A stretch of 64,000 nucleotides of DNA, from positions 10,257 to 74,256 of the forward strand of contig MWCM01000004.1 of the NCBI GenBank assembly GCA_002070055.1, in the 5' to 3' direction. This document shows positions 1-64,000 of this stretch, one piece after another. The first letter of the stretch is position 1. Every line of letters starts with the position of its first letter. Position numbers and translations under genes: made by a program. This DNA is from a bacterium ADurb.Bin212 (GTDB taxonomy: Bacteria; Patescibacteriota; UBA1384; XYA2-FULL-43-10). The notes beneath the pieces were generated by a model. That model saw only the letters and a program-made list of their open reading frames with translations. It searched no databases and was not told the DNA's origin.

Positions 1-730
1 CCTTTTTGGGAATTCCCCGAGTCATCCAGTTGTCGTAAATGTCGGGATCGACAAATTCCTGGGGAAACTCTTGTAGGAAGCCATTTTTTACATTTTTTGC
101 AGTGATAAGTCTCATTCCAGACTCAGTTTTTTGTGGTGTTTTTCCCCTATAATCAATAAATCTAACGTGCTTCACTAATGGACATGTTTCCCAATCTTCT
201 CCGGGATTGTTAAAAATGCTATTAATGTAAGATTCGAAAAGTTCACGAGCGTTTTGCAAATTTTTTTCTGTATTGTTTTTTGCTTTTTCAATTTTCTCAA
301 ATGCTTCATCCAATTTTTTAACAATTCTTTTTTGCTCATTAAGCGAATCTGGGATATTGACGCTTATCGCGTAGACATCGTTGCGATTAATGCCCGGCTT
401 AACCCCTTTTGCAAGTCCTTGTAAATTCAGGGTCTGTAATAGACGATAGATAAACTGTAAATCGTATTTCTTTTTATCAAAAGTTACGTAGTATGTTACA
501 TCTAATGGCCAAAATTTTCCCTTAGTTAATGTTAATTCTCCTGCCGAGCCTTTTCTGCCAACAATAATACTCCCATTGTCATAATAATATGTATCGCTCC
601 AACTTTTGATTCCATTAGCACCGTACACTGGAAACTTCCCATCAGAAATTCGCTCAGATTTTGGTAATGGTTTACCATACTCTAGCTTTAATATTTCGCC
701 AAGCTTTTTTATTCGCCAATTATCGTTCAT
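1..730 (-). CDS. hsdS: Type I restriction-modification specificity subunit HsdS (N-terminal target-recognition domain; 3' part lies beyond the window start)
   Basis: By my translation the minus-strand ORF starts at ATG 730..728, overlapping the stop of the upstream gene by 11 nt. It runs without a stop to position 1. It reads MNDNWRIKKLGEILKLEYGKPLPKSERISDGKFPVYGANG... then ...ITAKNVKNGFLQEFPQEFVDPDIYDNWMTRGIPKK, which is a typical HsdS target-recognition domain pattern. The ORF track did not list it because it runs off the edge. Confidence 0.7.
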   Translation of the reverse strand, partial: MNDNWRIKKLGEILKLEYGKPLPKSERISDGKFPVYGANGIKSWSDTYYYDNGSIIVGRKGSAGELTLTKGKFWPLDVTYYVTFDKKKYDLQFIYRLLQTLNLQGLAKGVKPGINRNDVYAISVNIPDSLNEQKRIVKKLDEAFEKIEKAKNNTEKNLQNARELFESYINSIFNNPGEDWETCPLVKHVRFIDYRGKTPQKTESGMRLITAKNVKNGFLQEFPQEFVDPDIYDNWMTRGIPKK

Positions 731-2150
731 AAGCCCAACTGTCATATTTTATATGTTTTCTTTGGTTGATATATTCAATCAACATATCGTAAAACATTTC
801 TTTCTCTTGGTTACCTTCTATTTTTACCCCAAACCTATTTTCCTTGCGATATTTGTAATTTCTCCATGAAGCGAGAATTGTTTCTTCATCTGGAATATTA
901 AGGCCAAGAGGTCTCAACATAATTGAAATGTAGTATTCATATGGTATACGCCTATTGTCTCTTTTGAGGTCATAGTGTTTAATTTTGACGAGTTTGCCAC
1001 TTAAAGTATCCATATTTGAAAATGAATGAATAGCAATTTTAACAGCGATATCGAATATTTTCTGAGCATTGTCAGAAAAAGCTTCCTCGTAGTAGCCACC
1101 CTTTTTGAGTTCAGTTAATTGATATCTTGAGCCTTTCAGTAGTTCTCTCAAGTTAATTATCCCGCACCCTATAGCCCTCTCATAAATATCTTTCAAAAAA
1201 AGATTTATATAACCAGAATGACCAAATGCCCCAGTTAGGCTCTGATCTTCACACTTAAAACTTTTAATAATATTATCTACAGTATCAAGAAGAGCTTTTT
1301 TGTTATCAAAGTAATAAGGTGCAATTGAAAAGAACTTATCGATATAACCTGAAAAATCAGCATCAGGTCCATATTTATGGTGAAAAACATGCTTTAAGTT
1401 CGAATAATCGCCTACAATAATAACCGAGTCAAACCCAAATTTATTCTCGTGTTCTTTTTCAAAATAAGCGGACAATATGTTTAATATCCTGAAAATATGT
1501 TCGGGGTCTATTCTGTCTAAATCATCTAACACAAGAACACTTTTTTTATTGCCCTTTTGTTGAATAATTTTATCTCGAAGTAAATTACTAATGTAGTCTT
1601 CTTCAGATATGTCCTTTTCTTTCAGTTTTTCAATGTATTTCTCTGCGAGCCCTTTCTCTCCTTTTTCGAACTCTTTTTTAAAATCTTGATATTCTTTATC
1701 CATTTTGAGCAAACTCTTTAAAGGTCTGCCAAGCTTACCTGAAATACCAAAGATAGGATTAGGCAATGTATCAAGAGTTGATAAAGTTGACTGTAATATT
1801 GAATTCAGGGAGTTACTTTTTCTATACCATGAGAAAAAAAGAAGGGCAGAATCCTTGATCCCTTGTATCTTTTTAGTCGTGAGAATATCGTTGTTCTTGT
1901 CTAACAGCTCGATAAGAATGTCATATTTTATCAGCTCAATGATATCTTCATTGTTGCTTATTTCATAGTTAACTGGAAATAAGTGAAAAACCTCATAGTT
2001 ATCTGTGTTTGAATCAAAAAATTCTTTCAAAAAATACGTCTTACCAATTCCAAATTTACCAGAAAAAAATATCCTAGAATTATTTTCCGTATCTAAAAAT
2101 AATTTGAAATTCTCTTGTACTGTATCAATTGGAATTAATATATCGGGCAT
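720..2150 (-). CDS. KAP-family-like P-loop NTPase inserted between hsdM and hsdS
   Basis: Walker A is GKFGIGKTYFLKEF. Walker B followed by the KAP-signature arginine is VLVLDDLDRIDPEHIFRILNIL. There are no obvious TM insertions. The start overlaps the hsdM stop by 1-3 nt and the stop overlaps the hsdS start, so the three genes are co-transcribed. Confidence 0.6.
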   Translation of the reverse strand: MPDILIPIDTVQENFKLFLDTENNSRIFFSGKFGIGKTYFLKEFFDSNTDNYEVFHLFPVNYEISNNEDIIELIKYDILIELLDKNNDILTTKKIQGIKDSALLFFSWYRKSNSLNSILQSTLSTLDTLPNPIFGISGKLGRPLKSLLKMDKEYQDFKKEFEKGEKGLAEKYIEKLKEKDISEEDYISNLLRDKIIQQKGNKKSVLVLDDLDRIDPEHIFRILNILSAYFEKEHENKFGFDSVIIVGDYSNLKHVFHHKYGPDADFSGYIDKFFSIAPYYFDNKKALLDTVDNIIKSFKCEDQSLTGAFGHSGYINLFLKDIYERAIGCGIINLRELLKGSRYQLTELKKGGYYEEAFSDNAQKIFDIAVKIAIHSFSNMDTLSGKLVKIKHYDLKRDNRRIPYEYYISIMLRPLGLNIPDEETILASWRNYKYRKENRFGVKIEGNQEKEMFYDMLIEYINQRKHIKYDSWAYER

Positions 2151-2151
2151 A

Positions 2152-3627
2152 TTATTTTACTTTCAGAATTTTCTCAACCTCTTTTAGGGATAGATTTGCT
2201 CGTATGTCTAATTTTCTAACGTCTTCCAAGATCTTTTCAGGCGGCAGTATTAAACTACCTTCCCTATTATTCGGATTTTTAACCGAGAGATCAAATGTTT
2301 TTTGGCTGATGTCGGAAACATCGATTGTCCAAGAATTTTCTGAATCGGTTTTTGTTTTTTGTAACTCTAGGAATTCCGCAAGATCTTTTTCGGTTAAAGG
2401 ATTTGTTTTGCCAAGATTACGATCGAGGTTTAATTGGTAATACCAAATCTTTTGAGTTGGTGCACCTTTTTCAAAAAACAGCACAACAGTCTTAACCCCC
2501 GCCTGAAAAACTTTTGCTGGAAGATCAAGGATTGTATGAACATTGCAGTTTTTTAGTAACTCTTGGCGCAGACTTGAGGCATCGCCGTTAGATAAAAAGG
2601 TATTTTTTATAACAATGCCTGCCTTGCCCCCGGCTTTCAATTTTTTAATATAATGCTGTAAAAAGAGATAGGCAGTTTCGCTACTTTTAATGGGAAAGTT
2701 TTGCTGGACTTCACTTCGTTCTTTTCCGCCGAAAGGAGGATTAGTTAAAATAATATCGTAGCGGTCTCTTTCTTGAATGTCAGCGATATTTTCTGAAAGT
2801 GTATTCGCATGAACTATGTTTGGCGCTTCAATGCCGTGTAATATCATATTCATAATGCCGATAATGTAAGGAAGCGGTTTTTTCTCGATGGCATAAAAAG
2901 TTTTTTTTTGAAGTATTTCTATGTCTGAAGTTGATAGATTTTTACTGTTTTTAAGGTAATCAAATGCCTCAACCAAGAAGCCAGCTGAGCCAACGGCGCC
3001 ATCGTAAATTTTGTCACCAATCTTTGGGCCGACTACTTTAACAATCGTGCGAATCAGAGGACGCGGGGTATAGTATTCTCCACCATTACGACCTGCATTA
3101 CCCATGTTTTTGATTTTGCCTTCGTATAGGTGAGACAGCTCATGCTTCTCTGATTGTGATCGAAAATGCATTTGATCGACGATATCTAAAATATTGCGAA
3201 GTGTATAACCAGAATGAATTTTATTTCTAATTTCTGAAAATATTTCACCGATTTTGTATTTAATGGTATCTGGTTCGGCATCCGTTTTGAATTTTCTAAG
3301 ATATGGGAAGAGTTTGTGATCGACAAAATCTCGCAAATCATCACCTGATAGAGCCTTATTATGGTCCAATTTACCATCAGCGGTTTTGGGTGCAGCCCAA
3401 ACATCCCAGCGGTATTCTATATTTAAAATAAATTTATATTCTTTGCCGGCAAGAAGAGCTTCTTTTTGTTTTTGTTCTTCGAGATCGTTCAAATACTTAA
3501 GGAAAAGAATCCAAGATGTTTGCTCAACGTAATCTAGCTCACTTGAAACGCCAGCATCTTTCCGAAGGGTATTGTCAATATTCTTAAATGTTTGTTCAAA
3601 ACTAATTTTTGAATTTGTGTCGAGCAT
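2152..3627 (-). CDS. hsdM: Type I R-M N6-adenine DNA methyltransferase subunit HsdM
   Basis: The N-terminus is HsdM-like (LDYVEQTSWILFLKYLNDLE). Motif I region is GEYYTPRPLIRTIVKVV...GDKIYDGAVGSAGFLVEA. The catalytic motif is ILTNPPFGG. Length is 491 aa. Confidence 0.9.
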   Translation of the reverse strand: MLDTNSKISFEQTFKNIDNTLRKDAGVSSELDYVEQTSWILFLKYLNDLEEQKQKEALLAGKEYKFILNIEYRWDVWAAPKTADGKLDHNKALSGDDLRDFVDHKLFPYLRKFKTDAEPDTIKYKIGEIFSEIRNKIHSGYTLRNILDIVDQMHFRSQSEKHELSHLYEGKIKNMGNAGRNGGEYYTPRPLIRTIVKVVGPKIGDKIYDGAVGSAGFLVEAFDYLKNSKNLSTSDIEILQKKTFYAIEKKPLPYIIGIMNMILHGIEAPNIVHANTLSENIADIQERDRYDIILTNPPFGGKERSEVQQNFPIKSSETAYLFLQHYIKKLKAGGKAGIVIKNTFLSNGDASSLRQELLKNCNVHTILDLPAKVFQAGVKTVVLFFEKGAPTQKIWYYQLNLDRNLGKTNPLTEKDLAEFLELQKTKTDSENSWTIDVSDISQKTFDLSVKNPNNREGSLILPPEKILEDVRKLDIRANLSLKEVEKILKVK

Positions 3628-3655
3628 ATTATCCTTATTTGTTATGTAGTTTCTT

Positions 3656-3928
3656 TTATTTGCTCCTTAATAACTCTTCTATTTTCTCAATAAATCTTTT
3701 ATAACTCACGATTTCCTTATCAATCTTTACCCCACCGGACCAGAGGTATAGCCAATCACCGTTTTTTGCTGTCATCTTTGCATCCGGATGTTCGTGGTAT
3801 TCTCTAACCAAATTCTCGGGACCGTTTCGCAGTAATCTTAAAATCTCTTTTGAAAAGTCATTGTCTTGGTCTTGCAGTGCTTTGGTAAAATCCGTAATCA
3901 ATTCGTTGAGGTTGCTGTAACTTTTCAT
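3656..3928 (-). CDS. hypothetical small protein (90 aa) immediately upstream of hsdM in the same gene string
   Basis: ORF sits 28 bp upstream of hsdM on the same strand. No recognisable motif. Confidence 0.4.
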   Translation of the reverse strand: MKSYSNLNELITDFTKALQDQDNDFSKEILRLLRNGPENLVREYHEHPDAKMTAKNGDWLYLWSGGVKIDKEIVSYKRFIEKIEELLRSK

Positions 3929-4073
3929 TTTTGTAATAAAAGATAATTTTAATTAACAATAAATAGTCAAATCCCGACTAGTTATCTCTCTTTAATTTAT
4001 AAGTCGATTATACCACTTTCACACCTGATATGGAAGAGAACGAAGCTGTTTTTAATCACTATAAGGATAAGGC

Positions 4074-4439
4074 CTAATACTTGTCCAATATCGCTTTCAT
4101 CTCCTTTAGAATTTTCTTCTTATAAACTCCGATGGCGTAATCCAGATGCAATTTCATTCTTTCAGGAGAGTTTTTCGCCGACAGCTTTTTATCCGGTTGG
4201 GACTTTACTTCTTTTGCAATCCCTCGAATAAACTTTTTGTCGAAAGCATCCGGCTTTTGGGCTTCTTTCTCAATATCCAACCACCAGCGAAGCTCGGCTA
4301 TCAATTTGGCAAAGCTTGCCCCGTCCTTATGATTAAGTATTACGCCGTTTTTTCTCTTGACAGTGGCGATTGCTTTCTTTATGTCTTCCTTTGTCGGTTC
4401 GGAAATATCCGGTTTGAACGCTTTTTGATCTTTCATCAT
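4074..4439 (-). CDS. hypothetical protein (121 aa), lysine-rich
   Basis: ORF between the PLD nuclease and the 90-aa ORF, same strand, tightly spaced. No recognisable domain. Confidence 0.4.
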   Translation of the reverse strand: MMKDQKAFKPDISEPTKEDIKKAIATVKRKNGVILNHKDGASFAKLIAELRWWLDIEKEAQKPDAFDKKFIRGIAKEVKSQPDKKLSAKNSPERMKLHLDYAIGVYKKKILKEMKAILDKY

Positions 4440-4444
4440 ACTCC

Positions 4445-5161
4445 TTAACTAAATAGGGTAAATATCGCTCTCATACATTTTAACGATAATACAATCAGAT
4501 TGGAAATAACAGCCGGCAACTTGCTGATAAACTTAGGAACGGAAATCTTCGGGATCATAATTTTTAATCTTGGTCGAAAACTAAACTTTTTCCTGTCAAC
4601 CAAACTTCGATATAACCTCTCATACTGGTATTTATAACCCTCGGCCAGCTTTTTATTAAGCCCCAAGTGGTCCATGACCTGTTTGGCCATGTCTTCGTCT
4701 TCGCTTCGGCGCATCATCTCCCGGCTTTCTCTTTGCGATAGGATATTCAAACTCCCATCCCAAAGGATCTTGCGATCGATAACCGCTGTCTTGGCATGAA
4801 CCAGCCCGGGCAAGGGGATTATGCAGGCTCCCAGCTCCTCGTAATCTTTCAGCGCCGCCTTAATTTCGCTCCTCACAATCAACTCGTGATCTTCAATCGA
4901 CCTGGTGAAGATAAACACGGCAATATTGCGATATTTGAGCTGTTTAAATATCCGGCTGAAATATTCCGAGCGATATTTGGAGATAAAGGGTGAATAAATT
5001 ATGACCTCCTTCTCCGCCAAAAGGAGATCGCGAGAGAAAGATTTATAAAATGATTTTTCATCATATAGATCGAGCTTTCGCGATTCTCTATACTTTTCGG
5101 CATCGATTTCATTTTGCCTGTTTTCAAAATGCCTTTTTAGCGTCGGTGATAATGTTTTCAT
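4445..5161 (-). CDS. PLD-family (HKD motif) nuclease
   Basis: HKD motif is LVHAKTAVIDRKILWDGSLNILS (HxK-x4-D-x6-GSxN). The most plausible start is ATG 5161..5159 (MKTLSPTLKRHF), preceded by AAGGAGG at the right spacing. The ORF-track extension to 5308 is probably non-coding leader and would run into the divergent HTH gene. Confidence 0.7.
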   Translation of the reverse strand: MKTLSPTLKRHFENRQNEIDAEKYRESRKLDLYDEKSFYKSFSRDLLLAEKEVIIYSPFISKYRSEYFSRIFKQLKYRNIAVFIFTRSIEDHELIVRSEIKAALKDYEELGACIIPLPGLVHAKTAVIDRKILWDGSLNILSQRESREMMRRSEDEDMAKQVMDHLGLNKKLAEGYKYQYERLYRSLVDRKKFSFRPRLKIMIPKISVPKFISKLPAVISNLIVLSLKCMRAIFTLFS

Positions 5162-5224
5162 ATTCCTCCTTATAATTATTTTGTTAATCTGGATTTTTAG
5201 GTTTGAAAGTGATATATTCTGGAT

Positions 5225-5440
5225 ATGACAGCCAAACACAGCGGGAATATTTACAAAGGTCTCGGCGACAAGCTTAAGAAGTATCGGGAAGCGGCCAAGA
5301 TGACGCAAGCCAAGGTAGCCGAATTAGCGGGTATCCATGTTAACTATTACGCTAGAATGGAAAGGGGCGAGGAAAATCCGACACTGGAAGTGTTGCATAA
5401 GCTAAAGGAAGTACTGAAAATAAAGTCAGATTTAGTCTGA
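5225..5440 (+). CDS. XRE-family helix-turn-helix transcriptional regulator
   Basis: HTH core is MTQAKVAELAGIHVNYYARMERGEENPTLEVLHKLKEVL. It is divergent from the PLD nuclease/hsdM gene string with a ~60-bp shared intergenic region. Confidence 0.75.
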   Translation: MTAKHSGNIYKGLGDKLKKYREAAKMTQAKVAELAGIHVNYYARMERGEENPTLEVLHKLKEVLKIKSDLV

Positions 5441-5517
5441 TTGATTTTCATAGACTTGCTTTAATACCGGTTCCCACTCCAACGCATACTCGCAAAAGGT
5501 GTTCCAAAATTGGCTCG

Positions 5518-7035
5518 TCAGGTCCACCAAATTTCATTTTTCGCAATTTCTTCCGCTTCGCTCGGCGCTTCGCGCCTCGCTTGCGGTGGCAAATTCAAGA
5601 GTAAATTGTATTGTTTTTGAAAATTCATATTGAGTTTTCCGCCCAGAAGAATGCGGTTCGAGCCGGCGGTTTTAAGAAAATTTCTCATAGCGGAGAAATT
5701 TTTTGTTTTAACAAAATTTTCAGCTTGGTTGGCGTCATAAATCCAATTTTTCAAGAGTTCGAGCCAATGATTTCCCTTTCGCTCAAAATCTCTTAACTTT
5801 TCTTCAAACTCGGCTTTTTGCTCGATAAGTTTGTTTTTCTTTTCTTTGAATTCCTCTAGCTCCAAAGCTCCGTCTAAATATGCGTCAGAAAGCCGATCAA
5901 GCCGAGTTTTGATATATTCTATTTTCTCTTTTAGATTTTGAGCGAAAACAGCCGACGAGTGGTTTTCTTCATTTTCCCACTCTTTGATCTGTAGCATATA
6001 CTTTTCTTTCCACTCGTCGGGTAAAGAAACTGTTTGACAAAGTTCTTCTATCTGTTGCGCTAAAACTTCTTCACGAACGAACTTTCGCTCGGTGCAATTT
6101 TGGGTTTTGCTTTTATGGGTGCAACGATAGTAAACATACTCTCTACCACTTGGCTTAAACTTTCTCTCAGCAGTTATGGCATAACCGCAACTTCCGCATT
6201 TGGCAAAACCCAAAAACTTTAGTTCTCGTTCAGTTCGTTTCTTGCGGGGTTTAGAGTGGTCTTTTAGCGCAACTTGGATTTTGTCAAAAGTTTCTTTTGA
6301 AATCATTGGCTTATGGGAACCTTGATAGAGTTCGCCATCATAACTTATGACGCCGTAATAAAATGGCTTTGTTAAAATCTTCTGTATAGATGACAAAGCC
6401 ATTTTATTGCCATCTTTGCCAACCAAGCCAAGAGAAAACATTTTTGCTTGAATTTTAGTTAGCGAAAACTCGCCAGAGGCAAAAAACTCCAGCGTTTTCT
6501 TAACCAAAGGAAATGTCTTTTTGTTTGGCTCAATAGTTCTAAGTCTTGGCTCGTTGAAGTAACCGAGTGGAGCTTTGCTTGGCAATTCTCCTCGGCGAAG
6601 TTTTTGCCTGATTCCTCGCAAAATGTTTTCTCTTAAATTGTCGGTGTAATATTTGGCTTGGCCAAAGGCAACGCTTAACATAAACTTTCCTTGCGGAGTT
6701 GCCTCAAACCAAAAGGTTGGGAATTTTAGCGAAGTAATTTTTCCGGTATCGACTAAATAGATAACTCTTCCGCCATCAACAGAGTTTCGGGCTAAACGAT
6801 CTGGGTTCCAGGCTAAAATTCCCGAAGCGTTGCCTTTTTCAATTTCCAAAAGCATTTGGTTAAAAATCGGTCGCCCAGGCTCCTTGGCGGTTCGACTTTC
6901 GGTAAATTCACGGACGATCATTAAGTCATTTTGTCGGGCAAAATCGCGTAGCTCTTGGAGCTGGGCTTCAATAGACAAAATTTGCCTTTCTTCCTCTTCG
7001 GAAGATTTACGGCAATAGATAAAGTACTTTTCCAT
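5518..7035 (-). CDS. large serine recombinase (resolvase/invertase catalytic domain, recombinase domain and zinc-ribbon)
   Basis: The N-terminus FIYCRKSSEEEERQILSIEAQ carries the catalytic Ser context. The recombinase domain contains GYFNEPRLRTIEP. A Cys cluster CGSCG...CTHKSKTQNC forms a zinc ribbon. It ends in a coiled-coil C-terminus. AAGGAGGG precedes the ATG. Confidence 0.85.
   Translation of the reverse strand: MEKYFIYCRKSSEEEERQILSIEAQLQELRDFARQNDLMIVREFTESRTAKEPGRPIFNQMLLEIEKGNASGILAWNPDRLARNSVDGGRVIYLVDTGKITSLKFPTFWFEATPQGKFMLSVAFGQAKYYTDNLRENILRGIRQKLRRGELPSKAPLGYFNEPRLRTIEPNKKTFPLVKKTLEFFASGEFSLTKIQAKMFSLGLVGKDGNKMALSSIQKILTKPFYYGVISYDGELYQGSHKPMISKETFDKIQVALKDHSKPRKKRTERELKFLGFAKCGSCGYAITAERKFKPSGREYVYYRCTHKSKTQNCTERKFVREEVLAQQIEELCQTVSLPDEWKEKYMLQIKEWENEENHSSAVFAQNLKEKIEYIKTRLDRLSDAYLDGALELEEFKEKKNKLIEQKAEFEEKLRDFERKGNHWLELLKNWIYDANQAENFVKTKNFSAMRNFLKTAGSNRILLGGKLNMNFQKQYNLLLNLPPQARREAPSEAEEIAKNEIWWT
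5521..5660 (-). repeat. Repeat copy A: the 3' end of the intact serine-recombinase gene (last ~45 codons), homologous to copies B and C
   Basis: The reverse complement of 5521-5660 aligns at ~85% identity with 7150-7286. The shared encoded peptide is ...NRILLGGKLN(M/I)NFQKQY.LL.NLPPQAR....EAE....NE.WW. Confidence 0.8.
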
Positions 7036-7156
7036 AATTCCCTCCTTAAATTTTGTCTATTAACCAAATGCTTTTATGTACCGACAATTTATTGAAAATT
7101 TTGTTCCCGCCGGCTCTAAAGAATTACATTCTTTTCTGTGCTTCGCACAGAAACCG

Positions 7157-7334
7157 CATTTTGCTGGGCGGAAAACTCAATATTAATTTTCAAAAACAAT
7201 ATGAATTACTCTCGAATTTGCCACCGCAAGCGAGAGCCATTGGCTCGAGCGAAGCGGAACAAAAAGCAATAAATGAAAAATGGTGGTGTGTTTTGAACGA
7301 AGCTCGAACTTTTTTCGAAAAAAATACTCAATAA
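7157..7334 (+). pseudogene. orphan C-terminal fragment of a serine recombinase gene
   Basis: It encodes RNRILLGGKLNINFQKQYELLSNLPPQARAIGSSEAEQKAINEKWWCVLNEARTFFEKNTQ*, homologous to the last ~45 residues of the intact recombinase. No upstream recombinase body is present, because the sequence 5' of 7150 is unrelated. Confidence 0.6.
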
Positions 7335-7344
7335 ATTTTCGCTC

Positions 7345-7458
7345 GCGCGGCCGTGAAGGGGCGTGGGGAGGAAACGGCCGCGCTCGCTCAAAATGTTTTC
7401 AAAAATGCAATTTGCTCGTGCGTGCGCAGGAAGGGGTGTGGGGAGGGAATGCGCACGC
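7345..7458 (+). other. GC-rich twin-hairpin module; it recurs in reverse orientation at ~10671-10784
   Basis: Hairpin 1 is gcgcggccg / 21-nt G-rich loop tgaaggggcgtggggaggaaa / cggccgcgc. Hairpin 2 is gcgtgcgc / 23-nt loop aggaaggggtgtggggagggaat / gcgcacgc. The module is ~70% GC in a ~35% GC genome. Confidence 0.6.
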
Positions 7459-7561
7459 TCTCGCTTTTTGGGGCGGGGCGAAAAAATAGCAGAAAAGGTA
7501 AGCTTATGCTAATTATAGTATGTAGTATCAAAATTAGCAATTAGCTTATACTGATGATAAA

Positions 7562-7780
7562 ATGAGTAAAGAAAAAGTTCTAGAAAAATTTGGCATCAGA
7601 GTTCGACAAGAACGGATGAAATTGGGTTTATCGCAAGAAGCTTTGGCAGACAAGGCTGGAGTACACCGAACTTATGTCGGCATGATTGAAAGAGCAGAAA
7701 AAAATATTACTTTGCTCAACATTGAAAAAATTGCCAAAGCATTAAAAATAAGTATAAATAATTTAACAAAGTGGGACTGA
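7562..7780 (+). CDS. XRE-family HTH protein, likely an R-M controller (C-protein)
   Basis: HTH is LSQEALADKAGVHRTYVGMIERAEKNITLLNIEKIAKAL. It sits 3 bp upstream of the REase gene. A dyad GCTAATT-N17-AATTAGC (7508-7538) upstream is a possible operator. Confidence 0.65.
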   Translation: MSKEKVLEKFGIRVRQERMKLGLSQEALADKAGVHRTYVGMIERAEKNITLLNIEKIAKALKISINNLTKWD

Positions 7781-7783
7781 ATT

Positions 7784-8668
7784 ATGAATAAATTATGGTG
7801 CAAAGATTGCGAAAAAGACTTTTTCTTTAGTGCATTGAAATTGGCAACTCCAGAACAATTATTTTACGTTACTAGCGACCAGAAGTATTGTGCTTATTGG
7901 CCGAAAAAATACGGCGACGTAAAATCGACTCTCCAAAGCAGAAACTCTCTTATTGGAAACTACACTGAAAAATGGGGTGTTGAGCTTTTTAGAGAAATTG
8001 CTGAAAAGCTTGGTGGCTTTTCGGTTCAGGGCGTTATTTGTGAAGAAATTGGTCTAACTCGACAATCTGCTGCCGATGTGGCGATTTGCAAAACAAAGAA
8101 TGTGATTCAAAAGCCAGAAAACATTTTGATGATTTTTGAAATTAAGATGTCGATAACTTGGAACTGGGAGCTTAAGCAACGAGGCAAGGAATATGATCTG
8201 GTATGTCTTGGCGATTACAACACTCACCAAGGAAATCCAAGTTTGCTAAGATCTGATTCAATGTTGAAAGCTATTGGGAAAAGTATCAATATTCGAGTTT
8301 CAAGTTTTGCGGCTAGTAAAATTCCAATCGTGATAATTGGTAATACACCGATCACAAGCTCCTATTATAAAAAAGTTGATCACTTGAAACAAAGCGGAAT
8401 TATTCAAGGTTTTTGGTCCGTCAATCCCGAGCCATTGGACAATAACAAAGAAAGCTTAGAAAAAACGAAGCTCGGTGGTTTCATCAGAATTAACAAATAT
8501 GACGAACTTGTAAAAATGACGCTCGATCTAGGTGCAGACGATAGAGAATTCTTTTCAAGCATGCAAAACAAACAAAGACTTGGAGAAATAATTAAAATTG
8601 CAAATCAGGAAGAAACCGAAGAAGCGAAAGCTCAAAAATTTCTTGAACTTATTAGGGAGGTAGAGTAA
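7784..8668 (+). CDS. putative Type II restriction endonuclease (PD-(D/E)xK-like)
   Basis: It lies between the C-protein-like gene and the methyltransferase gene. A candidate catalytic core is ...AADVAICK...ILMIFEIKMS (D...E-x-K). There is no match to other families that I can recognise. Confidence 0.45.
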   Translation: MNKLWCKDCEKDFFFSALKLATPEQLFYVTSDQKYCAYWPKKYGDVKSTLQSRNSLIGNYTEKWGVELFREIAEKLGGFSVQGVICEEIGLTRQSAADVAICKTKNVIQKPENILMIFEIKMSITWNWELKQRGKEYDLVCLGDYNTHQGNPSLLRSDSMLKAIGKSINIRVSSFAASKIPIVIIGNTPITSSYYKKVDHLKQSGIIQGFWSVNPEPLDNNKESLEKTKLGGFIRINKYDELVKMTLDLGADDREFFSSMQNKQRLGEIIKIANQEETEEAKAQKFLELIREVE

Positions 8669-9574
8669 ATGGCAGAAGTTAAGACACGAAAAGGAACAGA
8701 AACCAGCTCTTTCGGTACACCTGGAAGAAGCAATCATGATGCTTCCAAATTTTATGCAAGCAAAATGTATAGTGGTTTGAATAACGGCAACGGAGATGTT
8801 GAATATCGCGAAAATCCGATCAAAGAAGAATATATCAACAAAATATTCTGCAAAAGTAGCGAGAAAATGTCGGAGCTTCCCAATGACAGTGTTCATATTA
8901 TGATCACTTCCCCGCCATATAATGTTGGAAAGGATTATGACAAGGATTTGAGTCTGGACGACTACCGAAAACTCCTATACAGAGTTTTCAAAGAAACATA
9001 CCGAGTGCTAGTTCCTGGCGGTAGGGCTTGCATAAACATCGCCAACTTAGGCAGGAAGCCATATCTTCCTTTGCATAGTTATATTATTGAAGACATGGCA
9101 GAAATCGGTTATATCATGCGAGGTGAAATTATTTGGGATAAAGGTTCAAGTGCCAGTCCTTCAACCGCTTGGGGTTCGTATCTTAAAGCTAATAATCCCG
9201 TCTTGCGTGATGTTCATGAGTATATACTTATTTTTTGCAAAGAAACTTATTCGATGCAAAACTTGCATAAAAAGAAAAGTACAATCACTAAAGAAGAGTT
9301 TATGGAATATACCAAAAGCGTCTGGAAGTTTGCCGCTCAAAGGGCTTCAAAGGTTGGACATCCGGCGCCTTTTCCTCTCGATCTTCCATCGCGCCTGATT
9401 AAGCTATACACTTTCGAAAATGATGTTGTTCTCGATCCGTTCACTGGCGCCGGAACGACAAATGTTGCCGCCTTAGAACTCAATCGTAGGCATATTGGTT
9501 ATGATGTTGATAAAAAGTATTGCGATTTAGCAGAAAACAGAATAATGCAATGCAAAAGTAAATTACCATTATAA
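8669..9574 (+). CDS. DNA methyltransferase, beta-class (motif IV SPPY precedes motif I FxGxG); likely N4-cytosine or N6-adenine
   Basis: Motif IV is IMITSPPYNVGKDYD. Motif I near the C-terminus is VVLDPFTGAGTTNVAALE. Length is 301 aa. Confidence 0.85.
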   Translation: MAEVKTRKGTETSSFGTPGRSNHDASKFYASKMYSGLNNGNGDVEYRENPIKEEYINKIFCKSSEKMSELPNDSVHIMITSPPYNVGKDYDKDLSLDDYRKLLYRVFKETYRVLVPGGRACINIANLGRKPYLPLHSYIIEDMAEIGYIMRGEIIWDKGSSASPSTAWGSYLKANNPVLRDVHEYILIFCKETYSMQNLHKKKSTITKEEFMEYTKSVWKFAAQRASKVGHPAPFPLDLPSRLIKLYTFENDVVLDPFTGAGTTNVAALELNRRHIGYDVDKKYCDLAENRIMQCKSKLPL

Positions 9575-9978
9575 TGGAAAATAAACGCAAACATTTAGAG
9601 TTTATTCAAAACGTTATCAGTCGAATGGCTGGCAATCTATTTTTTCTTCGTGGCTGGACTATAACGTTAATTGCTGCATTACTTGCTCTCTTTGCTAAAG
9701 GTGGAAACCATACCTATATACTTTATTTTCTGATTGTTTTGATAATAGTATTTTGGATTTTAGACGGATTTTTTTTATCTCAAGAACGACTTTTTCGTGA
9801 CCTCTACAATGATGTCCGCTTACTAAAAGAAGAAAAAATAGATTTCAACATGGATGTTTCGCCTTATAAAAATTACAAAAAGAATACACTAATCTTTTCT
9901 ATGTTTTCTTCGACTTTATTAATATTTTACATTCCACTTGTCATCACTGCCTTGGTTATTATCTATTTAGTAAAATAA
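9574..9978 (+). CDS. small integral membrane protein (3 predicted TM helices), translationally coupled to the methyltransferase
   Basis: The start ATG overlaps the methyltransferase stop (taATGg). Hydrophobic segments are WTITLIAALLALFA, YILYFLIVLIIVFWILDGFF and LIFSMFSSTLLIFYIPLVITALVIIYLV. Confidence 0.5.
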   Translation: MENKRKHLEFIQNVISRMAGNLFFLRGWTITLIAALLALFAKGGNHTYILYFLIVLIIVFWILDGFFLSQERLFRDLYNDVRLLKEEKIDFNMDVSPYKNYKKNTLIFSMFSSTLLIFYIPLVITALVIIYLVK

Positions 9979-9986
9979 GAATTATT

Positions 9987-10643
9987 ATGGCTAAAAAAAT
10001 TTTTGTGAGTTATAAGCACAATGATCAGAGTGTTAAACCGCTAAAACAATATCTAACAGCAACTGCCAGAGATTATGTCGACGAACTTGAGAAGTATTTT
10101 GAAGAGGGAGACTTTATCTACAAAGGAGAGGATGTCGACAACGACCTGAGCAATCTGACAGACGGAAGTATCGCTCAAATCCTTTACGACAAAATATATG
10201 ACAGCTCGGTAACAATAGTTTTAGTTTCAAAAAATATGAGAGATTATAAAACCGAGAAGGATCAATGGATACCTCGAGAAATCTCTTACTCCCTTACTGA
10301 AAATAACAGGGGTGAAAGGATTAGCGCTACCAATGCTATGCTCGCTGTAGTTTTACCGGATGAAAATGGCGATTACTCATACATCGTCACACATCACCCA
10401 TGCGTGACACGCTGGAATACAGCTTCGTTATTCAACATTCTCAACCAAAATATGTTTAACAGGAAAAGTAAAAACACCTATCAATGCACTGATTGTTACG
10501 GGCAACACCATACTGGAAAAGACCATTCATATATTCACCCGGTCAAATGGGATGATTTTATTTTGGATATCGATGGTTATATAAACTTAGCTACGGAAAT
10601 TCAACAGAATATTGATGAATACGATATAGCAAAAGAATTATAA
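9987..10643 (+). CDS. TIR-like domain protein (ThsB / DUF1863 / MTH538 type) with a Cys/His-rich C-terminal extension
   Basis: The N-terminus is KIFVSYKHND, the TIR strand-1 pattern. The central region is SVTIVLVSKNM...QWIPREISYSL, matching the DUF1863 S..VLIG...W..YEI pattern. The C-terminus is HHPCVTRW...YQCTDCYGQHHTGKDHSYIHP, a possible zinc site. It starts 8 bp after the TM-protein stop. Confidence 0.6.
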   Translation: MAKKIFVSYKHNDQSVKPLKQYLTATARDYVDELEKYFEEGDFIYKGEDVDNDLSNLTDGSIAQILYDKIYDSSVTIVLVSKNMRDYKTEKDQWIPREISYSLTENNRGERISATNAMLAVVLPDENGDYSYIVTHHPCVTRWNTASLFNILNQNMFNRKSKNTYQCTDCYGQHHTGKDHSYIHPVKWDDFILDIDGYINLATEIQQNIDEYDIAKEL

Positions 10644-10648
10644 TTCCG

Positions 10649-10920
10649 CCCCCGCCCCAAAAAGCGAGAGCGTGCGCATTCCCTCCCCACACCCCTTCCT
10701 GCGCACGCACGAGCAAATTGCATTTTTGAAAACATTTTGAGCGAGCGCGGCCGTTTCCTCCCCACGCCCCTTCACGGCCGCGCGAGCGAAAATTTATTGA
10801 GTATTTTTTTCGAAAAAAGTTCGAGCTTCGTTCAAAACACACCACCATTTTTCACTTCGTGCCAATTCTTCCGCTTCGCTCGAGCCTTCGGCTCTCGCTT
10901 GCGGTGGTAAATTCAAGAAT
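10649..10920 (-). repeat. Repeat copy C: the GC-rich twin-hairpin module plus a recombinase 3'-end fragment, an inverted copy of B
   Basis: Positions 10649-10867 are nearly identical to the reverse complement of 7480-7262. Positions 10790-10920 encode, on the minus strand, ...LPPQARAEGSSEAEELARSEKWWCVLNEARTFFEKNTQ*. The upstream body position is occupied by the APH-like kinase gene. Confidence 0.85.
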
Positions 10921-10947
10921 TTCAGATCAGATTAATACTAGAACCTT

Positions 10948-12069
10948 TTAATTTCTATACCAAATGCCCCTCTGATTGATGGCATCAATTATTGTTGGAG
11001 CAATCTGCTCAAGAGAGCTTTGAGCGGTCTGTCTAGTGCTTAAATCTGGATCATTCAACATGTTAGAAAAGTCTACTACCGCTGAGGCCGAATATTGATA
11101 TAAAAAAGCCAGCCGCAAATAATCTTCAAAATATTTAATATCCCGATTAGCTTCAACAGCCATATTTTTATATGATCTCTGTAAGCCAGGACTACTCCAT
11201 AGGTCGGCCAACATAAATGCATAGTCATTTGCAGGGCCTTGCACAACCCCCACCCTCTCCCAGTCAATCCAGCCAATTTTATTATCCGGGGTTATAATAA
11301 TGTTACCAGGATTTATATCGCCTGCAGAAAACTCCCTTGGAGTACTTTGTAATAATTCCTCATATTTTTCTAAATCTTGCCGCATTTTATGCATATTGCC
11401 TTCACCAATAATTGAGGGTAAAGGTGACTCCTGCCAATCAACATAACCCTTATATTCATCATATAAATTATTATCTCTCTCCATAGATAAACCAGGAACC
11501 AATCCTGCTGCCACATCTTGAGTCAAAATTCCATGAAAAGATTTGGTTAGCTCTACAAGTGTTCTTAAGTGTGATTCGCTAATAACATCCGGGTTGGCAC
11601 CCGATCGCCAACCGGCCACACTTCCATCTAAATAATCTTGGACACAATATGTTGACCAGCCAGATGTTTTGGCGTCATGAATATTGGGAAAAACTACTTT
11701 TGAGGACAAATCAGTCGGCAACTGATGGCAAAAGTAGGGAGCTAAGGTTTCCAGAAATTGTATTTCTCTTAAGCCCTCTTCGTCAGGATCCTGTCTGGTT
11801 CTTGATTTAAATATCCTTTTCTCGTTAGGCGATTCGCTACATGCTGTTTCTACAACCATAAATGGTCTATCATAAGGGTTTTGAATTCCATCAACACCTC
11901 CCTGTATCAGCTTCACAGGAATTAAACCGTTATTTTTTAGTCCGTCGCAAAGAGTCTCTAGAGCTTCCTCGGTTTCGATATTTCTCTCTTTGCTCTCTTC
12001 CTCTAGCTTCTTAGCTTCAATTTCCTCTTCTAAGCGAAGATGTAATCCTTCATTCACGTAAAACCTCAA
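10948..12069 (-). CDS. aminoglycoside-phosphotransferase / protein-kinase-like fold (APH family) protein
   Basis: Catalytic/Mg-binding region is GDINPGNIIITPDNKIGWIDWERVGV (the HGD-hNpgNhhh...DWE pattern). Local GC is slightly higher than the surroundings. Confidence 0.55.
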   Translation of the reverse strand: MRFYVNEGLHLRLEEEIEAKKLEEESKERNIETEEALETLCDGLKNNGLIPVKLIQGGVDGIQNPYDRPFMVVETACSESPNEKRIFKSRTRQDPDEEGLREIQFLETLAPYFCHQLPTDLSSKVVFPNIHDAKTSGWSTYCVQDYLDGSVAGWRSGANPDVISESHLRTLVELTKSFHGILTQDVAAGLVPGLSMERDNNLYDEYKGYVDWQESPLPSIIGEGNMHKMRQDLEKYEELLQSTPREFSAGDINPGNIIITPDNKIGWIDWERVGVVQGPANDYAFMLADLWSSPGLQRSYKNMAVEANRDIKYFEDYLRLAFLYQYSASAVVDFSNMLNDPDLSTRQTAQSSLEQIAPTIIDAINQRGIWYRN

Positions 12070-12113
12070 GCTCTAATAACAAGAATATTACGGCAATACT
12101 TAAGATCTGGCCT

Positions 12114-12446
12114 CTAGATCGAATCAAATGATTCGATAAAAATATTCTTATCCTTGTCAGTTAAACCATCTAAAACCTCTCTAACATAGTCTTGAACGGT
12201 GCTACTAGCGATTCTTTTTATGTCTTCAATCATTTCTTCATCTGATTGACCTTGATTATCAAGGCGAAACTCATCATTGTTCTGGGCTTCAATCATCAAA
12301 TCAATTTTTGCTCCAATTATTGAAAGCAACTGGTCTACCTGCTCTCCAGCATTTGACTCACTAAACCCGATTGAGAGCAAAGCTCTTTTGAGCCTAATCG
12401 ACACATTACTTTCATTGTCAAATTTTAAGAAATCAAAATCTTCCAT
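12114..12446 (-). CDS. hypothetical acidic protein (110 aa)
   Basis: ORF only; no motif recognised. Confidence 0.35.
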   Translation of the reverse strand: MEDFDFLKFDNESNVSIRLKRALLSIGFSESNAGEQVDQLLSIIGAKIDLMIEAQNNDEFRLDNQGQSDEEMIEDIKRIASSTVQDYVREVLDGLTDKDKNIFIESFDSI

Positions 12447-12457
12447 AATTTAACCGA

Positions 12458-12907
12458 TCATCTATTATTATTTACTCTAGCATTATTGTCTAGAGAATAG
12501 CCCCTAATATGTCCATCTCCAACCATAGCCTTGAATATGCCATAGGCATTACTACTCCTAATAATTCCTTTTGTTATCCCTTTTAAAAAAGACAGCGTGC
12601 CAGAAAAAAAATTGGAATTTTCATTTTTGTCTCGATCCATTTGCCTAATACCATCCCCGGCGCCAATTAAATTCAAGGCAAAATTCCCCATTTTTCTCCA
12701 TATGGTCATATTATTAACCTCAGCCTCAGTTCTCTCTTGATCTGACCTTTGCTTCTCGCTTATACACAAACTACGAAGGAAGGCAGCATTAAAATGATCT
12801 AAGAAGTTTCTACCTCTTTGCTCAGCAGACAAACTTACTGTTTCTTTTTTTTCGACAGGAACAACATCAACATTACTTTCGCCATCTATTTGATTATTTA
12901 GCTTCAT
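12458..12907 (-). CDS. hypothetical protein (149 aa)
   Basis: ORF only. Confidence 0.35.
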   Translation of the reverse strand: MKLNNQIDGESNVDVVPVEKKETVSLSAEQRGRNFLDHFNAAFLRSLCISEKQRSDQERTEAEVNNMTIWRKMGNFALNLIGAGDGIRQMDRDKNENSNFFSGTLSFLKGITKGIIRSSNAYGIFKAMVGDGHIRGYSLDNNARVNNNR

Positions 12908-12998
12908 ATTTCTCTGTTGTTAATTAAATACATTTATATTTTATTTTAATCAAGCGTTGTGGGTCAAATTCGATCATGAATACGCACAAAATTATACT

Positions 12999-13667
12999 TT
13001 ATTCTCTAAACGCTCCCACAATAGGGTATTTTGCCAAAGCTTTCGCAACATGATAGGAGTAAAAAGCTTTTGTAAGCTCCTTACCCGCATAATGAGAGAA
13101 GTGCTTACCCTCTTCAAAAACTGAGCTTAAATCATACACTTTACCGTCAACCGCGACATAAGCAGGGTTACCATTTTTTCCATCGTATTTTGACAAATCT
13201 TCAGCACTAAAAGATTTGACCGTGGATAGCTCATCATCTGCAGATGTTTGGTTATTCTCTACAATATTACTATCACCATTCTGTTGATTAGTAGCTTCGC
13301 TCTGATTTTCTGAATCGTTTCCTGCTTGCTCTGTGCTGGCTGAAATATTATTTTCTGTTTGACTCTTCTCATACCATTGATCAATATAGATAAAGCTCCC
13401 TAGAAAACCAACAAAGAAAATCAACCAGAGCGCTTTTATTGGCCACCTCCACCACTTCCAACGCATAAAGGCCAATCTGGTCGCATATCCCGCATGGAAA
13501 ACAAAAGCAACAGTGATAATTATCGGCAGATATTTATTGTGGAGGTTAGCAGACTTTGCACTATCAATAATCCCTTTGGTCATACCGTATCCGCTTATAA
13601 AAAACAGAGTCATGCCAAAAAGTAAAATCCAAGCCATAAAACGATCAATTTTACACAGCAATTTCAT
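12999..13667 (-). CDS. membrane protein with a C-terminal cytochrome-b5-like heme/steroid-binding domain
   Basis: The N-terminal TM helices are followed by LSKYDGKNGNPAYVAVDGKVYDLS...HFSHYAGKELTKAF, a cyt-b5-like fold pattern. Confidence 0.45.
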   Translation of the reverse strand: MKLLCKIDRFMAWILLFGMTLFFISGYGMTKGIIDSAKSANLHNKYLPIIITVAFVFHAGYATRLAFMRWKWWRWPIKALWLIFFVGFLGSFIYIDQWYEKSQTENNISASTEQAGNDSENQSEATNQQNGDSNIVENNQTSADDELSTVKSFSAEDLSKYDGKNGNPAYVAVDGKVYDLSSVFEEGKHFSHYAGKELTKAFYSYHVAKALAKYPIVGAFRE

Positions 13668-13743
13668 TTTTCAAACTCCCTAATATTTAATAGCATCGAT
13701 ACAAATATATTAAATTGTGCTGAGATTCTGCTGAACTTTATTA

Positions 13744-14802
13744 CTATCGCTCATCTATTCTACTGCTTTCTATGAGTGAACCATTTTGATCATAAACGTT
13801 TATTGTAGCATAGTCGTTATAAATAGAAGATGTGGCATGACCAATTGCTGTGCCTCCAGGTAAAGTAAAAATTTCTATGCCTGAAACATCGGTCTTTGTA
13901 TATGTATGAATGTGACCGCACACTACAAAATCCACACCATAATTTATTAAATATGATTGGATCGTAGAGAAAAAGGTGGGGTGATGGAAAACGACTGCGG
14001 TAATCCTCGACTGCGATGCAGCGCTTTGCAGATCGCTTTCAAGCCATGATAATTGGTTCGGATCGGAAGCCGAAAAAGCACTGTCTAAAACTACAATATG
14101 TAAATTTCCGCTATTAACCGAATACCACTTTTCATTATTGGGAAAGTTGAAATAATCTAGGAATATTGGAGAAGGCGTTGTAGAGTCGCCAAATAACCTG
14201 TCATTGTTGCCTAATGCTCCATAAAAAGTTCTCGAACCAAGTAAAATTCCTGCCACATTTAAAAATCTGTCGAAGCTATTTTGCGTGCCATCTTCCATTA
14301 AATCACCGGCGTGAATAACCGGATTCGCCCCAGAAGCCAATATCCTATTTACCACATTTTGGTGTCTAACGTCATCATCATCACTATCGGATTGATTGTC
14401 TGCATAGAATGCCACAAAAGCGGAGAATGATTCAGATTCGGGCTCCGGTTCGGGCTCCGGCTCTGGGCTAACCCCAGAATCACTTTGGCTGACCTCTGAT
14501 TGAGATGAAGAATTGGAGGAAGATGGAGCTTTTGGTTTTGTGTTAACAAGAGCATCTTGTTTTGTTGCTTCCTCTTTTGCCTTTTCTTCCTCCACATTGT
14601 TATTGTCGATATCAATGTGGCTATCAATATTATTACTATCGTATGATTCATCAGTAATTATTAGGCCACCCATATTCGCGCGGAAGTACGATATATACCA
14701 TATGACAAACAGAGATATTGCAGCCAACACCAGCACAATTACAATATAAATCCTGTAGGTAATTATGATCTGTCTGATTCTTTGTTTTAAGATTAATTTC
14801 AT
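13744..14802 (-). CDS. calcineurin-like metallophosphoesterase with an N-terminal TM anchor and a Ser/Pro/Glu low-complexity linker
   Basis: Metallophosphoesterase motifs are HAGDLMEDG, GNND, VVFHHP and VVCGHIHTY. The linker is PEPEPEPEPESE, encoded by a short tandem DNA repeat (~14436-14470). Confidence 0.7.
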   Translation of the reverse strand: MKLILKQRIRQIIITYRIYIVIVLVLAAISLFVIWYISYFRANMGGLIITDESYDSNNIDSHIDIDNNNVEEEKAKEEATKQDALVNTKPKAPSSSNSSSQSEVSQSDSGVSPEPEPEPEPESESFSAFVAFYADNQSDSDDDDVRHQNVVNRILASGANPVIHAGDLMEDGTQNSFDRFLNVAGILLGSRTFYGALGNNDRLFGDSTTPSPIFLDYFNFPNNEKWYSVNSGNLHIVVLDSAFSASDPNQLSWLESDLQSAASQSRITAVVFHHPTFFSTIQSYLINYGVDFVVCGHIHTYTKTDVSGIEIFTLPGGTAIGHATSSIYNDYATINVYDQNGSLIESSRIDER

Positions 14803-14805
14803 GTT

Positions 14806-15945
14806 TTAATCCGTATTTAAATCCGAGTGATATTTTAGAGGAAAATCTTCTTCTAGCTCACCAGAGAAATATAGTTCGTGTGTGAGTGAACCGAATGTAT
14901 AATTCTCTCCTCCAATTTCCAGGTTTGTGCCTCCTACCACCGGACTCTTCTTTGGTTCTGACTTTCCGAAACCAAGATTGAATAAGGTTCCGAGAATCTC
15001 CGGGCGACTGTTAATATTATAACCTTTTTTTGACCATTGGGTCATAATTTGTTTTAAATACAACGAGCCGTATAGATATGAATAATAATGATTTTTTTCA
15101 TCGGTTAGTCTATCATATCTCTGTTTATTTTTATCCTCTAAATCAAAATCTAATAGATTCTCATATTCTGGACCAAGATAATAATCTGAATCCCTATCTT
15201 TAAGATTGTTTTCTATCTTAATTGCCGTAGCCTCTTTGATTGACATAACTCCCCAAGCCATTTTATTGGCATTGCCCAATATCTGCAACGGTTTAAAAAA
15301 CTGTTCATAAAATTCACGCTGTGTGTTATAGAGCCTAAACTGCTCAACGAGGCAAACCGAAAGTATTATGCGAGGATCCACCCCCGCGTCATTCCCAGCA
15401 CTTAGTATCTGATCTTTATCTTTTAATATCGCTGATTTTACTACTTCCCACTCTTCACTATTTGACCAAGGAAAAACACTTGAAGCGCCGCCTTCTTGTT
15501 TTGATAACTTAATCTTTAAATAAGAGATGGAATATTGATTGTATACAGTGCTGTTTTGACAGTTTCTAATTTGATTATAATAATCTGAATTACCTAGTCG
15601 AACTTCAACAGCAAACAGCATTTTTTTTATTAGTAGTTGGTCTTTATACTTATTGTAAGCGTCCAAAATGTTCTTTGCGTTCTTTGTACCGTAATTAGAT
15701 ACTACATCAATAGCACATAACATCTTCTTCTCTGCAACCTCTTTTTCGTAGCTATCAACTTCCTCTTCCAGATCATATGTATCCGATAAAGCAAAATTTT
15801 CATATTTTGTATTATTAATATCTTTTGATCCCTCAATATCTGTTAAACCAAATCTAACGGCAAAATATCCTGTTGTTAAAACAAATCCGATAATAGCGAA
15901 TATATAAATAATTAATTTAAAAATTTTAACTAAAAATTTCTTCAC
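14806..15945 (-). CDS. hypothetical membrane-anchored protein (379 aa)
   Basis: N-terminal TM, then a soluble domain with no recognised motif. It lies 4 bp from the upstream gene. Confidence 0.4.
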   Translation of the reverse strand: MKKFLVKIFKLIIYIFAIIGFVLTTGYFAVRFGLTDIEGSKDINNTKYENFALSDTYDLEEEVDSYEKEVAEKKMLCAIDVVSNYGTKNAKNILDAYNKYKDQLLIKKMLFAVEVRLGNSDYYNQIRNCQNSTVYNQYSISYLKIKLSKQEGGASSVFPWSNSEEWEVVKSAILKDKDQILSAGNDAGVDPRIILSVCLVEQFRLYNTQREFYEQFFKPLQILGNANKMAWGVMSIKEATAIKIENNLKDRDSDYYLGPEYENLLDFDLEDKNKQRYDRLTDEKNHYYSYLYGSLYLKQIMTQWSKKGYNINSRPEILGTLFNLGFGKSEPKKSPVVGGTNLEIGGENYTFGSLTHELYFSGELEEDFPLKYHSDLNTD

Positions 15946-15991
15946 TTCTCTCCCTATTTATAGCATATCATAAGATGGGTATAATATATTC

Positions 15992-16474
15992 ATGTCAAAT
16001 CTGTGGTATATAGTTATCGCTTCGTTGCTCATGCTTCCAGGAATCGCCGGAGTAGTATTGCCTTTTCTGCCAGGCTTACTGTACATGCTAGGTATTACTG
16101 CGATATATGTAATAATAGACAAGTTTTCTCATTTAAGCTGGACGGAGATTATAATACTCGCTTTTATTGTTTTAATATCTCTCTTTATTGATTATCTCTC
16201 CGGGACGTTGGCAGCAAAAATTGGCGGCGCGTCAAGAAAATCTCTTTTTTATGGAATAATAGGTCTAATAATAGGCACTTTTGCTATCCCTCCATTTGGA
16301 GGAATACTGGGCCTGGCTGTAGCAATATTTATCTCGGAATATCTAGAGGCGAAAAACAGCAAAAAAGCGGTAAAATCAGCCGTGAGTTCTTTAATAGGTA
16401 CATTGGCGGGGATAATTATCAACCTGACTCTGGCAATTATTTACTTAATCCTATTTATAATCTTTTCTTTATGA
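15992..16474 (+). CDS. DUF456-like small membrane protein
   Basis: Four TM segments with the LPFLPGLL motif typical of DUF456. Confidence 0.45.
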   Translation: MSNLWYIVIASLLMLPGIAGVVLPFLPGLLYMLGITAIYVIIDKFSHLSWTEIIILAFIVLISLFIDYLSGTLAAKIGGASRKSLFYGIIGLIIGTFAIPPFGGILGLAVAIFISEYLEAKNSKKAVKSAVSSLIGTLAGIIINLTLAIIYLILFIIFSL

Positions 16475-17043
16475 TAAAAAGAATCTCGCTGGCATTTATA
16501 CTGCTCAATCTTATTTGGAGTGCTATAGCTTTTTTTGTCGATTATAAAGTAATAGGAAATATTCCTTTCTATTTTTGGCCATTCACAATTATCTGTCCGT
16601 TATTCCCTTTTCTGCTATTTATACTGTGGCTGAGAGAACATTTTAGAAAAAACACGAGAGACCTATGGCTGTCACTATTTTCTATACCGCCAATTGCATA
16701 TTTTTTTGGCTCTCTTATATATTATCCCTATTGGATGCTACAAAACGGCTTTAACTTGTATGCTTTCGGACAAATTTTTTGGGTCGCCTTCTACGGCATT
16801 CAGGGTATATGGTTTTCCATCAAAAGAAAAAACGATCTAAAATATGACTTGGTTGCCATATCATATATCGTAATATCTTTTATTATCCAGTATTTTGGGG
16901 AAACATACGGATATTTTGACACCTCAAATATAAGCAATCTTGCAATGGCTATTATTTACGCATTAATAGTTCTATTAACTCTAGCTATAGTGCTCGCCAA
17001 AAGATATATTAATATTCCATCTCCTCTTTTTTCAAAGAGATAA
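16471..17043 (+). CDS. polytopic membrane protein (190 aa)
   Basis: Hydrophobic throughout. Its start overlaps the previous stop. Confidence 0.4.
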   Translation: MIKRISLAFILLNLIWSAIAFFVDYKVIGNIPFYFWPFTIICPLFPFLLFILWLREHFRKNTRDLWLSLFSIPPIAYFFGSLIYYPYWMLQNGFNLYAFGQIFWVAFYGIQGIWFSIKRKNDLKYDLVAISYIVISFIIQYFGETYGYFDTSNISNLAMAIIYALIVLLTLAIVLAKRYINIPSPLFSKR

Positions 17044-18604
17044 AATTGAACCAAGCCCTTAATATTTTTAATATAGTTTTAAATGGTGCTTCGATAATAA
17101 AATCAACCGCTAGTAAGAAAGGATTAAGCCTGTTTAGGCTGTCTGACATCGCCTTGCCCAAAGAGATAAAAGGCAGAAAAATGAATTCGACAAGAGTGGT
17201 TATTGAATCCTGGCTCTTTCTTTTTATCAACAACTCCTTTGAATTTACCCTGATTCTAAAAGATAAAAAAGAAACGGCAGAAACAAACAGAAAGAACAGC
17301 ACTATTGAAACAACGTTAAATTTAAGACGTAACAAAAAAAACACAACTAGAATCAAAACCAACAAAGAGAATATTGCCAAAAGATAATTAAAGAAATTGA
17401 AGGTTTTGGTTCTTTTTTTCTTCTCAATTACTAAAGCCTTTTCGTTAGTAAGTCGACCTGTATTAATAATCTCAAAGAATGCTTCCTTCATTAATTTGGA
17501 GTTTTTTTGTGGGATTTTTGGAATCGTAATGCCGGAGAGAAACATTAAAAATGGCGGGAAAGTGATGTTAGCGATTAAAGGCAACCATAATATATTCCCA
17601 TGTATAGCCCTATCCACTGGAATCTCAATAATAAAAGCCAAAACCGTTTTGGTCATCAACAAAAATATTAAAGCCCTCCATATCCCCCGCCAAATCTTTG
17701 CGTTTGATTGCATTCTAAGTGATTCATAAGACTGGCAAAGATTATTTTCTAATAATATCGGGTTGTCTTCCGCCCATTTTTTGCTAACGTTATTTAACAG
17801 TAGATGCGTCCTGATTACAGAAAAAGGAGAAACCATATTTCTAACTAAAATTAGATATCTACTACGAAGAGGATGGCTTAAGTGTCTTTCAAAAGAGGCC
17901 ATAAACGGATCAATACTTTTTGTGAGATTCTTACAGTCATCAATATCAATTACGAGCCAATTTGTGTGCGTTAATTTTAAAGACCAATAAGACAGATAGC
18001 TGACGTCTGGTTTGAAAATGTTGGTATATATGGCGAGTTTAAGTTGAACAATGTGATCTTGGTCATTAATGTGTTTAATGTTATTTTTGTAATTATCCTT
18101 TATGGCCAAAAACACAAAATCAAGATATTGATTCTCTGCTCTTTTGTCGAATATCTCCTCCTCAATCTCACAAGCGCAAATCCCAGAAAAATATCTAATG
18201 ATTTCTGAATTACTCTTATTAATAGAATTTGCTCTTCGAATTATGGTTAAATATTTATCGAGTATATAATTAACTTTTTTTGATTTACTCTCATCTATGG
18301 TTTTTGGAGTAATATAATTTGCCCATATTAATTCATTTACTAAATCATTATATATCTTCTCTTTTTTTATCTTTACGCTTATCAGGAGGCTGCGCCTGAT
18401 AATTCTAGCCACAGCATTTTTGAACATTAAGTGTGTCTCTTGGTATTCTACCGCTGCACGTAGCTTCTCATACCAAACCGCAGAAGTAATAGCCGAATCG
18501 TTCTCTTCTTCTCCCTCGAATTTGTGCAATTCTGAATATAGCAAAAATGACTTAGCTAACGCTGGTGACAAACCTTCTTTTATTTGATCCGATTCTGGAG
18601 GCAT
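17009..18604 (-). CDS. hypothetical protein with an N-terminal soluble domain and C-terminal multi-TM region (531 aa)
   Basis: Long ORF with no recognised motif. The plus-strand ORFs inside it are probably spurious. Confidence 0.4.
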   Translation of the reverse strand: MPPESDQIKEGLSPALAKSFLLYSELHKFEGEEENDSAITSAVWYEKLRAAVEYQETHLMFKNAVARIIRRSLLISVKIKKEKIYNDLVNELIWANYITPKTIDESKSKKVNYILDKYLTIIRRANSINKSNSEIIRYFSGICACEIEEEIFDKRAENQYLDFVFLAIKDNYKNNIKHINDQDHIVQLKLAIYTNIFKPDVSYLSYWSLKLTHTNWLVIDIDDCKNLTKSIDPFMASFERHLSHPLRSRYLILVRNMVSPFSVIRTHLLLNNVSKKWAEDNPILLENNLCQSYESLRMQSNAKIWRGIWRALIFLLMTKTVLAFIIEIPVDRAIHGNILWLPLIANITFPPFLMFLSGITIPKIPQKNSKLMKEAFFEIINTGRLTNEKALVIEKKKRTKTFNFFNYLLAIFSLLVLILVVFFLLRLKFNVVSIVLFFLFVSAVSFLSFRIRVNSKELLIKRKSQDSITTLVEFIFLPFISLGKAMSDSLNRLNPFLLAVDFIIEAPFKTILKILRAWFNFISLKKEEMEY

Positions 18605-18662
18605 AATGCAATCTTACACAAAGCTGGGAAAAAACTCAATTTTGTGGTAATTTTGATAAGCC

Positions 18663-19610
18663 ATGGAATACACTCATCAATCGATAATGACAAAAGAGAC
18701 ACTGCATTTCCTCAGCTATTTAAGCATACTTAATGAGCCAATTTTTGTTGATGGTACATTAGGATTGGCAGGACATAGCATTAGCTTGGTGGTTGAGAAA
18801 AAAGAATCAAAAATTAAAGTAATCGGAATAGACAAAGACGCAACAGCTCTTAAGATCGCGGAGAAGAAGATCAAAGAAGCTGGTTTAGTTGAAAATTTTG
18901 TTTTAGTGCATGACGATTTTCATAATATCAATGACATTTTGGATAATCTATCCGTAAAAAAAATCGACGGCATGCTACTGGATTTAGGAGTTTCGTCTAT
19001 GCAGTTAGACGACAAAAGCCGTGGTTTTTCTTTTTCTAATCCAGAGATAGCCCTAGATATGCGCATGGACCAGAGTCAAAGTAAAAGCGCCTTCACTGTT
19101 GTAAACACCTACAATCAAAAACGACTCGAAGATGTGTTAAAAAATGGTGAAGAATGGCACTTTCGAAAAATTGCCGCCGCCATAGTTAGCTCGCGTAAAA
19201 CTGGACCTATTGTTACCGTGGGTGATCTTTTAAAAGTAATCAATGCAGCTACCTCCAAAAAATACTCAAAAACACACCCGGGCACAGATACCTTTAGGGC
19301 TTTAAGGCTTGAAGTTAATGATGAGATATCAAGATTGGCTAAAACAATCAACCACATAGTACAGATTCTCGCTCCCGGTGGTCGATTAGCAATAATTACC
19401 TTCCACTCCCTAGAGGACAGAATCGTAAAAAATATATTTAAACAATTAGCTGATCCTTGCACATGCCCTGCGCAATTGCCAAAATGCATATGCGGGAAAA
19501 CACCAAAAGTAAAAGTATTAACAAAAAAACCGATCACACCATCTTCAGACGAGATCAAAATAAACCCGCGCTCTCGCAGTGCTAAGCTCCGTGTTATAGA
19601 GAAATTGTAG
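18663..19610 (+). CDS. rsmH: 16S rRNA (cytosine1402-N4)-methyltransferase RsmH (MraW)
   Basis: RsmH motifs are FVDGTLGLAGHS, DGMLLDLGVSSMQLD and ITFHSLEDRIVKN. Confidence 0.9.
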   Translation: MEYTHQSIMTKETLHFLSYLSILNEPIFVDGTLGLAGHSISLVVEKKESKIKVIGIDKDATALKIAEKKIKEAGLVENFVLVHDDFHNINDILDNLSVKKIDGMLLDLGVSSMQLDDKSRGFSFSNPEIALDMRMDQSQSKSAFTVVNTYNQKRLEDVLKNGEEWHFRKIAAAIVSSRKTGPIVTVGDLLKVINAATSKKYSKTHPGTDTFRALRLEVNDEISRLAKTINHIVQILAPGGRLAIITFHSLEDRIVKNIFKQLADPCTCPAQLPKCICGKTPKVKVLTKKPITPSSDEIKINPRSRSAKLRVIEKL

Positions 19611-19770
19611 GGCGAGGTCGCAAATTAAACCAATTAGAATAGAGTGCTAGGCCAGAGGTTGCTTCTACAGAGGTTAAAACCGATATGATTAGTCTTTTCT
19701 GTTTAGATATGTGAAGGAAATCAGTGGCAGTGTTCTCCTAATTATTAATTACGAATAAGCTAAAAAGCCA

Positions 19771-20433
19771 ATGCCCAAAAAGCTGTTATTACATTCCTGC
19801 TGCGCGCCTTGTCTTACATCTGTTTACGAAAAGTTGTCGCCACTGTATGACATCACAGTATTTTGGTATAACCCCAATATTTGGCCACAAACCGAACATG
19901 ATAAACGGCTAAAAACCCTCAGAGATTATTGCAAAAAGATAGGCGCAAATTTGTTGATTGGCGAGTATGATTATTATTCTGAACACAAATATTGGTTAAA
20001 TAGTATTAAAGGATTTGAAAATGAGCCGGAAAAGGGAAAGCGCTGCGAAATTTGCTTTCGCTTGCGCCTAGAAGCTACGGCGCATACCGCTTTAGCGCTT
20101 TCAAAGAGACACGATAATCCAGTAAAGATTGAATATTTTGCAACCGAGCTATCTGTTTCCCCGCACAAAAACGCGAAATTACTTAATCAAATCGGCAAAT
20201 CGATTGAACAGGAAATGTCAGGTTACTCTGATTATGATCTTATCCGCGCCGAGCAAAGTCTGACAGCTTCAAATTTTGATAACGATTCGACGCACCTTAA
20301 CAATCATCCGAATCCCAAATATCTATCTTCCGACTTTAAGAAAGATAACGGATTCAAGCGGTCTGTAGAAATATGTCGTGAGCACAATATTTACCGCCAA
20401 AATTACTGTGGATGTGAGTTTTCGCTTTATTAA
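19771..20433 (+). CDS. queH: epoxyqueuosine reductase QueH (DUF208)
   Basis: It carries LLHSCCAPC, CEICFRLRL and CGCEFS, the QueH cysteine pattern. Confidence 0.75.
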   Translation: MPKKLLLHSCCAPCLTSVYEKLSPLYDITVFWYNPNIWPQTEHDKRLKTLRDYCKKIGANLLIGEYDYYSEHKYWLNSIKGFENEPEKGKRCEICFRLRLEATAHTALALSKRHDNPVKIEYFATELSVSPHKNAKLLNQIGKSIEQEMSGYSDYDLIRAEQSLTASNFDNDSTHLNNHPNPKYLSSDFKKDNGFKRSVEICREHNIYRQNYCGCEFSLY

Positions 20434-20647
20434 AATAATAAAATTTTTGACAATAATTAAATTAAGCAAAGTTATTCTAAAAAACAAGCCCAAAAACTCT
20501 TTTTGTGAAATTCATGCTTTCTTCAAATCAGAGAATATAATTGCTCATTATCGAGATAATTAACAGAACTCTAATAATACTGAAAGATCGACCTGAATTA
20601 CCAGAAATTAAAGTTTGGTTTAGGCAGATAATTCCATTTAACAACAA

Positions 20648-20676
20648 TTGACAGCACAGCCTTTATCCACGATAAT
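20648..20676 (+). promoter_or_regulatory. sigma70-like promoter for the 20711 gene
   Basis: TTGACA, a 17-bp spacer, then GATAAT, about 35 bp upstream of GGAGG and the ATG. Confidence 0.5.
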
Positions 20677-20710
20677 ATAGTTGCATAATATATAAATCGG
20701 AGGGGATGCA

Positions 20711-21211
20711 ATGCCGCTTCCCACATGGGATGTATTTATTATAATAGCATTTATTTTAAGTGTTGCTTACGGCTTCATTTTAAGGCGCGAAAAAACTATT
20801 ACCGTTTTGTGCTCAACATATATTGGCATTGTAATAGCCAGTAATTTTTCAAATTATTTATATGAACTTTTTAACGGTGATAAATTTATTGCCGGACAGG
20901 TTTGGATTAAATCAGACGCATCACTGCCGACAATTTCTATAGCTCTGCTACTTATATCTAGCTTTTTTATCTCTGGAGCTATTAACTCAACCAGCAATAA
21001 AGCAGGAGATATTTCTCCTTTCGAAATATTTTTATATAGTACTCTAAATATGGCGCTAATAATAGCTACGATATTAAACTTCTTACCAGAAGAGACACGC
21101 ATAATGGCCAACAACTCGTCCAAGATTGCCAACATTATTTACTCATATCACACAGTTTGGGTAATTGCTCCACCTATATTGCTAATTTTCCTAAATTTTA
21201 GAAAAAAATAG
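20711..21211 (+). CDS. small membrane protein (possibly CvpA-like)
   Basis: Four predicted TM helices. GGAGGGG ribosome-binding site. Confidence 0.4.
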   Translation: MPLPTWDVFIIIAFILSVAYGFILRREKTITVLCSTYIGIVIASNFSNYLYELFNGDKFIAGQVWIKSDASLPTISIALLLISSFFISGAINSTSNKAGDISPFEIFLYSTLNMALIIATILNFLPEETRIMANNSSKIANIIYSYHTVWVIAPPILLIFLNFRKK

Positions 21212-21257
21212 CACGAGGTGTTGGTAAATAAAAAAACTGGTCGCAAGATCAGTTTTT

Positions 21258-21332
21258 TGGTGGGTCGCCTGGGACTCGAACCCAGAACCAATGGCTTAAA
21301 AGGCCACTGCTCTACCATTGAGCTAACGACCC
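21258..21332 (-). tRNA. tRNA-Lys (anticodon UUU)
   Basis: Reverse complement is GGGTCGTTAGCTCAATGGTAGAGCAGTGGCCTTTTAAGCCATTGGTTCTGGGTTCGAGTCCCAGGCGACCCACCA. The anticodon loop is CTTTTAA. T-arm is GGTTCGAGTCC. CCA is encoded. Confidence 0.85.
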
Positions 21333-21391
21333 GAACAATTAACAAAAAAATGATACCAAAAAAAGCCGCCTTAGTCAAAACCCTTAGCAGA

Positions 21392-23278
21392 TTAGTCGTT
21401 CCTCAAAACTTTAACGAAAACATCACTAGGGATATTTACCCTGCCCATCATCTTCATCTTCTTTTTACCCTTCTTCTGCTTATCTAGAAGCTTATTTTTC
21501 CTAGTCACATCACCACCATAGAGCTTGGCAGTCACGTCTTTGCGCATCGGAGATATTCGGTTGGAAGCTATTATATTGGAGCCAATAGCTGCTTGAATCT
21601 TTACTTCAAAGTTCTGTCTGGGGATAAGATTTTTTAACCTATCGACAATTCTTCTCGCCTCGCTCTGTGCCTTAGAGGAGTGAATAATAAAGCTAAGAGC
21701 GTCTACTCTATCTTCGGCAATAATAATGTCCACCTTTTGAAGCTGTGCCTCTTTGTATTCACTAAACTCATAATTTAAAGAGGCGTAACCTGATGATATG
21801 CTTTTAAGCAAGTCGTAGTAATCAATGATTAGCTCGTTAATTGGTATCTGATATTTAATTATTACCCTTTCGGTATCAAGATATTCGGTATTTATATAAA
21901 CACCTCTTTTATTTCTAGTGAGTTCCATAATATTGCCGATGTACTCCTTTGGCGTTATAACCTCTAAATCTGCCCAAGGCTCAAACATCGTTCTATATGA
22001 ACCAGCAAGAGGCAGATCTGTAGCCTTCTCGATTACCGCCTCGGTGTTATTATTTAGTATTACTTTGTATGATACTGTAGGACTAGTGATTACAAGGTCT
22101 AGGTCAAATTCTCTTTCTAGCCTCTCCCTCACAATGTCCATGTGTAGCAAACCTAAGAAACCGCACCTGAACCCATGGCCAAGAGCCTCTGAACTTTCCG
22201 CATCGAAACTCAGCGAAGCATCGTTGAGCTTGAGTTTATCAATTGCCTCTTTTAAATTCGGATATTGATCCGACTCTGTGCAAAATATTGAAGCAAAAAC
22301 GAACGGCTTAACTTTTTTATATCCGGGCAGGGGAGAGAGCGCTTGATTTTTTTTGTGCGTCACTGTATCACCAACAGCAGCTTCAGAAACATCTCTAAAA
22401 CCTGTAACCACATAACCAATTTCGCCAACGGATAGGGGAGAGTGCGGCAAGTATTTTGGTCTAAAAACGCCAACATCCTCAGATCTACCGAATTTTTTTG
22501 TTTCCATTAATTGAATTTCGTCATCCTTGCTCAGTTGACCATCAAAAAGTCTTAAATATGCAACAACTCCGCGATAAGGATCATAGTTGGAGTCAAATAT
22601 TAATGCTCTCAAGGGAGCACTTTGATCCCCCGTTGGAGCCGGCACCTTCTCAACTATCGCATCAAGAATTTCTTCAACTCCCTCACCGGTTTTACCTGAA
22701 GCATAATATATGTCGTTCTTGCTGCAACCCAAGAGTTTAATTATCTCCTCAGTGACCTCATCCACCCTAGCTGCAGCCAAATCAATTTTATTAACTACCG
22801 GGATAATTACCAAATTATGTTCAAGCGCCGCATATAGAGTCGACAAAGTCTGAGCCTCTACACCTTGAGTCGCGTCCACCAGTAGCAGTGCCCCTTCTAC
22901 TGCCGCCAATGACCTTGATACTTCATAAGAAAAATCTACATGACCAGGAGTATCTATCAGATTCAAAATATATTTTAAATCTGAATTTTCAATTTTCAAT
23001 TCACAATTTTCAGTTTTAGATTGAGAATTTGAATTTGGAAATTGTTTGATTATTGTGTCTTGTATCTTGGGATTTTTCGGATGCCATTCCATCCTCACTG
23101 GAGCAAGTTTGATGGTTATGCCTCGCTCACGCTCAAGGTCCATTTGATCAAGTAATTGCTCTTTCATCTGACGAGCTTCTACGGTATTTGTAACTTCAAG
23201 CATACGGTCAGCCAGAGTCGACTTTCCGTGATCTATATGAGCAATAATACAAAAATTTCGGATTTTTGATTGATCCAT
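21392..23278 (-). CDS. lepA: elongation factor 4 (LepA) with a ~40-aa low-complexity insertion in the G domain
   Basis: N-terminus is IRNFCIIAHIDHGKSTLADRMLE. Later comes NLIDTPGHVDFSYEV. It is collinear with LepA throughout. Confidence 0.95.
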   Translation of the reverse strand: MDQSKIRNFCIIAHIDHGKSTLADRMLEVTNTVEARQMKEQLLDQMDLERERGITIKLAPVRMEWHPKNPKIQDTIIKQFPNSNSQSKTENCELKIENSDLKYILNLIDTPGHVDFSYEVSRSLAAVEGALLLVDATQGVEAQTLSTLYAALEHNLVIIPVVNKIDLAAARVDEVTEEIIKLLGCSKNDIYYASGKTGEGVEEILDAIVEKVPAPTGDQSAPLRALIFDSNYDPYRGVVAYLRLFDGQLSKDDEIQLMETKKFGRSEDVGVFRPKYLPHSPLSVGEIGYVVTGFRDVSEAAVGDTVTHKKNQALSPLPGYKKVKPFVFASIFCTESDQYPNLKEAIDKLKLNDASLSFDAESSEALGHGFRCGFLGLLHMDIVRERLEREFDLDLVITSPTVSYKVILNNNTEAVIEKATDLPLAGSYRTMFEPWADLEVITPKEYIGNIMELTRNKRGVYINTEYLDTERVIIKYQIPINELIIDYYDLLKSISSGYASLNYEFSEYKEAQLQKVDIIIAEDRVDALSFIIHSSKAQSEARRIVDRLKNLIPRQNFEVKIQAAIGSNIIASNRISPMRKDVTAKLYGGDVTRKNKLLDKQKKGKKKMKMMGRVNIPSDVFVKVLRND

Positions 23279-23317
23279 ACTACAAATTTAGCACATCATC
23301 AAGTAAAAATCGAGTCT

Positions 23318-24130
23318 TTAGCTCGAAAACAAGCGGGCAAAAAAACTTTTGGGTCTTTTTGACTCAACATCTTGTTTAATTTCTAATACAACTTGCGAAG
23401 CATAATCTCGACTTTTTGTGAGTATCTCTTCGAATTTATCAAAATTATACCATCTATAACCATCAACAGGCGGCAGGTAACAGAAGTCGGCACTTGAAAC
23501 CTGAATCTTTTCTAATTCGTAAAGCATTATATCTAACGCCCTGGAAACAACCTGAGCCCGATTTAAAGGTTTTCTATCGCTTATCTCTTTTAGAGTGTTT
23601 AGAGATGAAGCTATTACATAATTACAACCGTGTCTTTTTAGAACATCGGTCGGCAGATTGTTTGTAATTCCCCCATCAGACAATCTTAATCCGCCGAAGT
23701 GTTGTAGTGGGAAAACTCCCGGGTAAGCAGACGAAGCCATAATAGATTTCACCAGATCGCCTCGACTCAATTCAACACAATCACCGCTATCTAAATTTGT
23801 TGCCAATAAGACCAAATCTATCTTAAGGTCGCTAAATTTTGCATCAGGCATTAAATCGCTTAATATGTCTTCAATTTTTTTAAAAAAGGTGTCAGGGTTT
23901 AAATTAAAAAAAATCCTTTTTTTTGAAAACAGATCTTTCTCTCTGACTACTTTTAAAAATTCAATAACCAGATTTACACCACCATAAGAGTAAAGTGCGC
24001 CAACTACAGAACCGGCAGAGGTTCCTGCTACCATATCAATTTTGATATCGTTTTTTTCTAATTCTTCCAAAAGAGCAAGATGGGCTACTCCCAGAACGCC
24101 ACCGCCACCTAAAGCCAAACCTATTTTCAT
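23318..24130 (-). CDS. patatin-like phospholipase
   Basis: Oxyanion GLALGGGGVLG, serine motif GTSAGS, and a later DGG. Confidence 0.8.
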   Translation of the reverse strand: MKIGLALGGGGVLGVAHLALLEELEKNDIKIDMVAGTSAGSVVGALYSYGGVNLVIEFLKVVREKDLFSKKRIFFNLNPDTFFKKIEDILSDLMPDAKFSDLKIDLVLLATNLDSGDCVELSRGDLVKSIMASSAYPGVFPLQHFGGLRLSDGGITNNLPTDVLKRHGCNYVIASSLNTLKEISDRKPLNRAQVVSRALDIMLYELEKIQVSSADFCYLPPVDGYRWYNFDKFEEILTKSRDYASQVVLEIKQDVESKRPKSFFARLFSS

Positions 24131-24963
24131 TTCCTCAGCTCCTTTAATATTTTTATGCTATCAATATCAGTTTTACCCTTATTTCCAGGAGTCTCAATAA
24201 TGCCAGGCAGCTCTTTTAGCAATTTATGGTTGATGATATTTTTAAAAGCATCCTTGCCAATGTATCCGTCTCCAATGTCTGCATGTCTGTCTCGCAAGCT
24301 ACCTAGTGGCACAGCCGAGTCGTTCAAATGTAGGCAGACCAGTCTGCCGAGCCCAATGGTTTTATCAAATATTCCCAAAGTATCTTCTAAACCCCCTGTT
24401 GTAACTAAATTATATCCTGAAGCATATGCATGAGCTGTGTCTAGTGTTACCTTTAAACGGTCTGATCCCACAGCTTTTATGATTTGAGCCAACTCCTCAA
24501 ACTTATCACCGATAATATTGCCGGCACCGGCAGAGTTCTCAAGTATTAATGCCTGGGATTCCGGCGTTGCAGCTAAAATATTTTTTATAGCCGACGTGAT
24601 TTTTGTTAGCACTTCTGAAAATGATTTACCCTTGGTAGATCCAACGTGAAAATTAACTCCAATGCCACCGAGTTTCTCAGATTTTTTCATGTCATCAATT
24701 AACGACTGGACAGATGCTTCATAATAAAAAGGGTTATCGCTTGCCAAATTAATAAGATAAATACCGTGAACCACGATCGGCAATATTTTTATTCCTGAAT
24801 TTAACTCTTTGAAGTTGTCTAGCTCTTCTTTCCTGATGACAGTTGGATTCCAACGTTGTGGCGCATTACAAAAAATCTGCATACACTCACAGCCGATATC
24901 GGCAGCGCGGTTAACTGCCTCAGAAAAAGGTTCTCTGGTTGAAACATGCGCACCAATTTTCAT
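24127..24963 (-). CDS. nfo: endonuclease IV (AP endonuclease, xylose-isomerase-like TIM barrel)
   Basis: N-terminus is MKIGAHVSTREPFSEAVNRAADIGCECMQIF, the Nfo N-terminal pattern. Length is 278 aa. Confidence 0.75.
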   Translation of the reverse strand: MKIGAHVSTREPFSEAVNRAADIGCECMQIFCNAPQRWNPTVIRKEELDNFKELNSGIKILPIVVHGIYLINLASDNPFYYEASVQSLIDDMKKSEKLGGIGVNFHVGSTKGKSFSEVLTKITSAIKNILAATPESQALILENSAGAGNIIGDKFEELAQIIKAVGSDRLKVTLDTAHAYASGYNLVTTGGLEDTLGIFDKTIGLGRLVCLHLNDSAVPLGSLRDRHADIGDGYIGKDAFKNIINHKLLKELPGIIETPGNKGKTDIDSIKILKELRK

Positions 24964-25013
24964 AACAAATTTCCAAATCTCTTTTATCTAATTTTAAATT
25001 TCCAAATAATATA

Positions 25014-25433
25014 TCATTTGATCATGGATAGATCACCATTAATTACCACCGGAGACATGGCAATAATCTCAGATGTATAACTGCAATCTGGCATAGGGTT
25101 ATACAGATAAATTGGCTTATTCAAAACATGTGCAAAACCGATTTCTAAAAAAGTATTACCTCCTATATAATTTTTTAGATTGCCCTTGTCCTGATTTATA
25201 ACCAATAGAGCATCACTTTCAGCAATTTTTTTAAAATAACCACGAATCAAGTCATGTTCAATTTTATGTTCCGACGACTCCCACTTTTGTTCAAGCTTCA
25301 GTTCACCACTAGCATATTTGTCGATATTTCTAGGGATGATTACTTCGTGACCATTCTGCTCTAACCCATCCTTGATTTGCAGACACAAATTTGCAGCTGA
25401 CATGCTACATGCAATGATTATTTTCATTTCCAA
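25014..25433 (-). CDS. nucleoside 2-deoxyribosyltransferase-like Rossmann-fold protein (tentative)
   Basis: Carries DALLVINQD...GGNTFLEIGFAHVLNKPIYL, resembling NDT/DUF4406 family proteins. Confidence 0.35.
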   Translation of the reverse strand: MEMKIIIACSMSAANLCLQIKDGLEQNGHEVIIPRNIDKYASGELKLEQKWESSEHKIEHDLIRGYFKKIAESDALLVINQDKGNLKNYIGGNTFLEIGFAHVLNKPIYLYNPMPDCSYTSEIIAMSPVVINGDLSMIK

Positions 25434-26116
25434 AACCTTTCGAATTTCACCTCAAGAGTATCAAGGTCCATTATAGCACAGTGACCAAGATAGGCTCCAG
25501 CTAATTTTATTACTTTGGTTGAACCCAGGTAGCCAATTCCCCAAGTGTGATGAACGTGACCACAGATATGAACCAGTGGTGCATCTGATAGCTTGATGGG
25601 ACTATTGTTAATTTGTTTCATTGTTAAATTGTTGGTCTTTTGACTGATAGTGTTTCCAACCGTGTCCTCCAATGGACTTACAGGATTCCTGTCAAATTTT
25701 TCATAATGACTTATGCCAGGTGGGGGGACATGTGAGATAAAAATACTGCCAGCTATCGCTTTCTTGTCCACACTTCGCTCGCCTTGATATTGGCCAGCCC
25801 AAGAAGCAGGGGAGCCGCCGACTCCGGTAAAATTGCATCCGGCAAAATCGACCAACCTACCTTCCAGAGATTTATATCTAGCCACCAATTTATGATACGC
25901 ACGACCAAAATCGTTATTACCTGGCACCCAAAAGAAAGGGGCATTTGATTCATCAATAGTCCAAATTAATTCCTCTATAAAACCAACTGGTTCCCCCATA
26001 TCAACGGCATCTCCGGCAAAGACTACCAAGTCAAAACCGCTATCCCTTTTTAGTCCAGAAATAGCAGACAACACCTTATAAGAAGAGTGTATATCGGATA
26101 TAAGTAGTGCCCTCAT
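25424..26116 (-). CDS. calcineurin-like metallophosphoesterase
   Basis: Motifs are LLISDIHS, FAGDAVDMG, PGNND and ICGHVHH. Confidence 0.75.
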   Translation of the reverse strand: MRALLISDIHSSYKVLSAISGLKRDSGFDLVVFAGDAVDMGEPVGFIEELIWTIDESNAPFFWVPGNNDFGRAYHKLVARYKSLEGRLVDFAGCNFTGVGGSPASWAGQYQGERSVDKKAIAGSIFISHVPPPGISHYEKFDRNPVSPLEDTVGNTISQKTNNLTMKQINNSPIKLSDAPLVHICGHVHHTWGIGYLGSTKVIKLAGAYLGHCAIMDLDTLEVKFERFWK

Positions 26117-26121
26117 TGAGT

Positions 26122-26829
26122 CTACCCCTTTTTGGAAACCTCAATAATTAGCTTCTCTTTGGAAGTATAAGCACTTACAACTTCTAATTCAGCGTCATAC
26201 AATGCTCTTGTTTTCATTAAACGAACAAGATATTGACTAACATTATCCCGAATGCCTTTTGGCAACGAGATAGCGCCACTCGCTAGCTCATCTAAAACGA
26301 AAGTGAGCTGGCCGCCATCAATTTTTGGTCTCACAACTGTGTGAACCGGCAAAGAATACCAGTTGTCACTCGTTCTGCCAGAAACTATTATTCCTCTCTC
26401 TTCAATTCTTAAGCTTGATCTTTTAAGTGGAAAATCCTCATCATAGATACCCAAGTATCCAGAGACATCAACCTCGGAGTATTCTAATAATAGTGTTTCT
26501 CCAGGCAATAGTTCTTTTGTATTATCAATAAAATCCGACTGCAAACTTTCTTGAGTCTCAGAACGGTTTTGTGCTATATAGTCTATGCCAATTTTTGTAT
26601 AATTTTTAATGTATACAAGAAAATAAATTATTAGAATGAATATTATTAACAATAATAAACCAACCATCGGCAGTGAGCAATTTCTATTATTTTTCTTTTT
26701 ATCCAACTCACGATAAAAATCCCTTTCCTTCATATTTACTTGCGGCTCTTTTTCCGAAAGGTTTAGGGCATCTTTAATCCCGTTTTTTATCTTTGATATC
26801 TTATTTAAATCATATTTGTTTTCAGACAT
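26122..26829 (-). CDS. hypothetical membrane-anchored protein, overlaps the murJ stop
   Basis: Single TM (LLLLIIFILIIYFLVYI), then a soluble domain. Confidence 0.4.
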   Translation of the reverse strand: MSENKYDLNKISKIKNGIKDALNLSEKEPQVNMKERDFYRELDKKKNNRNCSLPMVGLLLLIIFILIIYFLVYIKNYTKIGIDYIAQNRSETQESLQSDFIDNTKELLPGETLLLEYSEVDVSGYLGIYDEDFPLKRSSLRIEERGIIVSGRTSDNWYSLPVHTVVRPKIDGGQLTFVLDELASGAISLPKGIRDNVSQYLVRLMKTRALYDAELEVVSAYTSKEKLIIEVSKKG

Positions 26830-28393
26830 CTTTTCCCCCTCTTTTAAAAACCCAGTTCAGCTCCTCTAGTCCAGTTAATTTTGACAAAAGCACATAAGAT
26901 AGAACAGCAATGATAAAGGCTGAGATGGATTGTGTTAATACTCCAAAAAACGTACTCATATTAACATAGTCATCAATAAAATGTTTAGAGAATTGTAATA
27001 CAATCGCCATAATCAAAGAGATTGTTAATATCTTTATAAAAGACACAAGTATTTTTTTATCAGGCTTATAGCACGATATTCTTTGTAAACCTATATACAA
27101 AAGCATTGCGTTCAGCAAACTTGAAACCCCAAAAGCCATAGCTAATCCAGCGACAGAGTAAGTAGGGGTCAGAAGAACTGCAAACAGGATACCCATGGCG
27201 GTTGAAACAAGACCAATATACATAGGGGTTTTTGTATCTTTTGTGGCATAAAATGCTCGAGCAAAAAGAGGAATTAGCCCCTGAGGCAACAAAGACAAAG
27301 AAAAATATCCCAAAGTGGCTGCAGTCGCGGTTGTGTCTGCCCATGCAAAGTAACCTGCGCCCAATACTAACCTGATTATCTGGGCTCTTAACAAAAAGAT
27401 GATTATTGAAATAGGTATTAATATGTATGATATTGTCCTAATTGTTTTGTTAAGGTAAAAGCAAAACTTATCATTTTCTGATTTTGATATTGCCATAGTT
27501 AGCGTTGGGAATATCGCAGTTGCCATAGACCCGCCGAAGACAACTGTCGGAACAGTTTGTATATTGTTTGCAAAATTAAAAGCAGATATAGAACCTGCTG
27601 CCAGATAAGAAGCGATGGAGGTGTAGACCAGGAGAAGTATCTGATTTGCACCCAAACCGACAGTTCTCGGCAACATCAGTTTAAATATCTTCTGTACTGC
27701 CTTATTTTTATAGTCTGTTATCCACTGATATTTAAAACCAATTTTTATTACACTCGGTATTTGAATTAAAAGATGCAACATGGCGCCTATTACTACAAAG
27801 TAGGCAACGCCTTCTACACCCTTGCTTTTGCCAAGTATTACTATCCCGGCGATTATCGATAAATTGTAAACCAATGGTGCCAAAGAGTAGGCAAAAAAAC
27901 GGTTGTAGGAATTTAGTACACCGGAAACAATATATGAGGCAGAAAAGAAAATCGGAGTTAACATAATTATTCTAGACAGCTTGACTGTTTGGGCAATTTT
28001 TTCCGCAGGAAAGTCTGGGACAACTATATACACCAAATAGGGCATAAGGAAGTATATTAAGATCGCCGATGCTATCATTAATATAACTGCTAAGTTCAAA
28101 ACAGTATTTACAATCTTCCAAGCCTCTTTTATTTCATTTTTAGCTCTATAGTCAGAAAATACTGGAACCAGCGCAGAGAATATCGCACCCAGTATCAAGA
28201 AATTAAAAACAAGATCTGGTATTCTAAATGAGGCAAAATAGACATCTAAATTGCTAGTTTCGATATATCTTGCCAGAAGGTGATCGCGCAATAATCCCAA
28301 GATATTACTCAGCGCAAGCGTAATAACTAGTATTACGCTTGCCGATCTGACAGAATTCTCGCCATTGAATAACTTTGATATTTTTTGTTGCAT
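26822..28393 (-). CDS. murJ: lipid II flippase MurJ (MviN)
   Basis: Carries LLRDHLLARYIETSNLDVYFASFRIPDLVFNFLILGAIFSALVPVFS, the MurJ N-terminal signature. About 14 TM segments. Confidence 0.85.
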   Translation of the reverse strand: MQQKISKLFNGENSVRSASVILVITLALSNILGLLRDHLLARYIETSNLDVYFASFRIPDLVFNFLILGAIFSALVPVFSDYRAKNEIKEAWKIVNTVLNLAVILMIASAILIYFLMPYLVYIVVPDFPAEKIAQTVKLSRIIMLTPIFFSASYIVSGVLNSYNRFFAYSLAPLVYNLSIIAGIVILGKSKGVEGVAYFVVIGAMLHLLIQIPSVIKIGFKYQWITDYKNKAVQKIFKLMLPRTVGLGANQILLLVYTSIASYLAAGSISAFNFANNIQTVPTVVFGGSMATAIFPTLTMAISKSENDKFCFYLNKTIRTISYILIPISIIIFLLRAQIIRLVLGAGYFAWADTTATAATLGYFSLSLLPQGLIPLFARAFYATKDTKTPMYIGLVSTAMGILFAVLLTPTYSVAGLAMAFGVSSLLNAMLLYIGLQRISCYKPDKKILVSFIKILTISLIMAIVLQFSKHFIDDYVNMSTFFGVLTQSISAFIIAVLSYVLLSKLTGLEELNWVFKRGGKDV

Positions 28394-28395
28394 TT

Positions 28396-30210
28396 TTATT
28401 TTTCTTTGGGCTGATTTTCGCCTATAGCAACCAGAAACTCTTCATCAGATATTGTCTCTTCTTTTAATAGCTTCTCAGAGAGTTTTTTAATATCATTTTT
28501 ATGCCCAACAATGATCTCATGAGCTTTCATCTTGCCACTTGTAATAATTCTGGAGACCTCTTTGTCAATCATCGAAGCAATCTCTTCGCTGTAATTTCTG
28601 TGCTCAGCAAGATCCTTTCCTAAAAAAGGCAGATTTTCGCTGTGTCCGTAAGTCTGGGCACCAAGCTTATCACTCATTCCATATTCAACTACCATTTTTC
28701 TCGCAGTATTGGTGGCTCTCTTGAGATCGTTCTGGGCTCCGGTTGTGATATTTTCCTCTCCAAAGAAAACTTCTTCCGCCACCCTGCCGGCAAGCAAAGA
28801 GGATATCTCGTCCATAAACTTTGCCTTTGTCTGTAATCTACTATCTTCTCTCGGCATATTCCAGGTAAACCCAAGTGCCATACCCCTAGACACTATTGAT
28901 ATCTTATGCACAGGATCAGAATTAGGCAAAAAGTGGCTGACTACTGCGTGGCCAGATTCATGGACAGCAGTTATCTCTTTTTCTTTTTCGGAAAGTATTC
29001 TGCTTCTTCTTTCGGGACCAAGCATTACTTTTTCAATCGCCTCATCAAAGTCTTGAGAATTTACTATCTTACGATCTGCTCTAGCAGCCAGAATCGCTGC
29101 TTCGTTTGCAAGATTTCTCAAATCTGCGCCGGAGAAGCCTGCTGTTGTTGAGGCTATTTTATTTAAATTTAGTGACTTATCAACCGGTTTGTTTTTTATG
29201 TGAACCTTTAGAATTTCAAGCCTTTCATTTTTGTCTGGCAGGTCTATCACGACTTGGCGGTCAAATCTGCCGGGACGCATCAATGCAGGATCCAATACGT
29301 CTGGCCTATTAGTTGCCGCCATCACAATAACATTGTCTTTTGTGTCAAAACCGTCCATCTCAACCAGTATTTGATTTAATGTCTGCTCTCGTTCATCATG
29401 GCTACCACCCAATCCGCTACCTCTTTGACGGCCGATAGCATCTAATTCGTCAACAAAGATAATCGAAGGAGCGTTGCGTTTGGCTTTTGTAAAAAGATCT
29501 CTTACTCTAGACGCACCAACGCCAACGAACATTTCGACAAATTCAGAAGCAGAAATCGAAAAGAAAGGAACGCCTGCCTCACCTGCTACAGCCTTAGCTA
29601 ATAAAGTTTTACCTGTGCCGGGAGGACCTACCAGCAAGACACCCTTGGGGATCTCCGCTCCCAAATCACGAAACTTCTTTGGGGATTTTAGAAATTCGAC
29701 TATCTCTACCAGCTCCTGCTTCGGCTCAACTAAACCAGCGACATCTTTAAAACTTGTCTTGGTGCCGAGGGATAATTTTGCTGATGATTTACCGAAACTC
29801 ATCGCTTTACTATTTGCGCCTTGTGCACCTCGAAATAGAAACCAAAAAAATGCTCCTATAAGGATGATTGGTAGCAGGGAAGTGACGACTGAAAGCCAAA
29901 CATATGATGCCGACGAATCCTTTACAGTGATCTTGGTTTTATCCGGAGTTATGCCATATTCATTCAAACCAACGCCAGATTCTTTTACCGATTTTTTTGT
30001 CTCTCCATCTTTAAGTTTGGCGGTTATTTGGTTGTCTTCGACAATAATCTCCTCTATCTTCCCCTCGGCGACTAGAGATGACACCTCAGATAAGCTAACC
30101 TCCGCCGGTTTTTGTGCATCATTTGAATAGTAACTTGCTATTGATATTGCGATTAAGATGATGAAAATAATCCATATTGCAATAGAATTATTCTTGCGTG
30201 GACTGGCCAT
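28396..30210 (-). CDS. ftsH: ATP-dependent zinc metalloprotease FtsH
   Basis: Walker A is [26 protein letters not shown]. The second region of homology and the zinc motif HESGHAVV are present. Confidence 0.95.
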
Positions 30211-31216
30211 TGTTCTCCTTAACTAAATTACTTGTTTGGTACATATAGATTCTACCATTTTTGAACTCGAAACGTAAAGAATGGGGGAGTGGTAGAAATT
30301 TTTTGCCAACTTTATTCTCAATAAGCTGGACAATTTTTTCTAGTTGTTTTCTACTAATATCATTAGGATTTAACAGCTGATGGTATGAATAATGTAAAAG
30401 ATGAGTTTTTAAAACCGGGTCAACTTTCTCCCAATCACCCAAGGAGATCGAAAGGTATTCGGACTCTTTTTTTACAATTCTCTCAAATAATGCTGACACC
30501 TCTTTGCCGATAAAACCGTAATCTTCAGCAATTTGCATGGCCGCACCCGATACAGCTAAATCAATATTGGGATTAATTTTTCTTAAGTCAGGAAGAATCT
30601 TATGACGGATTTTATTTCTTAAATACTTCTGATCTAAGTTGCTCGAATCTTGACGGTAGTCACAACCCTTCTCTCTAAGATAATCGATAATCTCATTTCT
30701 TGAAATTTGCAGTAGGGGACGGATATAAAAATCCCTTTGGGGAAGTATGGAAGATAATCCAATTAAGCCGGAACCCCTTATCAATCTCATTAGAAAGGTC
30801 TCAGAAAGATCGTTTAAATTATGCGCCAAAGCGATTTTGGCCCCTACTCTACCCTGTTTTAAAAAAACTTTTTCAAAGAATGAGTAGCGGCACTCCCTGG
30901 CATCCATCTCGTTTTTTATAATAAACTCATCAGGCTTGCAACCCACCTCGAGCTCAACTCCCCTATCTTTGCAGAAGTTTCTAACAAATATTTCATCCTG
31001 GTCGCTCTCGTCCCCTCTTAGCTTGTGGTTGTAATGGCAAGCCTTTATGTCTAATTTAAATTTATCTTTTAATTCGAGTAAAATGTTCAACAAACATATC
31101 GAATCGGCCCCACCGCTAACGGCTACAACAATACTGTCACCTTTTTCAATTAAGAGCTTATCTTTAATATAAAGGGCCACCTTGTTAACAATATCTTTTG
31201 GGCTGCTTTTGACCAT
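30188..31216 (-). CDS. tilS: tRNA(Ile)-lysidine synthetase TilS
   Basis: PP-loop is VAVSGGADSICLL. It sits upstream of ftsH, which is a conserved arrangement. Confidence 0.85.
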   Translation of the reverse strand: MVKSSPKDIVNKVALYIKDKLLIEKGDSIVVAVSGGADSICLLNILLELKDKFKLDIKACHYNHKLRGDESDQDEIFVRNFCKDRGVELEVGCKPDEFIIKNEMDARECRYSFFEKVFLKQGRVGAKIALAHNLNDLSETFLMRLIRGSGLIGLSSILPQRDFYIRPLLQISRNEIIDYLREKGCDYRQDSSNLDQKYLRNKIRHKILPDLRKINPNIDLAVSGAAMQIAEDYGFIGKEVSALFERIVKKESEYLSISLGDWEKVDPVLKTHLLHYSYHQLLNPNDISRKQLEKIVQLIENKVGKKFLPLPHSLRFEFKNGRIYMYQTSNLVKENNGQSTQE

Positions 31217-31323
31217 TCGCTAAGATCGAATTTAATATTACTTGTCCAAACACTTTACCACAAACAGCTTCATTTTTCTATGATCTTACCTATTGCGAAA
31301 ATCGATCTTTTATTGTATGATGA

Positions 31324-31398
31324 ATTAGCTTGATGCGGGGTGGAGCAATGGCAGCTCGTCTGGCTCATAACCAGAAGGTTGACGGTTCGAATCCGTCC
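31324..31398 (+). tRNA. initiator tRNA-fMet (CAU)
   Basis: The sequence .GCGGGGTGGAGCAATGGCAGCTCGTCTGGCTCATAACCAGAAGGTTGACGGTTCGAATCCGTCCCCCGCTACCA closely parallels the E. coli initiator tRNA. Positions 1:72 are mispaired. CCA is encoded. Confidence 0.75.
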
Positions 31399-31644
31399 CC
31401 CGCTACCAAAATTAGAATTATGAATAATGAATAAATAATTATGATACGGTCATAAAAATATGCATTGTTTATAATTCGTTTTTTTTATATTATAAGACTA
31501 GCAAAGATATTTAATAATTATAAATTGTATTTGGCGGGGTAGCTTCCGCCAAAGGCGGACAGGCATCTTCGCTACCCTGATTCTAATAATAAGTTAAGTA
31601 TTCCATTATTTTAAATTTTTGCTTTTAAATTTTAAATTGTTTTT

Positions 31645-31721
31645 GGCAGGGTAGCTCAGATGGTTAGAGCGCGGGACTCATAAGCCCGAGGTCGAGAGTT
31701 CGATCCTCTCCCCTGCTACCA
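31645..31721 (+). tRNA. elongator tRNA-Met (CAU)
   Basis: GGCAGGGTAGCTCAGATGGTTAGAGCGCGGGACTCATAAGCCCGAGGTCGAGAGTTCGATCCTCTCCCCTGCTACCA. The D-arm and T-arm are canonical. The anticodon is CAT. Confidence 0.8.
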
Positions 31722-31790
31722 AAATAGAGTGGTCAAAAAGACTTTTAATGGTCTTGCCAATTAAGTTGATCGTATTCAAGAAGAGATATA

Positions 31791-31820
31791 AAAAACATCA
31801 CACGCGGTGATGTTTTTTAT
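31791..31820. terminator. bidirectional rho-independent terminator
   Basis: Stem catcac, loop acgcg, stem gtgatg, flanked by A-runs and T-runs on both sides. It lies between the tRNA cluster (+) and the convergent minus-strand gene that ends at 31842. Confidence 0.6.
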
Positions 31821-31841
31821 ATCTAAAAGGCAGATTGACTC

Positions 31842-32861
31842 CTATTCTTTCTCCTCTGACTCTTCTTTTATGTAACTAGTTATAATATAGTACAGCGCAA
31901 GTAGGGCGACCTCTATCAAAATGAAGTAATCGCAGTACTTTGAGGGCTGGTAGAAGTCGTGCAATCCCCAATGTAAAAAATATAAAATCACAGCTGCAAA
32001 TACCGGCCAGAACCAGCCAAAAATAATGGCTGATTTTTTATTTATATAAGCCCATAACACTAAAAACATGGCCAGAACGATCGATAAAAGCCACCACCAG
32101 AAACATACAGATTTTGTATTATTTTTTGCTCCTTGGGCCTCACCTTCGCTTTTGACCCCAGCCACCTCACCCTGTTCCATGTTTTGTGACTGTTGATCAA
32201 TTGCCTCAGCCTCATCACCATCTGCAACCGGCGCTTCTTGTCTTTGAAACACTCCTGCAACCGTATTCGCTGCTTCGTTATCAATAATGCCGGTTTCACC
32301 TCCGTCTGTGTCCTCTTTCTCGTCTGTGCTTTCATTGCCCATCACAAAATCAAAAGCCAAGGTACTTGTGCCTTGATATTCATTACCCACACTCTCAGGC
32401 ATAGATGCCTCAATATCTACTAAAACACTGCCACCTGGAGCTATTGATCCTACTATTATGTTACTCTCAGGATAATTAGCTATTTCTTTAATAGATCTCT
32501 TCCAAACTGCGCTTCCAAGAACTCTTGGTTCTAAATATATAACATCGGCTAGCTCTCCGAGTGAACCTTTTACAGCAATCGAAAACGAATGTGGCTTTGC
32601 TCCGTTATTTGTAACTGTTAAAGATTTATTTTCACTAAAACCAGGGGAAATATTATTCGCCGAAAACAAAGGCCCGGAACCGGCGTAATTAATTGATAAA
32701 ACGCCTGCATGCTTCGTTTCCGCATGCAAACTTGTGGAACTGAATAGAGCAAGAGATAAGCCCAAAACCAAAGATGCAAAAGCTGTTATAATTAGGTAAT
32801 TACTTTTAAATGCGCTGTATATTTTATACATTCGGCCCTCCCGGAGTTGGAACGTGACCAT
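31842..32861 (-). CDS. secreted/surface protein with an acidic low-complexity region and a C-terminal multi-TM anchor
   Basis: Signal peptide. The mature N-terminus AGVLSINYAGSGPLFSANNISPGFSENKSLTVTNNGA resembles SipW-cognate/camelysin-like proteins. A D/E-rich linker precedes C-terminal hydrophobic helices. Confidence 0.45.
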   Translation of the reverse strand: MVTFQLREGRMYKIYSAFKSNYLIITAFASLVLGLSLALFSSTSLHAETKHAGVLSINYAGSGPLFSANNISPGFSENKSLTVTNNGAKPHSFSIAVKGSLGELADVIYLEPRVLGSAVWKRSIKEIANYPESNIIVGSIAPGGSVLVDIEASMPESVGNEYQGTSTLAFDFVMGNESTDEKEDTDGGETGIIDNEAANTVAGVFQRQEAPVADGDEAEAIDQQSQNMEQGEVAGVKSEGEAQGAKNNTKSVCFWWWLLSIVLAMFLVLWAYINKKSAIIFGWFWPVFAAVILYFLHWGLHDFYQPSKYCDYFILIEVALLALYYIITSYIKEESEEKE

Positions 32862-33378
32862 CTGACCAGATATCTGTTCCGTCCGGAATTGTGGACCAAG
32901 ATTTGCTCTCTTGAGTGTTCATATATGAAAAGCTATCAATAAGATTACCAACCAACAAGCTATCATCATACAGTCTAACCGTTTCGGAGCCATTATTAAG
33001 GGAAAAATCAGCATCCCCATTTCTATAAATAACAAGATAACCCCTTGGCGCAATAACAGTTGATCCGCTCAGAACGTTCACGGTGGATATCTTAAAATCA
33101 TGACTATCTAAAGCATCATAAAGATACCAACCATTTACATCAATCGGCCAATGACCTTTATTATACAACTCCAACCATTCACCGCCCGGCATAGTCGCGG
33201 CCTCATCGCCGATTGGATTGGCATATACCTCGTTTAGCACAACATCATAATTACTAGATTGTTCCGCAATAAAGGCATTACCGGTTACTGCGACTGAATC
33301 ACTTAGGTGTGCTCCTGAATAACTAAGTCCAATGAATAACATTGCCGTGGGCACAAACAACCTACGAAGAGATTTCAT
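32824..33378 (-). CDS. lamin-tail-domain (LTD) secreted protein with a SipW-cognate-type signal
   Basis: The likely start is MKSLRRLF. Signal and cleavage region is GAHLSDSVAVTGNAFIA. LTD motif is VVLNEVYANP...GEWLELYN. Confidence 0.55.
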   Translation of the reverse strand: MKSLRRLFVPTAMLFIGLSYSGAHLSDSVAVTGNAFIAEQSSNYDVVLNEVYANPIGDEAATMPGGEWLELYNKGHWPIDVNGWYLYDALDSHDFKISTVNVLSGSTVIAPRGYLVIYRNGDADFSLNNGSETVRLYDDSLLVGNLIDSFSYMNTQESKSWSTIPDGTDIWSDGHVPTPGGPNV

Positions 33379-33925
33379 TTCGGCTCCTTTTCTTTTCTTG
33401 CCTAATTTTTGAGATATTTTTGGCTTCGTTGGCAATTTTTCTAAATTCTTCATAAATAATTATCGTGGCAGGGATAATTACAATGAGTACTAATCCTGTT
33501 AGCGTTTTGATAAAAGATAGCAAATATCCTAAATAGGGTATTTTAAATATATATTTTCCAACTAATTGGTCCTGTTTGATTTTCACGCTGTCGTTAGTAT
33601 TGTTAGCATCCCCTTTTGTGGAATAAAAAACAACACCATTTATTAGTTCTTTACCACTAATACGATGAGTTGTGGTGTCTTTTTTGTTGTTCAAATCACT
33701 TGGTGCGTAGGTAACTATGTCGCCCATTGCATAGATAGCACTAGGTTGTACAAAAATCAAACTACCCACTGGAATAGCTGGCTCCATAGACCCAGACATA
33801 ACACTAAAAACTTTATAATTGTTTTTTAAGGGCAATAATGAAACCAAAAAAGTTAACCCAACAATGAGTATAATGCCAAACATTATATCACCAACAATTT
33901 TTGCAATCTTTGTGAATAAACTCAT
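33362..33925 (-). CDS. sipW: signal peptidase I, SipW/archaeal-ER type
   Basis: N-terminal TM, then the catalytic Ser motif VMSGSMEP. Size is 187 aa. Confidence 0.75.
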   Translation of the reverse strand: MSLFTKIAKIVGDIMFGIILIVGLTFLVSLLPLKNNYKVFSVMSGSMEPAIPVGSLIFVQPSAIYAMGDIVTYAPSDLNNKKDTTTHRISGKELINGVVFYSTKGDANNTNDSVKIKQDQLVGKYIFKIPYLGYLLSFIKTLTGLVLIVIIPATIIIYEEFRKIANEAKNISKIRQEKKRSRNEISS

Positions 33926-33975
33926 TCAGTGCCTCTTAATCCCGCCTAACTTAAGCGGGATTTGTGAAACTGAAA

Positions 33976-34569
33976 CTACATATTTTGGGACAGGTTGAAA
34001 GTGAAATCCAATTGCATTGAATCAGTCTGTGCTAAATTATCATTTGGAGTATTCCACCAATTTACTACAACCATCATTTTTACATTTGAACCAGCTGTTA
34101 CAAGCTTGTTGGTATCATAACTGGATGCAATTCCATTGGCCATAGAGTCATAAATTTTTACATCTCCAACACTATAATATCCATCACCATCATTATCCCA
34201 ATAAACGGTAAGCCCCAACACACTACTCAACTCACCTTGAGGATCAGTTATATCACCAGCCGATGACTCCGGCTCAGTAATGCCATTCTCAAGATCGGTT
34301 ACGGTAATGTTTGCTAAATCCAGATATCCATTTATTGTTCCCACATTAGCCAAAGTGTATTGAGCTGTAGGTTGATTGCCCGGGCGCATATTAGTAACAT
34401 TAAATTTCACTACATTCGTGTTGCCGCCATCTACGTTTAAATCAAGAGAACCTGCCGAGAAGGTGTTGCCAGTCGATGTTTCAGAGTCAGAGAAATATGC
34501 CCCTGTTGCGCTTGTAGCTATAGCACCAACCACCGCAATTACAAGAAAGCTTTTAAGAATTTTTAACAT
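33976..34569 (-). CDS. TasA/camelysin-like secreted protein with a SipW-cognate class signal peptide
   Basis: It begins MLKILKSFLVIAVVGAIATSATGAYFSDSETSTGNTFSAGSLDL, which matches the AYFSD...N.F.AG.LDL consensus. Confidence 0.7.
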   Translation of the reverse strand: MLKILKSFLVIAVVGAIATSATGAYFSDSETSTGNTFSAGSLDLNVDGGNTNVVKFNVTNMRPGNQPTAQYTLANVGTINGYLDLANITVTDLENGITEPESSAGDITDPQGELSSVLGLTVYWDNDGDGYYSVGDVKIYDSMANGIASSYDTNKLVTAGSNVKMMVVVNWWNTPNDNLAQTDSMQLDFTFNLSQNM

Positions 34570-34781
34570 GTTGCTCCTTTCAGTTATTTCTTTGCTTAAT
34601 TAAAAGCGTCGACCTCGCATTTTAAATTTAAAAAAGCCAACCTAATTAGTCACATCCGATGGATGCACAGAGGTTGGTTTTAATAAATAAGGTTCTACTA
34701 CCATAGTTAGCCTTTTTAACTACCTAGGTAATATATACTATAATTCAAGATGATTATAAAAGTCAAGAAGGGAAAACAATA

Positions 34782-35186
34782 CTAATTAAAAAAATACTTA
34801 TACCAATAAGTATAGTTTGGTGAGTTATAAGACTTCTCTGTCCCCTGTCCCTCGATTGTTGCCTCGTTGTTTTCATTAAGAGCAACATCCTTAGGCACAC
34901 TAATAATCTTTTCACCTGGAAGCATATATCCAAGTTTTGCCCTTGCTTGTTTCTCCTTAAAAGATTGACTATTGTAATATACAATTTCATTTTCGAGATA
35001 CTGTAATTCATTCTCAAGATTGATCAATTTTTGTTCCTGATCACTAATTCCCTTGTTTGAGTAATAATTATCTAAAATTGTCTTCCCCACTATGGCCATA
35101 AGATAAACTATAAACAACAAAACAATAAAGCTGCCAACACTCATGGGGAATTTTTCATTTATTTTTTCGAAAAATCTTTTCATCAC
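34782..35186 (-). CDS. FtsB/DivIC-like septum-formation coiled-coil membrane protein (tentative)
   Basis: N-terminal TM, then the coiled coil QKLINLENELQYLENEIVYYNSQSFKEKQARAKLGYMLPGEKII, the FtsB family pattern. Confidence 0.5.
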   Translation of the reverse strand: MMKRFFEKINEKFPMSVGSFIVLLFIVYLMAIVGKTILDNYYSNKGISDQEQKLINLENELQYLENEIVYYNSQSFKEKQARAKLGYMLPGEKIISVPKDVALNENNEATIEGQGTEKSYNSPNYTYWYKYFFN

Positions 35187-35291
35187 TCTTCCTCTGAATA
35201 TATTTTATCAGAAATGACAATAAATAGTATAAAAAATATCCGCATATTGCTATGCGGATATTTTATAGTGAACAACTGAACCGTCAGTTTT

Positions 35292-37340
35292 TTACCATCT
35301 TCTAGACTTTTTGCCAGATTTTGATTGTGACTCGCTCTTCTTGTCTGGCTGGCTCTTGGATTTCTCTTTAACTGTAACTGTGGAATTTGCTTTCTTGGTT
35401 TTTTCTTCCATCTCGTCTTCTCCGGCAAACCAGTAAAAATAACCACCAGTGGCTGCGCCAGCCAATATAATTAAAATAAACAGAATAATCCATGGAGTCC
35501 AGTTAACACTTTCCTCTTCTTCGCTTGTATCAACTTCTTCGTCACCCTTAATTTTTCCCTCTGAATCATCTGCTTTGTTTGAATCTCCATTGTCTTCATT
35601 ACCATCATCTGTATTCACACCAGTAGCAGGCTCTTGAGGCAAAATCTCTTGGGTAGTAACATTAACTGCCTGGACGATAACAGGCGTAGTGACCGCTGCT
35701 ACCCTCGGAGCAGACGAAACGACACTCTTCTCACTCATCACTCCAAAATCATCAATGGCCACGACCGCGAAATCATACTCGACACCGTTCTCTAGCCCAA
35801 TAATTTCAGTGCTTGTGTTTGCCGTAGGGATGAAAGTAGAGGGATAATCAATGTCTGCTTTCTTTTTGTAATAAATATTGTAAGAGACGGCCCCAAGGGG
35901 CGCAAGCCAAGATAAATTAACTTTGCCAGCACCAGGTATTACGGTCAAGTTGGTTACAGGAGCCTGTGTGCTTTTTACCACATTTACTACTCTAACAATT
36001 TCATCAGCCGCATTTCCTGAACTATCCACGTAATTATATCTAACATTGTATGTACCAACGATAGATGTGTCTACAACATCTCCAGATACAATTGCATTAC
36101 CGCTGCCATCTATATTATCTGTCCAAACTGCACCCTTTTCAACATAAACGGAATTATATTCAATATTAACATTGGCAGAGCCAATTAGAGTTATAACAGG
36201 TTTGTCATTGTCTACAGGCGTAATAGTAGAAATCGGGTCAGTAATTGTTTCGTTACCCAATTCATCAATCGCTTTGATCCTGTAAGTAATGGGATTTAAG
36301 CTATCATAAGGTAAGACATAGTAGAAACGATATTCAGAGCAATCTTTTGACATTGGGTTATAACTGGAATCATTTACTGAAATACCCACATAAGTCACAG
36401 CACTAGCGGCGTCAGTGATAACAGCAGAGATTGTAGTCTCTTCCCCTGTAGTGTCTGGAGTTGAAGTAGGAACGCCAATAACTGGGCCGGTAGTATCTTC
36501 AACTTTTACTTTAAAAGTTGTAGCGATTGCTGCATTGCCAGATGAGTCAGTTTTGTTGCAAGTAACAGTAGTATCACCCAAAGAAAAAGTTGAGCCGGAT
36601 ACAGGAGCACAATCAGCCGGTGATTCAGGATCATAATTATCAGTTGCCAGAGGAGACACATAATCAACCACAGCTCCAGCAGGACTGGTTGCTTCCGCTA
36701 CAATATCTTCATGAGAAGCTATTACCGGCGCAGTAGCATCAGAGTAATAAACCTTCATTCTAATTTGATCTACGTAAACTGTTCTGTCTCCGCCATTTGT
36801 TCTCTTTGCCGAAAAAACTGAACCAAAATTGCGGTTGTTGATATCGCTAGGTGCCCATGTGGTCCCCCACAAGTCACTGGAACCACCATAGGTAATTACT
36901 GTGTCAGAGCTAGTCCAGGCAGTTGATGTGTCTGCCTTGTTGGCACCAACTATAACATTATTCTTTACCAATTTAACTGAGTTATCAGTTACGGTTGAGC
37001 CACCACCACCGCTTCTTTTTCTCTCAACCTTTAGTTCGATTCCGTTAATTGTAGCCCAAGACGGAATGGCAAACTTATAATCTGTTGACCGCAAATAATC
37101 TGTTGGCCACAAGCTGGAATCAAGATTTGCGGTGGTATACTGATCGTTAGAAATTGAAGCTGGTGTACTGCTCCAATCATACCCGCCGCCTTCTATTGAC
37201 ACGTTATCAAAATCATCAGCTACCTTGTAACCGGAGTCAGCGGCCTGAGCATGGTTGCTTGAATTTGCAAACAATGCTACAGGGAAAGCTAGCAAAAAAG
37301 CCAGTAGATACACAATCGGTTTTCGAAATTTTTTGATCAT
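35292..37340 (-). CDS. large secreted cell-surface protein with HYR and DUF5011-type Ig-like domains, an FN3-like domain and a C-terminal TM anchor
   Basis: Signal peptide. HYR-like segment is PVIASHEDIVAEATSPAGAVVDY...TVTCNKTDSSGNAA. DUF5011-like segment is DNDKPVITLIGSANVNIEYNSVYVEKGAVWTDNIDGSG...TYNVRYNYVDSSGNAA. The C-terminus is WTPWIILFILIILAGAATGGYFYW plus a K/S-rich tail. Confidence 0.6.
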   Translation of the reverse strand: MIKKFRKPIVYLLAFLLAFPVALFANSSNHAQAADSGYKVADDFDNVSIEGGGYDWSSTPASISNDQYTTANLDSSLWPTDYLRSTDYKFAIPSWATINGIELKVERKRSGGGGSTVTDNSVKLVKNNVIVGANKADTSTAWTSSDTVITYGGSSDLWGTTWAPSDINNRNFGSVFSAKRTNGGDRTVYVDQIRMKVYYSDATAPVIASHEDIVAEATSPAGAVVDYVSPLATDNYDPESPADCAPVSGSTFSLGDTTVTCNKTDSSGNAAIATTFKVKVEDTTGPVIGVPTSTPDTTGEETTISAVITDAASAVTYVGISVNDSSYNPMSKDCSEYRFYYVLPYDSLNPITYRIKAIDELGNETITDPISTITPVDNDKPVITLIGSANVNIEYNSVYVEKGAVWTDNIDGSGNAIVSGDVVDTSIVGTYNVRYNYVDSSGNAADEIVRVVNVVKSTQAPVTNLTVIPGAGKVNLSWLAPLGAVSYNIYYKKKADIDYPSTFIPTANTSTEIIGLENGVEYDFAVVAIDDFGVMSEKSVVSSAPRVAAVTTPVIVQAVNVTTQEILPQEPATGVNTDDGNEDNGDSNKADDSEGKIKGDEEVDTSEEEESVNWTPWIILFILIILAGAATGGYFYWFAGEDEMEEKTKKANSTVTVKEKSKSQPDKKSESQSKSGKKSRRW

Positions 37341-37763
37341 AAAACCTCTCTTTTAAACTATTTAGTGAACAAATTTAACAACTATCACTAAAATAGACTT
37401 CGTATTCTTTGAGCCTATTCTGATATTTAGTTGTTAATCTGCCAAACGTGATTCTCCCATGCAGAAGACACCATTTACCCTCCCGGCAGGTTGCAGTTCG
37501 GCAATCCAGGACAAGCGCCTGGATTTAGAATATCTTTGCCCATAGGTATTACTTGTTATTACCTATTACTACTTTCATACCCATAGGCCCTAGCAATATT
37601 AGCTGCAGGCAAGTTATCAGTCTGGTATGATTCTGTCAAATATACCAGTATTTACTATTACAGCAGTAAATATTTTGATTTTTCCATAAAGTTGTCCACA
37701 TCTTATCAACAATAAAGGTAGCAATAAGCTACCTTTATTGTTGATTAAGTTATCCAAACTTAT

Positions 37764-38390
37764 TTAAAATATTTTTTTTAAGCTATTCATTACAGAATCA
37801 AAGAACTGTAATAGCTTGGGTTTTTCTTTGCCAAACATGTTGGTTACCATAATTGTTTCATGGCTTTTATCATTTTCCGTATACTCACCCTTAACAATAC
37901 CTATGCCAATATCGTCAAAATCGGGATTTAAAATATTTTTCCTGTGAGTTGGCGAGCTCATCCAAGCTCTCACCATACCTTCGGATGTTTGAAAATCCAT
38001 AGCTAGATTCTCGCCAGCATATAAGTAATTATAGTCCTGCTCGGCAATAAAGTTCCAAGGAGTGAGATTGTAAGCATAATGCTCAAAATAATCTCTGTTT
38101 AACATGTCCTGAGCCTTTTTTTCAGCAGCACTTTCAAGACGCTGGTCCTCTTCCAACGGCTTAAGACCTCTTATTTCTCGGTAGTAGTTTATCTGTTTAT
38201 AAACATTTTCTTTAGTAATTTCTGACGCATAAGCGCTGGCACTTCCCGCTCCGACTAACAAAGCAAGTAAAACCAATTCGCAAACCTTCCTTACAATATG
38301 CTTATGTTTTACAACGGCTTTAATTTCTACCTTTGGGTTCTGCTTGTAATCAATTGGGATTGAATTTTTTTGTTTTCTTTCGGTTTTCAT
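37764..38390 (-). CDS. CAP (SCP/PR-1, YkwD-like) domain secreted protein
   Basis: Signal anchor. CAP motifs are HYAYNL..., GENLA and MVRAWMSSPTHRKNILNPDFDDIGIG. Confidence 0.7.
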   Translation of the reverse strand: MKTERKQKNSIPIDYKQNPKVEIKAVVKHKHIVRKVCELVLLALLVGAGSASAYASEITKENVYKQINYYREIRGLKPLEEDQRLESAAEKKAQDMLNRDYFEHYAYNLTPWNFIAEQDYNYLYAGENLAMDFQTSEGMVRAWMSSPTHRKNILNPDFDDIGIGIVKGEYTENDKSHETIMVTNMFGKEKPKLLQFFDSVMNSLKKIF

Positions 38391-38558
38391 TTTTTTGTTT
38401 TTAGGTTTATTTTATATTTATTATGTTGTAATAAATTATATCATTATAGCACTGTAGACGACTCGTGTCAATACCTAGTACCACAATCAGGCTTGACACT
38501 CAAAAACAGACGTATTGTCACGGCCAAATAAATAGGTTATTATTGTTTTGTTTAGAAA

Positions 38559-38633
38559 GGGCCCATAGCTCAGTGGTAGAGCGCCCGGCTCATAACCGGT
38601 TGGTCGCAGGTTCGATCCCTGCTGGGCCCACCA
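38559..38633 (+). tRNA. tRNA-Ile2 (CAU; the lysidine-modified Ile isoacceptor) is the most likely identity
   Basis: GGGCCCATAGCTCAGTGGTAGAGCGCCCGGCTCATAACCGGTTGGTCGCAGGTTCGATCCCTGCTGGGCCCACCA. The variable loop and T-arm are close to E. coli ileX. The 1:72 pair is G-C, so it is not an initiator. Confidence 0.7.
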
Positions 38634-38645
38634 AAATTATTTATT

Positions 38646-38685
38646 TATAACATCGGTATCTGTTTACCGATGTTTTTTTGTTGAA
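38646..38685 (+). terminator. rho-independent terminator after the tRNA
   Basis: aacatcggtatctgtttaccgatgtttttttgtt: stem catcggta / taccgatg followed by T7. Confidence 0.6.
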
Positions 38686-38690
38686 AATGG

Positions 38691-40175
38691 TTGCTTAAAA
38701 AAAATATAAAATGGTATAATGTTTACATAATAATCATTAGTCAAATAGGGTCAGTTTTGATAGTTCATAAAAGATTTTGGGTAATAACTTGTGTCTCTCT
38801 TTTCGTGTTTACTCTCGTGATTTTGGGGGGGTTGTTTGTGTATCAAAATGCCTACGCCGGTAAGATCTACAAGAACATACACATATCTGGCATAGATGTC
38901 TCAGGGAAAACCAAGAAACAGGCAGAGATGGTATTAGATAAAAAGTTTGCATCCATCGGTAGCAAAAATGTGATATTTGTAGCCGGAGAAAAACATGTTT
39001 CATCAAAGTTATCGGAAACAGGCTTAAGTTTTGACGTGGACAAAAGTGTTAGCCAGGCCTATTCCATAGGCAGATCACACAAATTCTTTCCTCAATTGTA
39101 TGCATCTGCAAAAACCTCGGTTTCTCTCACCGACGTTGAGGTGCCGGTTTCTATCGACAACACCAAGTTGAATCTATTTATCTCTGAAAAACTACCAGAG
39201 CTTAATGTGGAGCCCATTAATGCTTCAATTACCATCGATCAAAATGGGGCGATTATTATAACTCCGGAGCAAGTCGGCCAACAAGTTGATACTTCAAACC
39301 TTGCCCAAACCCTAAGCCAGTTGGTATCCTTGAATCAAAAGTCATACGAGATTAAGCTCCATGCAATTGCAACTGATAGTGCGATAAACTCGCAGATGCT
39401 ACTTCAGCAAAAAAGCCAAGCAGAAAAATACATAAATTCCTCCATCCAGTTAACCTATGAAGACAAGATTTATACACCAAGTCGTCTAGATATATCAAAA
39501 TGGATTGTTTTTTCTGGCAATGTAGAATCTTTGACTGTTTCTCTTGATGAAAATGCCATCAAATCATATTTATCCATAATTGCTAAAAATTTCGAGATTA
39601 ATAAAAAAGACAGAAAAGTTAACGCTCTAGATGGAGCAATTATAGAAGAGGGGCAACAGGGAAAATACTTAGATAAAAACAAAGCATCCGAAATGATAGT
39701 TAAGGCTATTGAGTCGGGCTCAGGGTCCATTGCACTGAGCACCTACACAAAAGATCCAGAAGAGATCAAGGTCTTTCCCTCGGAAGGAATAGTTCCTGGA
39801 AGGTTTGAAGGAAAATATATTGATGTTGATTTAACTCAACAAAAACTGTGTCAAATAGAGGGCAACGTTGTGTTAAATTGCTACATTGTTTCTTCGGGCA
39901 AAGCGTCAACACCAACACCGGTTGGCACAAGATATATTCAAAGCAAACACCCCAAAGCATGGTCTGCTCCCTACGGACTATATATGCCGTGGTGGCAAGC
40001 CTTGGGCGGTGGCTATGGACTACACGAACTTCCAGAGTGGCCAAACGGCTACAAAGAGGGTGAAAGTCATCTCGGCACACCAGTTTCTCACGGTTGCGTG
40101 CGTTTAGGAGTTGGTGCCGCTGAAGCTGTTTACAACTGGACAGATATCGGCACCCCTGTTTATATTCACAAATAG
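38691..40175 (+). CDS. L,D-transpeptidase (YkuD catalytic domain) with an N-terminal TM and a long extracellular region
   Basis: The C-terminal catalytic motif is HLGTPVSHGCVRL. It has an N-terminal signal anchor. Confidence 0.7.
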   Translation: MLKKNIKWYNVYIIIISQIGSVLIVHKRFWVITCVSLFVFTLVILGGLFVYQNAYAGKIYKNIHISGIDVSGKTKKQAEMVLDKKFASIGSKNVIFVAGEKHVSSKLSETGLSFDVDKSVSQAYSIGRSHKFFPQLYASAKTSVSLTDVEVPVSIDNTKLNLFISEKLPELNVEPINASITIDQNGAIIITPEQVGQQVDTSNLAQTLSQLVSLNQKSYEIKLHAIATDSAINSQMLLQQKSQAEKYINSSIQLTYEDKIYTPSRLDISKWIVFSGNVESLTVSLDENAIKSYLSIIAKNFEINKKDRKVNALDGAIIEEGQQGKYLDKNKASEMIVKAIESGSGSIALSTYTKDPEEIKVFPSEGIVPGRFEGKYIDVDLTQQKLCQIEGNVVLNCYIVSSGKASTPTPVGTRYIQSKHPKAWSAPYGLYMPWWQALGGGYGLHELPEWPNGYKEGESHLGTPVSHGCVRLGVGAAEAVYNWTDIGTPVYIHK

Positions 40176-40240
40176 AGCTCTTAAACTAACCTAATTTCGA
40201 TTGTAGAAATTGCCCGAAGATTCTACAATTTTTTTGTTTT

Positions 40241-40893
40241 CTAAATTGTCTCCGCCAATATTGCTTTGGCTTGAGAATTATTGGGGTCAAGCCTCAAGAC
40301 AGCATTTGCATATTCTTGAGATTGAGATTTGTCCCCCATTTTTAGACTAATGGAGGCAGCAGAATTTAGCATTGTAATGGACCCCGGAGTGTGGGTTAAA
40401 CCTCTTTCTATAATCTCCAAGGCTTTATCAAATTTCGATTGGGATTGGTAATAAGCTGCGTAATTTATATATATCTGCGGACTTTTTGGGCTTGCTTCAA
40501 TGGCTAGCTGAAAGTTTTCTTCTGCCATATTTAATTCTCCCCTACTCTGATAAATTGTAGCTAACATATTATAAATTGTGGCAGATTTTAAGTTATTGTC
40601 ATTTACGAACTCTATAAATTTTTCCTCTTCTCCTAATTGATAGTAAAATGTTGCCAATCTGTTTTTTACTTCTTCGTTATTCGGCTCTTTTTTTAGAATT
40701 GACTCAAGGATTTTAACGCCACTCTCCTTATCTCCCCCATCAAATGAGACTATGGCATCATTCATAGAATTACCAGTTTGATATTTGGGAAATATAACCT
40801 GTAAAAGTAAACAGATGTGGAAGCAAGAATAATTGCCAAGCAAAAAAAGAAAAAGAGCAACTTAAGACTTCGTTTTTTTGTACTTTTTGTCAT
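40241..40893 (-). CDS. TPR-repeat protein, paralog of 53427-54083. Its N-terminal K-rich/TM segment is in a different frame from the TPR body, so it is a possible frameshift or pseudogene
   Basis: TPR body starting at ATG 40765 reads MNDAIVSFDGG...QSRGELNMAEENFQLAIEASPKSPQIY... It aligns with TPR2 residues ~60-218. ATG 40893 opens a 40-codon ORF, MTKSTKKRSLKLLFFFFAWQLFLLPHLFTFTGYISQISNW*. That ORF corresponds to the TPR2 signal-anchor but stops at 40771. Confidence 0.5.
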
Positions 40894-40932
40894 TGATTCT
40901 CGATGATAATTACTTACAATTAAGTTTAAAAA

Positions 40933-43900
40933 CTATTTGGACCATTTATCTCTAAGCCTTCCTACCCAAGAGAAGGTGTCTTCAAGAGATTTTAGCACAA
41001 CCTGCAGAAGTGATTTTTCTTTCGGCGGAGTAATCAAGCTAATATCATCGGAATATGCCACATTCCCCACTTTATCAATGGATTTGATACGAAAATGATA
41101 CGCCGAGTTTGGTTTTAGGTCCGGCAAAATAACTACATGTGAAGAGTTTAGTGATAAAATTGCTTCCGTTGTGTCTGTATACTCTCCGCCGATTCCCATC
41201 GCAAATTCTATTTGTGATGTTGCTGGCTCATCTGTGTCCCAAGATACTATCGCCTGATATTTAATAGACTCGCCGCTACCGGTAGAAGCAACTTCTGATT
41301 TAACATCAATGATCTTCGGCGCGTCAACATCTGTGGCAGTAGTAAATGAAGAGATAGCGGAAGTCGCTAAATTACCGAATTTATCTTTTGATAAGACTCG
41401 ATAATTATATGTGGTCTTAGGCTCAAGACCGATTAAGGAGACTGAATGCAAGTTTGTGGAATCAGCTTTTCCTTGAGTTCCAGATAAAATACTGTTTACT
41501 CCAAACTCAACATTGGAATCAGCCGAAACATTTGTTAACCATTCGACTGTTACAGAATTATAACCAACTTCTCTAACCATTACACTCGAAATAACCGGCA
41601 TAGCAAAGGTCTCGAAAGTATAAATATCGGAAACCGTTGTATTGCCATCAGCATCTGTTGTCTTGATTCTTAAATAATATTTAACTCCCGAACTAAGATT
41701 CTCCAGTTTAAAGGTGTGATCTGTATTCATGTTATTATCTGTTAGCTTAATGGCGCCTGTTGGAGTACTGTCTCCAGAAATTGCACTGTTTGAATACTCA
41801 ACTTCCGTTGTAGCAAGTTTTGAAGTAGACCAAGAAGTAACCGCGGAATCAATAGTGATGTCAGAGATCTCCATACCCTGAATTAATAGTGGTACTCTCT
41901 CTGGAGTAGTAAAAGACAAAACCTCGGAGTGCCCCGCAATCTGGATCTCGTTCTTGGAGAATGCTTTGAAGTAATACTTTGCCGAAGGATTCAGATTATA
42001 TAACCAAATCTCGTGGTTGTATGTAAGTTCAGGGCTTGCAGCAATCTGTACACTCGAACCATCCTTGGTCGTCATGTCCGCTCCGCTGTTAATTTCACCA
42101 GTTGAGTGGGCAACATTGGAGTCGGCTAGCTGGTCTGTGTTCCAAGTAATTTTTGCCCTTACTCCAGAATCTTGTCTCCAACCGAAAAGCTCTACCTGAG
42201 GTTCAGCTGTCACATCGGGAGCTGCCCCCGGTTGAGACGAAACTGGTCCAGCCGGTAAAGAGATATTGTGATTAGCATCTTCGCTAGTAACTTTGTAGGC
42301 GTATAAGTTATTTGTGTCTAAGTTGATATCCAAATATCCATTTTTGGTAGTGGTATCGATTTTTTGATAATTAATATTATCTGTAGATCTCCACACATTG
42401 TAATGATCTACATTAGCCGCATCATCCCAAATCAAGACTAGGCGATATTTGGAGGTAGCAATATTTGAGGCATCTTTAATTTGCAGATTAGCGGGTATTG
42501 GTCGTATCTCTGTGCTGATCTCAGCATCATTGAAATACATATCTCTAAACTTTATGTAAACATGACTAGCGCCAGTGATATCAAAATCAACCTTACTGGT
42601 TGAGTAATTTTCCCAATTCGCTCCTTCAAAATTTTCTTTGGTAGAAATTATCATTTCGATCGGATTAGAATCGTCATCGGCATTAATTGTGAGATTAGCA
42701 ATAGTATTGTTGGTAGCGTCAATGACTAATGTTGCGTTGGATGGATTTTTAGTATCAATACGCATGTTTGGCGATTCAGAGTTAGAACTCCCCTGACCAG
42801 CTACTGCTACATTAACTCTAACTTTAAAAGAGGTAGCCAAATACTGGCCGTCAAAATCGGCATTCATATCAATATATGCAACATGTGAAACCGGTTCATC
42901 AAAATTCCCGGATAGAATGCCTTTTTCTCCACTGATAGCAGAATCTGTAATTGGGTTCCAAGACAGATTACTGGGATTAAAGTAAGAAAAGGTAGTAGTG
43001 GATTCAAACCTTAGCTTAAAATCTACTCTTACCTTGCCTGGGTTTTCTGGGTCATTTCGATCAAGCTGTGTGGCTGATACGTCTATCGGAGCAATCGCCT
43101 TCGGTACCCCATCCATTGTAATTGAAAAATCAGAAAGGATCTCACTGTTGTCGCTTCGCCTAAATCCTGCTTTAAGTTTAAACCAATATTGCTGTTCGTT
43201 GGTAAGCCCCGAGATATCTTGAGTTTGCCACATGCCGGCACCATTAATGATTGGCCGAGGCGTAGCAAGTTCTACAAAGTCAACACCATTGCTAGATTGA
43301 AATATATGGATTTTGGCATCGGTATTTGCCGGGACATCAATAGGATTTTTCCAAGAGAGTGAAAGCTTCTGATCACCAGGGCCAACCGTAAAGTTATTGT
43401 TTGCGTTGTCTGTGTGATCATCATCCAAGTGGGTTGATCCTGGCACGTGAGTTGCCACAGCAATAGTCTCGGGAGGATTGGTCACAGGAAAAACGCCGCT
43501 TTTAACCAAATTCGTGCCCGGCCAGTTTCCAGCGATATGATCGTCCTTAAGAAGATCGCTGATAGCATAAGGCGAAGTTGGCGCAATACACTCAGAAACA
43601 TAGATTTTCCTTCTGCCCCCTTTATAGAGCTTAAAGATCTCATCATCTCCAGTAAAAGTGTGGGTACCGGCAGAGCTAGCTGGAAAAGCAAAACAATGGC
43701 TAGTGTCAGCGGCATCTCCAGTATCTCGGAAATACGGTAGTTCTTGATTGACTAGATAATTTCCGGATCCATCGTCTGCGCTACGATCCGGCGACCAAAA
43801 ATAGATATAGCCATAGCCGGTATCGGGATTTGCGGCGTAATCTGTTTTTACATAACCTAAAACATCGTAAGCAGTAACTGTTAGCGAAACCGGGCCACTT

Positions 43901-46900
43901 TCTCCGGACAGTTCACTGTCAACTGATTGATCCCAACTAGTGCCATCACGACTTATTTGTTCCGATAAGCCAATGTTGAAATGATCTAAACCTAGCGGTT
44001 TAACATAAATGTTAAAGTCGTGATGGATAGTTTCATTGCGCACACGAAACTTCATATTACGGCCGCTTGATTCTGACATGAATGCGGCAGGAGAAAAGGT
44101 ATGTATGCCGGCATCACCGGCCAGATAGCTGTAAGCGTTACCCTCAGTATCGTAAGTGAAGGAATATGAAGCTTGATTTTCCTGGGCATCATAAAGTTCA
44201 AACCACACCTTACGGTCAATATAATCGGTTTTAGTATTGGAAAACTGATCTTTAACGGTCACCTTTATATCGTAAGGAGCACCATTGCCGCCGATATCCC
44301 AAGTGGAACCAGATATCACATATTTACTCCACTCTGGAGTTGAAGCAGGATAATCTTCTAAGACAAAGTCAAAAGCCTCTCCCGGATTAACAGTTATGGT
44401 GGCTGAATTTAATATTAGCTGATCCACTGATTTGTTGTCATAGGCATCATGATGAAAAGTGATTGTATGGCTACCCACCTTTCGTAATTGGAAACTGTTG
44501 CTGAATATCTTTGAGCCTTGGTCTGAAGCTTGAAATTGATATTTTGCACTGGATTTTGCAGGCAGAATAGCGGGATAGGAGTAACTGTCTGCAGTAGATG
44601 TAAACCAGATTTGAGCATCGGAGCCGTAGTAATCGAATTTAACATTATTTAGCGAATCATAGGCTGTTATAGTACCGGAAAAGGTTTGATCTGTTGTTCG
44701 AGTGGTTTCATAATCAGTAAAAGTAAAGTGATCTAAATTCCCCGGATTCACCTGAATGGTAGTAGAAGCATCGCTCCAGCCTTGGGAGGGAGTTTCCGAA
44801 GCAGTCAGAGTATAAGTTGATGACGATGAAACAGTATTTTTGTAATAAAATGAGGCGGTAGCCGAACCGTTTGCGACAGTTAGCTGGTTACTTGGTATGG
44901 CTGTAGTACAGTTTGAGTTTGAATAAAAACCACCACTAGCCTCGCCATCAGACAAGATGAAGGTTGAGGTTGCCTGGCGACCGGCTTCCATCTTGACTGC
45001 TTCATTTATAGCATTGCGTACTTCAAAAGTGATAATTGATGAACAAGTAGAAGTATCGGCGCTGCGAATAGTTTGACCCCCACCAACTGTAAAGACTGTT
45101 TTATCAATTGGAGAGACTGTAAAAGAACTTACCGAAGAATAACTGCTATAGTGAGCTGATCCATCGAAACTATCAATGCCACCCGGATCGATAGCAGATA
45201 TACGAACATAATATGTATGGTTTTGAATAAGCGGAGTTGATGAGCTAATAGTAGCAGAAGCGGTAGTGCCAGAGGCATAGGCAGTAGAGCCTTGAGAATC
45301 TTGCCCGCTAAACGCTACTGTTAGACCATTATCGGTAACTGTTTGACCAGCAACATCAGAACCTTGAGTGAAAGTATGATTATTAGTAGTAAAGCCACTA
45401 TCATCGGCTAGCTCTAGCTTGTAGCGCAGATAATCAGACACATTTGGCGTGCAAGTACCTGCTCCTTCACCATCGACTGAACAATTGATTGTATCTGTGG
45501 CGTTAAAAGCAAACTCTTTAACTTGTGATTGATTGGTTGCTCCATTTGTTGGGGAGGAGATAGCGGCTGAAGAGGGAGATACATTGACATAGACAGAGCC
45601 GTTGGTGCCAGCTGGAGAACCTGTCCCACCATTTGCTGTTAGGGTTGATGGACTGGTATAGGAATCGAGTGCACGAAGCACAATGCGACCACCGCCACCG
45701 CCGCAATACCCTGATTTTGCGCCTCCATTAACAGTGATTGTACCACCGTTACTATTTATTGTTCCTGCTTTGATATTTATAGTGCCTCCGGCACCATTAC
45801 CGCTGACATTACTTTTCCCATTTGCTGAAATAATACCTGCGTTAGTAAATGTTTCTGATACATTAAGTAAAACCGCCCCTCCACCAGTACCGCTGTACCC
45901 GCCAGAACCCAGATAAACAGGATTTGGCGAATAAGTGGCACCATAAGTTGACCCGCCATTTCCACCCGTTCCTCCATATGAGCCTCCGGAATACTGGGTG
46001 CCTGAATACCCAGGACCACTATGTGCATAGAATCCCAACTCATCTGCTTTCAATATTCCGCCACTTTCAACAGTAACATTAGTGGCATTTATGGTAGCCG
46101 CCCCGCCTTTGCCATCGTTTAGCGTTGGGTCGCCATCAATTTCTAATATTCCACCACTTTGAATGGTGATATTGCCAAAAGTATAATCATTGGTGCCATC
46201 TGTACCCAGTCGATAACTTTGACCATTTGCAATGGTCCAACTAGTTCTTTTTTGCTCGTTAAAATAAATAGTTCCGGCATACCCTTTGTCGTATGAAAGT
46301 ATAGTTTTAACACTTACACCTCCCAAAAAATTATCTGTTGTGACACCAGCAAAACTAATTCTACCGCCACCACCGGTACCTGTGTTACAACTTGGTTCAC
46401 CGCCTTTTGCCTCAATTTTACCTGTACTTGACCCAGTGAGTATTGACGCAGTGATATTTATTGATCCGCCGGAGCCACTACCAGTGCTAGCGCAAGTATT
46501 TGATGTGAGACCATTTGCTGATATTGTGCCATTTACCGTTAATTCCCCAGATAAAGACAGTATTACCGCCCCTCCACCAGAGCTCCAACGATATCCACCC
46601 CAACTGTCATTACCTCCCGATCCTTTGCTTCCAAGGCTTATGGGATTTTCTATAGAACCATAACCGCTTTTAATATTACCGTATCCCTTTCCTCCATAAG
46701 TTCCGCCGACCATACCACCAGATCCTTCACCTGGTCCGCCAGAAGAGATCCCAAGTCCATCAGCTTTTAATATGCCTCCCTCATCTATAGTAATATTATT
46801 TGCATATAAAGTAGCTGCTCCACCCCCGGAATCATTCATTAAGGGGTTGCTATCTAGCTCTAAAATCCCGCCGCTTTGAATCGTGATATTGCCAAAATTG

Positions 46901-49900
46901 TAATTGTTTACTCCGTCAGAACCCAAGCGATAAATTTGACCGTTTGAGATAGTCCAGTTAGCTCTCTTGTCGGGACTCAAATAAATTGTTCCAGCTCTGC
47001 TATCTTCGGCATCGCTTCCGTTGGCATTTATTATTCCGGAATAGCTATCCTTTTCCACTCCAGCAAAACTAATTCTACCGCCACCACCACCATAACCACC
47101 TAAAATTGGGTCTGTCATCTGTCCGCCCTTTGCCCTAACAATTCCATTGCCAGTTAGTTCTTTGGTCGAAATATTAATTGATCCTCCCGAACCATATCCT
47201 ACATAAGAACAGCACAAATACCCCATTCCATCAGATGTTACAGAGCCAGAAACGTTAAAAGAGCCTTTTGCAGCTATTATTGCTGCACCGCCCCCAGAGC
47301 TCTCATTGATATTATATCCTCCGCTACCTAAATCAGTTGGGTTTTCAAAAGAACCATAAGTGTTTTTTGTATTTAAAAATCCAGTACCGCCATAGGTAGC
47401 TCCCATCTGACCTCCAGTGCTCGCACCCGGACCACTTCTCTTCTCATACCCCTTACCATCAGTATTTATACTCCCCCCACTCTGCAAATCTATATCCCCC
47501 TGTACTGCTAACATCAATTTGTATTGCTCGGTTGTGGTGTTTGCAGTATGTGTAATAGTGCCACCAGATTGAACTACTACATCACTAAGAATGGTTTGAG
47601 TAACGGCATTACTCTGCTCTAGGGTGCCGGTGCCGGTAACGGTGATACTTCCACCGGTGCCGATGTTGTTGGTGAATTGTAGAGTAGTAGCATTGCTTCC
47701 CCCAAGTACTAGAGAGCCGAAGTTAATATCGGCATTAGTTGTTATGGTGTTGGCAGTGTCTAGGGTTACGGTATCATTGGGGTCGGGAGCTCCGTCCGGG
47801 TTCCAGTTGTTACCATCATTCCAAACAGTGGTGCTTGCTCCACCATCCCATGTTTTGGCAGTGCTTGTGGTATCCCAGCCAACACAGTTATCCTGAGTAG
47901 TATTTAGAGCATAGATGGTACCACTAGAATTATTAGAATCTGTTACATCTACATAATTAGCATAAACATTACCGCTATCTGCTATATTCCATCTAGTACC
48001 CGGGGTGTTAGACAATAAAGTTACCAAACTACCACTTTCTCCAGCGAAACGAAGATTAGTACCGGCAGAGGTGGTAATGGTCTTATTGGCAACAACAGTA
48101 TAGCTACCACCAGCGGCAAAGTTTAACGTACCAGCAGTTAGGTTGATATTGTTTGCTATAGTAGCAGTGCCGGAAATAGTAGCGCTACCGCCAGATTTGT
48201 CTACTGTTATTACACCGCTTGGTAATATTCCCCCCGAAGCAACAGACATAGTTTGGGTGCCGGTGCCAGTAAAGTTGATGGGGGAATTGCCACCACCGAA
48301 GGTGCTTTCTACTACTACATCACCCTTGGCTTCGATGGTGCCGGTGTTTACTTTACCTACATTAAGACCCAGAGTACCATTGACAATAATACTGTCACCC
48401 GAAGTAATAGTTAAAGTATATGCATTATTGGGCATGTCAACGGTAAAGTTATAGAAATCTTCAGTAGCCTGAACATCTATTACAGATGTTGAAGACGCAA
48501 ATTTCCAGTAGAATGCAACCGTACCGTTATTATGATTAAAGATACCGCTTTCACCAATAGTAAAATCAGCAGCATTTGCAAAGATCATGGTGCCATTAGC
48601 TGGCGCGTTAAGCGTACCATTTTGTAGATCTATACTTGGCAACATCCAACCATCTGAGATATTTACTGTTTGACCATCATTAATAAGAATTTTACCATCA
48701 CCGCCACCAAATGTTGCCGAACTCGAAAGTGTGCCGTTTAGATCAATGATTCCACTTCTAAAGCTCCCTTCTGTTAGTGTTAGCGCTCCATCCACCTTTA
48801 ATGTGTCTCCAGTGGCGACAGCAAGATTGTATGCGTCGTTAGCTAAATTAACTAAGAGACTATTTATTTCTAAAGACGAGGGAGAATCAATTGTAAAAAT
48901 CGTTGAGTCGCCCCCACTACCAATAAGAGCAATTGTGCCGTTATTGTGATTAAAGATACCGCTTTCACCAATAGTAAAATCAGCAGCATTTGCAAAGATC
49001 ATGGTGCCATTAGCTGGCGCGTTAAGCGTACCATTTTGTAGATCTATACTTGGCAACATCCAACCATCTGAGATATTTACTGTTTGACCATCATTAATAA
49101 GAATTTTACCATCACCGCCACCAAATGTTGCCGAACTCGAAAGTGTGCCGTTTAGATCAACTGTTCCAGTTGATAATTTACCAACAGCTGTATTTAATAC
49201 ACCAGCCACTGTTACGGTATCATCTGAATTAATTTTTAGGTTGTACCCATTACTTCCAAGATTTATTGTTAAATTATAAAATATCCCATTGTTTGGAATA
49301 TCAATTGATGCCAATGTAGCACTGCTTGTGCCAGAAAAGACCACCGTGCCACTGTTGTGACTGAATGTACCGCCACTATGGATAAATTTTGCCATTGAAG
49401 CAAATGTCATCGTCCCCGAAGTAGCCGTAAAGCTGCCACTGTTAATTACTAGGTCGCTACCATCTCCGCTAAAGCCGATAGCAGCGTCTCCCCCTGTGAA
49501 GGTGCCGGAGTTCTGGATGAAGGCGCTTGTTCCTATGGTGATAGAGTTAGAGTTTTGGGTAATGGTAGCAGTGTAGTCGGAGATAAGAAGACCAGCAATA
49601 TTGATAGATGTATCAATGTTGCAGTTACCTAAGTGGCTTGAGTTAAAGTAGGCTCTCTCTCCTGAGGTAGGTACATGGCTTAGAGACCAGTTGGCGGTAT
49701 TGTTCCAGTTAGAATCTGTATCTGCTATCCAATTGTTAGTAGCTAAGGGAGAGGAGCTAAAGTCCCAGCCAGTGTTGTTACCGGAGTCTATAGAGTTAGT
49801 AGCTACTATATTGGCAGTAGCATGGTTAGTATTGTAAGAGTCTTTAACATCTAGGTAGTCTGCTGTAGTTAATCCACAGTTGTTTTCAAAGTACCAAGTA

Positions 49901-51255
49901 GAGCCAGGGGTAGCAGATCTAAGGGTTACTATTCTACTTGAGGAACCAGCAATAGTTAGTGTCTTACTAGCTGCACAAGAGAGCTTACCTGCGGAGCCAT
50001 CGGCAGAGGCAGGGAAGGTTAAGTTACCTGATTGAATGTTTAGGGCACCATCGGTTAGAGTTAGATACTTTAGGTTAGCGGTACCATTGTAGTAGAGGGT
50101 ACCTGCTGTCTTGTTTATTACTACATTATCATTAGCTGTTCCTCCTGAACCATCTAGGTATTGGTTGCCGGTAGAGGTGTTGAAGGCTATGGTGGCGCTG
50201 CCACCAGTAGAATCTCCTATGTTGTAACGGCAGTCATCTCGGGTTAGAGAGACAGTTCTACCTGAGCCATCTAGTTTGCCTTTTTGGATAATAAGGTCAT
50301 CTCTAATGTTGAAGTTATTGGTATTTATAGTAACGGCAGTAGAGTTGGTGTCTTTGTTTATCTTTAGAGCATAGAGATCTAAGTTAGCTTTGGGAGTAAA
50401 GTTGGAGGCGGAGCCAGTGAGGGTTAAAGTAGAGGTGGAGTAAGTAAAGGTGCCACTACCAGCAGTACCTAGTAGATCTACATCACCAGCTACTTTAATC
50501 TCTGAGGAACCAGCAGAGAGAGTACCATCTTGCCAAGTTAGGGTTTCTGAGATAGTTAGGATTTGACCATTGGTGTTAAAGGTACGGGAGAAGTTACCAG
50601 CATCTAAGGAAGAGACACGAGCTACACTCTGGTCTGAGGTTAAGATTAGATCTTGGGTGGCGGTGGAGTCGAAGACTATGTAATCTTCTGCTCCGGGTAC
50701 TCCGGAGCTACAGTTACTCCAGTTATCAGCATCTTCCCAGCTAGTAGAGTTGGTGCCTTTCCAAGTGCAAGTTTTGGCATCGGCTAAAGCTTTCTGATAC
50801 ATAGCGGGATATATGGCTTGGAGGAAGTAAACACTTGTTACCACGAAGAAGAGTAAGGCTCCGAAGTGAAGGCTGGATGAATAGGGGTTTAGGTGCCATA
50901 CATAGTATAGTTTACTCTTAGTACGAAGGTAGTTGTGTACTGGGGCAAGCTTTTTGAAGGAGGTGCGGGTGGAGCGCTGGACTTGGGCGATCTGTTTGTC
51001 TAGTTCAGTAGCTTCGGCTCTTGCTTCGGCTTCCAACTGTCTTTCGATCGCTTCTTTCTTTCTAAATACCGACTCTTTCTCTTCTTCGATTTTTTCTATG
51101 ATCTTTTTTTGCTCTGCCTCTTCTCTTGCGGCCATTCTTTCTAACCTAACTTGTTCCCTTTTGCTTTTTCTGCTCAAAACAGAAAATGCCGCATAAAAAA
51201 CATGCAGAACTCTTTCAAAAAAAATATTTACCTTTTTAATAACTCTTCTTTTCAA
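40933..51255 (-). CDS. giant (3440 aa) membrane-anchored surface protein. It has an N-terminal cytoplasmic coiled coil, one TM, Gly-rich beta-helix-type repeats and multiple FN3-like C-terminal domains
   Basis: Single uninterrupted ORF. TM is LHFGALLFFVVTSVYFLQAIY. Recurring GGxGxxG/GSGG beta-solenoid-like repeats occur. FN3-like modules lie in the last ~600 aa. No signal peptidase site, so this is a type II orientation. Confidence 0.8.
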   Translation of the reverse strand: MKRRVIKKVNIFFERVLHVFYAAFSVLSRKSKREQVRLERMAAREEAEQKKIIEKIEEEKESVFRKKEAIERQLEAEARAEATELDKQIAQVQRSTRTSFKKLAPVHNYLRTKSKLYYVWHLNPYSSSLHFGALLFFVVTSVYFLQAIYPAMYQKALADAKTCTWKGTNSTSWEDADNWSNCSSGVPGAEDYIVFDSTATQDLILTSDQSVARVSSLDAGNFSRTFNTNGQILTISETLTWQDGTLSAGSSEIKVAGDVDLLGTAGSGTFTYSTSTLTLTGSASNFTPKANLDLYALKINKDTNSTAVTINTNNFNIRDDLIIQKGKLDGSGRTVSLTRDDCRYNIGDSTGGSATIAFNTSTGNQYLDGSGGTANDNVVINKTAGTLYYNGTANLKYLTLTDGALNIQSGNLTFPASADGSAGKLSCAASKTLTIAGSSSRIVTLRSATPGSTWYFENNCGLTTADYLDVKDSYNTNHATANIVATNSIDSGNNTGWDFSSSPLATNNWIADTDSNWNNTANWSLSHVPTSGERAYFNSSHLGNCNIDTSINIAGLLISDYTATITQNSNSITIGTSAFIQNSGTFTGGDAAIGFSGDGSDLVINSGSFTATSGTMTFASMAKFIHSGGTFSHNSGTVVFSGTSSATLASIDIPNNGIFYNLTINLGSNGYNLKINSDDTVTVAGVLNTAVGKLSTGTVDLNGTLSSSATFGGGDGKILINDGQTVNISDGWMLPSIDLQNGTLNAPANGTMIFANAADFTIGESGIFNHNNGTIALIGSGGDSTIFTIDSPSSLEINSLLVNLANDAYNLAVATGDTLKVDGALTLTEGSFRSGIIDLNGTLSSSATFGGGDGKILINDGQTVNISDGWMLPSIDLQNGTLNAPANGTMIFANAADFTIGESGIFNHNNGTVAFYWKFASSTSVIDVQATEDFYNFTVDMPNNAYTLTITSGDSIIVNGTLGLNVGKVNTGTIEAKGDVVVESTFGGGNSPINFTGTGTQTMSVASGGILPSGVITVDKSGGSATISGTATIANNINLTAGTLNFAAGGSYTVVANKTITTSAGTNLRFAGESGSLVTLLSNTPGTRWNIADSGNVYANYVDVTDSNNSSGTIYALNTTQDNCVGWDTTSTAKTWDGGASTTVWNDGNNWNPDGAPDPNDTVTLDTANTITTNADINFGSLVLGGSNATTLQFTNNIGTGGSITVTGTGTLEQSNAVTQTILSDVVVQSGGTITHTANTTTEQYKLMLAVQGDIDLQSGGSINTDGKGYEKRSGPGASTGGQMGATYGGTGFLNTKNTYGSFENPTDLGSGGYNINESSGGGAAIIAAKGSFNVSGSVTSDGMGYLCCSYVGYGSGGSINISTKELTGNGIVRAKGGQMTDPILGGYGGGGGRISFAGVEKDSYSGIINANGSDAEDSRAGTIYLSPDKRANWTISNGQIYRLGSDGVNNYNFGNITIQSGGILELDSNPLMNDSGGGAATLYANNITIDEGGILKADGLGISSGGPGEGSGGMVGGTYGGKGYGNIKSGYGSIENPISLGSKGSGGNDSWGGYRWSSGGGAVILSLSGELTVNGTISANGLTSNTCASTGSGSGGSINITASILTGSSTGKIEAKGGEPSCNTGTGGGGRISFAGVTTDNFLGGVSVKTILSYDKGYAGTIYFNEQKRTSWTIANGQSYRLGTDGTNDYTFGNITIQSGGILEIDGDPTLNDGKGGAATINATNVTVESGGILKADELGFYAHSGPGYSGTQYSGGSYGGTGGNGGSTYGATYSPNPVYLGSGGYSGTGGGAVLLNVSETFTNAGIISANGKSNVSGNGAGGTINIKAGTINSNGGTITVNGGAKSGYCGGGGGRIVLRALDSYTSPSTLTANGGTGSPAGTNGSVYVNVSPSSAAISSPTNGATNQSQVKEFAFNATDTINCSVDGEGAGTCTPNVSDYLRYKLELADDSGFTTNNHTFTQGSDVAGQTVTDNGLTVAFSGQDSQGSTAYASGTTASATISSSTPLIQNHTYYVRISAIDPGGIDSFDGSAHYSSYSSVSSFTVSPIDKTVFTVGGGQTIRSADTSTCSSIITFEVRNAINEAVKMEAGRQATSTFILSDGEASGGFYSNSNCTTAIPSNQLTVANGSATASFYYKNTVSSSSTYTLTASETPSQGWSDASTTIQVNPGNLDHFTFTDYETTRTTDQTFSGTITAYDSLNNVKFDYYGSDAQIWFTSTADSYSYPAILPAKSSAKYQFQASDQGSKIFSNSFQLRKVGSHTITFHHDAYDNKSVDQLILNSATITVNPGEAFDFVLEDYPASTPEWSKYVISGSTWDIGGNGAPYDIKVTVKDQFSNTKTDYIDRKVWFELYDAQENQASYSFTYDTEGNAYSYLAGDAGIHTFSPAAFMSESSGRNMKFRVRNETIHHDFNIYVKPLGLDHFNIGLSEQISRDGTSWDQSVDSELSGESGPVSLTVTAYDVLGYVKTDYAANPDTGYGYIYFWSPDRSADDGSGNYLVNQELPYFRDTGDAADTSHCFAFPASSAGTHTFTGDDEIFKLYKGGRRKIYVSECIAPTSPYAISDLLKDDHIAGNWPGTNLVKSGVFPVTNPPETIAVATHVPGSTHLDDDHTDNANNNFTVGPGDQKLSLSWKNPIDVPANTDAKIHIFQSSNGVDFVELATPRPIINGAGMWQTQDISGLTNEQQYWFKLKAGFRRSDNSEILSDFSITMDGVPKAIAPIDVSATQLDRNDPENPGKVRVDFKLRFESTTTFSYFNPSNLSWNPITDSAISGEKGILSGNFDEPVSHVAYIDMNADFDGQYLATSFKVRVNVAVAGQGSSNSESPNMRIDTKNPSNATLVIDATNNTIANLTINADDDSNPIEMIISTKENFEGANWENYSTSKVDFDITGASHVYIKFRDMYFNDAEISTEIRPIPANLQIKDASNIATSKYRLVLIWDDAANVDHYNVWRSTDNINYQKIDTTTKNGYLDINLDTNNLYAYKVTSEDANHNISLPAGPVSSQPGAAPDVTAEPQVELFGWRQDSGVRAKITWNTDQLADSNVAHSTGEINSGADMTTKDGSSVQIAASPELTYNHEIWLYNLNPSAKYYFKAFSKNEIQIAGHSEVLSFTTPERVPLLIQGMEISDITIDSAVTSWSTSKLATTEVEYSNSAISGDSTPTGAIKLTDNNMNTDHTFKLENLSSGVKYYLRIKTTDADGNTTVSDIYTFETFAMPVISSVMVREVGYNSVTVEWLTNVSADSNVEFGVNSILSGTQGKADSTNLHSVSLIGLEPKTTYNYRVLSKDKFGNLATSAISSFTTATDVDAPKIIDVKSEVASTGSGESIKYQAIVSWDTDEPATSQIEFAMGIGGEYTDTTEAILSLNSSHVVILPDLKPNSAYHFRIKSIDKVGNVAYSDDISLITPPKEKSLLQVVLKSLEDTFSWVGRLRDKWSK
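48522..49160 (-). repeat. near-identical tandem duplication inside the giant gene (period 414 bp, or 138 aa; the identical core is ~225 bp)
   Basis: 48522-48746 and 48936-49160 are essentially identical. They encode NGTLSSSATFGGGDGKILINDGQTVNISDGWMLPSIDLQNGTLNAPANGTMIFANAADFTIGESGIFNHNNGT twice. Confidence 0.85.
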
Positions 51256-51274
51256 TTATATATGAATAATTATC

Positions 51275-51466
51275 TTATTTTATATTCATCTCCACTAAAA
51301 ATTTTGATATCAGATAAGCAATGCCAAAACCCAATAAGGTACAAACCAGATATATGATAAGCGTTAATAAATACCAAAAACTTTGTCCCATAAGAAGCAT
51401 TTTGCCAATTGATGGAACTGAGTTTTTATTGGTTTCTTTTGGGGTTTTTTGCCAAAACATTTTCAT
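51275..51466 (-). CDS. small membrane protein (63 aa), coupled to the ABC permease
   Basis: One TM (FWYLLTLIIYLVCTLLGFGIAYLI). Its start is adjacent to the permease stop. Confidence 0.4.
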   Translation of the reverse strand: MKMFWQKTPKETNKNSVPSIGKMLLMGQSFWYLLTLIIYLVCTLLGFGIAYLISKFLVEMNIK

Positions 51467-52653
51467 TATTCATACCTCAATGCGTCTAATGGATTAAGTT
51501 TAGAAGCTCGCTTCGATGGGTAAAAACCTGTACCTATACCAACAGCCATAGAAAACAACACAATTATTAAGGCAAAAACAATCGGCATACTAAACAGATT
51601 TTGTGCCTCTCCCCCAACACTTTGTGCCAAAATATTTATTACAAAATTAATAATTTTTGCTGTTAACCAACCGCCTATCACTCCAAGTAACCCACCAGAC
51701 GTAGCAATTAAGGCAGATTCAAATAGAAAAATCTTTGAAACATCTCTATCTTTTACGCCGATTGATTTCATAATCCCGATATCGCGAGTTCTCTCCAAAA
51801 GGGCTATAGTCATGGTATTAAACATACCGATTGAGGCCACCATTAAAGCTACAAAACCGAAAAACGCTAGAACCAACTGGATAATATTGAATATTCTGTC
51901 AACTTGACTGATTGTATCAGCGATAGAGGTAACCGAGTAACCCATAGAAGATATTTGGCTCTTTACATCCTGAATTTTACTTTGGTCTCCCACTTTTACC
52001 TTTACCGAATTGTAAACCAACGGCCAACTGATATCTTTAACCACAGAAGCTTTAGGAAAGAAAGCGTAAGAAGTAGAGTCGTCTTTTATGACACCAATTA
52101 TCTTATACTGTTTTTTGACACTAATCTTTTCTCTAGTAGAACTGTTGACCATAATTACATTAACATTTGCTTCTTTCATTAAAGCATTGTTTTCCTCAAC
52201 ATTGATCGCCTTAAGAAGCGCAGTCGAGACCACTGCATCACCTGGACTGTTAGCAAAAAATGCGCCCAATACAGGATTTATACCTTCGAGTTTGGCGTAA
52301 TCATCATCAATAAAATTCCCAACAGCATCTGTTTGCTTTCCCTCAAATTCAAATTTTGTTCCCATGGAAAGCAACGGGGAGATTTTGCCGATATCTTGCA
52401 TTTTCTTTAATTTTTCGATGAACTGGTCATCAACCAGTTGCGAGGAGTTTTTTCCAGGAGACACATCTAAAGTGTTGATTGCCTCTATGGAAGCGATTTT
52501 TTTGATTGACAGCTCCTGTAGTCCATAACCAAGAGACACCAAAAAAACTATTGTAGCGATACCAATCGAAATACCAACCACAGTAAGAAGCGTTCTCATC
52601 CTGTTTGATTTAAGGTTGGTTAGCGATATCCTAAATATCTCTGATAATTTCAT
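51466..52653 (-). CDS. ABC transporter permease, MacB/FtsX-like
   Basis: N-terminal TM, a large periplasmic-type loop and three C-terminal TM segments with the FtsX-domain signature (IGIMKSIGVKDRDVSKIFLFESALI). Confidence 0.8.
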   Translation of the reverse strand: MKLSEIFRISLTNLKSNRMRTLLTVVGISIGIATIVFLVSLGYGLQELSIKKIASIEAINTLDVSPGKNSSQLVDDQFIEKLKKMQDIGKISPLLSMGTKFEFEGKQTDAVGNFIDDDYAKLEGINPVLGAFFANSPGDAVVSTALLKAINVEENNALMKEANVNVIMVNSSTREKISVKKQYKIIGVIKDDSTSYAFFPKASVVKDISWPLVYNSVKVKVGDQSKIQDVKSQISSMGYSVTSIADTISQVDRIFNIIQLVLAFFGFVALMVASIGMFNTMTIALLERTRDIGIMKSIGVKDRDVSKIFLFESALIATSGGLLGVIGGWLTAKIINFVINILAQSVGGEAQNLFSMPIVFALIIVLFSMAVGIGTGFYPSKRASKLNPLDALRYE

Positions 52654-52664
52654 TTATCCCCTCT

Positions 52665-53423
52665 CTAGCTCTGCTCTAGGGCATGAGACTTTAAATCGAA
52701 ATCCCCGACCTGTTTTAATTCAGGTCTGTTGTGGTTTATTTCAACCCGATCTATATAGCCGTCTTTAACATGAAAAATTTTTGATGCGTATTTTAGATGG
52801 TCTGCGTTATGTGTAACCAAAATTATTGTTCTTTTGGATTTGATATTTAGATAGTAGAAGATATTCATTACCTCTTCGGAGGACTTAGAATCCAGATTGC
52901 CAGTCGGCTCATCACAAATTAGAACCCACGGATTAGTGGCCAGAGCCCTAGACATTGCAACACGTTGTTGTTGCCCACCAGAAAGTTCGGTAGGAATATT
53001 ATTAAAATGTTTTGCTAGGCCAAAAGTATGCAACAGGCTGGCGGCCCTATTCATTGCTCTCTCTCTGGTGTGGCCTGCGGCAATTAAAGGCAACGCAACA
53101 TTTTCTTGAACAGTAAGAGATTTAAGAAGATTGAACTGCTGGAAAACGATGCCGATTTTGCTTTGTCTAAACTCCGCCAACTGATCCGGAGTGTAATCTC
53201 CAACATTTTCTCCTCTAACTAACAGCTTGCCTTCACTAGGCACTTCCAATCCAGAACAGAGATTTAAAATTGTTGATTTACCACAACCCGAGGGGCCAAA
53301 AAATACTACATAGTCGCCAGACTCCACCTCAAAATCCACACCGTGAATTATCTCTATGGTATTTTTGCCAACGTTAAAACTTTTCTTGACCTTAATTGCT
53401 TCAATAATTTTAGTTTTAGGCAT
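52665..53423 (-). CDS. ABC transporter ATP-binding protein (MacB/LolD-type)
   Basis: Walker [11 protein letters not shown]-loop, signature [15 protein letters not shown], Walker [13 protein letters not shown]. Confidence 0.9.
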
Positions 53424-53426
53424 AAA

Positions 53427-54083
53427 CTAGCCCCCAACCGCAACTAATATACTACTCGCCTGCTCATTATCGCCATCGATCTCAAGCGCCCTTCTGGCAT
53501 AAGCGGCAGAAACCGCATTGTCACCCATTTTCATGGCGACTGAGGCGGCTGTGACCAGAAGTTGGCTTGAATTTGGCAGGACTGTTAGCCCCTTCTCGAT
53601 TATTGCCAAAGCTTCAGTTTTATTGCTAAGAGATTGATATAAAGCAGATAAACTTACATAGGCCTGGGTATTTCTGGGATATTTTTCAATAGCCTCTTTA
53701 TAGATTCTGATGGCATTGTCCGTATCGCCCTTCGCCTGATGAGCAGCCGCTGACATGTTCATTAATGATACTGATTCTAGATTATTTTCCTGATAAATTT
53801 TTAGAAAATCATCGTATCGTTTTTGCATAAAGTAATAGCTTGCTAGTTTGGTGGCAATTTCTTTATCATCCCGATTGTTTTTTAAGTAGTTCTCCATGAC
53901 AATCACAGCAGCAGTCCCGTCTGTTGATTCATACAATTGATTAGCCAAAGACAAAACCTCCTCTTTGCTTTTTGGTTGCTGGTTGCTTCTTTCCAACACA
54001 TAAGAAAGCGAGGCAAAAACCGCAATTACCACTAAAAGAGCTGCTATGATATTGTACTTTTTGTTATACAGATTTTTTTTCAT
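53427..54083 (-). CDS. TPR-repeat protein with an N-terminal signal anchor (paralog of the 40241 gene)
   Basis: TM is IIAALLVVIAVFASLSYVL. TPR repeats follow. The C-terminal half aligns with the TPR1 C-terminus. Confidence 0.65.
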   Translation of the reverse strand: MKKNLYNKKYNIIAALLVVIAVFASLSYVLERSNQQPKSKEEVLSLANQLYESTDGTAAVIVMENYLKNNRDDKEIATKLASYYFMQKRYDDFLKIYQENNLESVSLMNMSAAAHQAKGDTDNAIRIYKEAIEKYPRNTQAYVSLSALYQSLSNKTEALAIIEKGLTVLPNSSQLLVTAASVAMKMGDNAVSAAYARRALEIDGDNEQASSILVAVGG

Positions 54084-54141
54084 TTCCCCTACAATTTTTA
54101 TAATTCTATTATATCTTATTGCAATTATCAGCTACAAGCGT

Positions 54142-54516
54142 CTACCTACTCCACCTCTCCCTTAGTCTCCCAACCCAAGAGAAGGTATCTTCCAGTGATT
54201 TAATAATGACTTGGAGTAAAGACTTCTCTTTGGGAGGTGTAATAAGAGATATATCATCGGAGTAGGCGACGTTCCCAACCAGATCTTTTGAAACAATTCT
54301 AAAATGGTAAGCTGAGTCGGCTTTTTCCTCTATCTTTTCCTTTTTATCTTTTATGTTCTCGATTAATTGTTGTTGCTCTCTTTCCTCCTTGGCCGCAAGC
54401 CTTTCCAATTTAAGTTGTGTTTTTTTATTATTCTTAAATACCAAAAAAACAACCTTCTTAACAAGCGCCAAAAAAGGTTTAAAGGTCCCAACAACTCTCT
54501 TTAAACACGGTTTCAA
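54142..54516 (-). pseudogene. collapsed paralog of the giant surface-protein gene, retaining only the N-terminal cytoplasmic coiled coil and the last ~55 codons
   Basis: Residues LKLERLAAKEEREQQQLIENIKDKKEKIEEK parallel the giant N-terminus (VRLERMAAREEAEQKKIIEKIEEEKE). Residues SAYHFRIVSKDLVGNVAYSDDISLITPPKEKSLLQVIIKSLEDTFSWVGRLRERWSR parallel the giant C-terminus nearly residue for residue. There is no TM. Confidence 0.55.
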
Positions 54517-54644
54517 ACTCCCCCCGGTTAGTATGAACTAATTATACCTAAACTGAGCGTAATAATCAAAATGATTATTGCAAAATATTAAGTCCTATAA
54601 AAACAATATCACCGGTTTAATTTGATTATTGGAACAATAGAAAA

Positions 54645-57170
54645 CTATTTGAGATCTTGGGCAGATATTGTTATGCTATCACCCTTGTTTAACTCGCCGC
54701 CAAGAAGCTTTTTGGCCAACATATCCTCGACTTTTTCCTGAATTGTGCGGGCCATCGGCCTTGCACCCATTTGTGGGTCAAAACCGATCTCGGCCAGATA
54801 TTTAACAGTATCCGGGGTTACACTCAAATCCACACCCTTGTTTTGGTATAAAGTTTGAGCCAAGCTCTTAAGCATTAGGGTTGCTATCTGCTCTATCTCC
54901 GGTTTAGATAGCGGGGAAAAGACAATTACTCCTGTAAATCGGTTTATAAACTCCGGCCTATAGATATTGGAATCGATAATATAGTCCATTAAAGATTTTT
55001 TGAGACTCTCATACTCTATGCCGCTACCGATTGATTGCTTTATTACATTAGCTCCAGCATTTGATGTAGCAATTATTATCGAGTTGGTAAATGATACCTT
55101 GCGACCACTGCCATCAGTAAGATGGCCTTCGTCCAGTATCTGTAAAAAGAGATTTAAGATGTCGGGGTTGGCTTTTTCTAGCTCATCAAAAAGCAAGAGT
55201 GAAAAAGGATGTTCTCTAATAGCAGTGGTAAGTTGACCGGGAGTCTCTTCGCCATCCATAGAGGCTCCAATAAAGCGATAGATATCTTGTTTGTTTTGAT
55301 ATTCACTCATATCAAATCTAATCATTCTATCTTGATCGCCAAAATATGCTTCAGCTAAAGCCTTAGCAGTTTCTGTTTTTCCAACACCAGTAGAACCTAA
55401 GAAAAGGAATGAACCGATAGGTTTTTTGGTTTCGGTAACCCCTGCCCTAGTGCGCCTAAGCGCATTGGCAATGGCATTGATTGCTTGAGCTTGGCCAATC
55501 ACACGCTGATGCATTATCTCTTCTAAATGCAACAGCTTATTTTTCTCCTCCTCCCCCACTGCGCTGGTTGGCACATCATACTTCTCTGAAACATATTCAT
55601 CTATATCACTGGCGACAATTATGGTTTGCTTGCGCTCCGATGTAGCCTTAGCAGAGGCACCATCTAAAAGATTGATTGATTTCTCCGGATTGGGCAGGTT
55701 CATGATATATTTATCTGCAGCCTTGATGGTCTGTTTTATGGCCCCATAGGTGATAAGAGAGTTAGTGTGATATTCAATAGACGGCACCACATCCTCTAAA
55801 ATTCTTACCATCTCATCTAAACTCGGCTCCTCAATATTAATCTTGGTGAACCTTTCAATTAAAGCCGAATTGGTTGAAATATAGCGGCTATAACTGGCGA
55901 TATCGCAGGTGCCGATAATATATAAATCGCTGGTCTCTAGATATGGCAGAAGAACCTCAACGGCATTAACTTTGCCGGCATCACCGGAGGAGAAGATATT
56001 CTGGATATTTTCGATAAAGAGAATAATATTCCCGGCGGCAACTGCCTCGTTTAGAATTGAAGTTAGGCGCTGAGTTATTTCGCCACCGCTACCTGCACCC
56101 GCCAACAAAGCATCTAAGTCAATCTGCAGCAGATGTTTGTTGCGTAAAGTCCCCATGGCTGTGCCGTTTTCCACCTTCTTGGCAAAGCCCATAACAGTAG
56201 TTTTCTTACCTACCCCCGCTTCGCCGACTAAAATAACATTGCCTCCCCTTTGCCGCGTTAGTGACTCCTCCATCTCCTTAATCTCTTTGTCGTGTCCAAC
56301 AATATCTAAATCTAGTCCGTATTTGGCAATTGATTCCGTCATATCTCTGGCATACTGTTTTAGAAGAGGAGCAAAACCGTATATCCAATCCCTGCCAATC
56401 CCCCCACTTAAATGCAGGTTATCCGGATCAAAAGCTCGATTTTTTTGATCGATGTTTCTTCTAATAACCATCGTCTGCCAATAAACTATGTTGGCAAGGT
56501 CAGCAATCTCGATATGAATATCACTTATAAATGATTTAAGGGGCAAATAGCTCTCGCACAAAGCGATAAATAGATCGCCGCACTCAATTTGACGATGCGA
56601 TTCCGAAACGGCGATTTTTAGAGAACGGGCTACGACATCATTTAACGAGAGTTCTTGATTGGCACTTTTTAAATATGGTTCAATGGACTTTTTTGAATAG
56701 CCAAGCCGAGCCATAATAAAATCCAAATCTTTGGATTCCAATAGAGACAATGTTAGTTTGCCGGCATCTTCACTTTTGCCGGAAAGATTGCGCAAATAAT
56801 GATTCCAAGATTTTGCCAGCTCAAAGGAGAAGATTGAGTATAGATTTATCTCTTGGCCACTTTCGGCTTTCTCCAACGCCTCGGTTAGTGAAATTGGTTT
56901 GGGGTGCTTAATCTTTGACAAATAAAAACGGCGCACAGCCAAATAATATAAAAACGCCGCGGTAGCTAAATTTACTAATAGATAGTAGCTTTTTTCCAAT
57001 TCAACAAAGTCTGCCATATTAGCCAAAACTACAACAATACTACCCAAACCTACTAACCAAATAATAAAAGCAATGGCAGCAAACAAGAAATTGCCAAACA
57101 TAGCATCAAAAGCGACCGCCTTAGCGATAATAGTGCCCCTTGGATCAATTTTGTATTTGTAGTCGGCCAA
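54645..57170 (-). CDS. membrane-anchored ClpC/ClpB-like double AAA+ ATPase (D1 apparently degenerate)
   Basis: Two N-terminal TM helices. Clp-N-like repeats are present. D1 has Walker A GEAGVGKKT but the Walker B position reads ILFIENIQ, with no DE. D2 is canonical: GSTGVGKTE, LLLFDELEKA, and the sensor-2/ClpB_D2-small region GARPMARTIQ. Confidence 0.75.
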   Translation of the reverse strand: MADYKYKIDPRGTIIAKAVAFDAMFGNFLFAAIAFIIWLVGLGSIVVVLANMADFVELEKSYYLLVNLATAAFLYYLAVRRFYLSKIKHPKPISLTEALEKAESGQEINLYSIFSFELAKSWNHYLRNLSGKSEDAGKLTLSLLESKDLDFIMARLGYSKKSIEPYLKSANQELSLNDVVARSLKIAVSESHRQIECGDLFIALCESYLPLKSFISDIHIEIADLANIVYWQTMVIRRNIDQKNRAFDPDNLHLSGGIGRDWIYGFAPLLKQYARDMTESIAKYGLDLDIVGHDKEIKEMEESLTRQRGGNVILVGEAGVGKKTTVMGFAKKVENGTAMGTLRNKHLLQIDLDALLAGAGSGGEITQRLTSILNEAVAAGNIILFIENIQNIFSSGDAGKVNAVEVLLPYLETSDLYIIGTCDIASYSRYISTNSALIERFTKINIEEPSLDEMVRILEDVVPSIEYHTNSLITYGAIKQTIKAADKYIMNLPNPEKSINLLDGASAKATSERKQTIIVASDIDEYVSEKYDVPTSAVGEEEKNKLLHLEEIMHQRVIGQAQAINAIANALRRTRAGVTETKKPIGSFLFLGSTGVGKTETAKALAEAYFGDQDRMIRFDMSEYQNKQDIYRFIGASMDGEETPGQLTTAIREHPFSLLLFDELEKANPDILNLFLQILDEGHLTDGSGRKVSFTNSIIIATSNAGANVIKQSIGSGIEYESLKKSLMDYIIDSNIYRPEFINRFTGVIVFSPLSKPEIEQIATLMLKSLAQTLYQNKGVDLSVTPDTVKYLAEIGFDPQMGARPMARTIQEKVEDMLAKKLLGGELNKGDSITISAQDLK

Positions 57171-57172
57171 AG

Positions 57173-57553
57173 TTATTTAAAAGCTCGATATATTAAGAAT
57201 ATTATTATTGCCGGATACAATAGCCAAACCAGAACAGCTAGAAAAGCAAAAACAGATAAGATAAGCGCAAAAATCAAGTAGCAAAAAATTGTCATAGATT
57301 TAATCATAAAACCTATCAACCGGGATGCCAGATTTAAAGACCAGACTTGAAACTTTTGTTGTAAACTCAAACCCTCATACGAAATTGAATCTCTCTTCCA
57401 TGGCGCAAAAAGAGTTTTAAGACAAATTTTTACAGAGAATAAATCAAAGGAAAAAATATAAGCGGCTTTTAGGTACTTCAAAAGACGCATGTACGCTTCG
57501 CCATACCACCACTTAAAAAAATATAAAGTTAGGCTATTCCCCTCCATTATCAA
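57173..57553 (-). CDS. hypothetical membrane protein (126 aa)
   Basis: ORF with two or three hydrophobic helices. It is adjacent to the ClpC-like gene start. Confidence 0.35.
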   Translation of the reverse strand: MIMEGNSLTLYFFKWWYGEAYMRLLKYLKAAYIFSFDLFSVKICLKTLFAPWKRDSISYEGLSLQQKFQVWSLNLASRLIGFMIKSMTIFCYLIFALILSVFAFLAVLVWLLYPAIIIFLIYRAFK

Positions 57554-57629
57554 CCTGAATTATGAATTATGAATAAAGAATTCCGCCTTTGATTACCGGA
57601 ATCAACTTTTATTCATTATTCTTGATTCA

Positions 57630-57842
57630 TTATTCCAAACTAATTGCTTGCACCGGACAAGCGGTAATCGCCTCTTCTATGAGCTTTTGATCGGATTCGT
57701 TGTATTCTTTAATAACTACAGATTTTCCCTCATCGTTAAGCTCAAAATAATCAGGAGCAACGCTAACGCATCCTCCGCAACCAATACAGATATCTTGGTC
57801 TACTACGATTTTCTTGGCTTGTACCTCTTCTGACATTTTCAT
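57630..57842 (-). CDS. small 4Fe-4S ferredoxin
   Basis: CIGCGGCVSVAP...ACPVQAI in 70 aa. Confidence 0.7.
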   Translation of the reverse strand: MKMSEEVQAKKIVVDQDICIGCGGCVSVAPDYFELNDEGKSVVIKEYNESDQKLIEEAITACPVQAISLE

Positions 57843-57959
57843 TCTCCTTTATTAATACTTGCTCCCCTTCATCTCCTATAATATATCATTAAACGCTAAT
57901 ATTCTAGAGCATATTATGCAATCGGACTATTGAATAATAATATTAAATCACAAAAACCC

Positions 57960-57988
57960 TTGACAAATGTTTTTATATAGTGTACAAT
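57960..57988 (+). promoter_or_regulatory. near-consensus sigma70 promoter
   Basis: TTGACA, a 17-bp spacer, then TACAAT. It is about 70 bp upstream of AAAGGAG and the ATG at 58061. Confidence 0.55.
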
Positions 57989-58060
57989 GGTTTAATCATC
58001 AAAAAGATGATTGCCCATAAAATAAAAGGGCTAAAAAATTAAAAACAAAAAGGAGAAAAA

Positions 58061-58195
58061 ATGAGACGAGTTGTTGCACAGGTTGGTTCTAAGCATGTAG
58101 ATTACGAAAATCTGACTGCTATAGAGGCCACCGCCATGAGTGTAGTTGCAGTTTTAGCCGTAACTCTTGGTACCATATACGGTTCAATATTGTAA
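58061..58195 (+). CDS. small protein (44 aa) with a C-terminal hydrophobic helix; not in the ORF track because it is under 60 aa
   Basis: Ribosome-binding site AAAGGAGAAAAAATG. Sequence is MRRVVAQVGSKHVDYENLTAIEATAMSVVAVLAVTLGTIYGSIL. It is followed by a terminator. Confidence 0.45.
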   Translation: MRRVVAQVGSKHVDYENLTAIEATAMSVVAVLAVTLGTIYGSIL

Positions 58196-58217
58196 GAATA
58201 AATAATATTTGAAATCA

Positions 58218-58255
58218 CAACAAAAGATCCCTGCCACCCGGCAAGGATTTTTTGT
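58218..58255. terminator. bidirectional terminator hairpin
   Basis: gatccctgcc-accc-ggcaagggat followed by TTTTTT. The reverse complement is also followed by a T-rich run. It lies between the convergent small ORF (+) and the CsoR-like gene (-). Confidence 0.5.
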
Positions 58256-58265
58256 TGCGTAACAC

Positions 58266-58508
58266 TTATTTCTTAATGGATCTAAATATCGCCCGGAGCT
58301 GTTCTTTATTAAGCTCAATTTTGCCTTCGGATTCTATTGATAACTGGTGTTCAATAAATGAAACAACCGCAGATCCAAGTGAGGATCTTGCCGCTTCGAG
58401 TTGAATCAAAATATCCTGCTCTGGTTTGTCGGAGGCTAGCATCTCACTTATCCCCCTTACCTGCCCCTCTATTCTTTTTATGCGATTGTAAATACTTTGA
58501 TACTTCAT
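58266..58508 (-). CDS. CsoR/RcnR/FrmR-family (DUF156) transcriptional repressor-like protein; canonical metal-ligand Cys not evident
   Basis: YNRIKRIEGQVRGISEMLASDKPEQDILIQLEAARSSLGSAVVSF matches the family helix pattern. Only one His is present and no Cys. Confidence 0.55.
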   Translation of the reverse strand: MKYQSIYNRIKRIEGQVRGISEMLASDKPEQDILIQLEAARSSLGSAVVSFIEHQLSIESEGKIELNKEQLRAIFRSIKK

Positions 58509-58729
58509 TGGTGCCCATTTTTTAAATTGAAAATTGAAAATTTTAAATTAATTTATGTTGTCCCCAGACATACCCCCCTTAATCCACATTATACCCCACC
58601 CCCGTATTATTTCAAGCTGAATTAGTGCTTTACTACTTGATATATTGAAGCTTTTGTGTTATAGTTCTAAAGCTAAGTAATCCAGAGAAGGGCCACTAAG
58701 GCCTTTCTTGCATTTTAAGGAGTTAAGCC

Positions 58730-58885
58730 ATGCAGATGTCCGAAATAGCACTCCCGCCACATCTGTTGGAAGCGCTGCAGATGGTGGAGGTGGCACTATC
58801 CGGCAATGTCCCCAAAGGACAGTGCCTTGTGGTGCTGGAAAACGGCACCGTAAGCAGAACAACCAACGAGGAAGAAGCGGCCTAA
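58730..58885 (+). CDS. small GC-rich protein (51 aa) with a strong ribosome-binding site and terminator; not in the ORF track
   Basis: TAAGGAGTTAAGCCATG. Sequence is MQMSEIALPPHLLEALQMVEVALSGNVPKGQCLVVLENGTVSRTTNEEEAA. Local GC is ~55% against a ~35% background. A GC-stem hairpin gtccgcggc-cccga-gccgcggac follows at 58909-58935. Confidence 0.4.
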   Translation: MQMSEIALPPHLLEALQMVEVALSGNVPKGQCLVVLENGTVSRTTNEEEAA

Positions 58886-58967
58886 AAACCGCATCTTACT
58901 TCAAGAGCGTACTGAAAAGTCCGCGGCCCCGAGCCGCGGACTTCGCACTTTAGTACATGTAATTATA

Positions 58968-60194
58968 TTATCCCAATAGATCCGGCTTTATTGCCAAAAT
59001 CAAACCTATAGTAATAATCAAGATACCGCCAACCAATTTCATCCATCGATCATATTTATTATTCAAATGAACATAGTTCATGGTGGTGGCAGCAATTACA
59101 AAAACAATAATATCATCTGCCATATAAAGCGTGTTATAAAGACCTAAATATAAGTAATACTGCCACTGAGGCAAATTGTTAATTGATAAAATTTGGGTAT
59201 AAATAACCGGCAGGCCCAAAGAGCAAACCATCTCAACCAGATTTACAGAGAAAGCTATCGCTACGACCCCGACAATAATTAACCAAGCTGAGTTCTGAGA
59301 AGCCACCTTTTTCATTTTCTCCATTAGGCCTTTTTGCTGTTTGGCATTGGTTACCTTGCAGACCCCAGGTTTATAGGTGATGAAATCTCTAATATAGGCG
59401 GCTCCAGCAAATAAAGCCAAAGCACCGATAAGATAACGTAGCCAGACGATAAAAGTGAGTAGCTGAAAGGTGTTTAGATAGAAAGCCATAAATAGATAGT
59501 AGATGAGCCACGATGAAATTATAAAAACGCCGCCGATAAGACGGATTTTTCTTTTGTCTTCGGTTGCCAAGAGAATGGTAACTAAGGCGATTAGTGCCCA
59601 CATGGCGCAAGGGTTAAAACCATCAACAACTCCCAAGATTACTGTTAAAGCAGGCAATGAAAGAGATGAGAAATTAATGGTTTTATTTATGAGAGGAATT
59701 GTAATACTCTTCTCTTCTACCTTGTCCTCTATGCAGTAAAGATCGTAAATAGATTTCTTTATTTCAACTCCAGTCAACTCGTCTGAGGCATAGCCGATAA
59801 AAGTTTGATGGCCGACAAAAACTACCGGCACATTTTTGGCTTCAACCCCTCGTTCCGACGCCTTTTGCTTTAAGAGGTTTAGATTTTCATCATTATGCCA
59901 GACTTCATATCTTTTTATCTCTATTTCCGGGTGTTCCAAGAGCATCTCGTCCAGATATTTCTCTAAATCTTTGCAGTGACTGCACTCTTGTCCGTAATAA
60001 ACATAGATGGTTTTATCGCAATTATCGCTATGATTGGACTGGTTTCCTATAACAGTCGGCAAGGAAGACTCCGCGCACTGTTCGGAATTATCAACAGAGC
60101 AAACAGCTCCTGAATCTTGAGCAGATGCCTTCGCATTCGGTAATGCCCAAAAAAACAGAAATAATACAAATATGATAATAGCTCTTTTCGTCAT
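58968..60194 (-). CDS. thioredoxin-fold (CxxC) domain fused to a CcdA/DsbD-like transmembrane thiol-disulfide transporter domain
   Basis: Signal peptide. The extracytoplasmic domain carries YGQECSHCKDLEKYL. The TM domain has Cys in the helix (FNPCAMWALIALVTILL) and six or more TM segments. Confidence 0.55.
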   Translation of the reverse strand: MTKRAIIIFVLFLFFWALPNAKASAQDSGAVCSVDNSEQCAESSLPTVIGNQSNHSDNCDKTIYVYYGQECSHCKDLEKYLDEMLLEHPEIEIKRYEVWHNDENLNLLKQKASERGVEAKNVPVVFVGHQTFIGYASDELTGVEIKKSIYDLYCIEDKVEEKSITIPLINKTINFSSLSLPALTVILGVVDGFNPCAMWALIALVTILLATEDKRKIRLIGGVFIISSWLIYYLFMAFYLNTFQLLTFIVWLRYLIGALALFAGAAYIRDFITYKPGVCKVTNAKQQKGLMEKMKKVASQNSAWLIIVGVVAIAFSVNLVEMVCSLGLPVIYTQILSINNLPQWQYYLYLGLYNTLYMADDIIVFVIAATTMNYVHLNNKYDRWMKLVGGILIITIGLILAIKPDLLG

Positions 60195-60198
60195 GATT

Positions 60199-60945
60199 TT
60201 ATTCCAAACTTAGTAGTAAAAACATTATAACAAAGCCAGCTACCATTGATAAGAACTGGGTTAAAGATTTTGATAGATCCTGCTCTTTGTGCAATTCTGG
60301 CACTAATCCGGATAGTGAGATATAAATAAAACCGCCAGCTGTTATCGGAACAATTGAATTAACCAAATCGCTGGAAAAGGTGCCAATAGACAATACTATT
60401 ATTGCACCCAAAACCGAGAAACAAGCCGATAAGAAATTATATATTAAGGCCTTTCTTCTTGAGTAGCCAGAGTGAACCAGTACACCAAAATCACCCAGTT
60501 CTTGAGGAATCTCATGGGCGGCTACCGCGATGGCTGTTGTTAAACCAAGAGGCACAGAAACCAAAAAGCTGGCGGCAATTAGAACTCCGTCAATAAAATT
60601 GTGCACCGCGTCCCCTACTAAATTCATTGTGCCAAGATGTTTAGGGTGTTCCCTGCAGGTTACATCATGACAGTGACGCCAACGTAAAAACTTTTCTAAA
60701 GAGAAAAAAAGCAATATGCCCACAAAAATCAATATGGCCAAAGATGGAGACAACCCACCCGCCTCTTCGACCGCCTCCGGGATCAGATGAATTAAAGCGT
60801 CTCCTAATAGTGCACCGGTAGAAAAGGCCACTAAAACCATGATGACTTTTTGTAAAAGATTTTTTTTGAAAGCCAATGCAATCACACCACTAAATGAGAG
60901 CAAAGAAACAATAACAACCGCAGTTATGGGATAAAAATAGTTCAT
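60199..60945 (-). CDS. zupT: ZIP-family divalent metal transporter (ZupT-like)
   Basis: HNFIDGVLIAASF and AHEIPQELGDFGVLVHSG motifs, with 8 TM. Confidence 0.8.
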   Translation of the reverse strand: MNYFYPITAVVIVSLLSFSGVIALAFKKNLLQKVIMVLVAFSTGALLGDALIHLIPEAVEEAGGLSPSLAILIFVGILLFFSLEKFLRWRHCHDVTCREHPKHLGTMNLVGDAVHNFIDGVLIAASFLVSVPLGLTTAIAVAAHEIPQELGDFGVLVHSGYSRRKALIYNFLSACFSVLGAIIVLSIGTFSSDLVNSIVPITAGGFIYISLSGLVPELHKEQDLSKSLTQFLSMVAGFVIMFLLLSLE

Positions 60946-61027
60946 AATGATTTATCTAAATTAATTAATGCCAAAGCAACTAGATGTTAACTCTTATTTG
61001 GCAATAATTCAATAATATACTTTCGGA

Positions 61028-61783
61028 CTATCTAATTGCAGCCACCTCAACATAGCCTGAAACATTTTTAAGGGCTTGGTTTAATTCTTTTTGAGTAAAA
61101 GGTTCAAAATTAATATTACCAAGAAGGTGTTTAGACTGAACAAAGTTTTGGATGTAGAATTTTTGGGCGCCTTTAATTATTTTGCCGATCTCAACAAAAT
61201 CACCCGGCTTATGATAAGGTTTGGCAACCGTAGTGCGAAACTCATAATCAATACCGGATGACATAATCAGATTGATGCTGGATTTAATTAGGGTTTGAAG
61301 ATTATTGCTTTGAAACTTGGAATTTATTTGGGGATTGATCATTGGCAATTGGTTATTGGCGACTCTTTCGTAATTAGAAAGAGGCGCCTTAATGTCCATT
61401 GCAATATAGTCCAAATCACCGTCTTTAATAATGGTTTCTAGTCTATCGGGGAAGGAACCGTTGGTATCAAGCTTAACAGCAAAACCTAATGCTTTAATAT
61501 GAGAAACTAAACTACGAGTAGTCTCCCATAAAAGCGGTTCTCCTCCAGTAATACAGACACCTTTTAACTTGCCGATCCGCGATTCAAGGAATCTAAAAAA
61601 TTCGTTTTTATCTATTACGGGCAAAAACTGTTCAGGTAAAACCAATTCAGGGTTGTGGCAGAAACCACAACGAAAGTTGCAGCCCCGTAAAAAAACGGTG
61701 GCTGCAACTTTACCTGGGTAATCTACTAAGGTTGTCTTTTGAATTCCGGCAATTTGCATCTTGTATAAAATCTCAAGATACAA
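61028..61783 (-). CDS. nrdG: anaerobic ribonucleoside-triphosphate reductase activating protein (radical SAM)
   Basis: CNFRCGFCHN radical-SAM motif. Length is 251 aa. It is immediately downstream of nrdD. Confidence 0.85.
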   Translation of the reverse strand: MYLEILYKMQIAGIQKTTLVDYPGKVAATVFLRGCNFRCGFCHNPELVLPEQFLPVIDKNEFFRFLESRIGKLKGVCITGGEPLLWETTRSLVSHIKALGFAVKLDTNGSFPDRLETIIKDGDLDYIAMDIKAPLSNYERVANNQLPMINPQINSKFQSNNLQTLIKSSINLIMSSGIDYEFRTTVAKPYHKPGDFVEIGKIIKGAQKFYIQNFVQSKHLLGNINFEPFTQKELNQALKNVSGYVEVAAIR

Positions 61784-61895
61784 GATACAATAACCAAATA
61801 ATTTTCAATATCTAAATTCGAATATTTAAACTGTTTTTAATTTGATTATTGTAATTTGTGGTTTGTTTGTACCTTGCCTCTTGTTTATTGGATAT

Positions 61896-64000
61896 TTAAA
61901 TTAATTCTGCTTGGGCTGAGACATCAGCAATAGTGGCGGTCTCTTTAGCTTTGCTCTTGCAATCAGCCTTGATCGGAATTTTTACTGTTGACCTGTCACC
62001 AAATTCCGCCTTTTTGCCATCGTTCCATTGCTCAACGGGGCGGATGTAACCGACGATTCTGGCGTATACTTCGTTTTTGGAACCACACTCTTTGCATTCA
62101 TCAACTCTACCTGCAATATAACCATCTTTAGGACATACCGAGAAAGTCGGACTTAGTGTGAAGTATGGTAAGCGGTAATTCTGGCAAACTGTTCTAACCA
62201 AGCTCTTCATTGATTCAATGTCGCTAATCTCTTCGCCAATGAAAAGATGAACTACTGTGCCGCCGGTATATTTGACCTGTAGGTCATCTTGTAAATCCAG
62301 GACCTCGAATACGTCCTCCGAGTAGTCAACCGGTAGTTGCGAAGAGTTTGAGTAATATGGTGGAGCACCATCCTCTTCGTACTGCGCTTCGTTAGCTACC
62401 ATAATATCTGGATAGCGCTCTTTGTCTAAACGAGCCAAGCGGTGTGAAGTTCCCTCAGCCGGAGTGGCCTCCAAATTGTAGTTATTCCCAGTTTCATCTT
62501 GGTATTTAGCAATTCTTTCGCGCATAAAATCCATTACCTGCAAAGCAACTCTTTGTCCTTCGGCAGTTGCAATATCGCGGCCGATTAGATTAAGTAATGC
62601 TTCATTCATACCAATAAGACCGATTGTAGAAAAGTGGTTGCCCCAATATCTTCCATCACGTTCTTTAATATTGCGTAAATAGAATTTTGAATATGGATAA
62701 AGTCCGGCTTCAGTCATTTTCTCCAGAACTTCTCTTTTTACCTCTAGACTCTCTTTGGCCAAATCCATGATATAACCGAGGTTGTACAAAAACTCTCTAA
62801 TGTCTCTTGAGCGATAACCCAATCTCGGCAGATTGATAGTAACAACGCCTACGGAACCGGTTAAAGGATTGGCACCGAATAGACCTCCGCCCCTTTTGCG
62901 CAGCTCACGATTATCTAAACGCAATCTGCAACACATGCTTCTGGCATCTTCTGGGTTCATATCTGAGTTAATAAAGTTAGAGAAGTAAGGGATACCATAT
63001 TTTGCCGTCATCTTCCAGAGATTTTTAAGTCTCGGATTATCCCAATCAAAATCGTTAGTGATATTGTATGTTGGTATAGGAAATGTGAATACTCTACCTT
63101 TGGCGTCGCCCTCACTCACCACTTCGGCAAAAACGTCGTTAAACAGATCCATCTCTGCCTGAAAATCTTTATATGTTTCTTTTTGCGGTTTACCACCAAT
63201 TATTACCGGCTGATCTGCATATGTAGAGGGCACAGTCAAATCCAAAGTCACATTGGTGAATGGAGTTTGGAAACCGACACGGGTCGGAACATTCATGTTA
63301 AACATAAACTCCTGTAAGGCTTGTTTAACCTGTTCGCGGCTGAGTCCGTCATAGCGAATAAACGGAGCCAAAAGTGTATCAAAACTGGAGATGGCCTGGG
63401 CTCCGGCTGATTCTCCTTGTAAGGTGTAAAAAAAGTTTACCAGCTGACCAAGGGCAGTGCGGAAATGTTTAGCCGGCTTTGATTCCATTTTGCCAGGCAC
63501 ACCTTTAAAGCCCTCAGTTATTAAATCTTGCAAATCCCAACCGACACAGTAAGTGGAGAGTTTATCTAAATCATGAATATGCATGTCTCCTTCGATGGTG
63601 GCTCTTTTAATTTCAGCGGGGTAGATTTTTGTTAACCAATAAACCTTAGAGACCTCGCTGGAAACATAGTTATTTAGGCCTTGCAACGAATAAGCCATGT
63701 TTGAATTTTCCCTAACTTGCCAGTCTAAATCACCGATATATTTCTCCATTAGGTCAACTTGATCTTGCTCCGCGATAGCTCTCATGTCGGCGTGTCTTTG
63801 ACGATAAAGAATATAAGATTTCGCAGTGTTACGATACTTTGAGGCTAATAGCACTTCTTCCACCACATCCTGAATCTCCTCTACTGTAGGAATTTTTCGA
63901 CGAATTTTTTGGGGTGCCAGTTCGGCCACCTTTTTTGCCAACTTTTTGGCCACATCTTCGCCAAACTCACCACTTGCACTGCCGGCCTTGCCTATAGCTA
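61896..64000 (-). CDS. nrdD: anaerobic ribonucleoside-triphosphate reductase NrdD (5' end outside the window)
   Basis: The C-terminal Zn site CPKDGY...CKECGS and the glycyl-radical loop ARIVGYIRPV are present. The frame stays open upstream of the track start (a GTG codon at 63953) to the window edge. Confidence 0.9.
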   Translation of the reverse strand, partial: AIGKAGSASGEFGEDVAKKLAKKVAELAPQKIRRKIPTVEEIQDVVEEVLLASKYRNTAKSYILYRQRHADMRAIAEQDQVDLMEKYIGDLDWQVRENSNMAYSLQGLNNYVSSEVSKVYWLTKIYPAEIKRATIEGDMHIHDLDKLSTYCVGWDLQDLITEGFKGVPGKMESKPAKHFRTALGQLVNFFYTLQGESAGAQAISSFDTLLAPFIRYDGLSREQVKQALQEFMFNMNVPTRVGFQTPFTNVTLDLTVPSTYADQPVIIGGKPQKETYKDFQAEMDLFNDVFAEVVSEGDAKGRVFTFPIPTYNITNDFDWDNPRLKNLWKMTAKYGIPYFSNFINSDMNPEDARSMCCRLRLDNRELRKRGGGLFGANPLTGSVGVVTINLPRLGYRSRDIREFLYNLGYIMDLAKESLEVKREVLEKMTEAGLYPYSKFYLRNIKERDGRYWGNHFSTIGLIGMNEALLNLIGRDIATAEGQRVALQVMDFMRERIAKYQDETGNNYNLEATPAEGTSHRLARLDKERYPDIMVANEAQYEEDGAPPYYSNSSQLPVDYSEDVFEVLDLQDDLQVKYTGGTVVHLFIGEEISDIESMKSLVRTVCQNYRLPYFTLSPTFSVCPKDGYIAGRVDECKECGSKNEVYARIVGYIRPVEQWNDGKKAEFGDRSTVKIPIKADCKSKAKETATIADVSAQAELI

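What the first reader, a model, noticed from the sequence alone, without database searches (positions are those of the whole stretch)
1..3627. KAP-like P-loop NTPase wedged between hsdM and hsdS of a Type I R-M operon
The three genes overlap by 1-11 nt (hsdM stop/NTPase start at 2150-2152; NTPase stop/hsdS start at 720-730), so they are translationally coupled. The NTPase carries Walker A GKFGIGKT and the KAP-diagnostic hhhhDDLDR. It lacks the TM insertions common in KAP proteins. Genes inserted between hsdM and hsdS in other bacteria (PrrC/RloC anticodon nucleases, Abi proteins) are conditional suicide or back-up defences that sense inactivation of the R-M complex. A KAP-type NTPase in that slot suggests an analogous but distinct R-M-guarded effector. 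No hsdR is visible in the window.
Basis: partly seen in the sequence, partly recalled or inferred. Interest (0 to 1): 0.65.

Follow-up and report, generated by a model that had tools for sequence, protein, structure and literature searches.

The report
KAP ATPase gene inside restriction operon
A gene for a soluble KAP-type ATPase sits tightly packed between the methylase and specificity genes of a complete Type I restriction-modification operon on a mobile defence island. Its relatives recur in that slot but also occur alone, so it is most likely an untested stand-alone anti-phage gene lodged in the operon, not a proven guard of it.

Summary
On the minus strand lie hsdM (2152-3627), a 476-aa KAP-family P-loop NTPase (720-2150) and the start of hsdS (ATG at 730). 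Its Pfam KAP_NTPase score is 48.9 bits against a cut-off of 20. It carries Walker A GKFGIGKT and Walker B VLVLDDLDR, and has no membrane segment.

Two details need correction. hsdM and the NTPase gene are 1 nt apart, not overlapping. hsdR exists just beyond position 1, on an identical public contig, so the operon is hsdM-KAP-hsdS-hsdR with uniform codon composition.

The protein belongs to a discrete clade of about 1,300-1,800 clusters at 50% identity, found mostly in Patescibacteria and Bacteroidota. Among full-length relatives with enough flanking DNA, 12 of 27 lie beside co-directional Type I genes. The usual order is M-KAP-S-R, across at least two or three HsdM lineages.

Embedded and stand-alone members interleave in the tree. 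The stand-alone ones sit among defence-type genes (Abi_C, SIR2, AAA_15/21, HNH, NACHT). No effector domain is recognisable, and the C-terminal 200 residues match no solved fold.

Best reading: an autonomous KAP-type defence candidate co-expressed with the R-M system. This kind is already catalogued (PADLOC PDC-S20, guilt-by-embedding) and other KAP proteins have been shown to be anti-phage. A PrrC-like guard role is possible but unsupported.

The parts
2152..3627 (-). hsdM, the Type I R-M methyltransferase subunit (491 aa) and first gene of the four-gene operon
   Evidence: Pfam N6_Mtase 3e-60, HsdM_N 3e-9. PADLOC MTase_I 3.7e-152 over its full length.
2151..2151 (-). 1-nt spacer between the hsdM stop (TAA 2154-2152) and the KAP start (ATG 2150-2148)
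   Evidence: Read directly from the sequence. Homologous loci have 1-22 nt here.
720..2150 (-). KAP-family P-loop NTPase gene (476 aa, 55.9 kDa, soluble)
   Evidence: Pfam KAP_NTPase 48.9 bits against a cut-off of 20. Weak PADLOC PDC-S20 hit, 3e-10. Exact protein is named 'KAP family P-loop domain protein [bacterium ADurb.Bin212]' in nr. AlphaFold model pLDDT 77, pTM 0.67.
2037..2060 (-). Walker A motif GKFGIGKT (residues 31-38)
   Evidence: G31, G34, G36 and K37 are invariant in 35 homologues.
1596..1868 (-). About 90-residue soluble helical insert (residues 95-185) between Walker A and Walker B, where many KAP proteins carry membrane helices. It contains the conserved KLGRPL loop at residues 139-144.
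   Evidence: Helices 98-121 and 144-177, with low pLDDT at 114-145. No hydrophobic segment. K139, L140, G141 and P143 are conserved at 90% or more.
1512..1538 (-). Walker B / KAP signature VLVLDDLDR (residues 205-213)
   Evidence: L206, D209, D210 and R213 are invariant.
723..1319 (-). C-terminal region (residues 278-476): a helical bundle followed by a three-stranded sheet and a helix. No known fold or catalytic motif.
   Evidence: Separate model with pLDDT 83, pTM 0.84. Best Foldseek PDB match has E 0.77. No invariant Asp, Glu or His in this region.
720..730 (-). 11-nt overlap of the KAP stop (TAA 722-720) with the hsdS start (ATG 730-728)
   Evidence: The same tight junction (-26 to +11 nt) occurs in eight homologous loci and in the 74%-identical relative.
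1..730 (-). 5' part of hsdS (first 243 codons), continuing beyond the window. hsdR follows off-window.
   Evidence: Methylase_S 1.7e-17. Specificity_I 8.6e-41. Full 380-aa hsdS and 801-aa hsdR lie on the identical contig L001.
5518..7035 (-). Context: a large serine recombinase (505 aa) about 1.9 kb upstream of hsdM, marking the mobile island
   Evidence: Resolvase, Recombinase and Zn_ribbon_recom domains. A serine recombinase also directly abuts hsdM in the M-KAP-S-R locus L165 and lies next to hsdM in L029.

Best explanation
The window carries the first three genes of a four-gene operon, hsdM-KAP-hsdS-hsdR. The operon lies on a mobile defence island of a Patescibacteria-like bacterium.

The KAP gene encodes a soluble ATPase of the KAP branch of STAND/ORC-like P-loop proteins. 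It belongs to a discrete, uncharacterised clade of single-gene defence-island proteins. These often lodge inside Type I R-M operons, preferentially just upstream of hsdS, and are then co-transcribed with them.

The most likely mode of action is inferred, not shown. The protein would be an autonomous second-layer anti-phage switch. A phage-derived cue would be sensed through the conserved insert or the C-terminal region. ATP binding and hydrolysis at the intact Walker A/B site would then drive a conformational or oligomeric change, as in the ring-forming relatives RdrA and QatA. That change would block infection through the still unidentified activity of the C-terminal region.

Embedding gives co-expression and co-transfer with the R-M system, not obligate dependence on it.
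For: Identity and catalytic competence:
- Pfam KAP_NTPase above threshold.
- Invariant K37, D209, D210 and R213 across 35 homologues of 41-74% identity.

Operon:
- 1-nt gap, 11-nt overlap and 4-nt overlap at the three junctions.
- Third-position GC is 0.29-0.32 for all four genes, against 0.43-0.50 for the flanking genes.

Defence association:
- HsdR, HsdM and HsdS are the top three neighbour families in 80 species-representative loci (15, 14 and 12 loci). No other partner recurs.
- Stand-alone relatives sit beside DUF6119, Abi_C, AAA_21/AAA_15, SIR2_2, HNH and NACHT genes.
- The window island also holds a PLD nuclease (MkoC/DrmC-like), a Type II R-M with a C protein, and a ThsB-like TIR protein.

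Autonomy:
- 15 of 27 well-flanked full-length relatives have no Type I gene within 4 kb.
- Embedded and stand-alone members interleave in the tree.
- Embedded members partner with HsdM proteins of 54-73%, 35% and 24-31% identity to the window's.

Precedent:
- KAP NTPases fused to C-terminal regions of unknown function protect against phage in a Walker-B-dependent way (PMC13552941).
- QatA is a KAP NTPase that binds DNA and forms 7-8-mers (PMC13279940).
- Genes embedded in Type I R-M are enriched for defence functions, and KAP-like PDC-S20 models exist in PADLOC.

Fold:
- Matches to Orc5/Cdc6, RdrA of RADAR, BrxC of BREX and a plant NLR.
Against: - No experiment exists for any member of this clade.
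- Defence is inferred from neighbourhood and from distant KAP relatives. Identity to PDC-S20, PifA and QatA is confined to the P-loop core (best E 3e-11).
- No effector domain, partner gene or trigger is identified, so the mechanism is generic.
- The marked preference for the hsdM/hsdS slot is not explained by simple hitch-hiking. The KAP-hsdS junction is conserved and tight across several Type I lineages.
- Stand-alone genomes might still carry a Type I system elsewhere. This could not be checked.
Confidence: 0.55

Rival explanations
1. R-M guard. The KAP protein is held inactive by the HsdM/HsdS complex and fires when a phage anti-restriction protein (Ocr-, ArdA- or Stp-like) disables it. 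It would be functionally analogous to PrrC or PARIS but built on a KAP ATPase.
For: - Recurrent embedding in Type I operons: 12 of 27 well-flanked full-length relatives, with M-KAP-S-R in at least 14 loci.
- The two closest relatives checked, at 74% and 59% identity, are also embedded.
- The tight, often overlapping KAP-hsdS junction is conserved.
- The four genes share one composition.
- RM guardians are an established concept (PMC12707154).
Against: - Over half of well-flanked relatives lack any nearby Type I gene, and they interleave with embedded ones at 57-60% identity.
- PrrC, by contrast, is almost exclusively embedded.
- The partner R-M systems belong to different lineages, which argues against a co-adapted protein interface.
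- No HEPN, nuclease or other toxin domain is present.
- There is no embedded-specific subclade.
Confidence: 0.2
2. Accessory subunit or regulator of the restriction enzyme. The ORC/BrxC-like ATPase would modulate DNA recognition, methylation timing or HsdR activity. One example would be delaying restriction after the island transfers to a new host.
For: - Whole-protein fold matches to Orc5/Cdc6 and to BrxC, the ATPase of the methylation-based BREX system.
- Position between the two methyltransferase-complex genes and translational coupling to hsdS.
- The island carries conjugation-type genes (TraG/VirB4-like, M23 peptidase) and a serine recombinase.
- One relative is fused to a DUF1643 domain.
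Against: - The fold matches are weak (TM about 0.3) and generic for AAA+/STAND ATPases.
- Many relatives are far from any R-M genes.
- Canonical Type I systems need no fourth subunit (established knowledge).
- Positions other than M/S also occur, such as after hsdR or before hsdM.
Confidence: 0.1
3. A gene of the mobile element with a non-defence role, such as exclusion, maintenance or addiction. It would sit in the R-M operon only because such operons tolerate insertions.
For: - Type I loci with KAP also hold many other embedded genes: Fic, RhuM, ORF6N, YgjP, DUF3800, DUF5677, PIN_12 and AAA_15.
- Serine recombinases recur nearby.
- Older literature links KAP NTPases to plasmids (PMC3387028).
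Against: - Only 2 weak hits among 72,556 plasmids and none among 50,697 phage records.
- The neighbours of stand-alone members are defence genes, not transfer or replication genes.
- The ATPase site is strongly conserved.
Confidence: 0.1

Closest known systems
Single-gene KAP P-loop NTPase anti-phage proteins (EF_KAP and three gut-metagenome KAPs; PLoS Biol 2026, PMC13552941)
   Same: - KAP NTPase domain followed by a C-terminal region with no recognisable fold.
- A single gene.
- Found near serine recombinases and in defence contexts.
- Walker B is essential in EF_KAP, and the motif is invariant here.
   Different: - EF_KAP has two membrane helices, one of them inside the NTPase domain. This protein has none.
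- The C-terminal regions are unrelated.
- Here the nearby recombinase is a large (505 aa) serine recombinase, not a small one.
- Embedding in Type I R-M was not described there.
- This clade is untested.
PADLOC PDC-S20 and other 'guilt-by-embedding' phage-defence candidates (Payne et al., bioRxiv 10.1101/2024.01.29.577857)
   Same: Single-gene candidates defined by being nested in BREX, DISARM or Type I R-M operons. 18 of 23 members of this family hit a PDC-S20 model.
   Different: The hits cover only about 120 residues around Walker B, with E no better than 3e-11. This clade is therefore not the one modelled. What PDC-S20 contains could not be read from the stored supplements.
PrrC / EcoprrI (anticodon nuclease guarded by a Type IC R-M system)
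   Same: An NTPase gene nested in a Type I operon and co-expressed with it. This is the conceptual model for a back-up defence.
   Different: - PrrC is an ABC-type ATPase with a HEPN nuclease. This protein has neither.
- PrrC is almost always embedded, whereas this family is embedded in under half of cases.
QatA (QatABCD) and PifA (F plasmid)
   Same: KAP-family NTPases with roles in phage defence or exclusion. [quoted passage not shown]
   Different: - QatA works within a four-gene system with QueC-like and TatD proteins. No such partners are present here.
- Sequence similarity is marginal: PifA matches 6 of 23 members (best 6e-7) and QatA 1 of 23.
RdrA (RADAR), BrxC (BREX), ORC/Cdc6 and NLR nucleotide-binding modules
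   Same: Overall layout of a P-loop base, a helical domain and a small C-terminal domain, by Foldseek (E 8e-5 to 1e-3).
   Different: Low TM-scores (about 0.3) and 10-13% identity. This is a resemblance of architecture only, not family membership.

Membership tests
KAP family P-loop NTPases (Pfam PF07693) | Profile match above Pfam's gathering score | tested here: met
   48.9 bits against a cut-off of 20, E 7e-13, residues 25-276 on profile positions 21-221 of 293. Precomputed PF07693 is recorded for most homologues.
KAP family P-loop NTPases (Pfam PF07693) | Walker A GxxxxGK[ST] and Walker B of the form hhhhDDxDR | tested here: met
   GKFGIGKT at 31-38 and VLVLDDLDR at 205-213, invariant in the family alignment.
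KAP family P-loop NTPases (Pfam PF07693) | Transmembrane helices inserted within the NTPase domain. This is frequent in the family but, from my knowledge of the original description, not universal. | tested here: not met
   The best 19-residue hydropathy mean is 0.9. The insert at residues 95-185 is a soluble helical hairpin.
PrrC/RloC anticodon nucleases | N-terminal ABC-type ATPase (AAA_15/AAA_21-like) | tested here: not met
   No ABC, AAA_15 or AAA_21 hit for this protein at E<=0.01, although the same library detects these domains in neighbouring genes of other loci.
PrrC/RloC anticodon nucleases | C-terminal HEPN ribonuclease domain | tested here: not met
   No Pfam hit in residues 278-476. 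No invariant His or acidic residue there. No structural match.
PrrC/RloC anticodon nucleases | Near-obligate embedding in a Type I R-M locus and silencing by it | tested here: inconclusive
   12 of 27 well-flanked full-length relatives are embedded. Silencing is not testable with these tools.
PADLOC PDC-S20 candidate | Full-length match to a PDC-S20 profile | tested here: not met
   38 bits, covering residues 151-275 only, on profile positions 130-247 of 450. The best among 23 family members is E 2.9e-11.
Complete Type I R-M system (the host operon) | hsdM, hsdS and hsdR all present and intact | tested here: met
   hsdM and the 5' part of hsdS are in the window. Full hsdS (380 aa) and hsdR (801 aa; ResIII, Helicase_C, EcoEI_R_C) are on the identical contig.
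STAND / ORC-Cdc6-like switch ATPases | Nucleotide-binding domain, helical domain and winged-helix domain, with nucleotide-dependent oligomerisation | tested here: inconclusive
   Foldseek hits to Orc5, RdrA, BrxC and NRC3 at E 8e-5 to 7e-3 but TM about 0.3. The C-terminal domain alone matches no winged helix. Oligomerisation is not testable here.

The most novel reading that the evidence does not exclude
The KAP ATPase is a true functional partner of the Type I enzyme. Either it is a new kind of RM guardian that senses anti-restriction proteins through the HsdM/HsdS complex, or it is an ORC/BrxC-like fourth subunit that changes how a Type I system recognises or handles foreign DNA. Either would explain why it is translationally coupled to hsdS in several unrelated Type I lineages.
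Probability: 0.2. Interest if true: 0.7.

Novelty: new member of a known kind. Interest (0 to 1): 0.4.

Why it matters
If confirmed, this would add a compact, membrane-free KAP ATPase clade to the anti-phage repertoire. The clade is common in Patescibacteria and Bacteroidota, phyla whose immunity is poorly studied.

It would also provide a clean natural test of a general question: are genes nested in restriction operons merely co-travellers, or do they work with the enzyme? The same protein family exists both inside and outside Type I operons, so the two states can be compared directly.

As it stands, the locus fits an already published pattern: guilt-by-embedding, and KAP NTPases acting as defence proteins.

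Tried and rejected
- Housekeeping ATPase: rejected. NCBIfam gave only a 15-bit Orc1/Cdc6 hit, and Pfam gave only sub-threshold AAA_22, NB-ARC and AAA_16 hits.
- PrrC-like ABC/HEPN architecture: rejected.
- A conserved partner or effector gene: none found. After the Hsd genes, no neighbour family recurs. The next one is a methylmalonyl-CoA-mutase-like gene, syntenic in related Bacteroidota only.
- Solved relatives by sequence: none.
- Fold of the C-terminal region: no match, best E 0.77.
- The promoter and terminator scan was no better than shuffled sequence.
- Phage records gave no homologue. Plasmid records gave two weak Bacteroidota hits.
- The composition of PDC-S20 could not be recovered from the truncated supplements.
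- Hits to MADS mad8 were weak (2 of 23 members), and the paper's text gives no domain for MAD8. This lead was dropped.
- No tRNA gene marks the island edge.
- No paper in the library describes a KAP gene between hsdM and hsdS.


Full report
**What is in the window**

Three co-directional genes occupy the minus strand of positions 1-3627.
- The 491-aa product of 2152-3627 is a Type I methyltransferase subunit. It matches Pfam N6_Mtase at 3e-60 together with HsdM_N, and PADLOC MTase_I at 3.7e-152 over its full length.
- The 476-aa product of 720-2150 matches Pfam KAP_NTPase at 48.9 bits against a gathering cut-off of 20 (E 7e-13, residues 25-276).
- From the ATG at 730-728, an hsdS reading frame runs off the window edge. 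It matches Methylase_S at 1.7e-17 and PADLOC Specificity_I at 8.6e-41.

There is no membrane segment. The most hydrophobic 19-residue window averages 0.9 on the Kyte-Doolittle scale.

The junctions were only partly as described. The NTPase stop (TAA 722-720) does overlap the hsdS start by 11 nt. The hsdM stop (TAA 2154-2152) is separated from the NTPase ATG (2150-2148) by one base.

**Beyond the window edge**

The exact protein occurs on a public contig, GCA_022705485.1 (locus L001). Its first 7,762 bases are 100% identical to window 7762-1. That contig continues past window position 1 with:
- the rest of hsdS (380 aa);
- an 801-aa hsdR (ResIII, Helicase_C and EcoEI_R_C domains) whose ATG overlaps the hsdS stop in an ATGA;
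- a PDDEXK_1 nuclease-fold protein, a DUF2254 protein and a 342-aa protein;
- an M23 peptidase and a TraG/VirB4-like ATPase.

The missing hsdR is therefore an artefact of where the window was cut.

The four genes hsdM, KAP, hsdS and hsdR have third-position GC of 0.32, 0.30, 0.29 and 0.32. The genes on either side have 0.43-0.50. Tight junctions and uniform composition indicate one four-gene operon acquired as a unit. A simple promoter and terminator scan added nothing beyond shuffled controls.

The surrounding island is mobile and defence-rich. It holds:
- a large serine recombinase (5518-7035);
- a PLD-family nuclease with MkoC/DrmC-like PADLOC hits (about 4445-5161 by the public gene call; the maximal ORF runs to 5308);
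- a Type II module with a C-protein, a 294-aa ORF (7784-8668) with no family hit that may be the endonuclease, and an N4/N6 methylase (7562-9574);
- a ThsB-like TIR protein (9987-10643).

A source database names the protein as coming from 'bacterium ADurb.Bin212'. Most close relatives come from Patescibacteria.

**The protein family**

One search found 1,993 homologues at E<=1e-3. The full-length relatives are 470-490 aa long. An exhaustive profile search of 1.84 billion cluster representatives found 1,772 at E<=1e-3, of which 1,284 were at E<=1e-30. The family is thus a discrete clade and does not merge into the wider KAP superfamily.

In an alignment of 35 members (41-74% identity to the query) these residues are invariant:
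- the Walker A residues G31, G34, G36 and K37;
- the Walker B residues L206, D209, D210 and R213;
- further residues including P216, H218, R221 and N224.

The ATPase site is therefore under strong constraint.

Many KAP proteins carry membrane helices between Walker A and Walker B. This clade has instead a soluble insert of about 90 residues with a conserved KLGRPL loop at residues 139-144.

The AlphaFold model has pLDDT 77 and pTM 0.67. It resembles, weakly and only in overall layout, Orc5/Cdc6, RdrA of RADAR, BrxC of BREX and a plant NLR (Foldseek E 8e-5 to 7e-3, TM about 0.3).

The C-terminal 199 residues were modelled separately (pLDDT 83, pTM 0.84). They form a helical bundle plus a small sheet that matches nothing in the PDB (best E 0.77). 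They have no invariant acidic or histidine residues. No effector activity can be read from the sequence or the model.

**Genomic context of relatives**

I fetched 80 loci from species-representative genomes and 80 from metagenomes. I then located Hsd genes with tblastn, using HsdM, HsdS and HsdR queries drawn from several of these loci.

- An unsupervised clustering of all neighbouring ORFs in the genome set showed that the three most recurrent neighbour families are HsdR (15 loci), HsdM (14) and HsdS (12). Nothing else recurs apart from lineage-specific synteny.
- Among full-length relatives with at least 2.5 kb on both sides, 12 of 27 have a co-directional Hsd gene within 4 kb.
- Among relatives that align only over the N-terminal two-thirds, mostly Bacteroidota, the figure is 8 of 42.
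- The dominant order is M-KAP-S-R (14 loci, plus truncated M-KAP and M-KAP-S cases). S-KAP-R, R-KAP, M-S-R-KAP and KAP-M-S-R also occur.
- The KAP stop and hsdS start are within -26 to +11 nt of each other in eight loci.
- The two closest relatives I looked up are also embedded. The 74%-identical one has the order M, PIN_12, KAP, S, R with the same 11-nt overlap. The 59%-identical one has the order serine recombinase, M, KAP, S, R.
- The partner systems are not one lineage. Their HsdM proteins are 54-73%, about 35% or 24-31% identical to the window's.

From general knowledge, a random gene would lie this close to a Type I system only about 1% of the time, so the association is real. I could not compute that background with these tools.

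**Why I do not adopt the guard interpretation as the best one**

- In a neighbour-joining tree of 150 family members, embedded and stand-alone genes interleave throughout. Within the window's own subclade, at 57-60% identity, L002, L004 and L084 are embedded. L005, L006 and L007 are not, despite 3.4-7 kb of sequence on each side.
- The stand-alone genes sit among typical defence-island genes: DUF6119, Abi_C, AAA_21/AAA_15, SIR2_2 and HNH. In a Segatella copri replicon they sit beside NACHT, DUF2971 and a DEAD-box helicase.
- The Type I loci that host KAP also host many other nested genes: Fic, RhuM, ORF6N, YgjP-like peptidase, DUF3800, DUF5677, SEC-C, PIN_12 and an AAA_15 ATPase. These operons are general landing sites.
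It carries an ABC ATPase and a HEPN nuclease, neither of which is present here. RloC is described as not linked to R-M systems.

The evidence therefore favours a self-sufficient single-gene module that often rides inside Type I operons.

**What is already known**

- Payne and colleagues used exactly this logic. Genes nested in Hachiman, BREX, DISARM and Type I R-M operons nominated 145 phage-defence candidates, now in PADLOC.
- The window protein and 18 of 23 family members hit the PDC-S20 models, but only weakly and only around Walker B. The clade is related to that candidate and is not the one modelled.
[quoted passage not shown] Protection required Walker B and the C-terminal region. Those genes were found by their linkage to serine recombinases.
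- QatA of QatABCD is a KAP NTPase that binds DNA and forms 7-8-mers.
- I found no paper describing a KAP gene between hsdM and hsdS.

The locus is therefore a new family within a known kind.

**Mechanism, and how sure I am**

Shown:
- a four-gene operon;
- an intact and conserved ATPase site;
- no membrane anchor;
- no recognisable effector;
- a recurrent but non-obligate association with Type I R-M;
- defence-island neighbourhoods.

Inferred: the protein acts as an ATP-driven switch. It would sense a phage cue through its insert or C-terminal region and block infection through an activity that remains unidentified. Embedding would serve co-expression and co-transfer.

I give this reading 0.55. 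The residual puzzle is the strong preference for the slot just upstream of hsdS across unrelated Type I lineages. That keeps a guard model (0.2) and an accessory-subunit model (0.1) alive. A non-defence role for the mobile element gets 0.1.

**Verdict**

The finding is a reasonable experimental candidate but not a surprise to a specialist. Interest 0.4.

Noticed in passing
window 5524-5658, 7152-7478, 10650-10918: There are three copies of the 3' end of the large serine recombinase gene. Copy A is the true gene end. Copy B is inverted relative to A, and an ORF at 7053-7334 encodes a look-alike C-terminal peptide. Copy C is inverted relative to B (269 nt, 96%). B and C bracket the Type II R-M/TIR cassette. 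This suggests an invertible segment or nested integrations.
   Followed up: partly
window 7562-10643: A second defence cluster lies here: an HTH C-protein (7562-7780), a 294-aa ORF with no family hit that may be the endonuclease (7784-8668), an N4/N6 DNA methylase (8669-9574) and a ThsB-like TIR protein (9987-10643).
   Followed up: partly
window 4445-5308: A PLD-family (PLDc_2) protein with PADLOC hits to MkoC (1.5e-11) and DrmC lies upstream of the operon. Two small ORFs of unknown function follow it (4074-4439 and 3656-3928). The latter ends 28 nt before hsdM.
   Followed up: no
L001 10567-14835 (beyond window position 1): Directly after hsdR come a PDDEXK_1 protein (251 aa), a DUF2254 protein (817 aa) and a 342-aa protein, then an M23 peptidase and a TraG/VirB4-like ATPase. 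A 61%-identical PDDEXK protein also lies 2.7 kb downstream of the KAP homologue in L024.
   Followed up: no
L049 6416-8431 (also protein P0260): One KAP relative is fused to an N-terminal DUF1643 domain (671 aa). It sits between hsdS and hsdR in a Bacteroidota Type I locus.
   Followed up: no
L165 5103-6515; L029 1588-2913; window 5518-7035: Large serine recombinases lie directly beside or near the hsdM-KAP-hsdS-hsdR module in several unrelated loci. This hints that the module travels as a recombinase-borne cassette.
   Followed up: partly
window 40933-51255: A very long ORF of 3,440 aa lies on the minus strand. It was not examined.
   Followed up: no

What the first reader, a model, noticed from the sequence alone, without database searches (positions are those of the whole stretch)
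5521..10920. Three copies of a serine-recombinase 3'-end element in alternating orientation partition the island into modules
Copy A (5521-5660, minus) is the true 3' end of the intact large serine recombinase gene. Copy B (7150-7480, plus) and copy C (10649-10920, minus) are orphan recombinase C-terminal fragments, each followed by the same GC-rich twin-hairpin module. B and C are ~100% identical over ~219 bp as inverted repeats flanking the C-protein/REase/MTase/TM/TIR cassette. A and B are inverted repeats at ~85% identity flanking the recombinase gene body. Two readings are possible. The first is an inversion (shufflon-like) system, in which inversion between A and B would give the recombinase an alternative C-terminal tail and inversion between B and C would flip the defence cassette. 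The second is serial integration of related elements into the 3' end of a resident recombinase gene, each bringing a replacement 3' end, as tRNA-targeting integrative elements do, followed by rearrangement. The perfect palindrome tctgtgcttcgcacaga at 7134-7150 marks one boundary.
Basis: seen in the sequence. Interest (0 to 1): 0.75.

Follow-up and report, generated by a model that had tools for sequence, protein, structure and literature searches.

The report
Integrase island with three att junctions
The three repeats are the recombination junctions of a mobile defence-gene island that is widespread in ultra-small (CPR) bacteria; its serine integrase carries its own crossover site inside the end of its gene, so moving the island changes the enzyme's tail.

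Summary
Copies A (5524-5658), B (7152-7478) and C (10650-10918) exist as described. They are not a local oddity.

In 64 of 66 related CPR loci with enough upstream sequence, the last 124-136 nt of a conserved 500-aa large serine recombinase (LSR) gene recurs inverted just upstream of it. That block ("a") ends exactly at two Trp codons, TGGTGG.

- Beyond the gene-side copy lies the 3' end of a tRNA-Ala or tmRNA gene.
- Beyond the upstream copy lie a conserved 15-20-codon "native tail" and GC hairpins ("b"), then a C-protein-led R-M/defence cassette.
- In 23 of 36 loci an inverted second copy of b follows, and it usually stops at the same core.

So a|b is an attP-like site inside the LSR ORF. 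A is the tRNA-side junction, C the far junction and B an intact internal copy. One contig with a 448-nt inverted repeat and no exit to host DNA suggests a circular form.

In this window the tRNA is reduced to 12 nt. C abuts a 77-nt stub of an older LSR gene, which points to accretion.

Both first-reader readings are partly right. What flips the segments, and what B and the tail swap do, is inferred. I found no published description.

The parts
5518..7035 (-). Intact large serine recombinase (LSR) gene, 505 aa, ending ...NEIWWT*; it lacks the family's native tail.
   Evidence: ORF. Pfam Resolvase, Recombinase and Zn_ribbon_recom. Translation. 5,987 homologues at E<=1e-20; the top 120 are 65-95% identical over full length.
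5524..5658 (-). Copy A = block 'a' (a_R): the last 45 codons of the LSR, forming the gene-side inverted repeat. The core TGGTGG (two Trp codons) lies at 5524-5529.
5518..5529 (+). 12-nt remnant TCAGGTCCACCA, identical to the 3' end of the tRNA-Ala(cgc) that flanks the closest relative (L002). The rest of the tRNA is absent.
   Evidence: No tRNA-Ala is present in the window.
7036..7151 (-). LSR 5' leader and presumed promoter region, with a hairpin (7-8-bp stem, 3-nt loop) at 7134-7152 on the inner edge of copy B.
   Evidence: Sequence. The consensus promoter scan found nothing convincing here.
7152..7286 (+). Copy B, block 'a' (a_L): an inverted duplicate of the LSR 3' end. Core TGGTGG at 7281-7286.
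   Evidence: An equivalent copy is present in 64 of 66 related loci with enough upstream sequence.
7287..7334 (+). Native tail, in frame with a_L: CVLNEARTFFEKNTQ*. This is the conserved C-terminus of full-length family members.
7340..7478 (+). Twin GC-rich hairpins with G-rich loops GAAGGGGYGTGGGGAGGRAA. Together with the tail they form block 'b' of copy B.
   Evidence: No Rfam family matches.
7562..10643 (+). Cargo segment: C (control) protein 7562-7780; 294-aa protein with no family match (putative REase) 7784-8668; Type II N4/N6 MTase 8669-9574; PDC-M50A membrane protein 9574-9978; ThsB-like TIR protein 9987-10643.
   Evidence: Pfam and PADLOC. Related elements have the same HTH-first R-M layout.
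10650..10841 (-). Copy C, block 'b': twin hairpins (10650-10790) and native tail (10794-10841), identical to B's.
   Evidence: An equivalent inverted third copy occurs in 23 of 36 related loci.
10842..10918 (-). Copy C, core (10842-10847) plus a 71-nt stub of a different LSR 3' end (a_C; ...LNLPPQARAEGSSEAEELARSEKWW). It is 91-94% identical to the gene-side copies of relatives L003 and L087.
   Evidence: The peptide was read by hand from the sequence.

Best explanation
The region is an integrated, somewhat decayed member of a very large CPR/Patescibacteria family of integrative defence-cargo elements driven by a large serine recombinase (LSR).

The element's attachment site is a|b. 'a' is the last ~130 nt of the LSR ORF. 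The core is CCAC/GTGG within the two Trp codons. 'b' is a 15-20-codon native tail plus GC hairpins.

The free form would be a circle carrying two copies of a|b in inverted orientation. These split it into an LSR segment and a cargo segment.

Recombination of one copy with the 3' end of a tRNA-Ala (less often tRNA-Val/Glu/Leu or tmRNA) gene splits that copy into two junctions:
- junction A (a|tRNA), where the LSR loses its tail and the tRNA's last nucleotides are supplied by the element;
- junction C (b|host).

The second copy, B, stays intact inside the island.

In this window:
- A keeps only 12 nt of the tRNA;
- B is the internal copy;
- C joins the incoming tail to the 77-nt stub of an older resident LSR gene. 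The element therefore landed on the a|tRNA junction of an earlier element (accretion), after which the older gene and the tRNA were deleted.

Shown: the anatomy, its conservation, the junction positions and the tRNA/tmRNA target. Inferred: the circular intermediate, that the LSR catalyses these events, and that the tail swap and the internal copy B regulate or re-arm the enzyme.
For: 1. Family-wide inverted 'a' copies. 64 of 66 loci with enough upstream sequence have them, mostly 95-100% identical, and all end at TGGTGG.

2. tRNA/tmRNA on the gene side. 42 of 49 loci have a convergent tRNA (37 Ala, 4 Val, 1 Glu) whose last ~6 nt lie in 'a'. Others have tmRNA or tRNA-Leu.

3. A conserved tail on the other side. 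The outer flank of the upstream copy always reads W-W-C-[LV]-L-x-x-[VA]-R-T-x-F-E-x-N-P* in frame. Arg codon switches (AGA/CGA/CGG) indicate protein-level constraint. 21 of the top 120 database homologues carry this tail; 85 carry tRNA-antisense extensions or stop within 3 aa.

4. A third copy that stops at the core. An inverted third copy of 'b' (65-397 nt, 94-100% identical) is found in 23 of 36 loci. In 18 of them identity to B stops at the CCAC core and unrelated DNA follows.

5. Consistent cargo. It is always led by an HTH control protein, followed by R-M or defence genes.

6. A circle-like contig. L088 (12,034 nt) holds 1.5 units of an 8,026-nt sequence with a perfect 448-nt inverted repeat (a+b) around a full-length LSR, and no exit to host DNA.

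7. Alternative arrangements. L087 and L049 have the tmRNA or tRNA-Ala on the upstream-copy side, and L087 has the LSR reading into the native tail. In L087 the two 'a' copies differ by 8%, so its orientation is reliably assembled. Compared with the window, the flanks are exchanged exactly at the core.

8. Accretion. 'a' remnants beyond the core at C occur in the window (77 nt), L002 (19 nt) and L025 (21 nt). The window's a_C matches genuine LSR 3' ends of relatives.

9. Tail structure. In an AF2 model of the 95%-identical, native-tail homologue P0001, the core falls mid-way in a predicted terminal helix (residues 493-520, pLDDT 73-89). Residues beyond ~417 extend past the part alignable to A118 integrase.
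Against: - No read-level data: neither a circle junction nor an empty site was recovered for this element. An exact search for its gene-side copy in metagenomes found nothing.
- The circle-like contig and some 'isomers' come from short-read assemblies, in which long inverted repeats allow ambiguous paths.
- This copy looks partly decayed. There is no tRNA next to A, and a_A and a_B are only 85% identical. It may no longer move.
- Under the established rules for serine integrases (attP x attB only; PMC3783163), an intact internal attP has no obvious partner, so the role of B is unexplained.
- 13 of 36 loci show no third copy within reach. Cargo-less derivatives at tmRNA (L096-L099) end at the hairpins without a second 'b'.
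- No directionality factor was identified.
- The suggestive 5-nt outward shift of a GAAC motif in the tail arm relative to the tRNA arm is statistically weak (0.335 versus about 0.25 identity).
Confidence: 0.7

Rival explanations
1. A dedicated, programmed inversion switch (shufflon- or Hin-like). The LSR is an invertase that flips its own gene (A x B) to toggle its C-terminus, and flips the defence cassette (B x C) for phase variation. Mobility would be secondary or absent.
For: The recombinase gene lies inside an inverted-repeat-bounded segment in virtually all loci. Both orientations relative to the tRNA/tmRNA exist among relatives (L049, L087). An apparently flipped cargo occurs in L020. 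Near-perfect repeat identity within elements suggests ongoing exchange.
Against: - The outer junctions sit on different tRNA/tmRNA genes in different lineages, and C ends at the core against unrelated host DNA. That is the signature of integration.
- 42 of 49 loci are in one orientation, not a mixture.
- The cassette carries its own control protein and, presumably, its own promoter inside the invertible part, so flipping it should not switch expression.
- The enzyme is a 500-aa integrase-type LSR, not a ~190-aa invertase.
Confidence: 0.15
2. A 2-micron-like episome. The element is primarily a small plasmid whose recombinase and long inverted repeats serve copy-number amplification or isomerisation. 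The chromosomal copies are occasional integrations.
For: L088 has two unique segments separated by perfect 448-nt inverted repeats that contain the recombinase target. One cargo includes a Replic_Relax gene (L084).
Against: Most cargoes have no replication gene. Nearly all genome-resolved copies are chromosomal at tRNA/tmRNA. No relative above 30% identity exists in 72,556 plasmid records.
Confidence: 0.08
3. An insertion sequence. The 1.6-1.8-kb unit (a'-LSR-a), with 124-136-bp terminal inverted repeats, transposes on its own. B is simply its left end, and 'b' and the cargo are target DNA.
For: The unit size is constant and many database contigs are 1.6-2.1 kb. The repeats end sharply at the same hexamer.
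Against: The flank beyond the left end is always the in-frame, protein-conserved native tail plus hairpins, co-varying with the LSR, so it belongs to the element. The other flank is always a tRNA/tmRNA end. No unit was seen at an unrelated site. The short contigs are what assemblers produce at inverted repeats.
Confidence: 0.05
4. A neutral duplication or an assembly artefact confined to this contig.
For: The independent NCBI contig of the same organism breaks at window 7762.
Against: That contig is identical through A and B. The same three-copy layout is present in dozens of assemblies from different studies, including a closed genome (CP055308.1).
Confidence: 0.01

Closest known systems
Large serine integrases of phages and integrative elements (A118/LI, phiC31, Bxb1, SPbeta SprA, TnpX/TndX)
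   Same: Same domain architecture: resolvase catalytic domain, recombinase domain and zinc ribbon with a long helical insert. Junctions share only a 4-6-nt core, as expected for a 2-bp staggered crossover without long homology.
   Different: Here the attP-like site lies inside the integrase's own ORF, so integration replaces its last 15-20 residues. The target is the extreme 3' end of tRNA-Ala/tmRNA. A second, intact, inverted attP-like copy stays inside the integrated element. There is a ~100-aa family-specific C-terminal extension. No directionality factor is evident.
SSV-type 'suicidal' tyrosine integrases of archaea (PMC7253208)
   Same: The recombination site lies within the integrase ORF. 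Integration into a tRNA gene disrupts the gene. Hybrid genes can be reassembled from parts of different origin, as with copy C here.
   Different: These belong to a different enzyme superfamily (tyrosine, not serine) and a different domain of life. They split into two large pseudogenes, whereas here only the terminal half-helix is exchanged and the ORF stays intact. No spare inverted copy is described there.
Yeast 2-micron plasmid (FLP/FRT within 599-bp inverted repeats) — from my own knowledge and the abstracts listed
   Same: A circular element divided into two unique segments by long, perfectly matched inverted repeats that contain the recombinase target. Two isomeric forms exist.
   Different: FLP is a tyrosine recombinase. 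2-micron is a replicating nuclear plasmid, and its inversion serves amplification. It is not integrative and has no ORF-embedded site.
Invertible segments with small serine invertases (Hin/hix, Gin/Cin/Pin) and Rci shufflons — from my own knowledge
   Same: The recombinase gene can sit inside the invertible segment (Hin). Inversion swaps alternative C-terminal coding ends (Mu G segment, PilV shufflon).
   Different: Those use ~190-aa invertases with a Fis/enhancer, or a tyrosine recombinase (Rci), and 26-31-bp sites. The variable protein is a tail fibre or pilin, not the recombinase. They are not tRNA-linked and carry no cargo.
tRNA-targeting genomic islands with tyrosine integrases — from my own knowledge
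   Same: They integrate at the 3' end of tRNA/tmRNA genes, restore the tRNA end from element sequence, and accrete tandemly at the same site with cargo of defence genes.
   Different: Those islands are flanked by direct repeats of 15-50+ nt of the tRNA. Here only a 4-6-nt core is shared, and the long repeats are inverted and element-internal.

Membership tests
Large serine recombinase (integrase-type) | N-terminal resolvase catalytic domain, recombinase domain and zinc-ribbon domain in one ~450-700-aa protein | tested here: met
   Pfam PF00239 (E 4e-20), PF07508 (E 5e-10) and PF13408 (E 2.5e-9). The A118 integrase C-terminal domain aligns to residues 191-417.
Large serine recombinase (integrase-type) | Recombination between short att sites that share only a central crossover sequence, giving hybrid junctions | tested here: inconclusive
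   Junction comparison shows a shared core of only 4-6 nt (CCAC/CCACCA) between a|b, a|tRNA and b|host. This is compatible, but catalysis was not observed.
Large serine recombinase (integrase-type) | attP and attB half-sites differ by a 5-bp shift of the zinc-ribbon motif (PMC3783163) | tested here: inconclusive
   GAAC lies at +20 in the tail arm and +15 in the tRNA arm. The best arm-to-arm identity is at a +5 shift, but only 0.335 against about 0.25 background. The tail arm is also under protein constraint.
Small serine DNA invertases (Hin/Gin/Cin/Pin) | ~190-aa protein with a catalytic domain plus C-terminal HTH; 26-bp inverted sites; enhancer | tested here: not met
   The protein is 505 aa with recombinase and zinc-ribbon domains. 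The repeats are 124-450 nt.
Shufflon (Rci type) | Tyrosine recombinase with multiple short sfx repeats that shuffle alternative 3' ends of one structural gene | tested here: not met
   The enzyme is a serine recombinase. There are only three sites. The outer sites abut tRNA and host DNA.
IS607-type or other serine transposons | Mobile unit consisting of the recombinase gene(s) alone, inserted at varied sites | tested here: not met
   The unit is always found between a tRNA/tmRNA end and the conserved tail/hairpin block.
SSV-type suicidal integrases | attP inside the integrase ORF; integration into a tRNA gene | tested here: met
   The core lies in the two Trp codons 15-20 codons before the native stop. 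tRNA/tmRNA flanks are present.
SSV-type suicidal integrases | Tyrosine recombinase catalytic fold | tested here: not met
   The protein has a resolvase-type serine catalytic domain.
2-micron-like plasmids | Autonomous replication, with recombinase-driven inversion between long inverted repeats | tested here: inconclusive
   The inverted-repeat geometry is met in L088. No replication gene occurs in most cargoes. The recombinase is from a different superfamily.
tRNA-targeting tyrosine-integrase islands | Direct repeats of the tRNA 3' part at both island ends | tested here: not met
   Only the 4-6-nt core is common to both ends. The enzyme is a serine recombinase.

The most novel reading that the evidence does not exclude
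The family encodes a self-contained, DNA-borne control of a large serine integrase. Because the crossover lies in the middle of the enzyme's last helix, integration itself removes that helix. The internal inverted a|b copy lets the gene regain it, by recombining at the core with the tRNA-side junction, which still carries the tRNA half-site. Activity or directionality would then be set by which flank the gene reads into, with no separate directionality factor. The same property would explain accretion onto resident elements.
Probability: 0.25. Interest if true: 0.85.

Novelty: new variant of a known kind. Interest (0 to 1): 0.78.

Why it matters
- It would be a bacterial, serine-recombinase counterpart of the archaeal 'suicidal' integrases. 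It adds a built-in spare copy of the attachment site that may let the enzyme be re-armed. That bears directly on the open question of how serine integrases control directionality.
- It appears to be a dominant vehicle for restriction-modification and other defence genes across CPR/Patescibacteria: 575 or more loci among species-representative genomes, and thousands of proteins. These organisms have tiny genomes and few known mobile elements.
- It gives a defined, conserved landing site (the tRNA-Ala/tmRNA 3' end) and a matched integrase. That could be useful for genetics in a group with almost no tools.
- It explains recurrent contig breaks and 1.6-2.1-kb orphan contigs in CPR assemblies.

Tried and rejected
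- Exact search for this element's gene-side copy in the metagenome collection, to find alternative junctions: no hits.
- IMG/VR: only two partial, distant hits. Annotated plasmids: nothing above 30% identity.
- Rfam at gathering and E-value thresholds: no family for the hairpins or 'a'.
- Single-sequence folding of 'b' and 'a': energies no better than shuffles (z -1.6 and +0.1). Only the comparative covariation is informative.
- Promoter and terminator consensus scans: nothing above background in the LSR leader.
- The attP/attB 5-bp motif-shift test: the peak is at the expected shift but weak, so it is not used as evidence.
- Using near-identical LSRs with different tails (P0034 versus P0185, 99.8%) as proof of recent switching: rejected. 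The P0034 contig is a 2-kb repeat-bounded fragment whose flanks may be an assembly path.
- The IS-like reading of the a'-LSR-a unit, considered early, was rejected once the tail flank proved conserved and in frame.
- Literature searches found no description of this architecture.

Full report
**What is in the window**

- B (7210-7478) and C (10650-10918) are inverted repeats: 269 nt, 96% complementary.
- A and B are inverted over 5576-5658/7152-7234 (92%) and 5524-5564/7246-7286 (83%).
- A and C are direct repeats of 77 nt (81%).

The three-way alignment places all B/C differences in the recombinase-derived part. The downstream tail and twin hairpins are identical.

A is the 3' end of an intact 505-aa gene, 5518-7035 (-), with Resolvase, Recombinase and zinc-ribbon domains. 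B and C read in frame as recombinase C-termini that run 15 codons further than the gene itself...WW-CVLNEARTFFEKNTQ*. C's was read by hand from the sequence and is supported by tblastn. The gene ends ...WW-T*.

No other recombinase fragment or hairpin copy exists in the 64 kb.

Between B and C lie five genes:
- a control (C) protein;
- a 294-aa protein with no family match (putative REase);
- a Type II MTase;
- a PDC-M50A membrane protein;
- a ThsB-like TIR protein.

**The key lead: where homologues stop being alike**

The recombinase belongs to a very large family. 5,987 proteins score E<=1e-20 among the 8,000 candidates scored. The best 120 are 65-95% identical over the full length, and those with names come from Berkelbacteria, Parcubacteria, Shapirobacteria and similar groups.

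Their C-termini are conserved up to two tryptophans and then fall into classes:
- 21 of 120 continue with the same motif as copies B and C (C-[LV]-L-x-x-[VA]-R-T-x-F-E-x-N-P);
- 51 continue with peptides typical of antisense tRNA or tmRNA (…GDSNPRPPACKAGALPAEL…);
- 34 stop within three residues.

TGGTGG is the reverse complement of CCACCA. The point of divergence is therefore the very 3' end of a tRNA on the other strand.

**The architecture is family-wide**

I fetched 80 loci from species-representative genomes.

*The inverted 'a' copies.* In 64 of the 66 loci with enough upstream sequence, the last 124-136 nt of the gene ('a') recur inverted about 100-150 nt upstream of the start codon. Identity is mostly 95-100%, and both copies end exactly at TGGTGG.

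*The gene-side flank.* Beyond the gene-side copy, 42 of 49 testable loci have a convergent tRNA: 37 Ala, 4 Val and 1 Glu. Its last ~6 nt (two acceptor bases, the discriminator and CCA) lie inside 'a'. Others have tmRNA (L038, L061, L087) or tRNA-Leu (L020).

*The upstream flank.* Beyond the upstream copy, read outward and in frame, lies the native tail followed by GC-rich hairpins ('b'). Arginine codon switches in the tail (AGA, CGA, CGG) show that it is conserved as protein.

*The cargo.* Beyond 'b' comes an HTH control protein and R-M or other defence genes in every case examined. L082 is a closed Woesebacteria genome; the others are L083, L084, L088 and L089.

*The third copy.* In 23 of 36 loci with enough sequence, 'b' recurs inverted 1.3-5.9 kb further on at 94-100% identity. 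In 18 of these, identity to the inner copy stops at the CCAC core, after which unrelated DNA follows.

tRNA | a' <-LSR a | b ->cargo b' | host

**What this implies**

Two junctions, a|tRNA and b|host, share only a 4-6-nt core with an a|b site. That is the signature of conservative site-specific integration of a molecule in which 'a' and 'b' are joined, that is, an attP that lies within the recombinase ORF.

Contig L088 fits the free form. It has:
- 1.5 copies of an 8,026-nt unit;
- a perfect 448-nt inverted repeat (a + tail + hairpins) on either side of the LSR body;
- a full-length LSR;
- no exit to host DNA.

Such a circle has two inverted a|b sites. Using one for integration leaves the other intact, which is copy B. 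I treat the circle as suggestive, because long inverted repeats let short-read assemblers trace ambiguous paths.

The closest concept I found in the literature is the archaeal SSV-type 'suicidal' tyrosine integrases. Their attP lies in the int ORF and they integrate into tRNA genes (PMC7253208). Here the enzyme is a serine recombinase and only the C-terminal end is exchanged.

An AF2 model of the 95%-identical, native-tail homologue P0001 puts the two tryptophans (503-504) in the middle of a terminal helix (493-520, pLDDT 73-89). The overall model is mediocre (mean pLDDT 68.7), so I use it only at this level. Residues beyond ~417 lie outside the part alignable to A118 integrase.

**Alternative arrangements**

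- L087 (LSR 95% identical to the window's) and L049 have the tmRNA or tRNA-Ala on the upstream-copy side. In L087 the LSR reads into the native tail; the L049 contig ends at the gene's 3' end.
- In L087 the two 'a' copies differ by 8%, so its orientation is not an assembly ambiguity.
- Compared with the window, each 'a' allele stays attached to its side of the gene and the flanks are exchanged exactly at the core. This points to a site-specific event, not a homologous crossover inside 'a'.
- L020 appears to have the cargo in the opposite orientation.
- L093 and L089 differ in the orientation of the cargo relative to the LSR. These last cases rest on short-read assemblies.

Both segments therefore occur in both orientations somewhere in the family. 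The strong bias in genomes (42 of 49 canonical) argues against free flipping.

**This window in particular**

Three features depart from the canonical form.

1. A is followed by only 12 nt identical to the 3' end of the tRNA-Ala that flanks the closest relative (TCAGGTCCACCA). Unrelated DNA and a second defence island follow (HTH, PLD-like, Type I R-M with KAP NTPase). No tRNA-Ala is present in the window.

2. C extends 77 nt beyond the tail into a third 'a' allele. That allele matches genuine LSR 3' ends of relatives at 91-94%. Shorter 'a' remnants occur at the same place in L002 (19 nt) and L025 (21 nt). The simplest reading is accretion. The present element recombined with the a|tRNA junction of an older resident element. 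The resident gene received the incoming tail and the incoming gene received the tRNA flank. The older gene was then deleted down to a stub.

3. a_A and a_B are only 85% identical. The same two alleles occur in L087, so this is a lineage trait rather than random decay.

Inversion at the cores of A and B would give an in-frame, full-length gene.

**What remains inferred**

I have no read-level evidence for excision, integration or inversion of this copy.

Under the established rules for serine integrases, attP recombines only with attB (PMC3783163). An internal attP then has no partner, and the function of B is open.

The accretion cases suggest that an a|tRNA junction can still serve as a target. 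If so, A x B inversion by the LSR itself becomes plausible. The tail swap could act as a built-in activity or directionality control. I give this about 0.25.

The motif-shift test for attP- versus attB-type half-sites peaked at the expected +5 but weakly.

Some loci lack a third copy. Cargo-less derivatives next to tmRNA-smpB end at the hairpins, so decay and variants are common.

**Comparison and novelty**

The protein is a member of the large serine recombinases. The system is not a shufflon, a Hin-type switch, an IS607-type transposon or a tyrosine-integrase island; the membership table gives the details.

It combines four things:
- an ORF-embedded attP, as in SSV integrases;
- a tRNA/tmRNA 3'-end target;
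- a 2-micron-like pair of long inverted repeats carrying the site;
- defence cargo.

Eight literature searches found no description. That is not proof of absence, because subscription journals are poorly covered. I class it as a new variant of a known kind (serine-integrase integrative elements), with high interest because of its ubiquity in CPR bacteria and its unusual site logic.

Noticed in passing
window 5564-5576 (A), 7234-7246 (B), 10882-10894 (C); equivalent position in related loci: A GC-rich hairpin (5-9-bp stem, 3-nt loop) sits inside the coding part of 'a'. It keeps pairing through compensatory changes: GGCGC/GCGCC, GAGCC/GGCTC, GGGGC/GCCCC, CCCGCGCC/GGCGCGGG and others. At least 12 distinct GC-rich stems occur among 42 unique variants. 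The encoded peptide (AEARGEAPSEA-like) varies freely and has indels. Selection seems to act on intrastrand pairing (RNA or ssDNA), not on the protein.
   Followed up: partly
window 7354-7374, 7429-7449, and mirrored at 10682-10696 and 10757-10771: The twin hairpins have different stems but a shared G-rich loop, GAAGGGGYGTGGGGAGGRAA. An exact scan found 89 metagenome stretches. Of the 80 fetched, 35 have an LSR homologue or a native-tail fragment within 500 nt. There is no Rfam family. The loop occurs in either orientation relative to the tail in different loci.
   Followed up: partly
window 5676-5703; related loci about 10 nt inside the inner edge of the gene-side repeat: A 36-46-nt imperfect palindrome lies within the LSR coding sequence (motif NFSEMKNFLK), next to the inner boundary of 'a', in about 35 loci (self-inverted hits). 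Copy B has a different hairpin (7134-7152) at its own inner boundary.
   Followed up: no
window 1-5440 (continues in L001): A second defence island sits directly beyond copy A: an HTH gene (5225-5440), a PLD-like gene (4445-5308), HsdM (2152-3627) and a KAP-family NTPase (720-2150). HsdS, HsdR and a PD-(D/E)XK protein follow in L001. It may have displaced the tRNA-Ala.
   Followed up: partly
L087 1834-2235; L038 1790-2190; L061 1744-2148; L096-L098: tmRNA genes serve as alternative targets, often with smpB next door. L096-L099 are cargo-less derivatives (LSR + a + b only) between an ABC transporter operon and tmRNA, and L096 also has an IS110-family transposase about 3 kb upstream.
   Followed up: partly
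L172 1969-1988 and 5501-5520: Two inverted native tails are both preceded by the same non-recombinase sequence (…PFRVIF*WW…). Here the inverted repeat extends past the core into something other than 'a'.
   Followed up: no
window 40933-51255 (-); 31334-31408, 31645-31721, 38559-38633: A 3,440-aa ORF and three tRNA-Met genes occur within 7.3 kb of each other. They are unrelated to the finding.
   Followed up: no
window 7762 (L001 position 1): The NCBI contig JAKJEJ010000008.1 of the same organism is identical to the window through A and B. It ends inside the C-protein gene rather than at a repeat.
   Followed up: no

What the first reader, a model, noticed from the sequence alone, without database searches (positions are those of the whole stretch)
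7341..7480. GC-rich twin-hairpin module with G-rich loops, perfectly conserved between copies B and C
The module is ~70% GC in a ~35% GC genome. It has two consecutive hairpins with 8-9-bp GC stems and 21- and 23-nt purine-rich loops (GAAGGGGCGTGGGGAGGAAA and GGAAGGGGTGTGGGGAGGGAA), followed by TTTTTGGGGCGGGGCG. The coding part of the repeat has diverged to ~85% while this module is identical in both copies. That pattern implies selection or gene conversion on the non-coding part. Candidates are the recombinase crossover or accessory site, a small structured RNA, or a protein-binding element. The spurious ORFs 7280-7489, 7353-7544 and 10591-10848 arise only from this repeat.
Basis: seen in the sequence. 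Interest (0 to 1): 0.55.

Follow-up and report, generated by a model that had tools for sequence, protein, structure and literature searches.

The report
Conserved hairpin arm beside recombinase attachment site
The GC-rich twin hairpin is real: it is the structured non-coding arm beside the attachment site of a small recombinase-driven defence island found across ultra-small (CPR) bacteria, and its G-rich loop has no described function.

Summary
Two perfect hairpins lie at 7345-7383 and 7420-7458, with an inverted copy at 10670-10783. They have 19- and 21-nt G-tract loops, in a module of 64% GC within a 39% GC window. Copies B and C are 100% identical from 7274 to 7478 but only 85% identical in the 80 nt before that.

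The identity switch lies within 8 nt of TGGTGG (7281-7286). This is the inferred crossover core of the adjacent large serine recombinase (5518-7035). In related loci that core is the CCA end of a tRNA or tmRNA gene.

So the module is not the crossover site. It starts about 35 bp beyond an attP-type half-site. Two inverted copies of that site plus arm flank a 3.2-kb defence cargo.

The hairpin belongs to a family found in about 90 low-GC contigs. All those named by their records are Patescibacteria, apart from one Gammaproteobacteria label. Loops stay 93-95% identical while stems fall to 23-50% identity yet remain complementary. The loop occurs in either orientation. Rfam and the literature search found nothing.

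Its function is unresolved. A DNA-level, G-quadruplex-prone palindrome acting as an arm boundary element is my best inference.

The parts
5518..7035 (-). Large serine recombinase gene (505 aa). Its last codons, ...W W T, are encoded by TGGTGGACC.
   Evidence: Pfam Resolvase + Recombinase + Zn_ribbon_recom. NCBIfam hits to XisF and CcrB fall below their cut-offs. At least 5987 homologues were found; those named are from Patescibacteria.
5518..5529 (+). Copy A core: a 12-nt remnant of a tRNA-Ala 3' end (TCAGGTCCACCA) overlapping the recombinase stop. This is a decayed attR junction (P arm | tRNA arm).
   Evidence: The same 12 nt are the 3' end of intact tRNA-Ala genes that overlap the recombinase 3' end in L013 and L018. 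In the window the similarity stops after 12 nt.
7053..7286 (+). Copy B P arm: an inverted partial copy of the recombinase 3' end (ORF of 93 aa), ending in the core TGGTGG (7281-7286).
   Evidence: tblastn matches recombinase residues 439-505 to 7083-7289 at 57%. DNA repeats I2 and I3. The same arrangement is conserved in L002, L013 and L024.
7287..7340 (+). Copy B P' half-site and tail: TGTGTTTTGAACGAAGCTCGAAC..., with the TCGAAC motif at 7304-7309 (position 24 from the core TGG).
   Evidence: The motif is at +24 in nearly all the P' arms examined from four divergent families (L002's has a mismatch), but at +19 in all tRNA arms. This is the 5-bp shift between attP and attB half-sites described for serine integrases (PMC3783163).
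7341..7480 (+). The finding: the twin-hairpin arm of copy B (HP1 7345-7383, HP2 7420-7458, then TTTTTGGGGCGGGGCG), with the G-rich loops on the + strand.
   Evidence: Family-wide covariation of the stems.
7562..10643 (+). Cargo: control (C) protein, an unknown 294-aa protein, a type II N6/N4 methyltransferase, PDC-M50A, and a ThsB-like TIR protein.
   Evidence: Pfam and PADLOC.
10649..10790 (-). The twin-hairpin arm of copy C (HP2 10670-10708, HP1 10745-10783), with the G-rich loops on the - strand.
10791..10918 (-). Copy C P' half-site, core (CCACCA on + at 10842-10847) and a 71-nt remnant of a recombinase 3' end (10848-10918). Read as the junction with an older, decayed element.
   Evidence: Direct repeat D1 with copy A at 81%. 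tblastn matches recombinase residues 480-504 at 72%. All mismatches with B lie in this P part.

Best explanation
What the module is. The twin hairpin is the structured arm lying just inside the attP-type half-site (P') of a small integrative element. The element is driven by a large serine recombinase that targets the 3' (CCA) end of tRNA and tmRNA genes.

Layout in the window:
- Decayed attR: recombinase 3' end joined to 12 nt of tRNA-Ala, at 5518-5529.
- The recombinase gene.
- An internal inverted attP-type site with its arm (copy B).
- A cargo of defence genes.
- A second, inverted P' site with its arm (copy C), joined to the remnant of an older recombinase gene.

This explains the identity pattern. 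The two arms belong to one element and are kept identical, so identity is 100% up to the crossover core. Beyond it the P arms have separate histories, giving 85%.

Shown here:
- The anatomy above.
- The position of the core.
- The attP-versus-attB spacing signature.
- The family-wide stem covariation.
- The conserved loop.

Inferred: what the hairpin does. My reading is that the hairpin itself acts at the DNA level.
- It is a perfect palindrome whose stem can have any sequence.
- Its loop is a near mirror-symmetric G-tract motif, GGA-GGGG-YGT-GGGG-AGG, prone to form a G-quadruplex closed by the stem.
- It tolerates either orientation.

I take it to be a non-B-DNA boundary element of the cargo bay. 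It could act as a roadblock or insulator between the recombinase, the host genes and the toxic cargo. It could also be a hotspot that keeps the two arms homogenised. That functional step carries roughly 30% on its own.
For: Context:
- Copies A, B and C diverge exactly after TGGTGG.
- In L002, L013, L018, L023 and L104 the recombinase 3' end runs into the CCA end of a convergent tRNA gene at that point. In L102 an inverted fragment runs into the tmRNA 3' end there.
- In L104 the three sites read as attL (host|P'), internal attP (P|P') and attR (P|tRNA-Glu), consistent with one GG crossover.
- The TCGAAC motif is at +19 in tRNA arms and +24 in P' arms, as in PMC3783163.
- Recombinase homologues all end in WW. 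This is followed either by tRNA read-through or by a P'-encoded tail, CVLNEARTFFEKN.

Hairpin family:
- About 90 low-GC loci contain it.
- There are 34 stem versions.
- All 12 pairs show changes on both sides; 84% of cells are paired against 52% in shuffles.
- Between sub-families the HP1 loop is 94% identical while its stems are 48-50% identical.
- 63 of 111 hairpins lie 63-247 nt from a strict attP-type signature, against about 5 expected.

DNA-level reading:
- There are almost no G-U pairs.
- Orientation relative to the core is 30 G against 33 C.
- The loop is flipped relative to homologous flanks in some sub-families.
- G4Hunter scores are 2.19 and 1.95.
Against: - No experiment or read-level data show recombination, transcription or a G-quadruplex.
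- ViennaRNA's G-quadruplex model does not place one in the minimum-energy fold.
- The hairpin is optional. Arms of L104, L107 and the second recombinase of L018 lack the G-loop hairpin: L104's carries other GC-rich hairpins, L018's none.
- Serine integrases are known to need no accessory DNA (PMC3783163).
- A 21-nt loop makes cruciform extrusion costly.
- The loop's exact conservation is partly an ascertainment effect for HP2, because the loci were found with the loop as the search pattern. The HP1 loop, which was not the scan pattern (it was picked up next to HP2 allowing up to 3 mismatches), and unbiased loci do show variants: GGGGTGCGGGG in L102 and GGGGGTTGGGGGG in L108.
- In the window the element looks grounded, because the tRNA arm is lost.
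Confidence: 0.55

Rival explanations
1. The module is a structured RNA. It could be a cis-acting UTR element of the recombinase or cargo mRNAs. It could also be a small RNA whose C-rich loop (UUCCCUCCCCACACCCCUUCC, containing the anti-Shine-Dalgarno core CCUCC) or G-rich loop (containing GGAGG and two GGA motifs) binds mRNAs, ribosomes or an RNA-binding protein.
For: - Covarying stems with a conserved loop are the classic signature of a functional RNA hairpin.
- The C-rich strand folds much better than shuffles, z = -4.7.
- The arms sit directly after the stop codons of the last cargo gene (10643) and, in state-(a) relatives, of the recombinase.
- Because the arms are inverted, every transcript crossing the island carries one G-loop and one C-loop.
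Against: - Orientation relative to the att core and to neighbouring genes is close to 50:50.
- G-U pairs are nearly absent, which is unlike RNA helices.
- There is no Rfam match at either the gathering or the E-value threshold.
- There is no conserved promoter.
- The G-strand fold is not better than shuffles, z = -1.4.
Confidence: 0.17
2. The hairpins are accessory DNA sites of the recombination system. On this view the recombinase, a directionality factor or a host protein binds them as extruded or single-stranded hairpins. Binding would control integration, excision or inversion between the two inverted attP-type sites.
For: - The hairpins are strictly linked to attP-type arms in recombinase families only 45% identical.
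- The distance to the core is short and bounded, with a median of 134 nt.
- There are one or two copies per arm.
- Both orientations of the recombinase segment exist among 85-95% identical recombinases.
Against: - Some arms in the same architecture lack the G-loop hairpin (L104, L107).
- Stems differ between elements with near-identical recombinases.
- Serine integrases characterised so far use minimal 40-50-bp sites (PMC3783163).
- No cargo inversion was seen among related loci.
Confidence: 0.15
3. The hairpin is a selfish or neutral palindromic mini-element, REP- or MITE-like. On this view it colonises the GC-rich hairpin arrays of these arms and has no function for the island.
For: - Its presence among arms is patchy.
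- It occurs in both orientations.
- Another small hairpin is nested inside the HP1 loop in L033, L071 and L093.
- Loops are degenerate in older arm pairs, as in L057.
Against: - Copy number is low and copies are confined to att arms.
- No empty stems with small loops were found.
- No filled-versus-empty sites were found.
- No target duplications were found.
- The loop stays about 94% identical while the stems diverge to 23-50%. A neutral element would not show this.
- No transposase is associated.
Confidence: 0.1
4. The hairpins are ordinary Rho-independent terminators of the recombinase fragment and the cargo operon.
For: - The stems are GC-rich and placed right after stop codons.
- HP2 is followed by TTTTT after 6 nt.
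- One terminator-like hit overlaps the inner end of copy C.
Against: - The loops are 19-21 nt, where canonical terminators have 3-8.
- Across the family, a T-rich tail follows only 11 of 72 hairpins on the G strand and 2 of 72 on the C strand.
- A terminator does not need an invariant loop.
Confidence: 0.03

Closest known systems
attP arms of large serine integrase elements (A118/LI, Bxb1, phiC31; Rutherford et al. 2013, PMC3783163)
   Same: - A large serine recombinase gene abuts its own attachment site.
- Homology between attP, attL and attR breaks at one core.
- The distal recognition motif lies 5 bp further from the core in the element half-site than in the host half-site.
   Different: - Known sites are minimal (40-50 bp) with no structured arms.
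- Here a 100-270-nt arm of GC-rich hairpins follows P'.
- The element carries two inverted attP-type copies.
- The P arm is the recombinase's own coding 3' end.
Dehalococcoides ssrA genomic islands (DsiB serine recombinase, PMC3146451) and tycheposons (tRNA-proximal islands, bioRxiv 10.1101/2020.12.28.424599)
   Same: - Cargo islands are integrated at the 3' end of tmRNA or tRNA genes.
- A serine recombinase is involved, always for ssrA islands and in a minority of tycheposons.
- Remnants of older elements are pushed away from the tRNA gene.
   Different: - Those islands are bounded by direct repeats of the t(m)RNA 3' end.
- No inverted arms or conserved hairpins are reported for them.
- The crossover in ssrA islands is in the T-loop, not at the CCA end.
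Restriction-modification units flanked by long inverted repeats (Furuta et al. 2010, PMC2853133)
   Same: A compact restriction-modification gene unit is bracketed by inverted repeats of tens to hundreds of bp and linked to a mobility gene.
   Different: - In that survey the origin of the repeats was unknown, and they were treated as transposon-like ends with short target duplications.
- Here the repeats are attP-type sites plus structured arms of a serine-recombinase element.
REP/BIME palindromes. Also stem-closed chair-type G-quadruplexes such as the thrombin-binding aptamer GGTTGGTGTGGTTGG (from my own knowledge, not tested).
   Same: - REP/BIME: GC-rich extragenic palindromes in either orientation, at gene ends.
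- Aptamer: mirror-symmetric G-tracts around a central TGT turn, with the two ends adjacent. This fits closure by a duplex stem.
   Different: - REPs are present in hundreds of copies, with conserved stems rather than loops.
- No quadruplex has been shown for this loop, and the folding model did not predict one.

Membership tests
attP-type attachment-site region of a large serine recombinase element | An adjacent gene has Resolvase + Recombinase + zinc-ribbon domains. | tested here: met
   Window 5518-7035. A recombinase gene starts 200-450 nt from a hairpin in many of the related loci.
attP-type attachment-site region of a large serine recombinase element | Element, host and hybrid sites share one core at which homology switches. 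| tested here: met
   The break is after TGGTGG (TGGCTC in another family) in copies A, B and C, and in L002, L008, L013, L018, L023, L102 and L104. The L104 sites fit a single GG crossover.
attP-type attachment-site region of a large serine recombinase element | The distal (zinc-ribbon) motif is 5 bp further from the core in attP half-sites than in attB half-sites. | tested here: met
   The TCGAAC-like motif is at +24 in P' arms and +19 in tRNA arms. The rule is from PMC3783163.
attP-type attachment-site region of a large serine recombinase element | Recombination at these sites is demonstrated (circular junction, empty site, in vitro reaction). | not testable with these tools
   No reads or experiments are available. 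Only comparative evidence exists: two arrangements of the recombinase segment among 85-95% identical genes.
The module itself as the crossover site | The homology break or exchange point lies inside 7341-7480. | tested here: not met
   B and C are identical throughout the module. The switch is at 7274-7286.
Known RNA family (Rfam 15) | A covariance-model match at or near the gathering score. | tested here: not met
   The window gives only four tRNAs. The best hit in 7000-7600 is 16.7 bits against a 45-bit cut-off.
Rho-independent terminator | A GC-rich stem, a loop of 3-8 nt, and a U-tract immediately 3'. | tested here: not met
   The loops are 19-21 nt. The T-tract after HP2 starts 6 nt after the stem. 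T-rich tails follow 11 of 72 and 2 of 72 family members.
REP/MITE-like dispersed repeat | Many copies are scattered through one genome, independent of a particular gene. | tested here: not met
   The 64-kb window holds four hairpins, all in this island. Where one genome could be followed, it held 3-4 hairpins. 63 of 111 hairpins lie next to an attP-type signature. Whole genomes could not be scanned.
Invertible DNA segment (Hin/Gin-type switch) | Both orientations of the segment between the inverted repeats are observed. | tested here: inconclusive
   Cargo: no inversion among the roughly six related locus pairs that shared both cargo and flanks. Recombinase segment: both orientations occur in close relatives (window versus L065, L071 and L102), and the tail classes support this. 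Integration through either of two attP copies would give the same picture.
G-quadruplex-forming motif | Four G-tracts within a short span, with a demonstrated or predicted quadruplex fold. | tested here: inconclusive
   The tracts are GG, GGGG, GGGG and GGG. G4Hunter scores are 2.19 and 1.95. ViennaRNA with gquad does not put a quadruplex in the minimum-energy fold.

The most novel reading that the evidence does not exclude
The hairpin may be a new kind of DNA signal: a stem-closed G-quadruplex and cruciform element. It would be part of a previously undescribed design of serine-recombinase element, with two inverted attP copies around a cargo bay, comparable to the inverted repeats of the yeast 2-micron plasmid. 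In that design the structured arms would drive flip-flop or gene conversion between the copies, and the swapping of defence cargo between very distant Patescibacteria.
Probability: 0.13. Interest if true: 0.8.

Novelty: new variant of a known kind. Interest (0 to 1): 0.6.

Why it matters
- **Defence genes in CPR bacteria.** Patescibacteria have tiny genomes and few recognised mobile elements. How they trade defence genes is poorly understood.
- **A shared vehicle.** These 5-6-kb islands move restriction-modification and TIR systems. Their recombinases are 88-89% identical between Berkelbacteria and Saccharibacteria.
- **Scale.** The recombinase family has thousands of members.
- **Predictable attachment sites.** The sites can be read from the sequence: the tRNA CCA end, the WW codons and the 5-bp motif shift. 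That is useful for mining integrases.
- **An orphan motif.** The hairpin loop is a strongly constrained 19-21-nt motif with no known reader. If it proves to be a structure-specific DNA signal, it would add an accessory layer to a recombinase class thought to need none.

Tried and rejected
- **Known RNA families.** Rfam at the gathering and E-value thresholds gave nothing.
- **Phage and plasmid collections.** blastn gave no match.
- **IMG/VR.** The motif hits are chance matches in GC-rich contigs without stems. A recombinase-based scan gave two partial loci.
- **Literature.** Searching by sequence found only human Sp1 sites. No paper describing this element in CPR bacteria was found.
- **Window as an artificial join of contigs.** An NCBI contig ends at window position 7762. 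The ORF crossing that point is intact, and the downstream cargo proteins looked up are not on record, so I treated the window as contiguous.
- **Empty versus filled sites.** None were found, but the loci were selected on the loop.
- **Same stems with a small loop.** None were found.
- **Cargo inversion between related loci.** None were seen.
- **Considered from the sequence and set aside.**
  - Diversity-generating retroelement and integron attC readings: no reverse transcriptase or IntI, and the repeats are inverted.
  - IS200/IS605-type ends: the hairpins are not on the same strand and there is no HUH gene.
  - A Chi-like or DNA-uptake sequence: too few copies, and the orientation is not consistent.
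  - Cassette circles joined at P'|P': incompatible with a non-palindromic GG crossover.

Full report
**1.

The two hairpins are as follows.
- HP1 has the stem GCGCGGCCGT/ACGGCCGCGC at 7345-7354 / 7374-7383. Its 19-nt loop is GAAGGGGCGTGGGGAGGAA.
- HP2 has the stem GCGTGCGCA/TGCGCACGC at 7420-7428 / 7450-7458. Its 21-nt loop is GGAAGGGGTGTGGGGAGGGAA.
- HP2 is followed by TCTCGCTTTTTGGGGCGGGGCG.

An inverted copy lies at 10649-10790. The module is 63.6% GC in a 38.8% GC window.

The loop motif occurs four times, against 0.17 expected. Apart from these four hairpins, the 64-kb window holds only one other GC-rich perfect 8-bp hairpin.

The inverted repeat is 7210-7478 / 10650-10918. All 12 mismatches lie in 7213-7273, and none in 7274-7478.

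**2. The surroundings**

- A 505-aa large serine recombinase is encoded at 5518-7035 on the minus strand.
- Its 3' end (copy A) is repeated, inverted, just upstream of the gene (copy B, 7053-7286). It is repeated again beyond a 3.2-kb cargo (copy C, 10848-10918).
- The cargo encodes a control protein, an unknown 294-aa protein, a type II methyltransferase, PDC-M50A and a ThsB-like TIR protein.
- Copies A, B and C all diverge right after TGGTGG.

**3. TGGTGG is the crossover core, and it is a tRNA CCA end**

In related loci the recombinase gene runs into the 3' end of a convergent tRNA gene exactly at this hexamer.
- The tRNAs are Leu in L002, Ala in L013 and L018, Asn in L023 and Glu in L104.
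- In L102 the inverted fragment abuts the tmRNA 3' end instead.

The window's copy A keeps only 12 nt of a tRNA-Ala end.

L104 comes from a 634-kb Parcubacteria contig and gives the cleanest case.
- One junction reads host terminator | P' arm, which is attL.
- The cargo is flanked by 272-nt inverted arms that are 100% identical.
- An internal site reads P|P'.
- The recombinase is followed by P | tRNA-Glu, which is attR.
- All of this is consistent with one GG crossover.

A TCGAAC-like motif sits at +19 from the core in every tRNA arm. It sits at +24 in every P' arm checked except L002's, which has a mismatch there; these arms come from four divergent families. This is the 5-bp shift of the zinc-ribbon motif between attB and attP half-sites described by Rutherford et al. 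(PMC3783163).

All 120 closest homologues end in WW or MW. This is followed either by tRNA read-through (…DSNP…) or by the P'-encoded tail CVLNEARTFFEKN. So two arrangements exist.
- In one the recombinase reads into the tRNA, as in the window.
- In the other it reads into P', the hairpins and the cargo. This occurs in L065, L071 and L102.

**4. What the module is**

HP1 starts 64 nt after the start of the core hexamer. That is about 35 bp beyond the P' half-site. The module is therefore the structured arm of an attP-type site, not the crossover.

The 85% versus 100% contrast follows from this. The two P' arms belong to one element and are homogenised. Arms are also 100% identical in L004, L005, L034, L061, L101, L104 and L107. 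The P arms have different histories. Copy C looks like the remnant of an older recombinase gene left behind by a later integration. This resembles the accretion described for ssrA islands and tycheposons.

**5. The hairpin is a family**

- Scanning species-representative genomes with the loop gave 25 stretches. The low-GC ones, about two-thirds of them, carry the stem; apart from two stretches of one contig labelled Gammaproteobacteria, those named by their records are Patescibacteria (Saccharibacteria, Berkelbacteria, Magasanikiibacteriota). The GC-rich chance hits lack a stem.
- A metagenome scan added 71 loci.
- There are 34 stem versions.
- All 12 stem pairs show changes on both sides. 84% of cells are paired, against 52% in shuffles and 35-51% with slid partners.
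- Between the two sub-families of twin modules, the HP1 loop is 94% identical and the HP1 stems are 48-50% identical. HP1 was not the scan pattern; it was picked up next to HP2 allowing up to 3 mismatches. The HP2 stems are 23-24% identical.
- Loci found through the recombinase, with no bias towards the loop, show variants such as GGGGTGCGGGG (L102) and GGGGGTTGGGGGG (L108). Some arms lack the hairpin altogether (L104, L107).
- 63 of 111 hairpins lie 63-247 nt from a strict core-plus-24 signature, against about 5 expected.
- The cargoes differ: restriction-modification systems, HEPN, DpnI-like enzymes, an ABC transporter, and a sigma factor with an amidase.

**6. RNA or DNA?**

- G-U pairs are almost absent.
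- The loop faces either way relative to the core, 30 G against 33 C.
- It is flipped relative to homologous flanks between sub-families.
- No Rfam family matches.
- Terminator features are not general.

These points favour a palindrome maintained at the DNA level, or one used on both strands.

The loop is nearly mirror-symmetric: GGA-GGGG-YGT-GGGG-AGG. Its G4Hunter score is about 2, but ViennaRNA does not predict a quadruplex. I infer a non-B-DNA boundary element. This functional step is not shown.

**7. Rivals**

The rivals are a structured RNA, an accessory recombination site, a selfish palindrome and a plain terminator. They are weighed in their own section. None is excluded except the reading of the module as the crossover site.

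**8. Novelty**

I found no description of this hairpin, or of this two-attP, tRNA-CCA-targeting element family, in Rfam or in the searchable literature. The kinds of thing involved are known: serine-integrase att regions, tRNA-proximal islands, and restriction-modification units with inverted repeats (PMC2853133). I therefore rate it a new variant of a known kind.

Noticed in passing
window 5518-5532; protein ids P0001-P0120: The recombinase family (at least 5987 homologues) always ends in WW (some MW), encoded by TGGTGG. This is the reverse complement of the tRNA end ...ACCA plus two acceptor bases. Tails after WW fall into two classes: tRNA read-through (…DSNP…) and the P'-encoded CVLNEARTFFEKN. 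Protein length alone (about 501-507 against about 517-523 aa) largely reports which way the gene is joined, though some tRNA read-through tails also reach that length.
   Followed up: yes
window 7230-7255, 5555-5580 and 10873-10898: Inside the coding P arm there is a small 5-bp hairpin with compensatory changes between copies: GGCGC-GAA-GCGCC in A, GAGCC-ATT-GGCTC in B and GAGCC-GAA-GGCTC in C. L013 and L024 have further versions. It is flanked by GCGAAGC, a motif known as a very stable DNA mini-hairpin (from my own knowledge).
   Followed up: partly
L033 about 2070-2140, L071 about 690-760, L093 about 135-205: In three loci the HP1 loop carries a nested small hairpin (ATCTCGAG-GGCGGAA-CTCGAGAT) that replaces the first G-tract.
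   Followed up: partly
L107 4342-4563, 9450-9800, 11377-11632: One locus has three copies of the P' arm. The recombinase is flanked by two full inverted P|P' sites (256 nt, 100% identical). Its cargo includes a Replic_Relax (plasmid-type) gene and an HNH nuclease. The contig ends inside the third arm.
   Followed up: partly
L005 about 3170-3190, L007 about 4780-4800, L048 about 40-60, L019/L025/L026 inner flanks: A motif, (T)GACGATTTC(A/C)AGTTTTT, recurs at the inner boundary between arm and cargo in several otherwise different arm families. It could be a cargo promoter or another junction signal.
   Followed up: no
L008 1736-1800: The tRNA-Asn abutting the recombinase is cut off after about 34 nt of its 3' part and is not called by ARAGORN. 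The equivalent tRNA is intact in L023. This may mark a second insertion or rearrangement in the tRNA.
   Followed up: no
window 1-5500 and L001 7763-12245: To the left of the recombinase lies a second defence block. It holds an HTH protein, a PLD-like nuclease, type I restriction-modification genes (HsdM, HsdS, HsdR), a KAP NTPase and a PD-(D/E)xK protein. It replaces the tRNA body expected at copy A.
   Followed up: partly
window 7762: The only public contig carrying this recombinase (JAKJEJ010000008.1, GCA_022705485.1) is 100% identical to window 1-7762 and ends there. That point is 284 nt inside the cargo. The four cargo proteins looked up are not on record, which suggests strain-variable cargo or an assembly break at the repeat.
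   Followed up: partly
window 58918-58942: This is the only other GC-rich perfect hairpin in the window (stem AGTCCGCGGC-type, short loop). It is unrelated in sequence to the module.
   Followed up: no
L013 2391-2826 with L018: In one Saccharibacteria contig the element sits right after the tRNA-Ala of a 16S - tRNA-Ile - tRNA-Ala array. A second recombinase, 44% identical, sits at another tRNA-Ala 6 kb away. Its own inverted arm has no GC-rich hairpin.
   Followed up: partly
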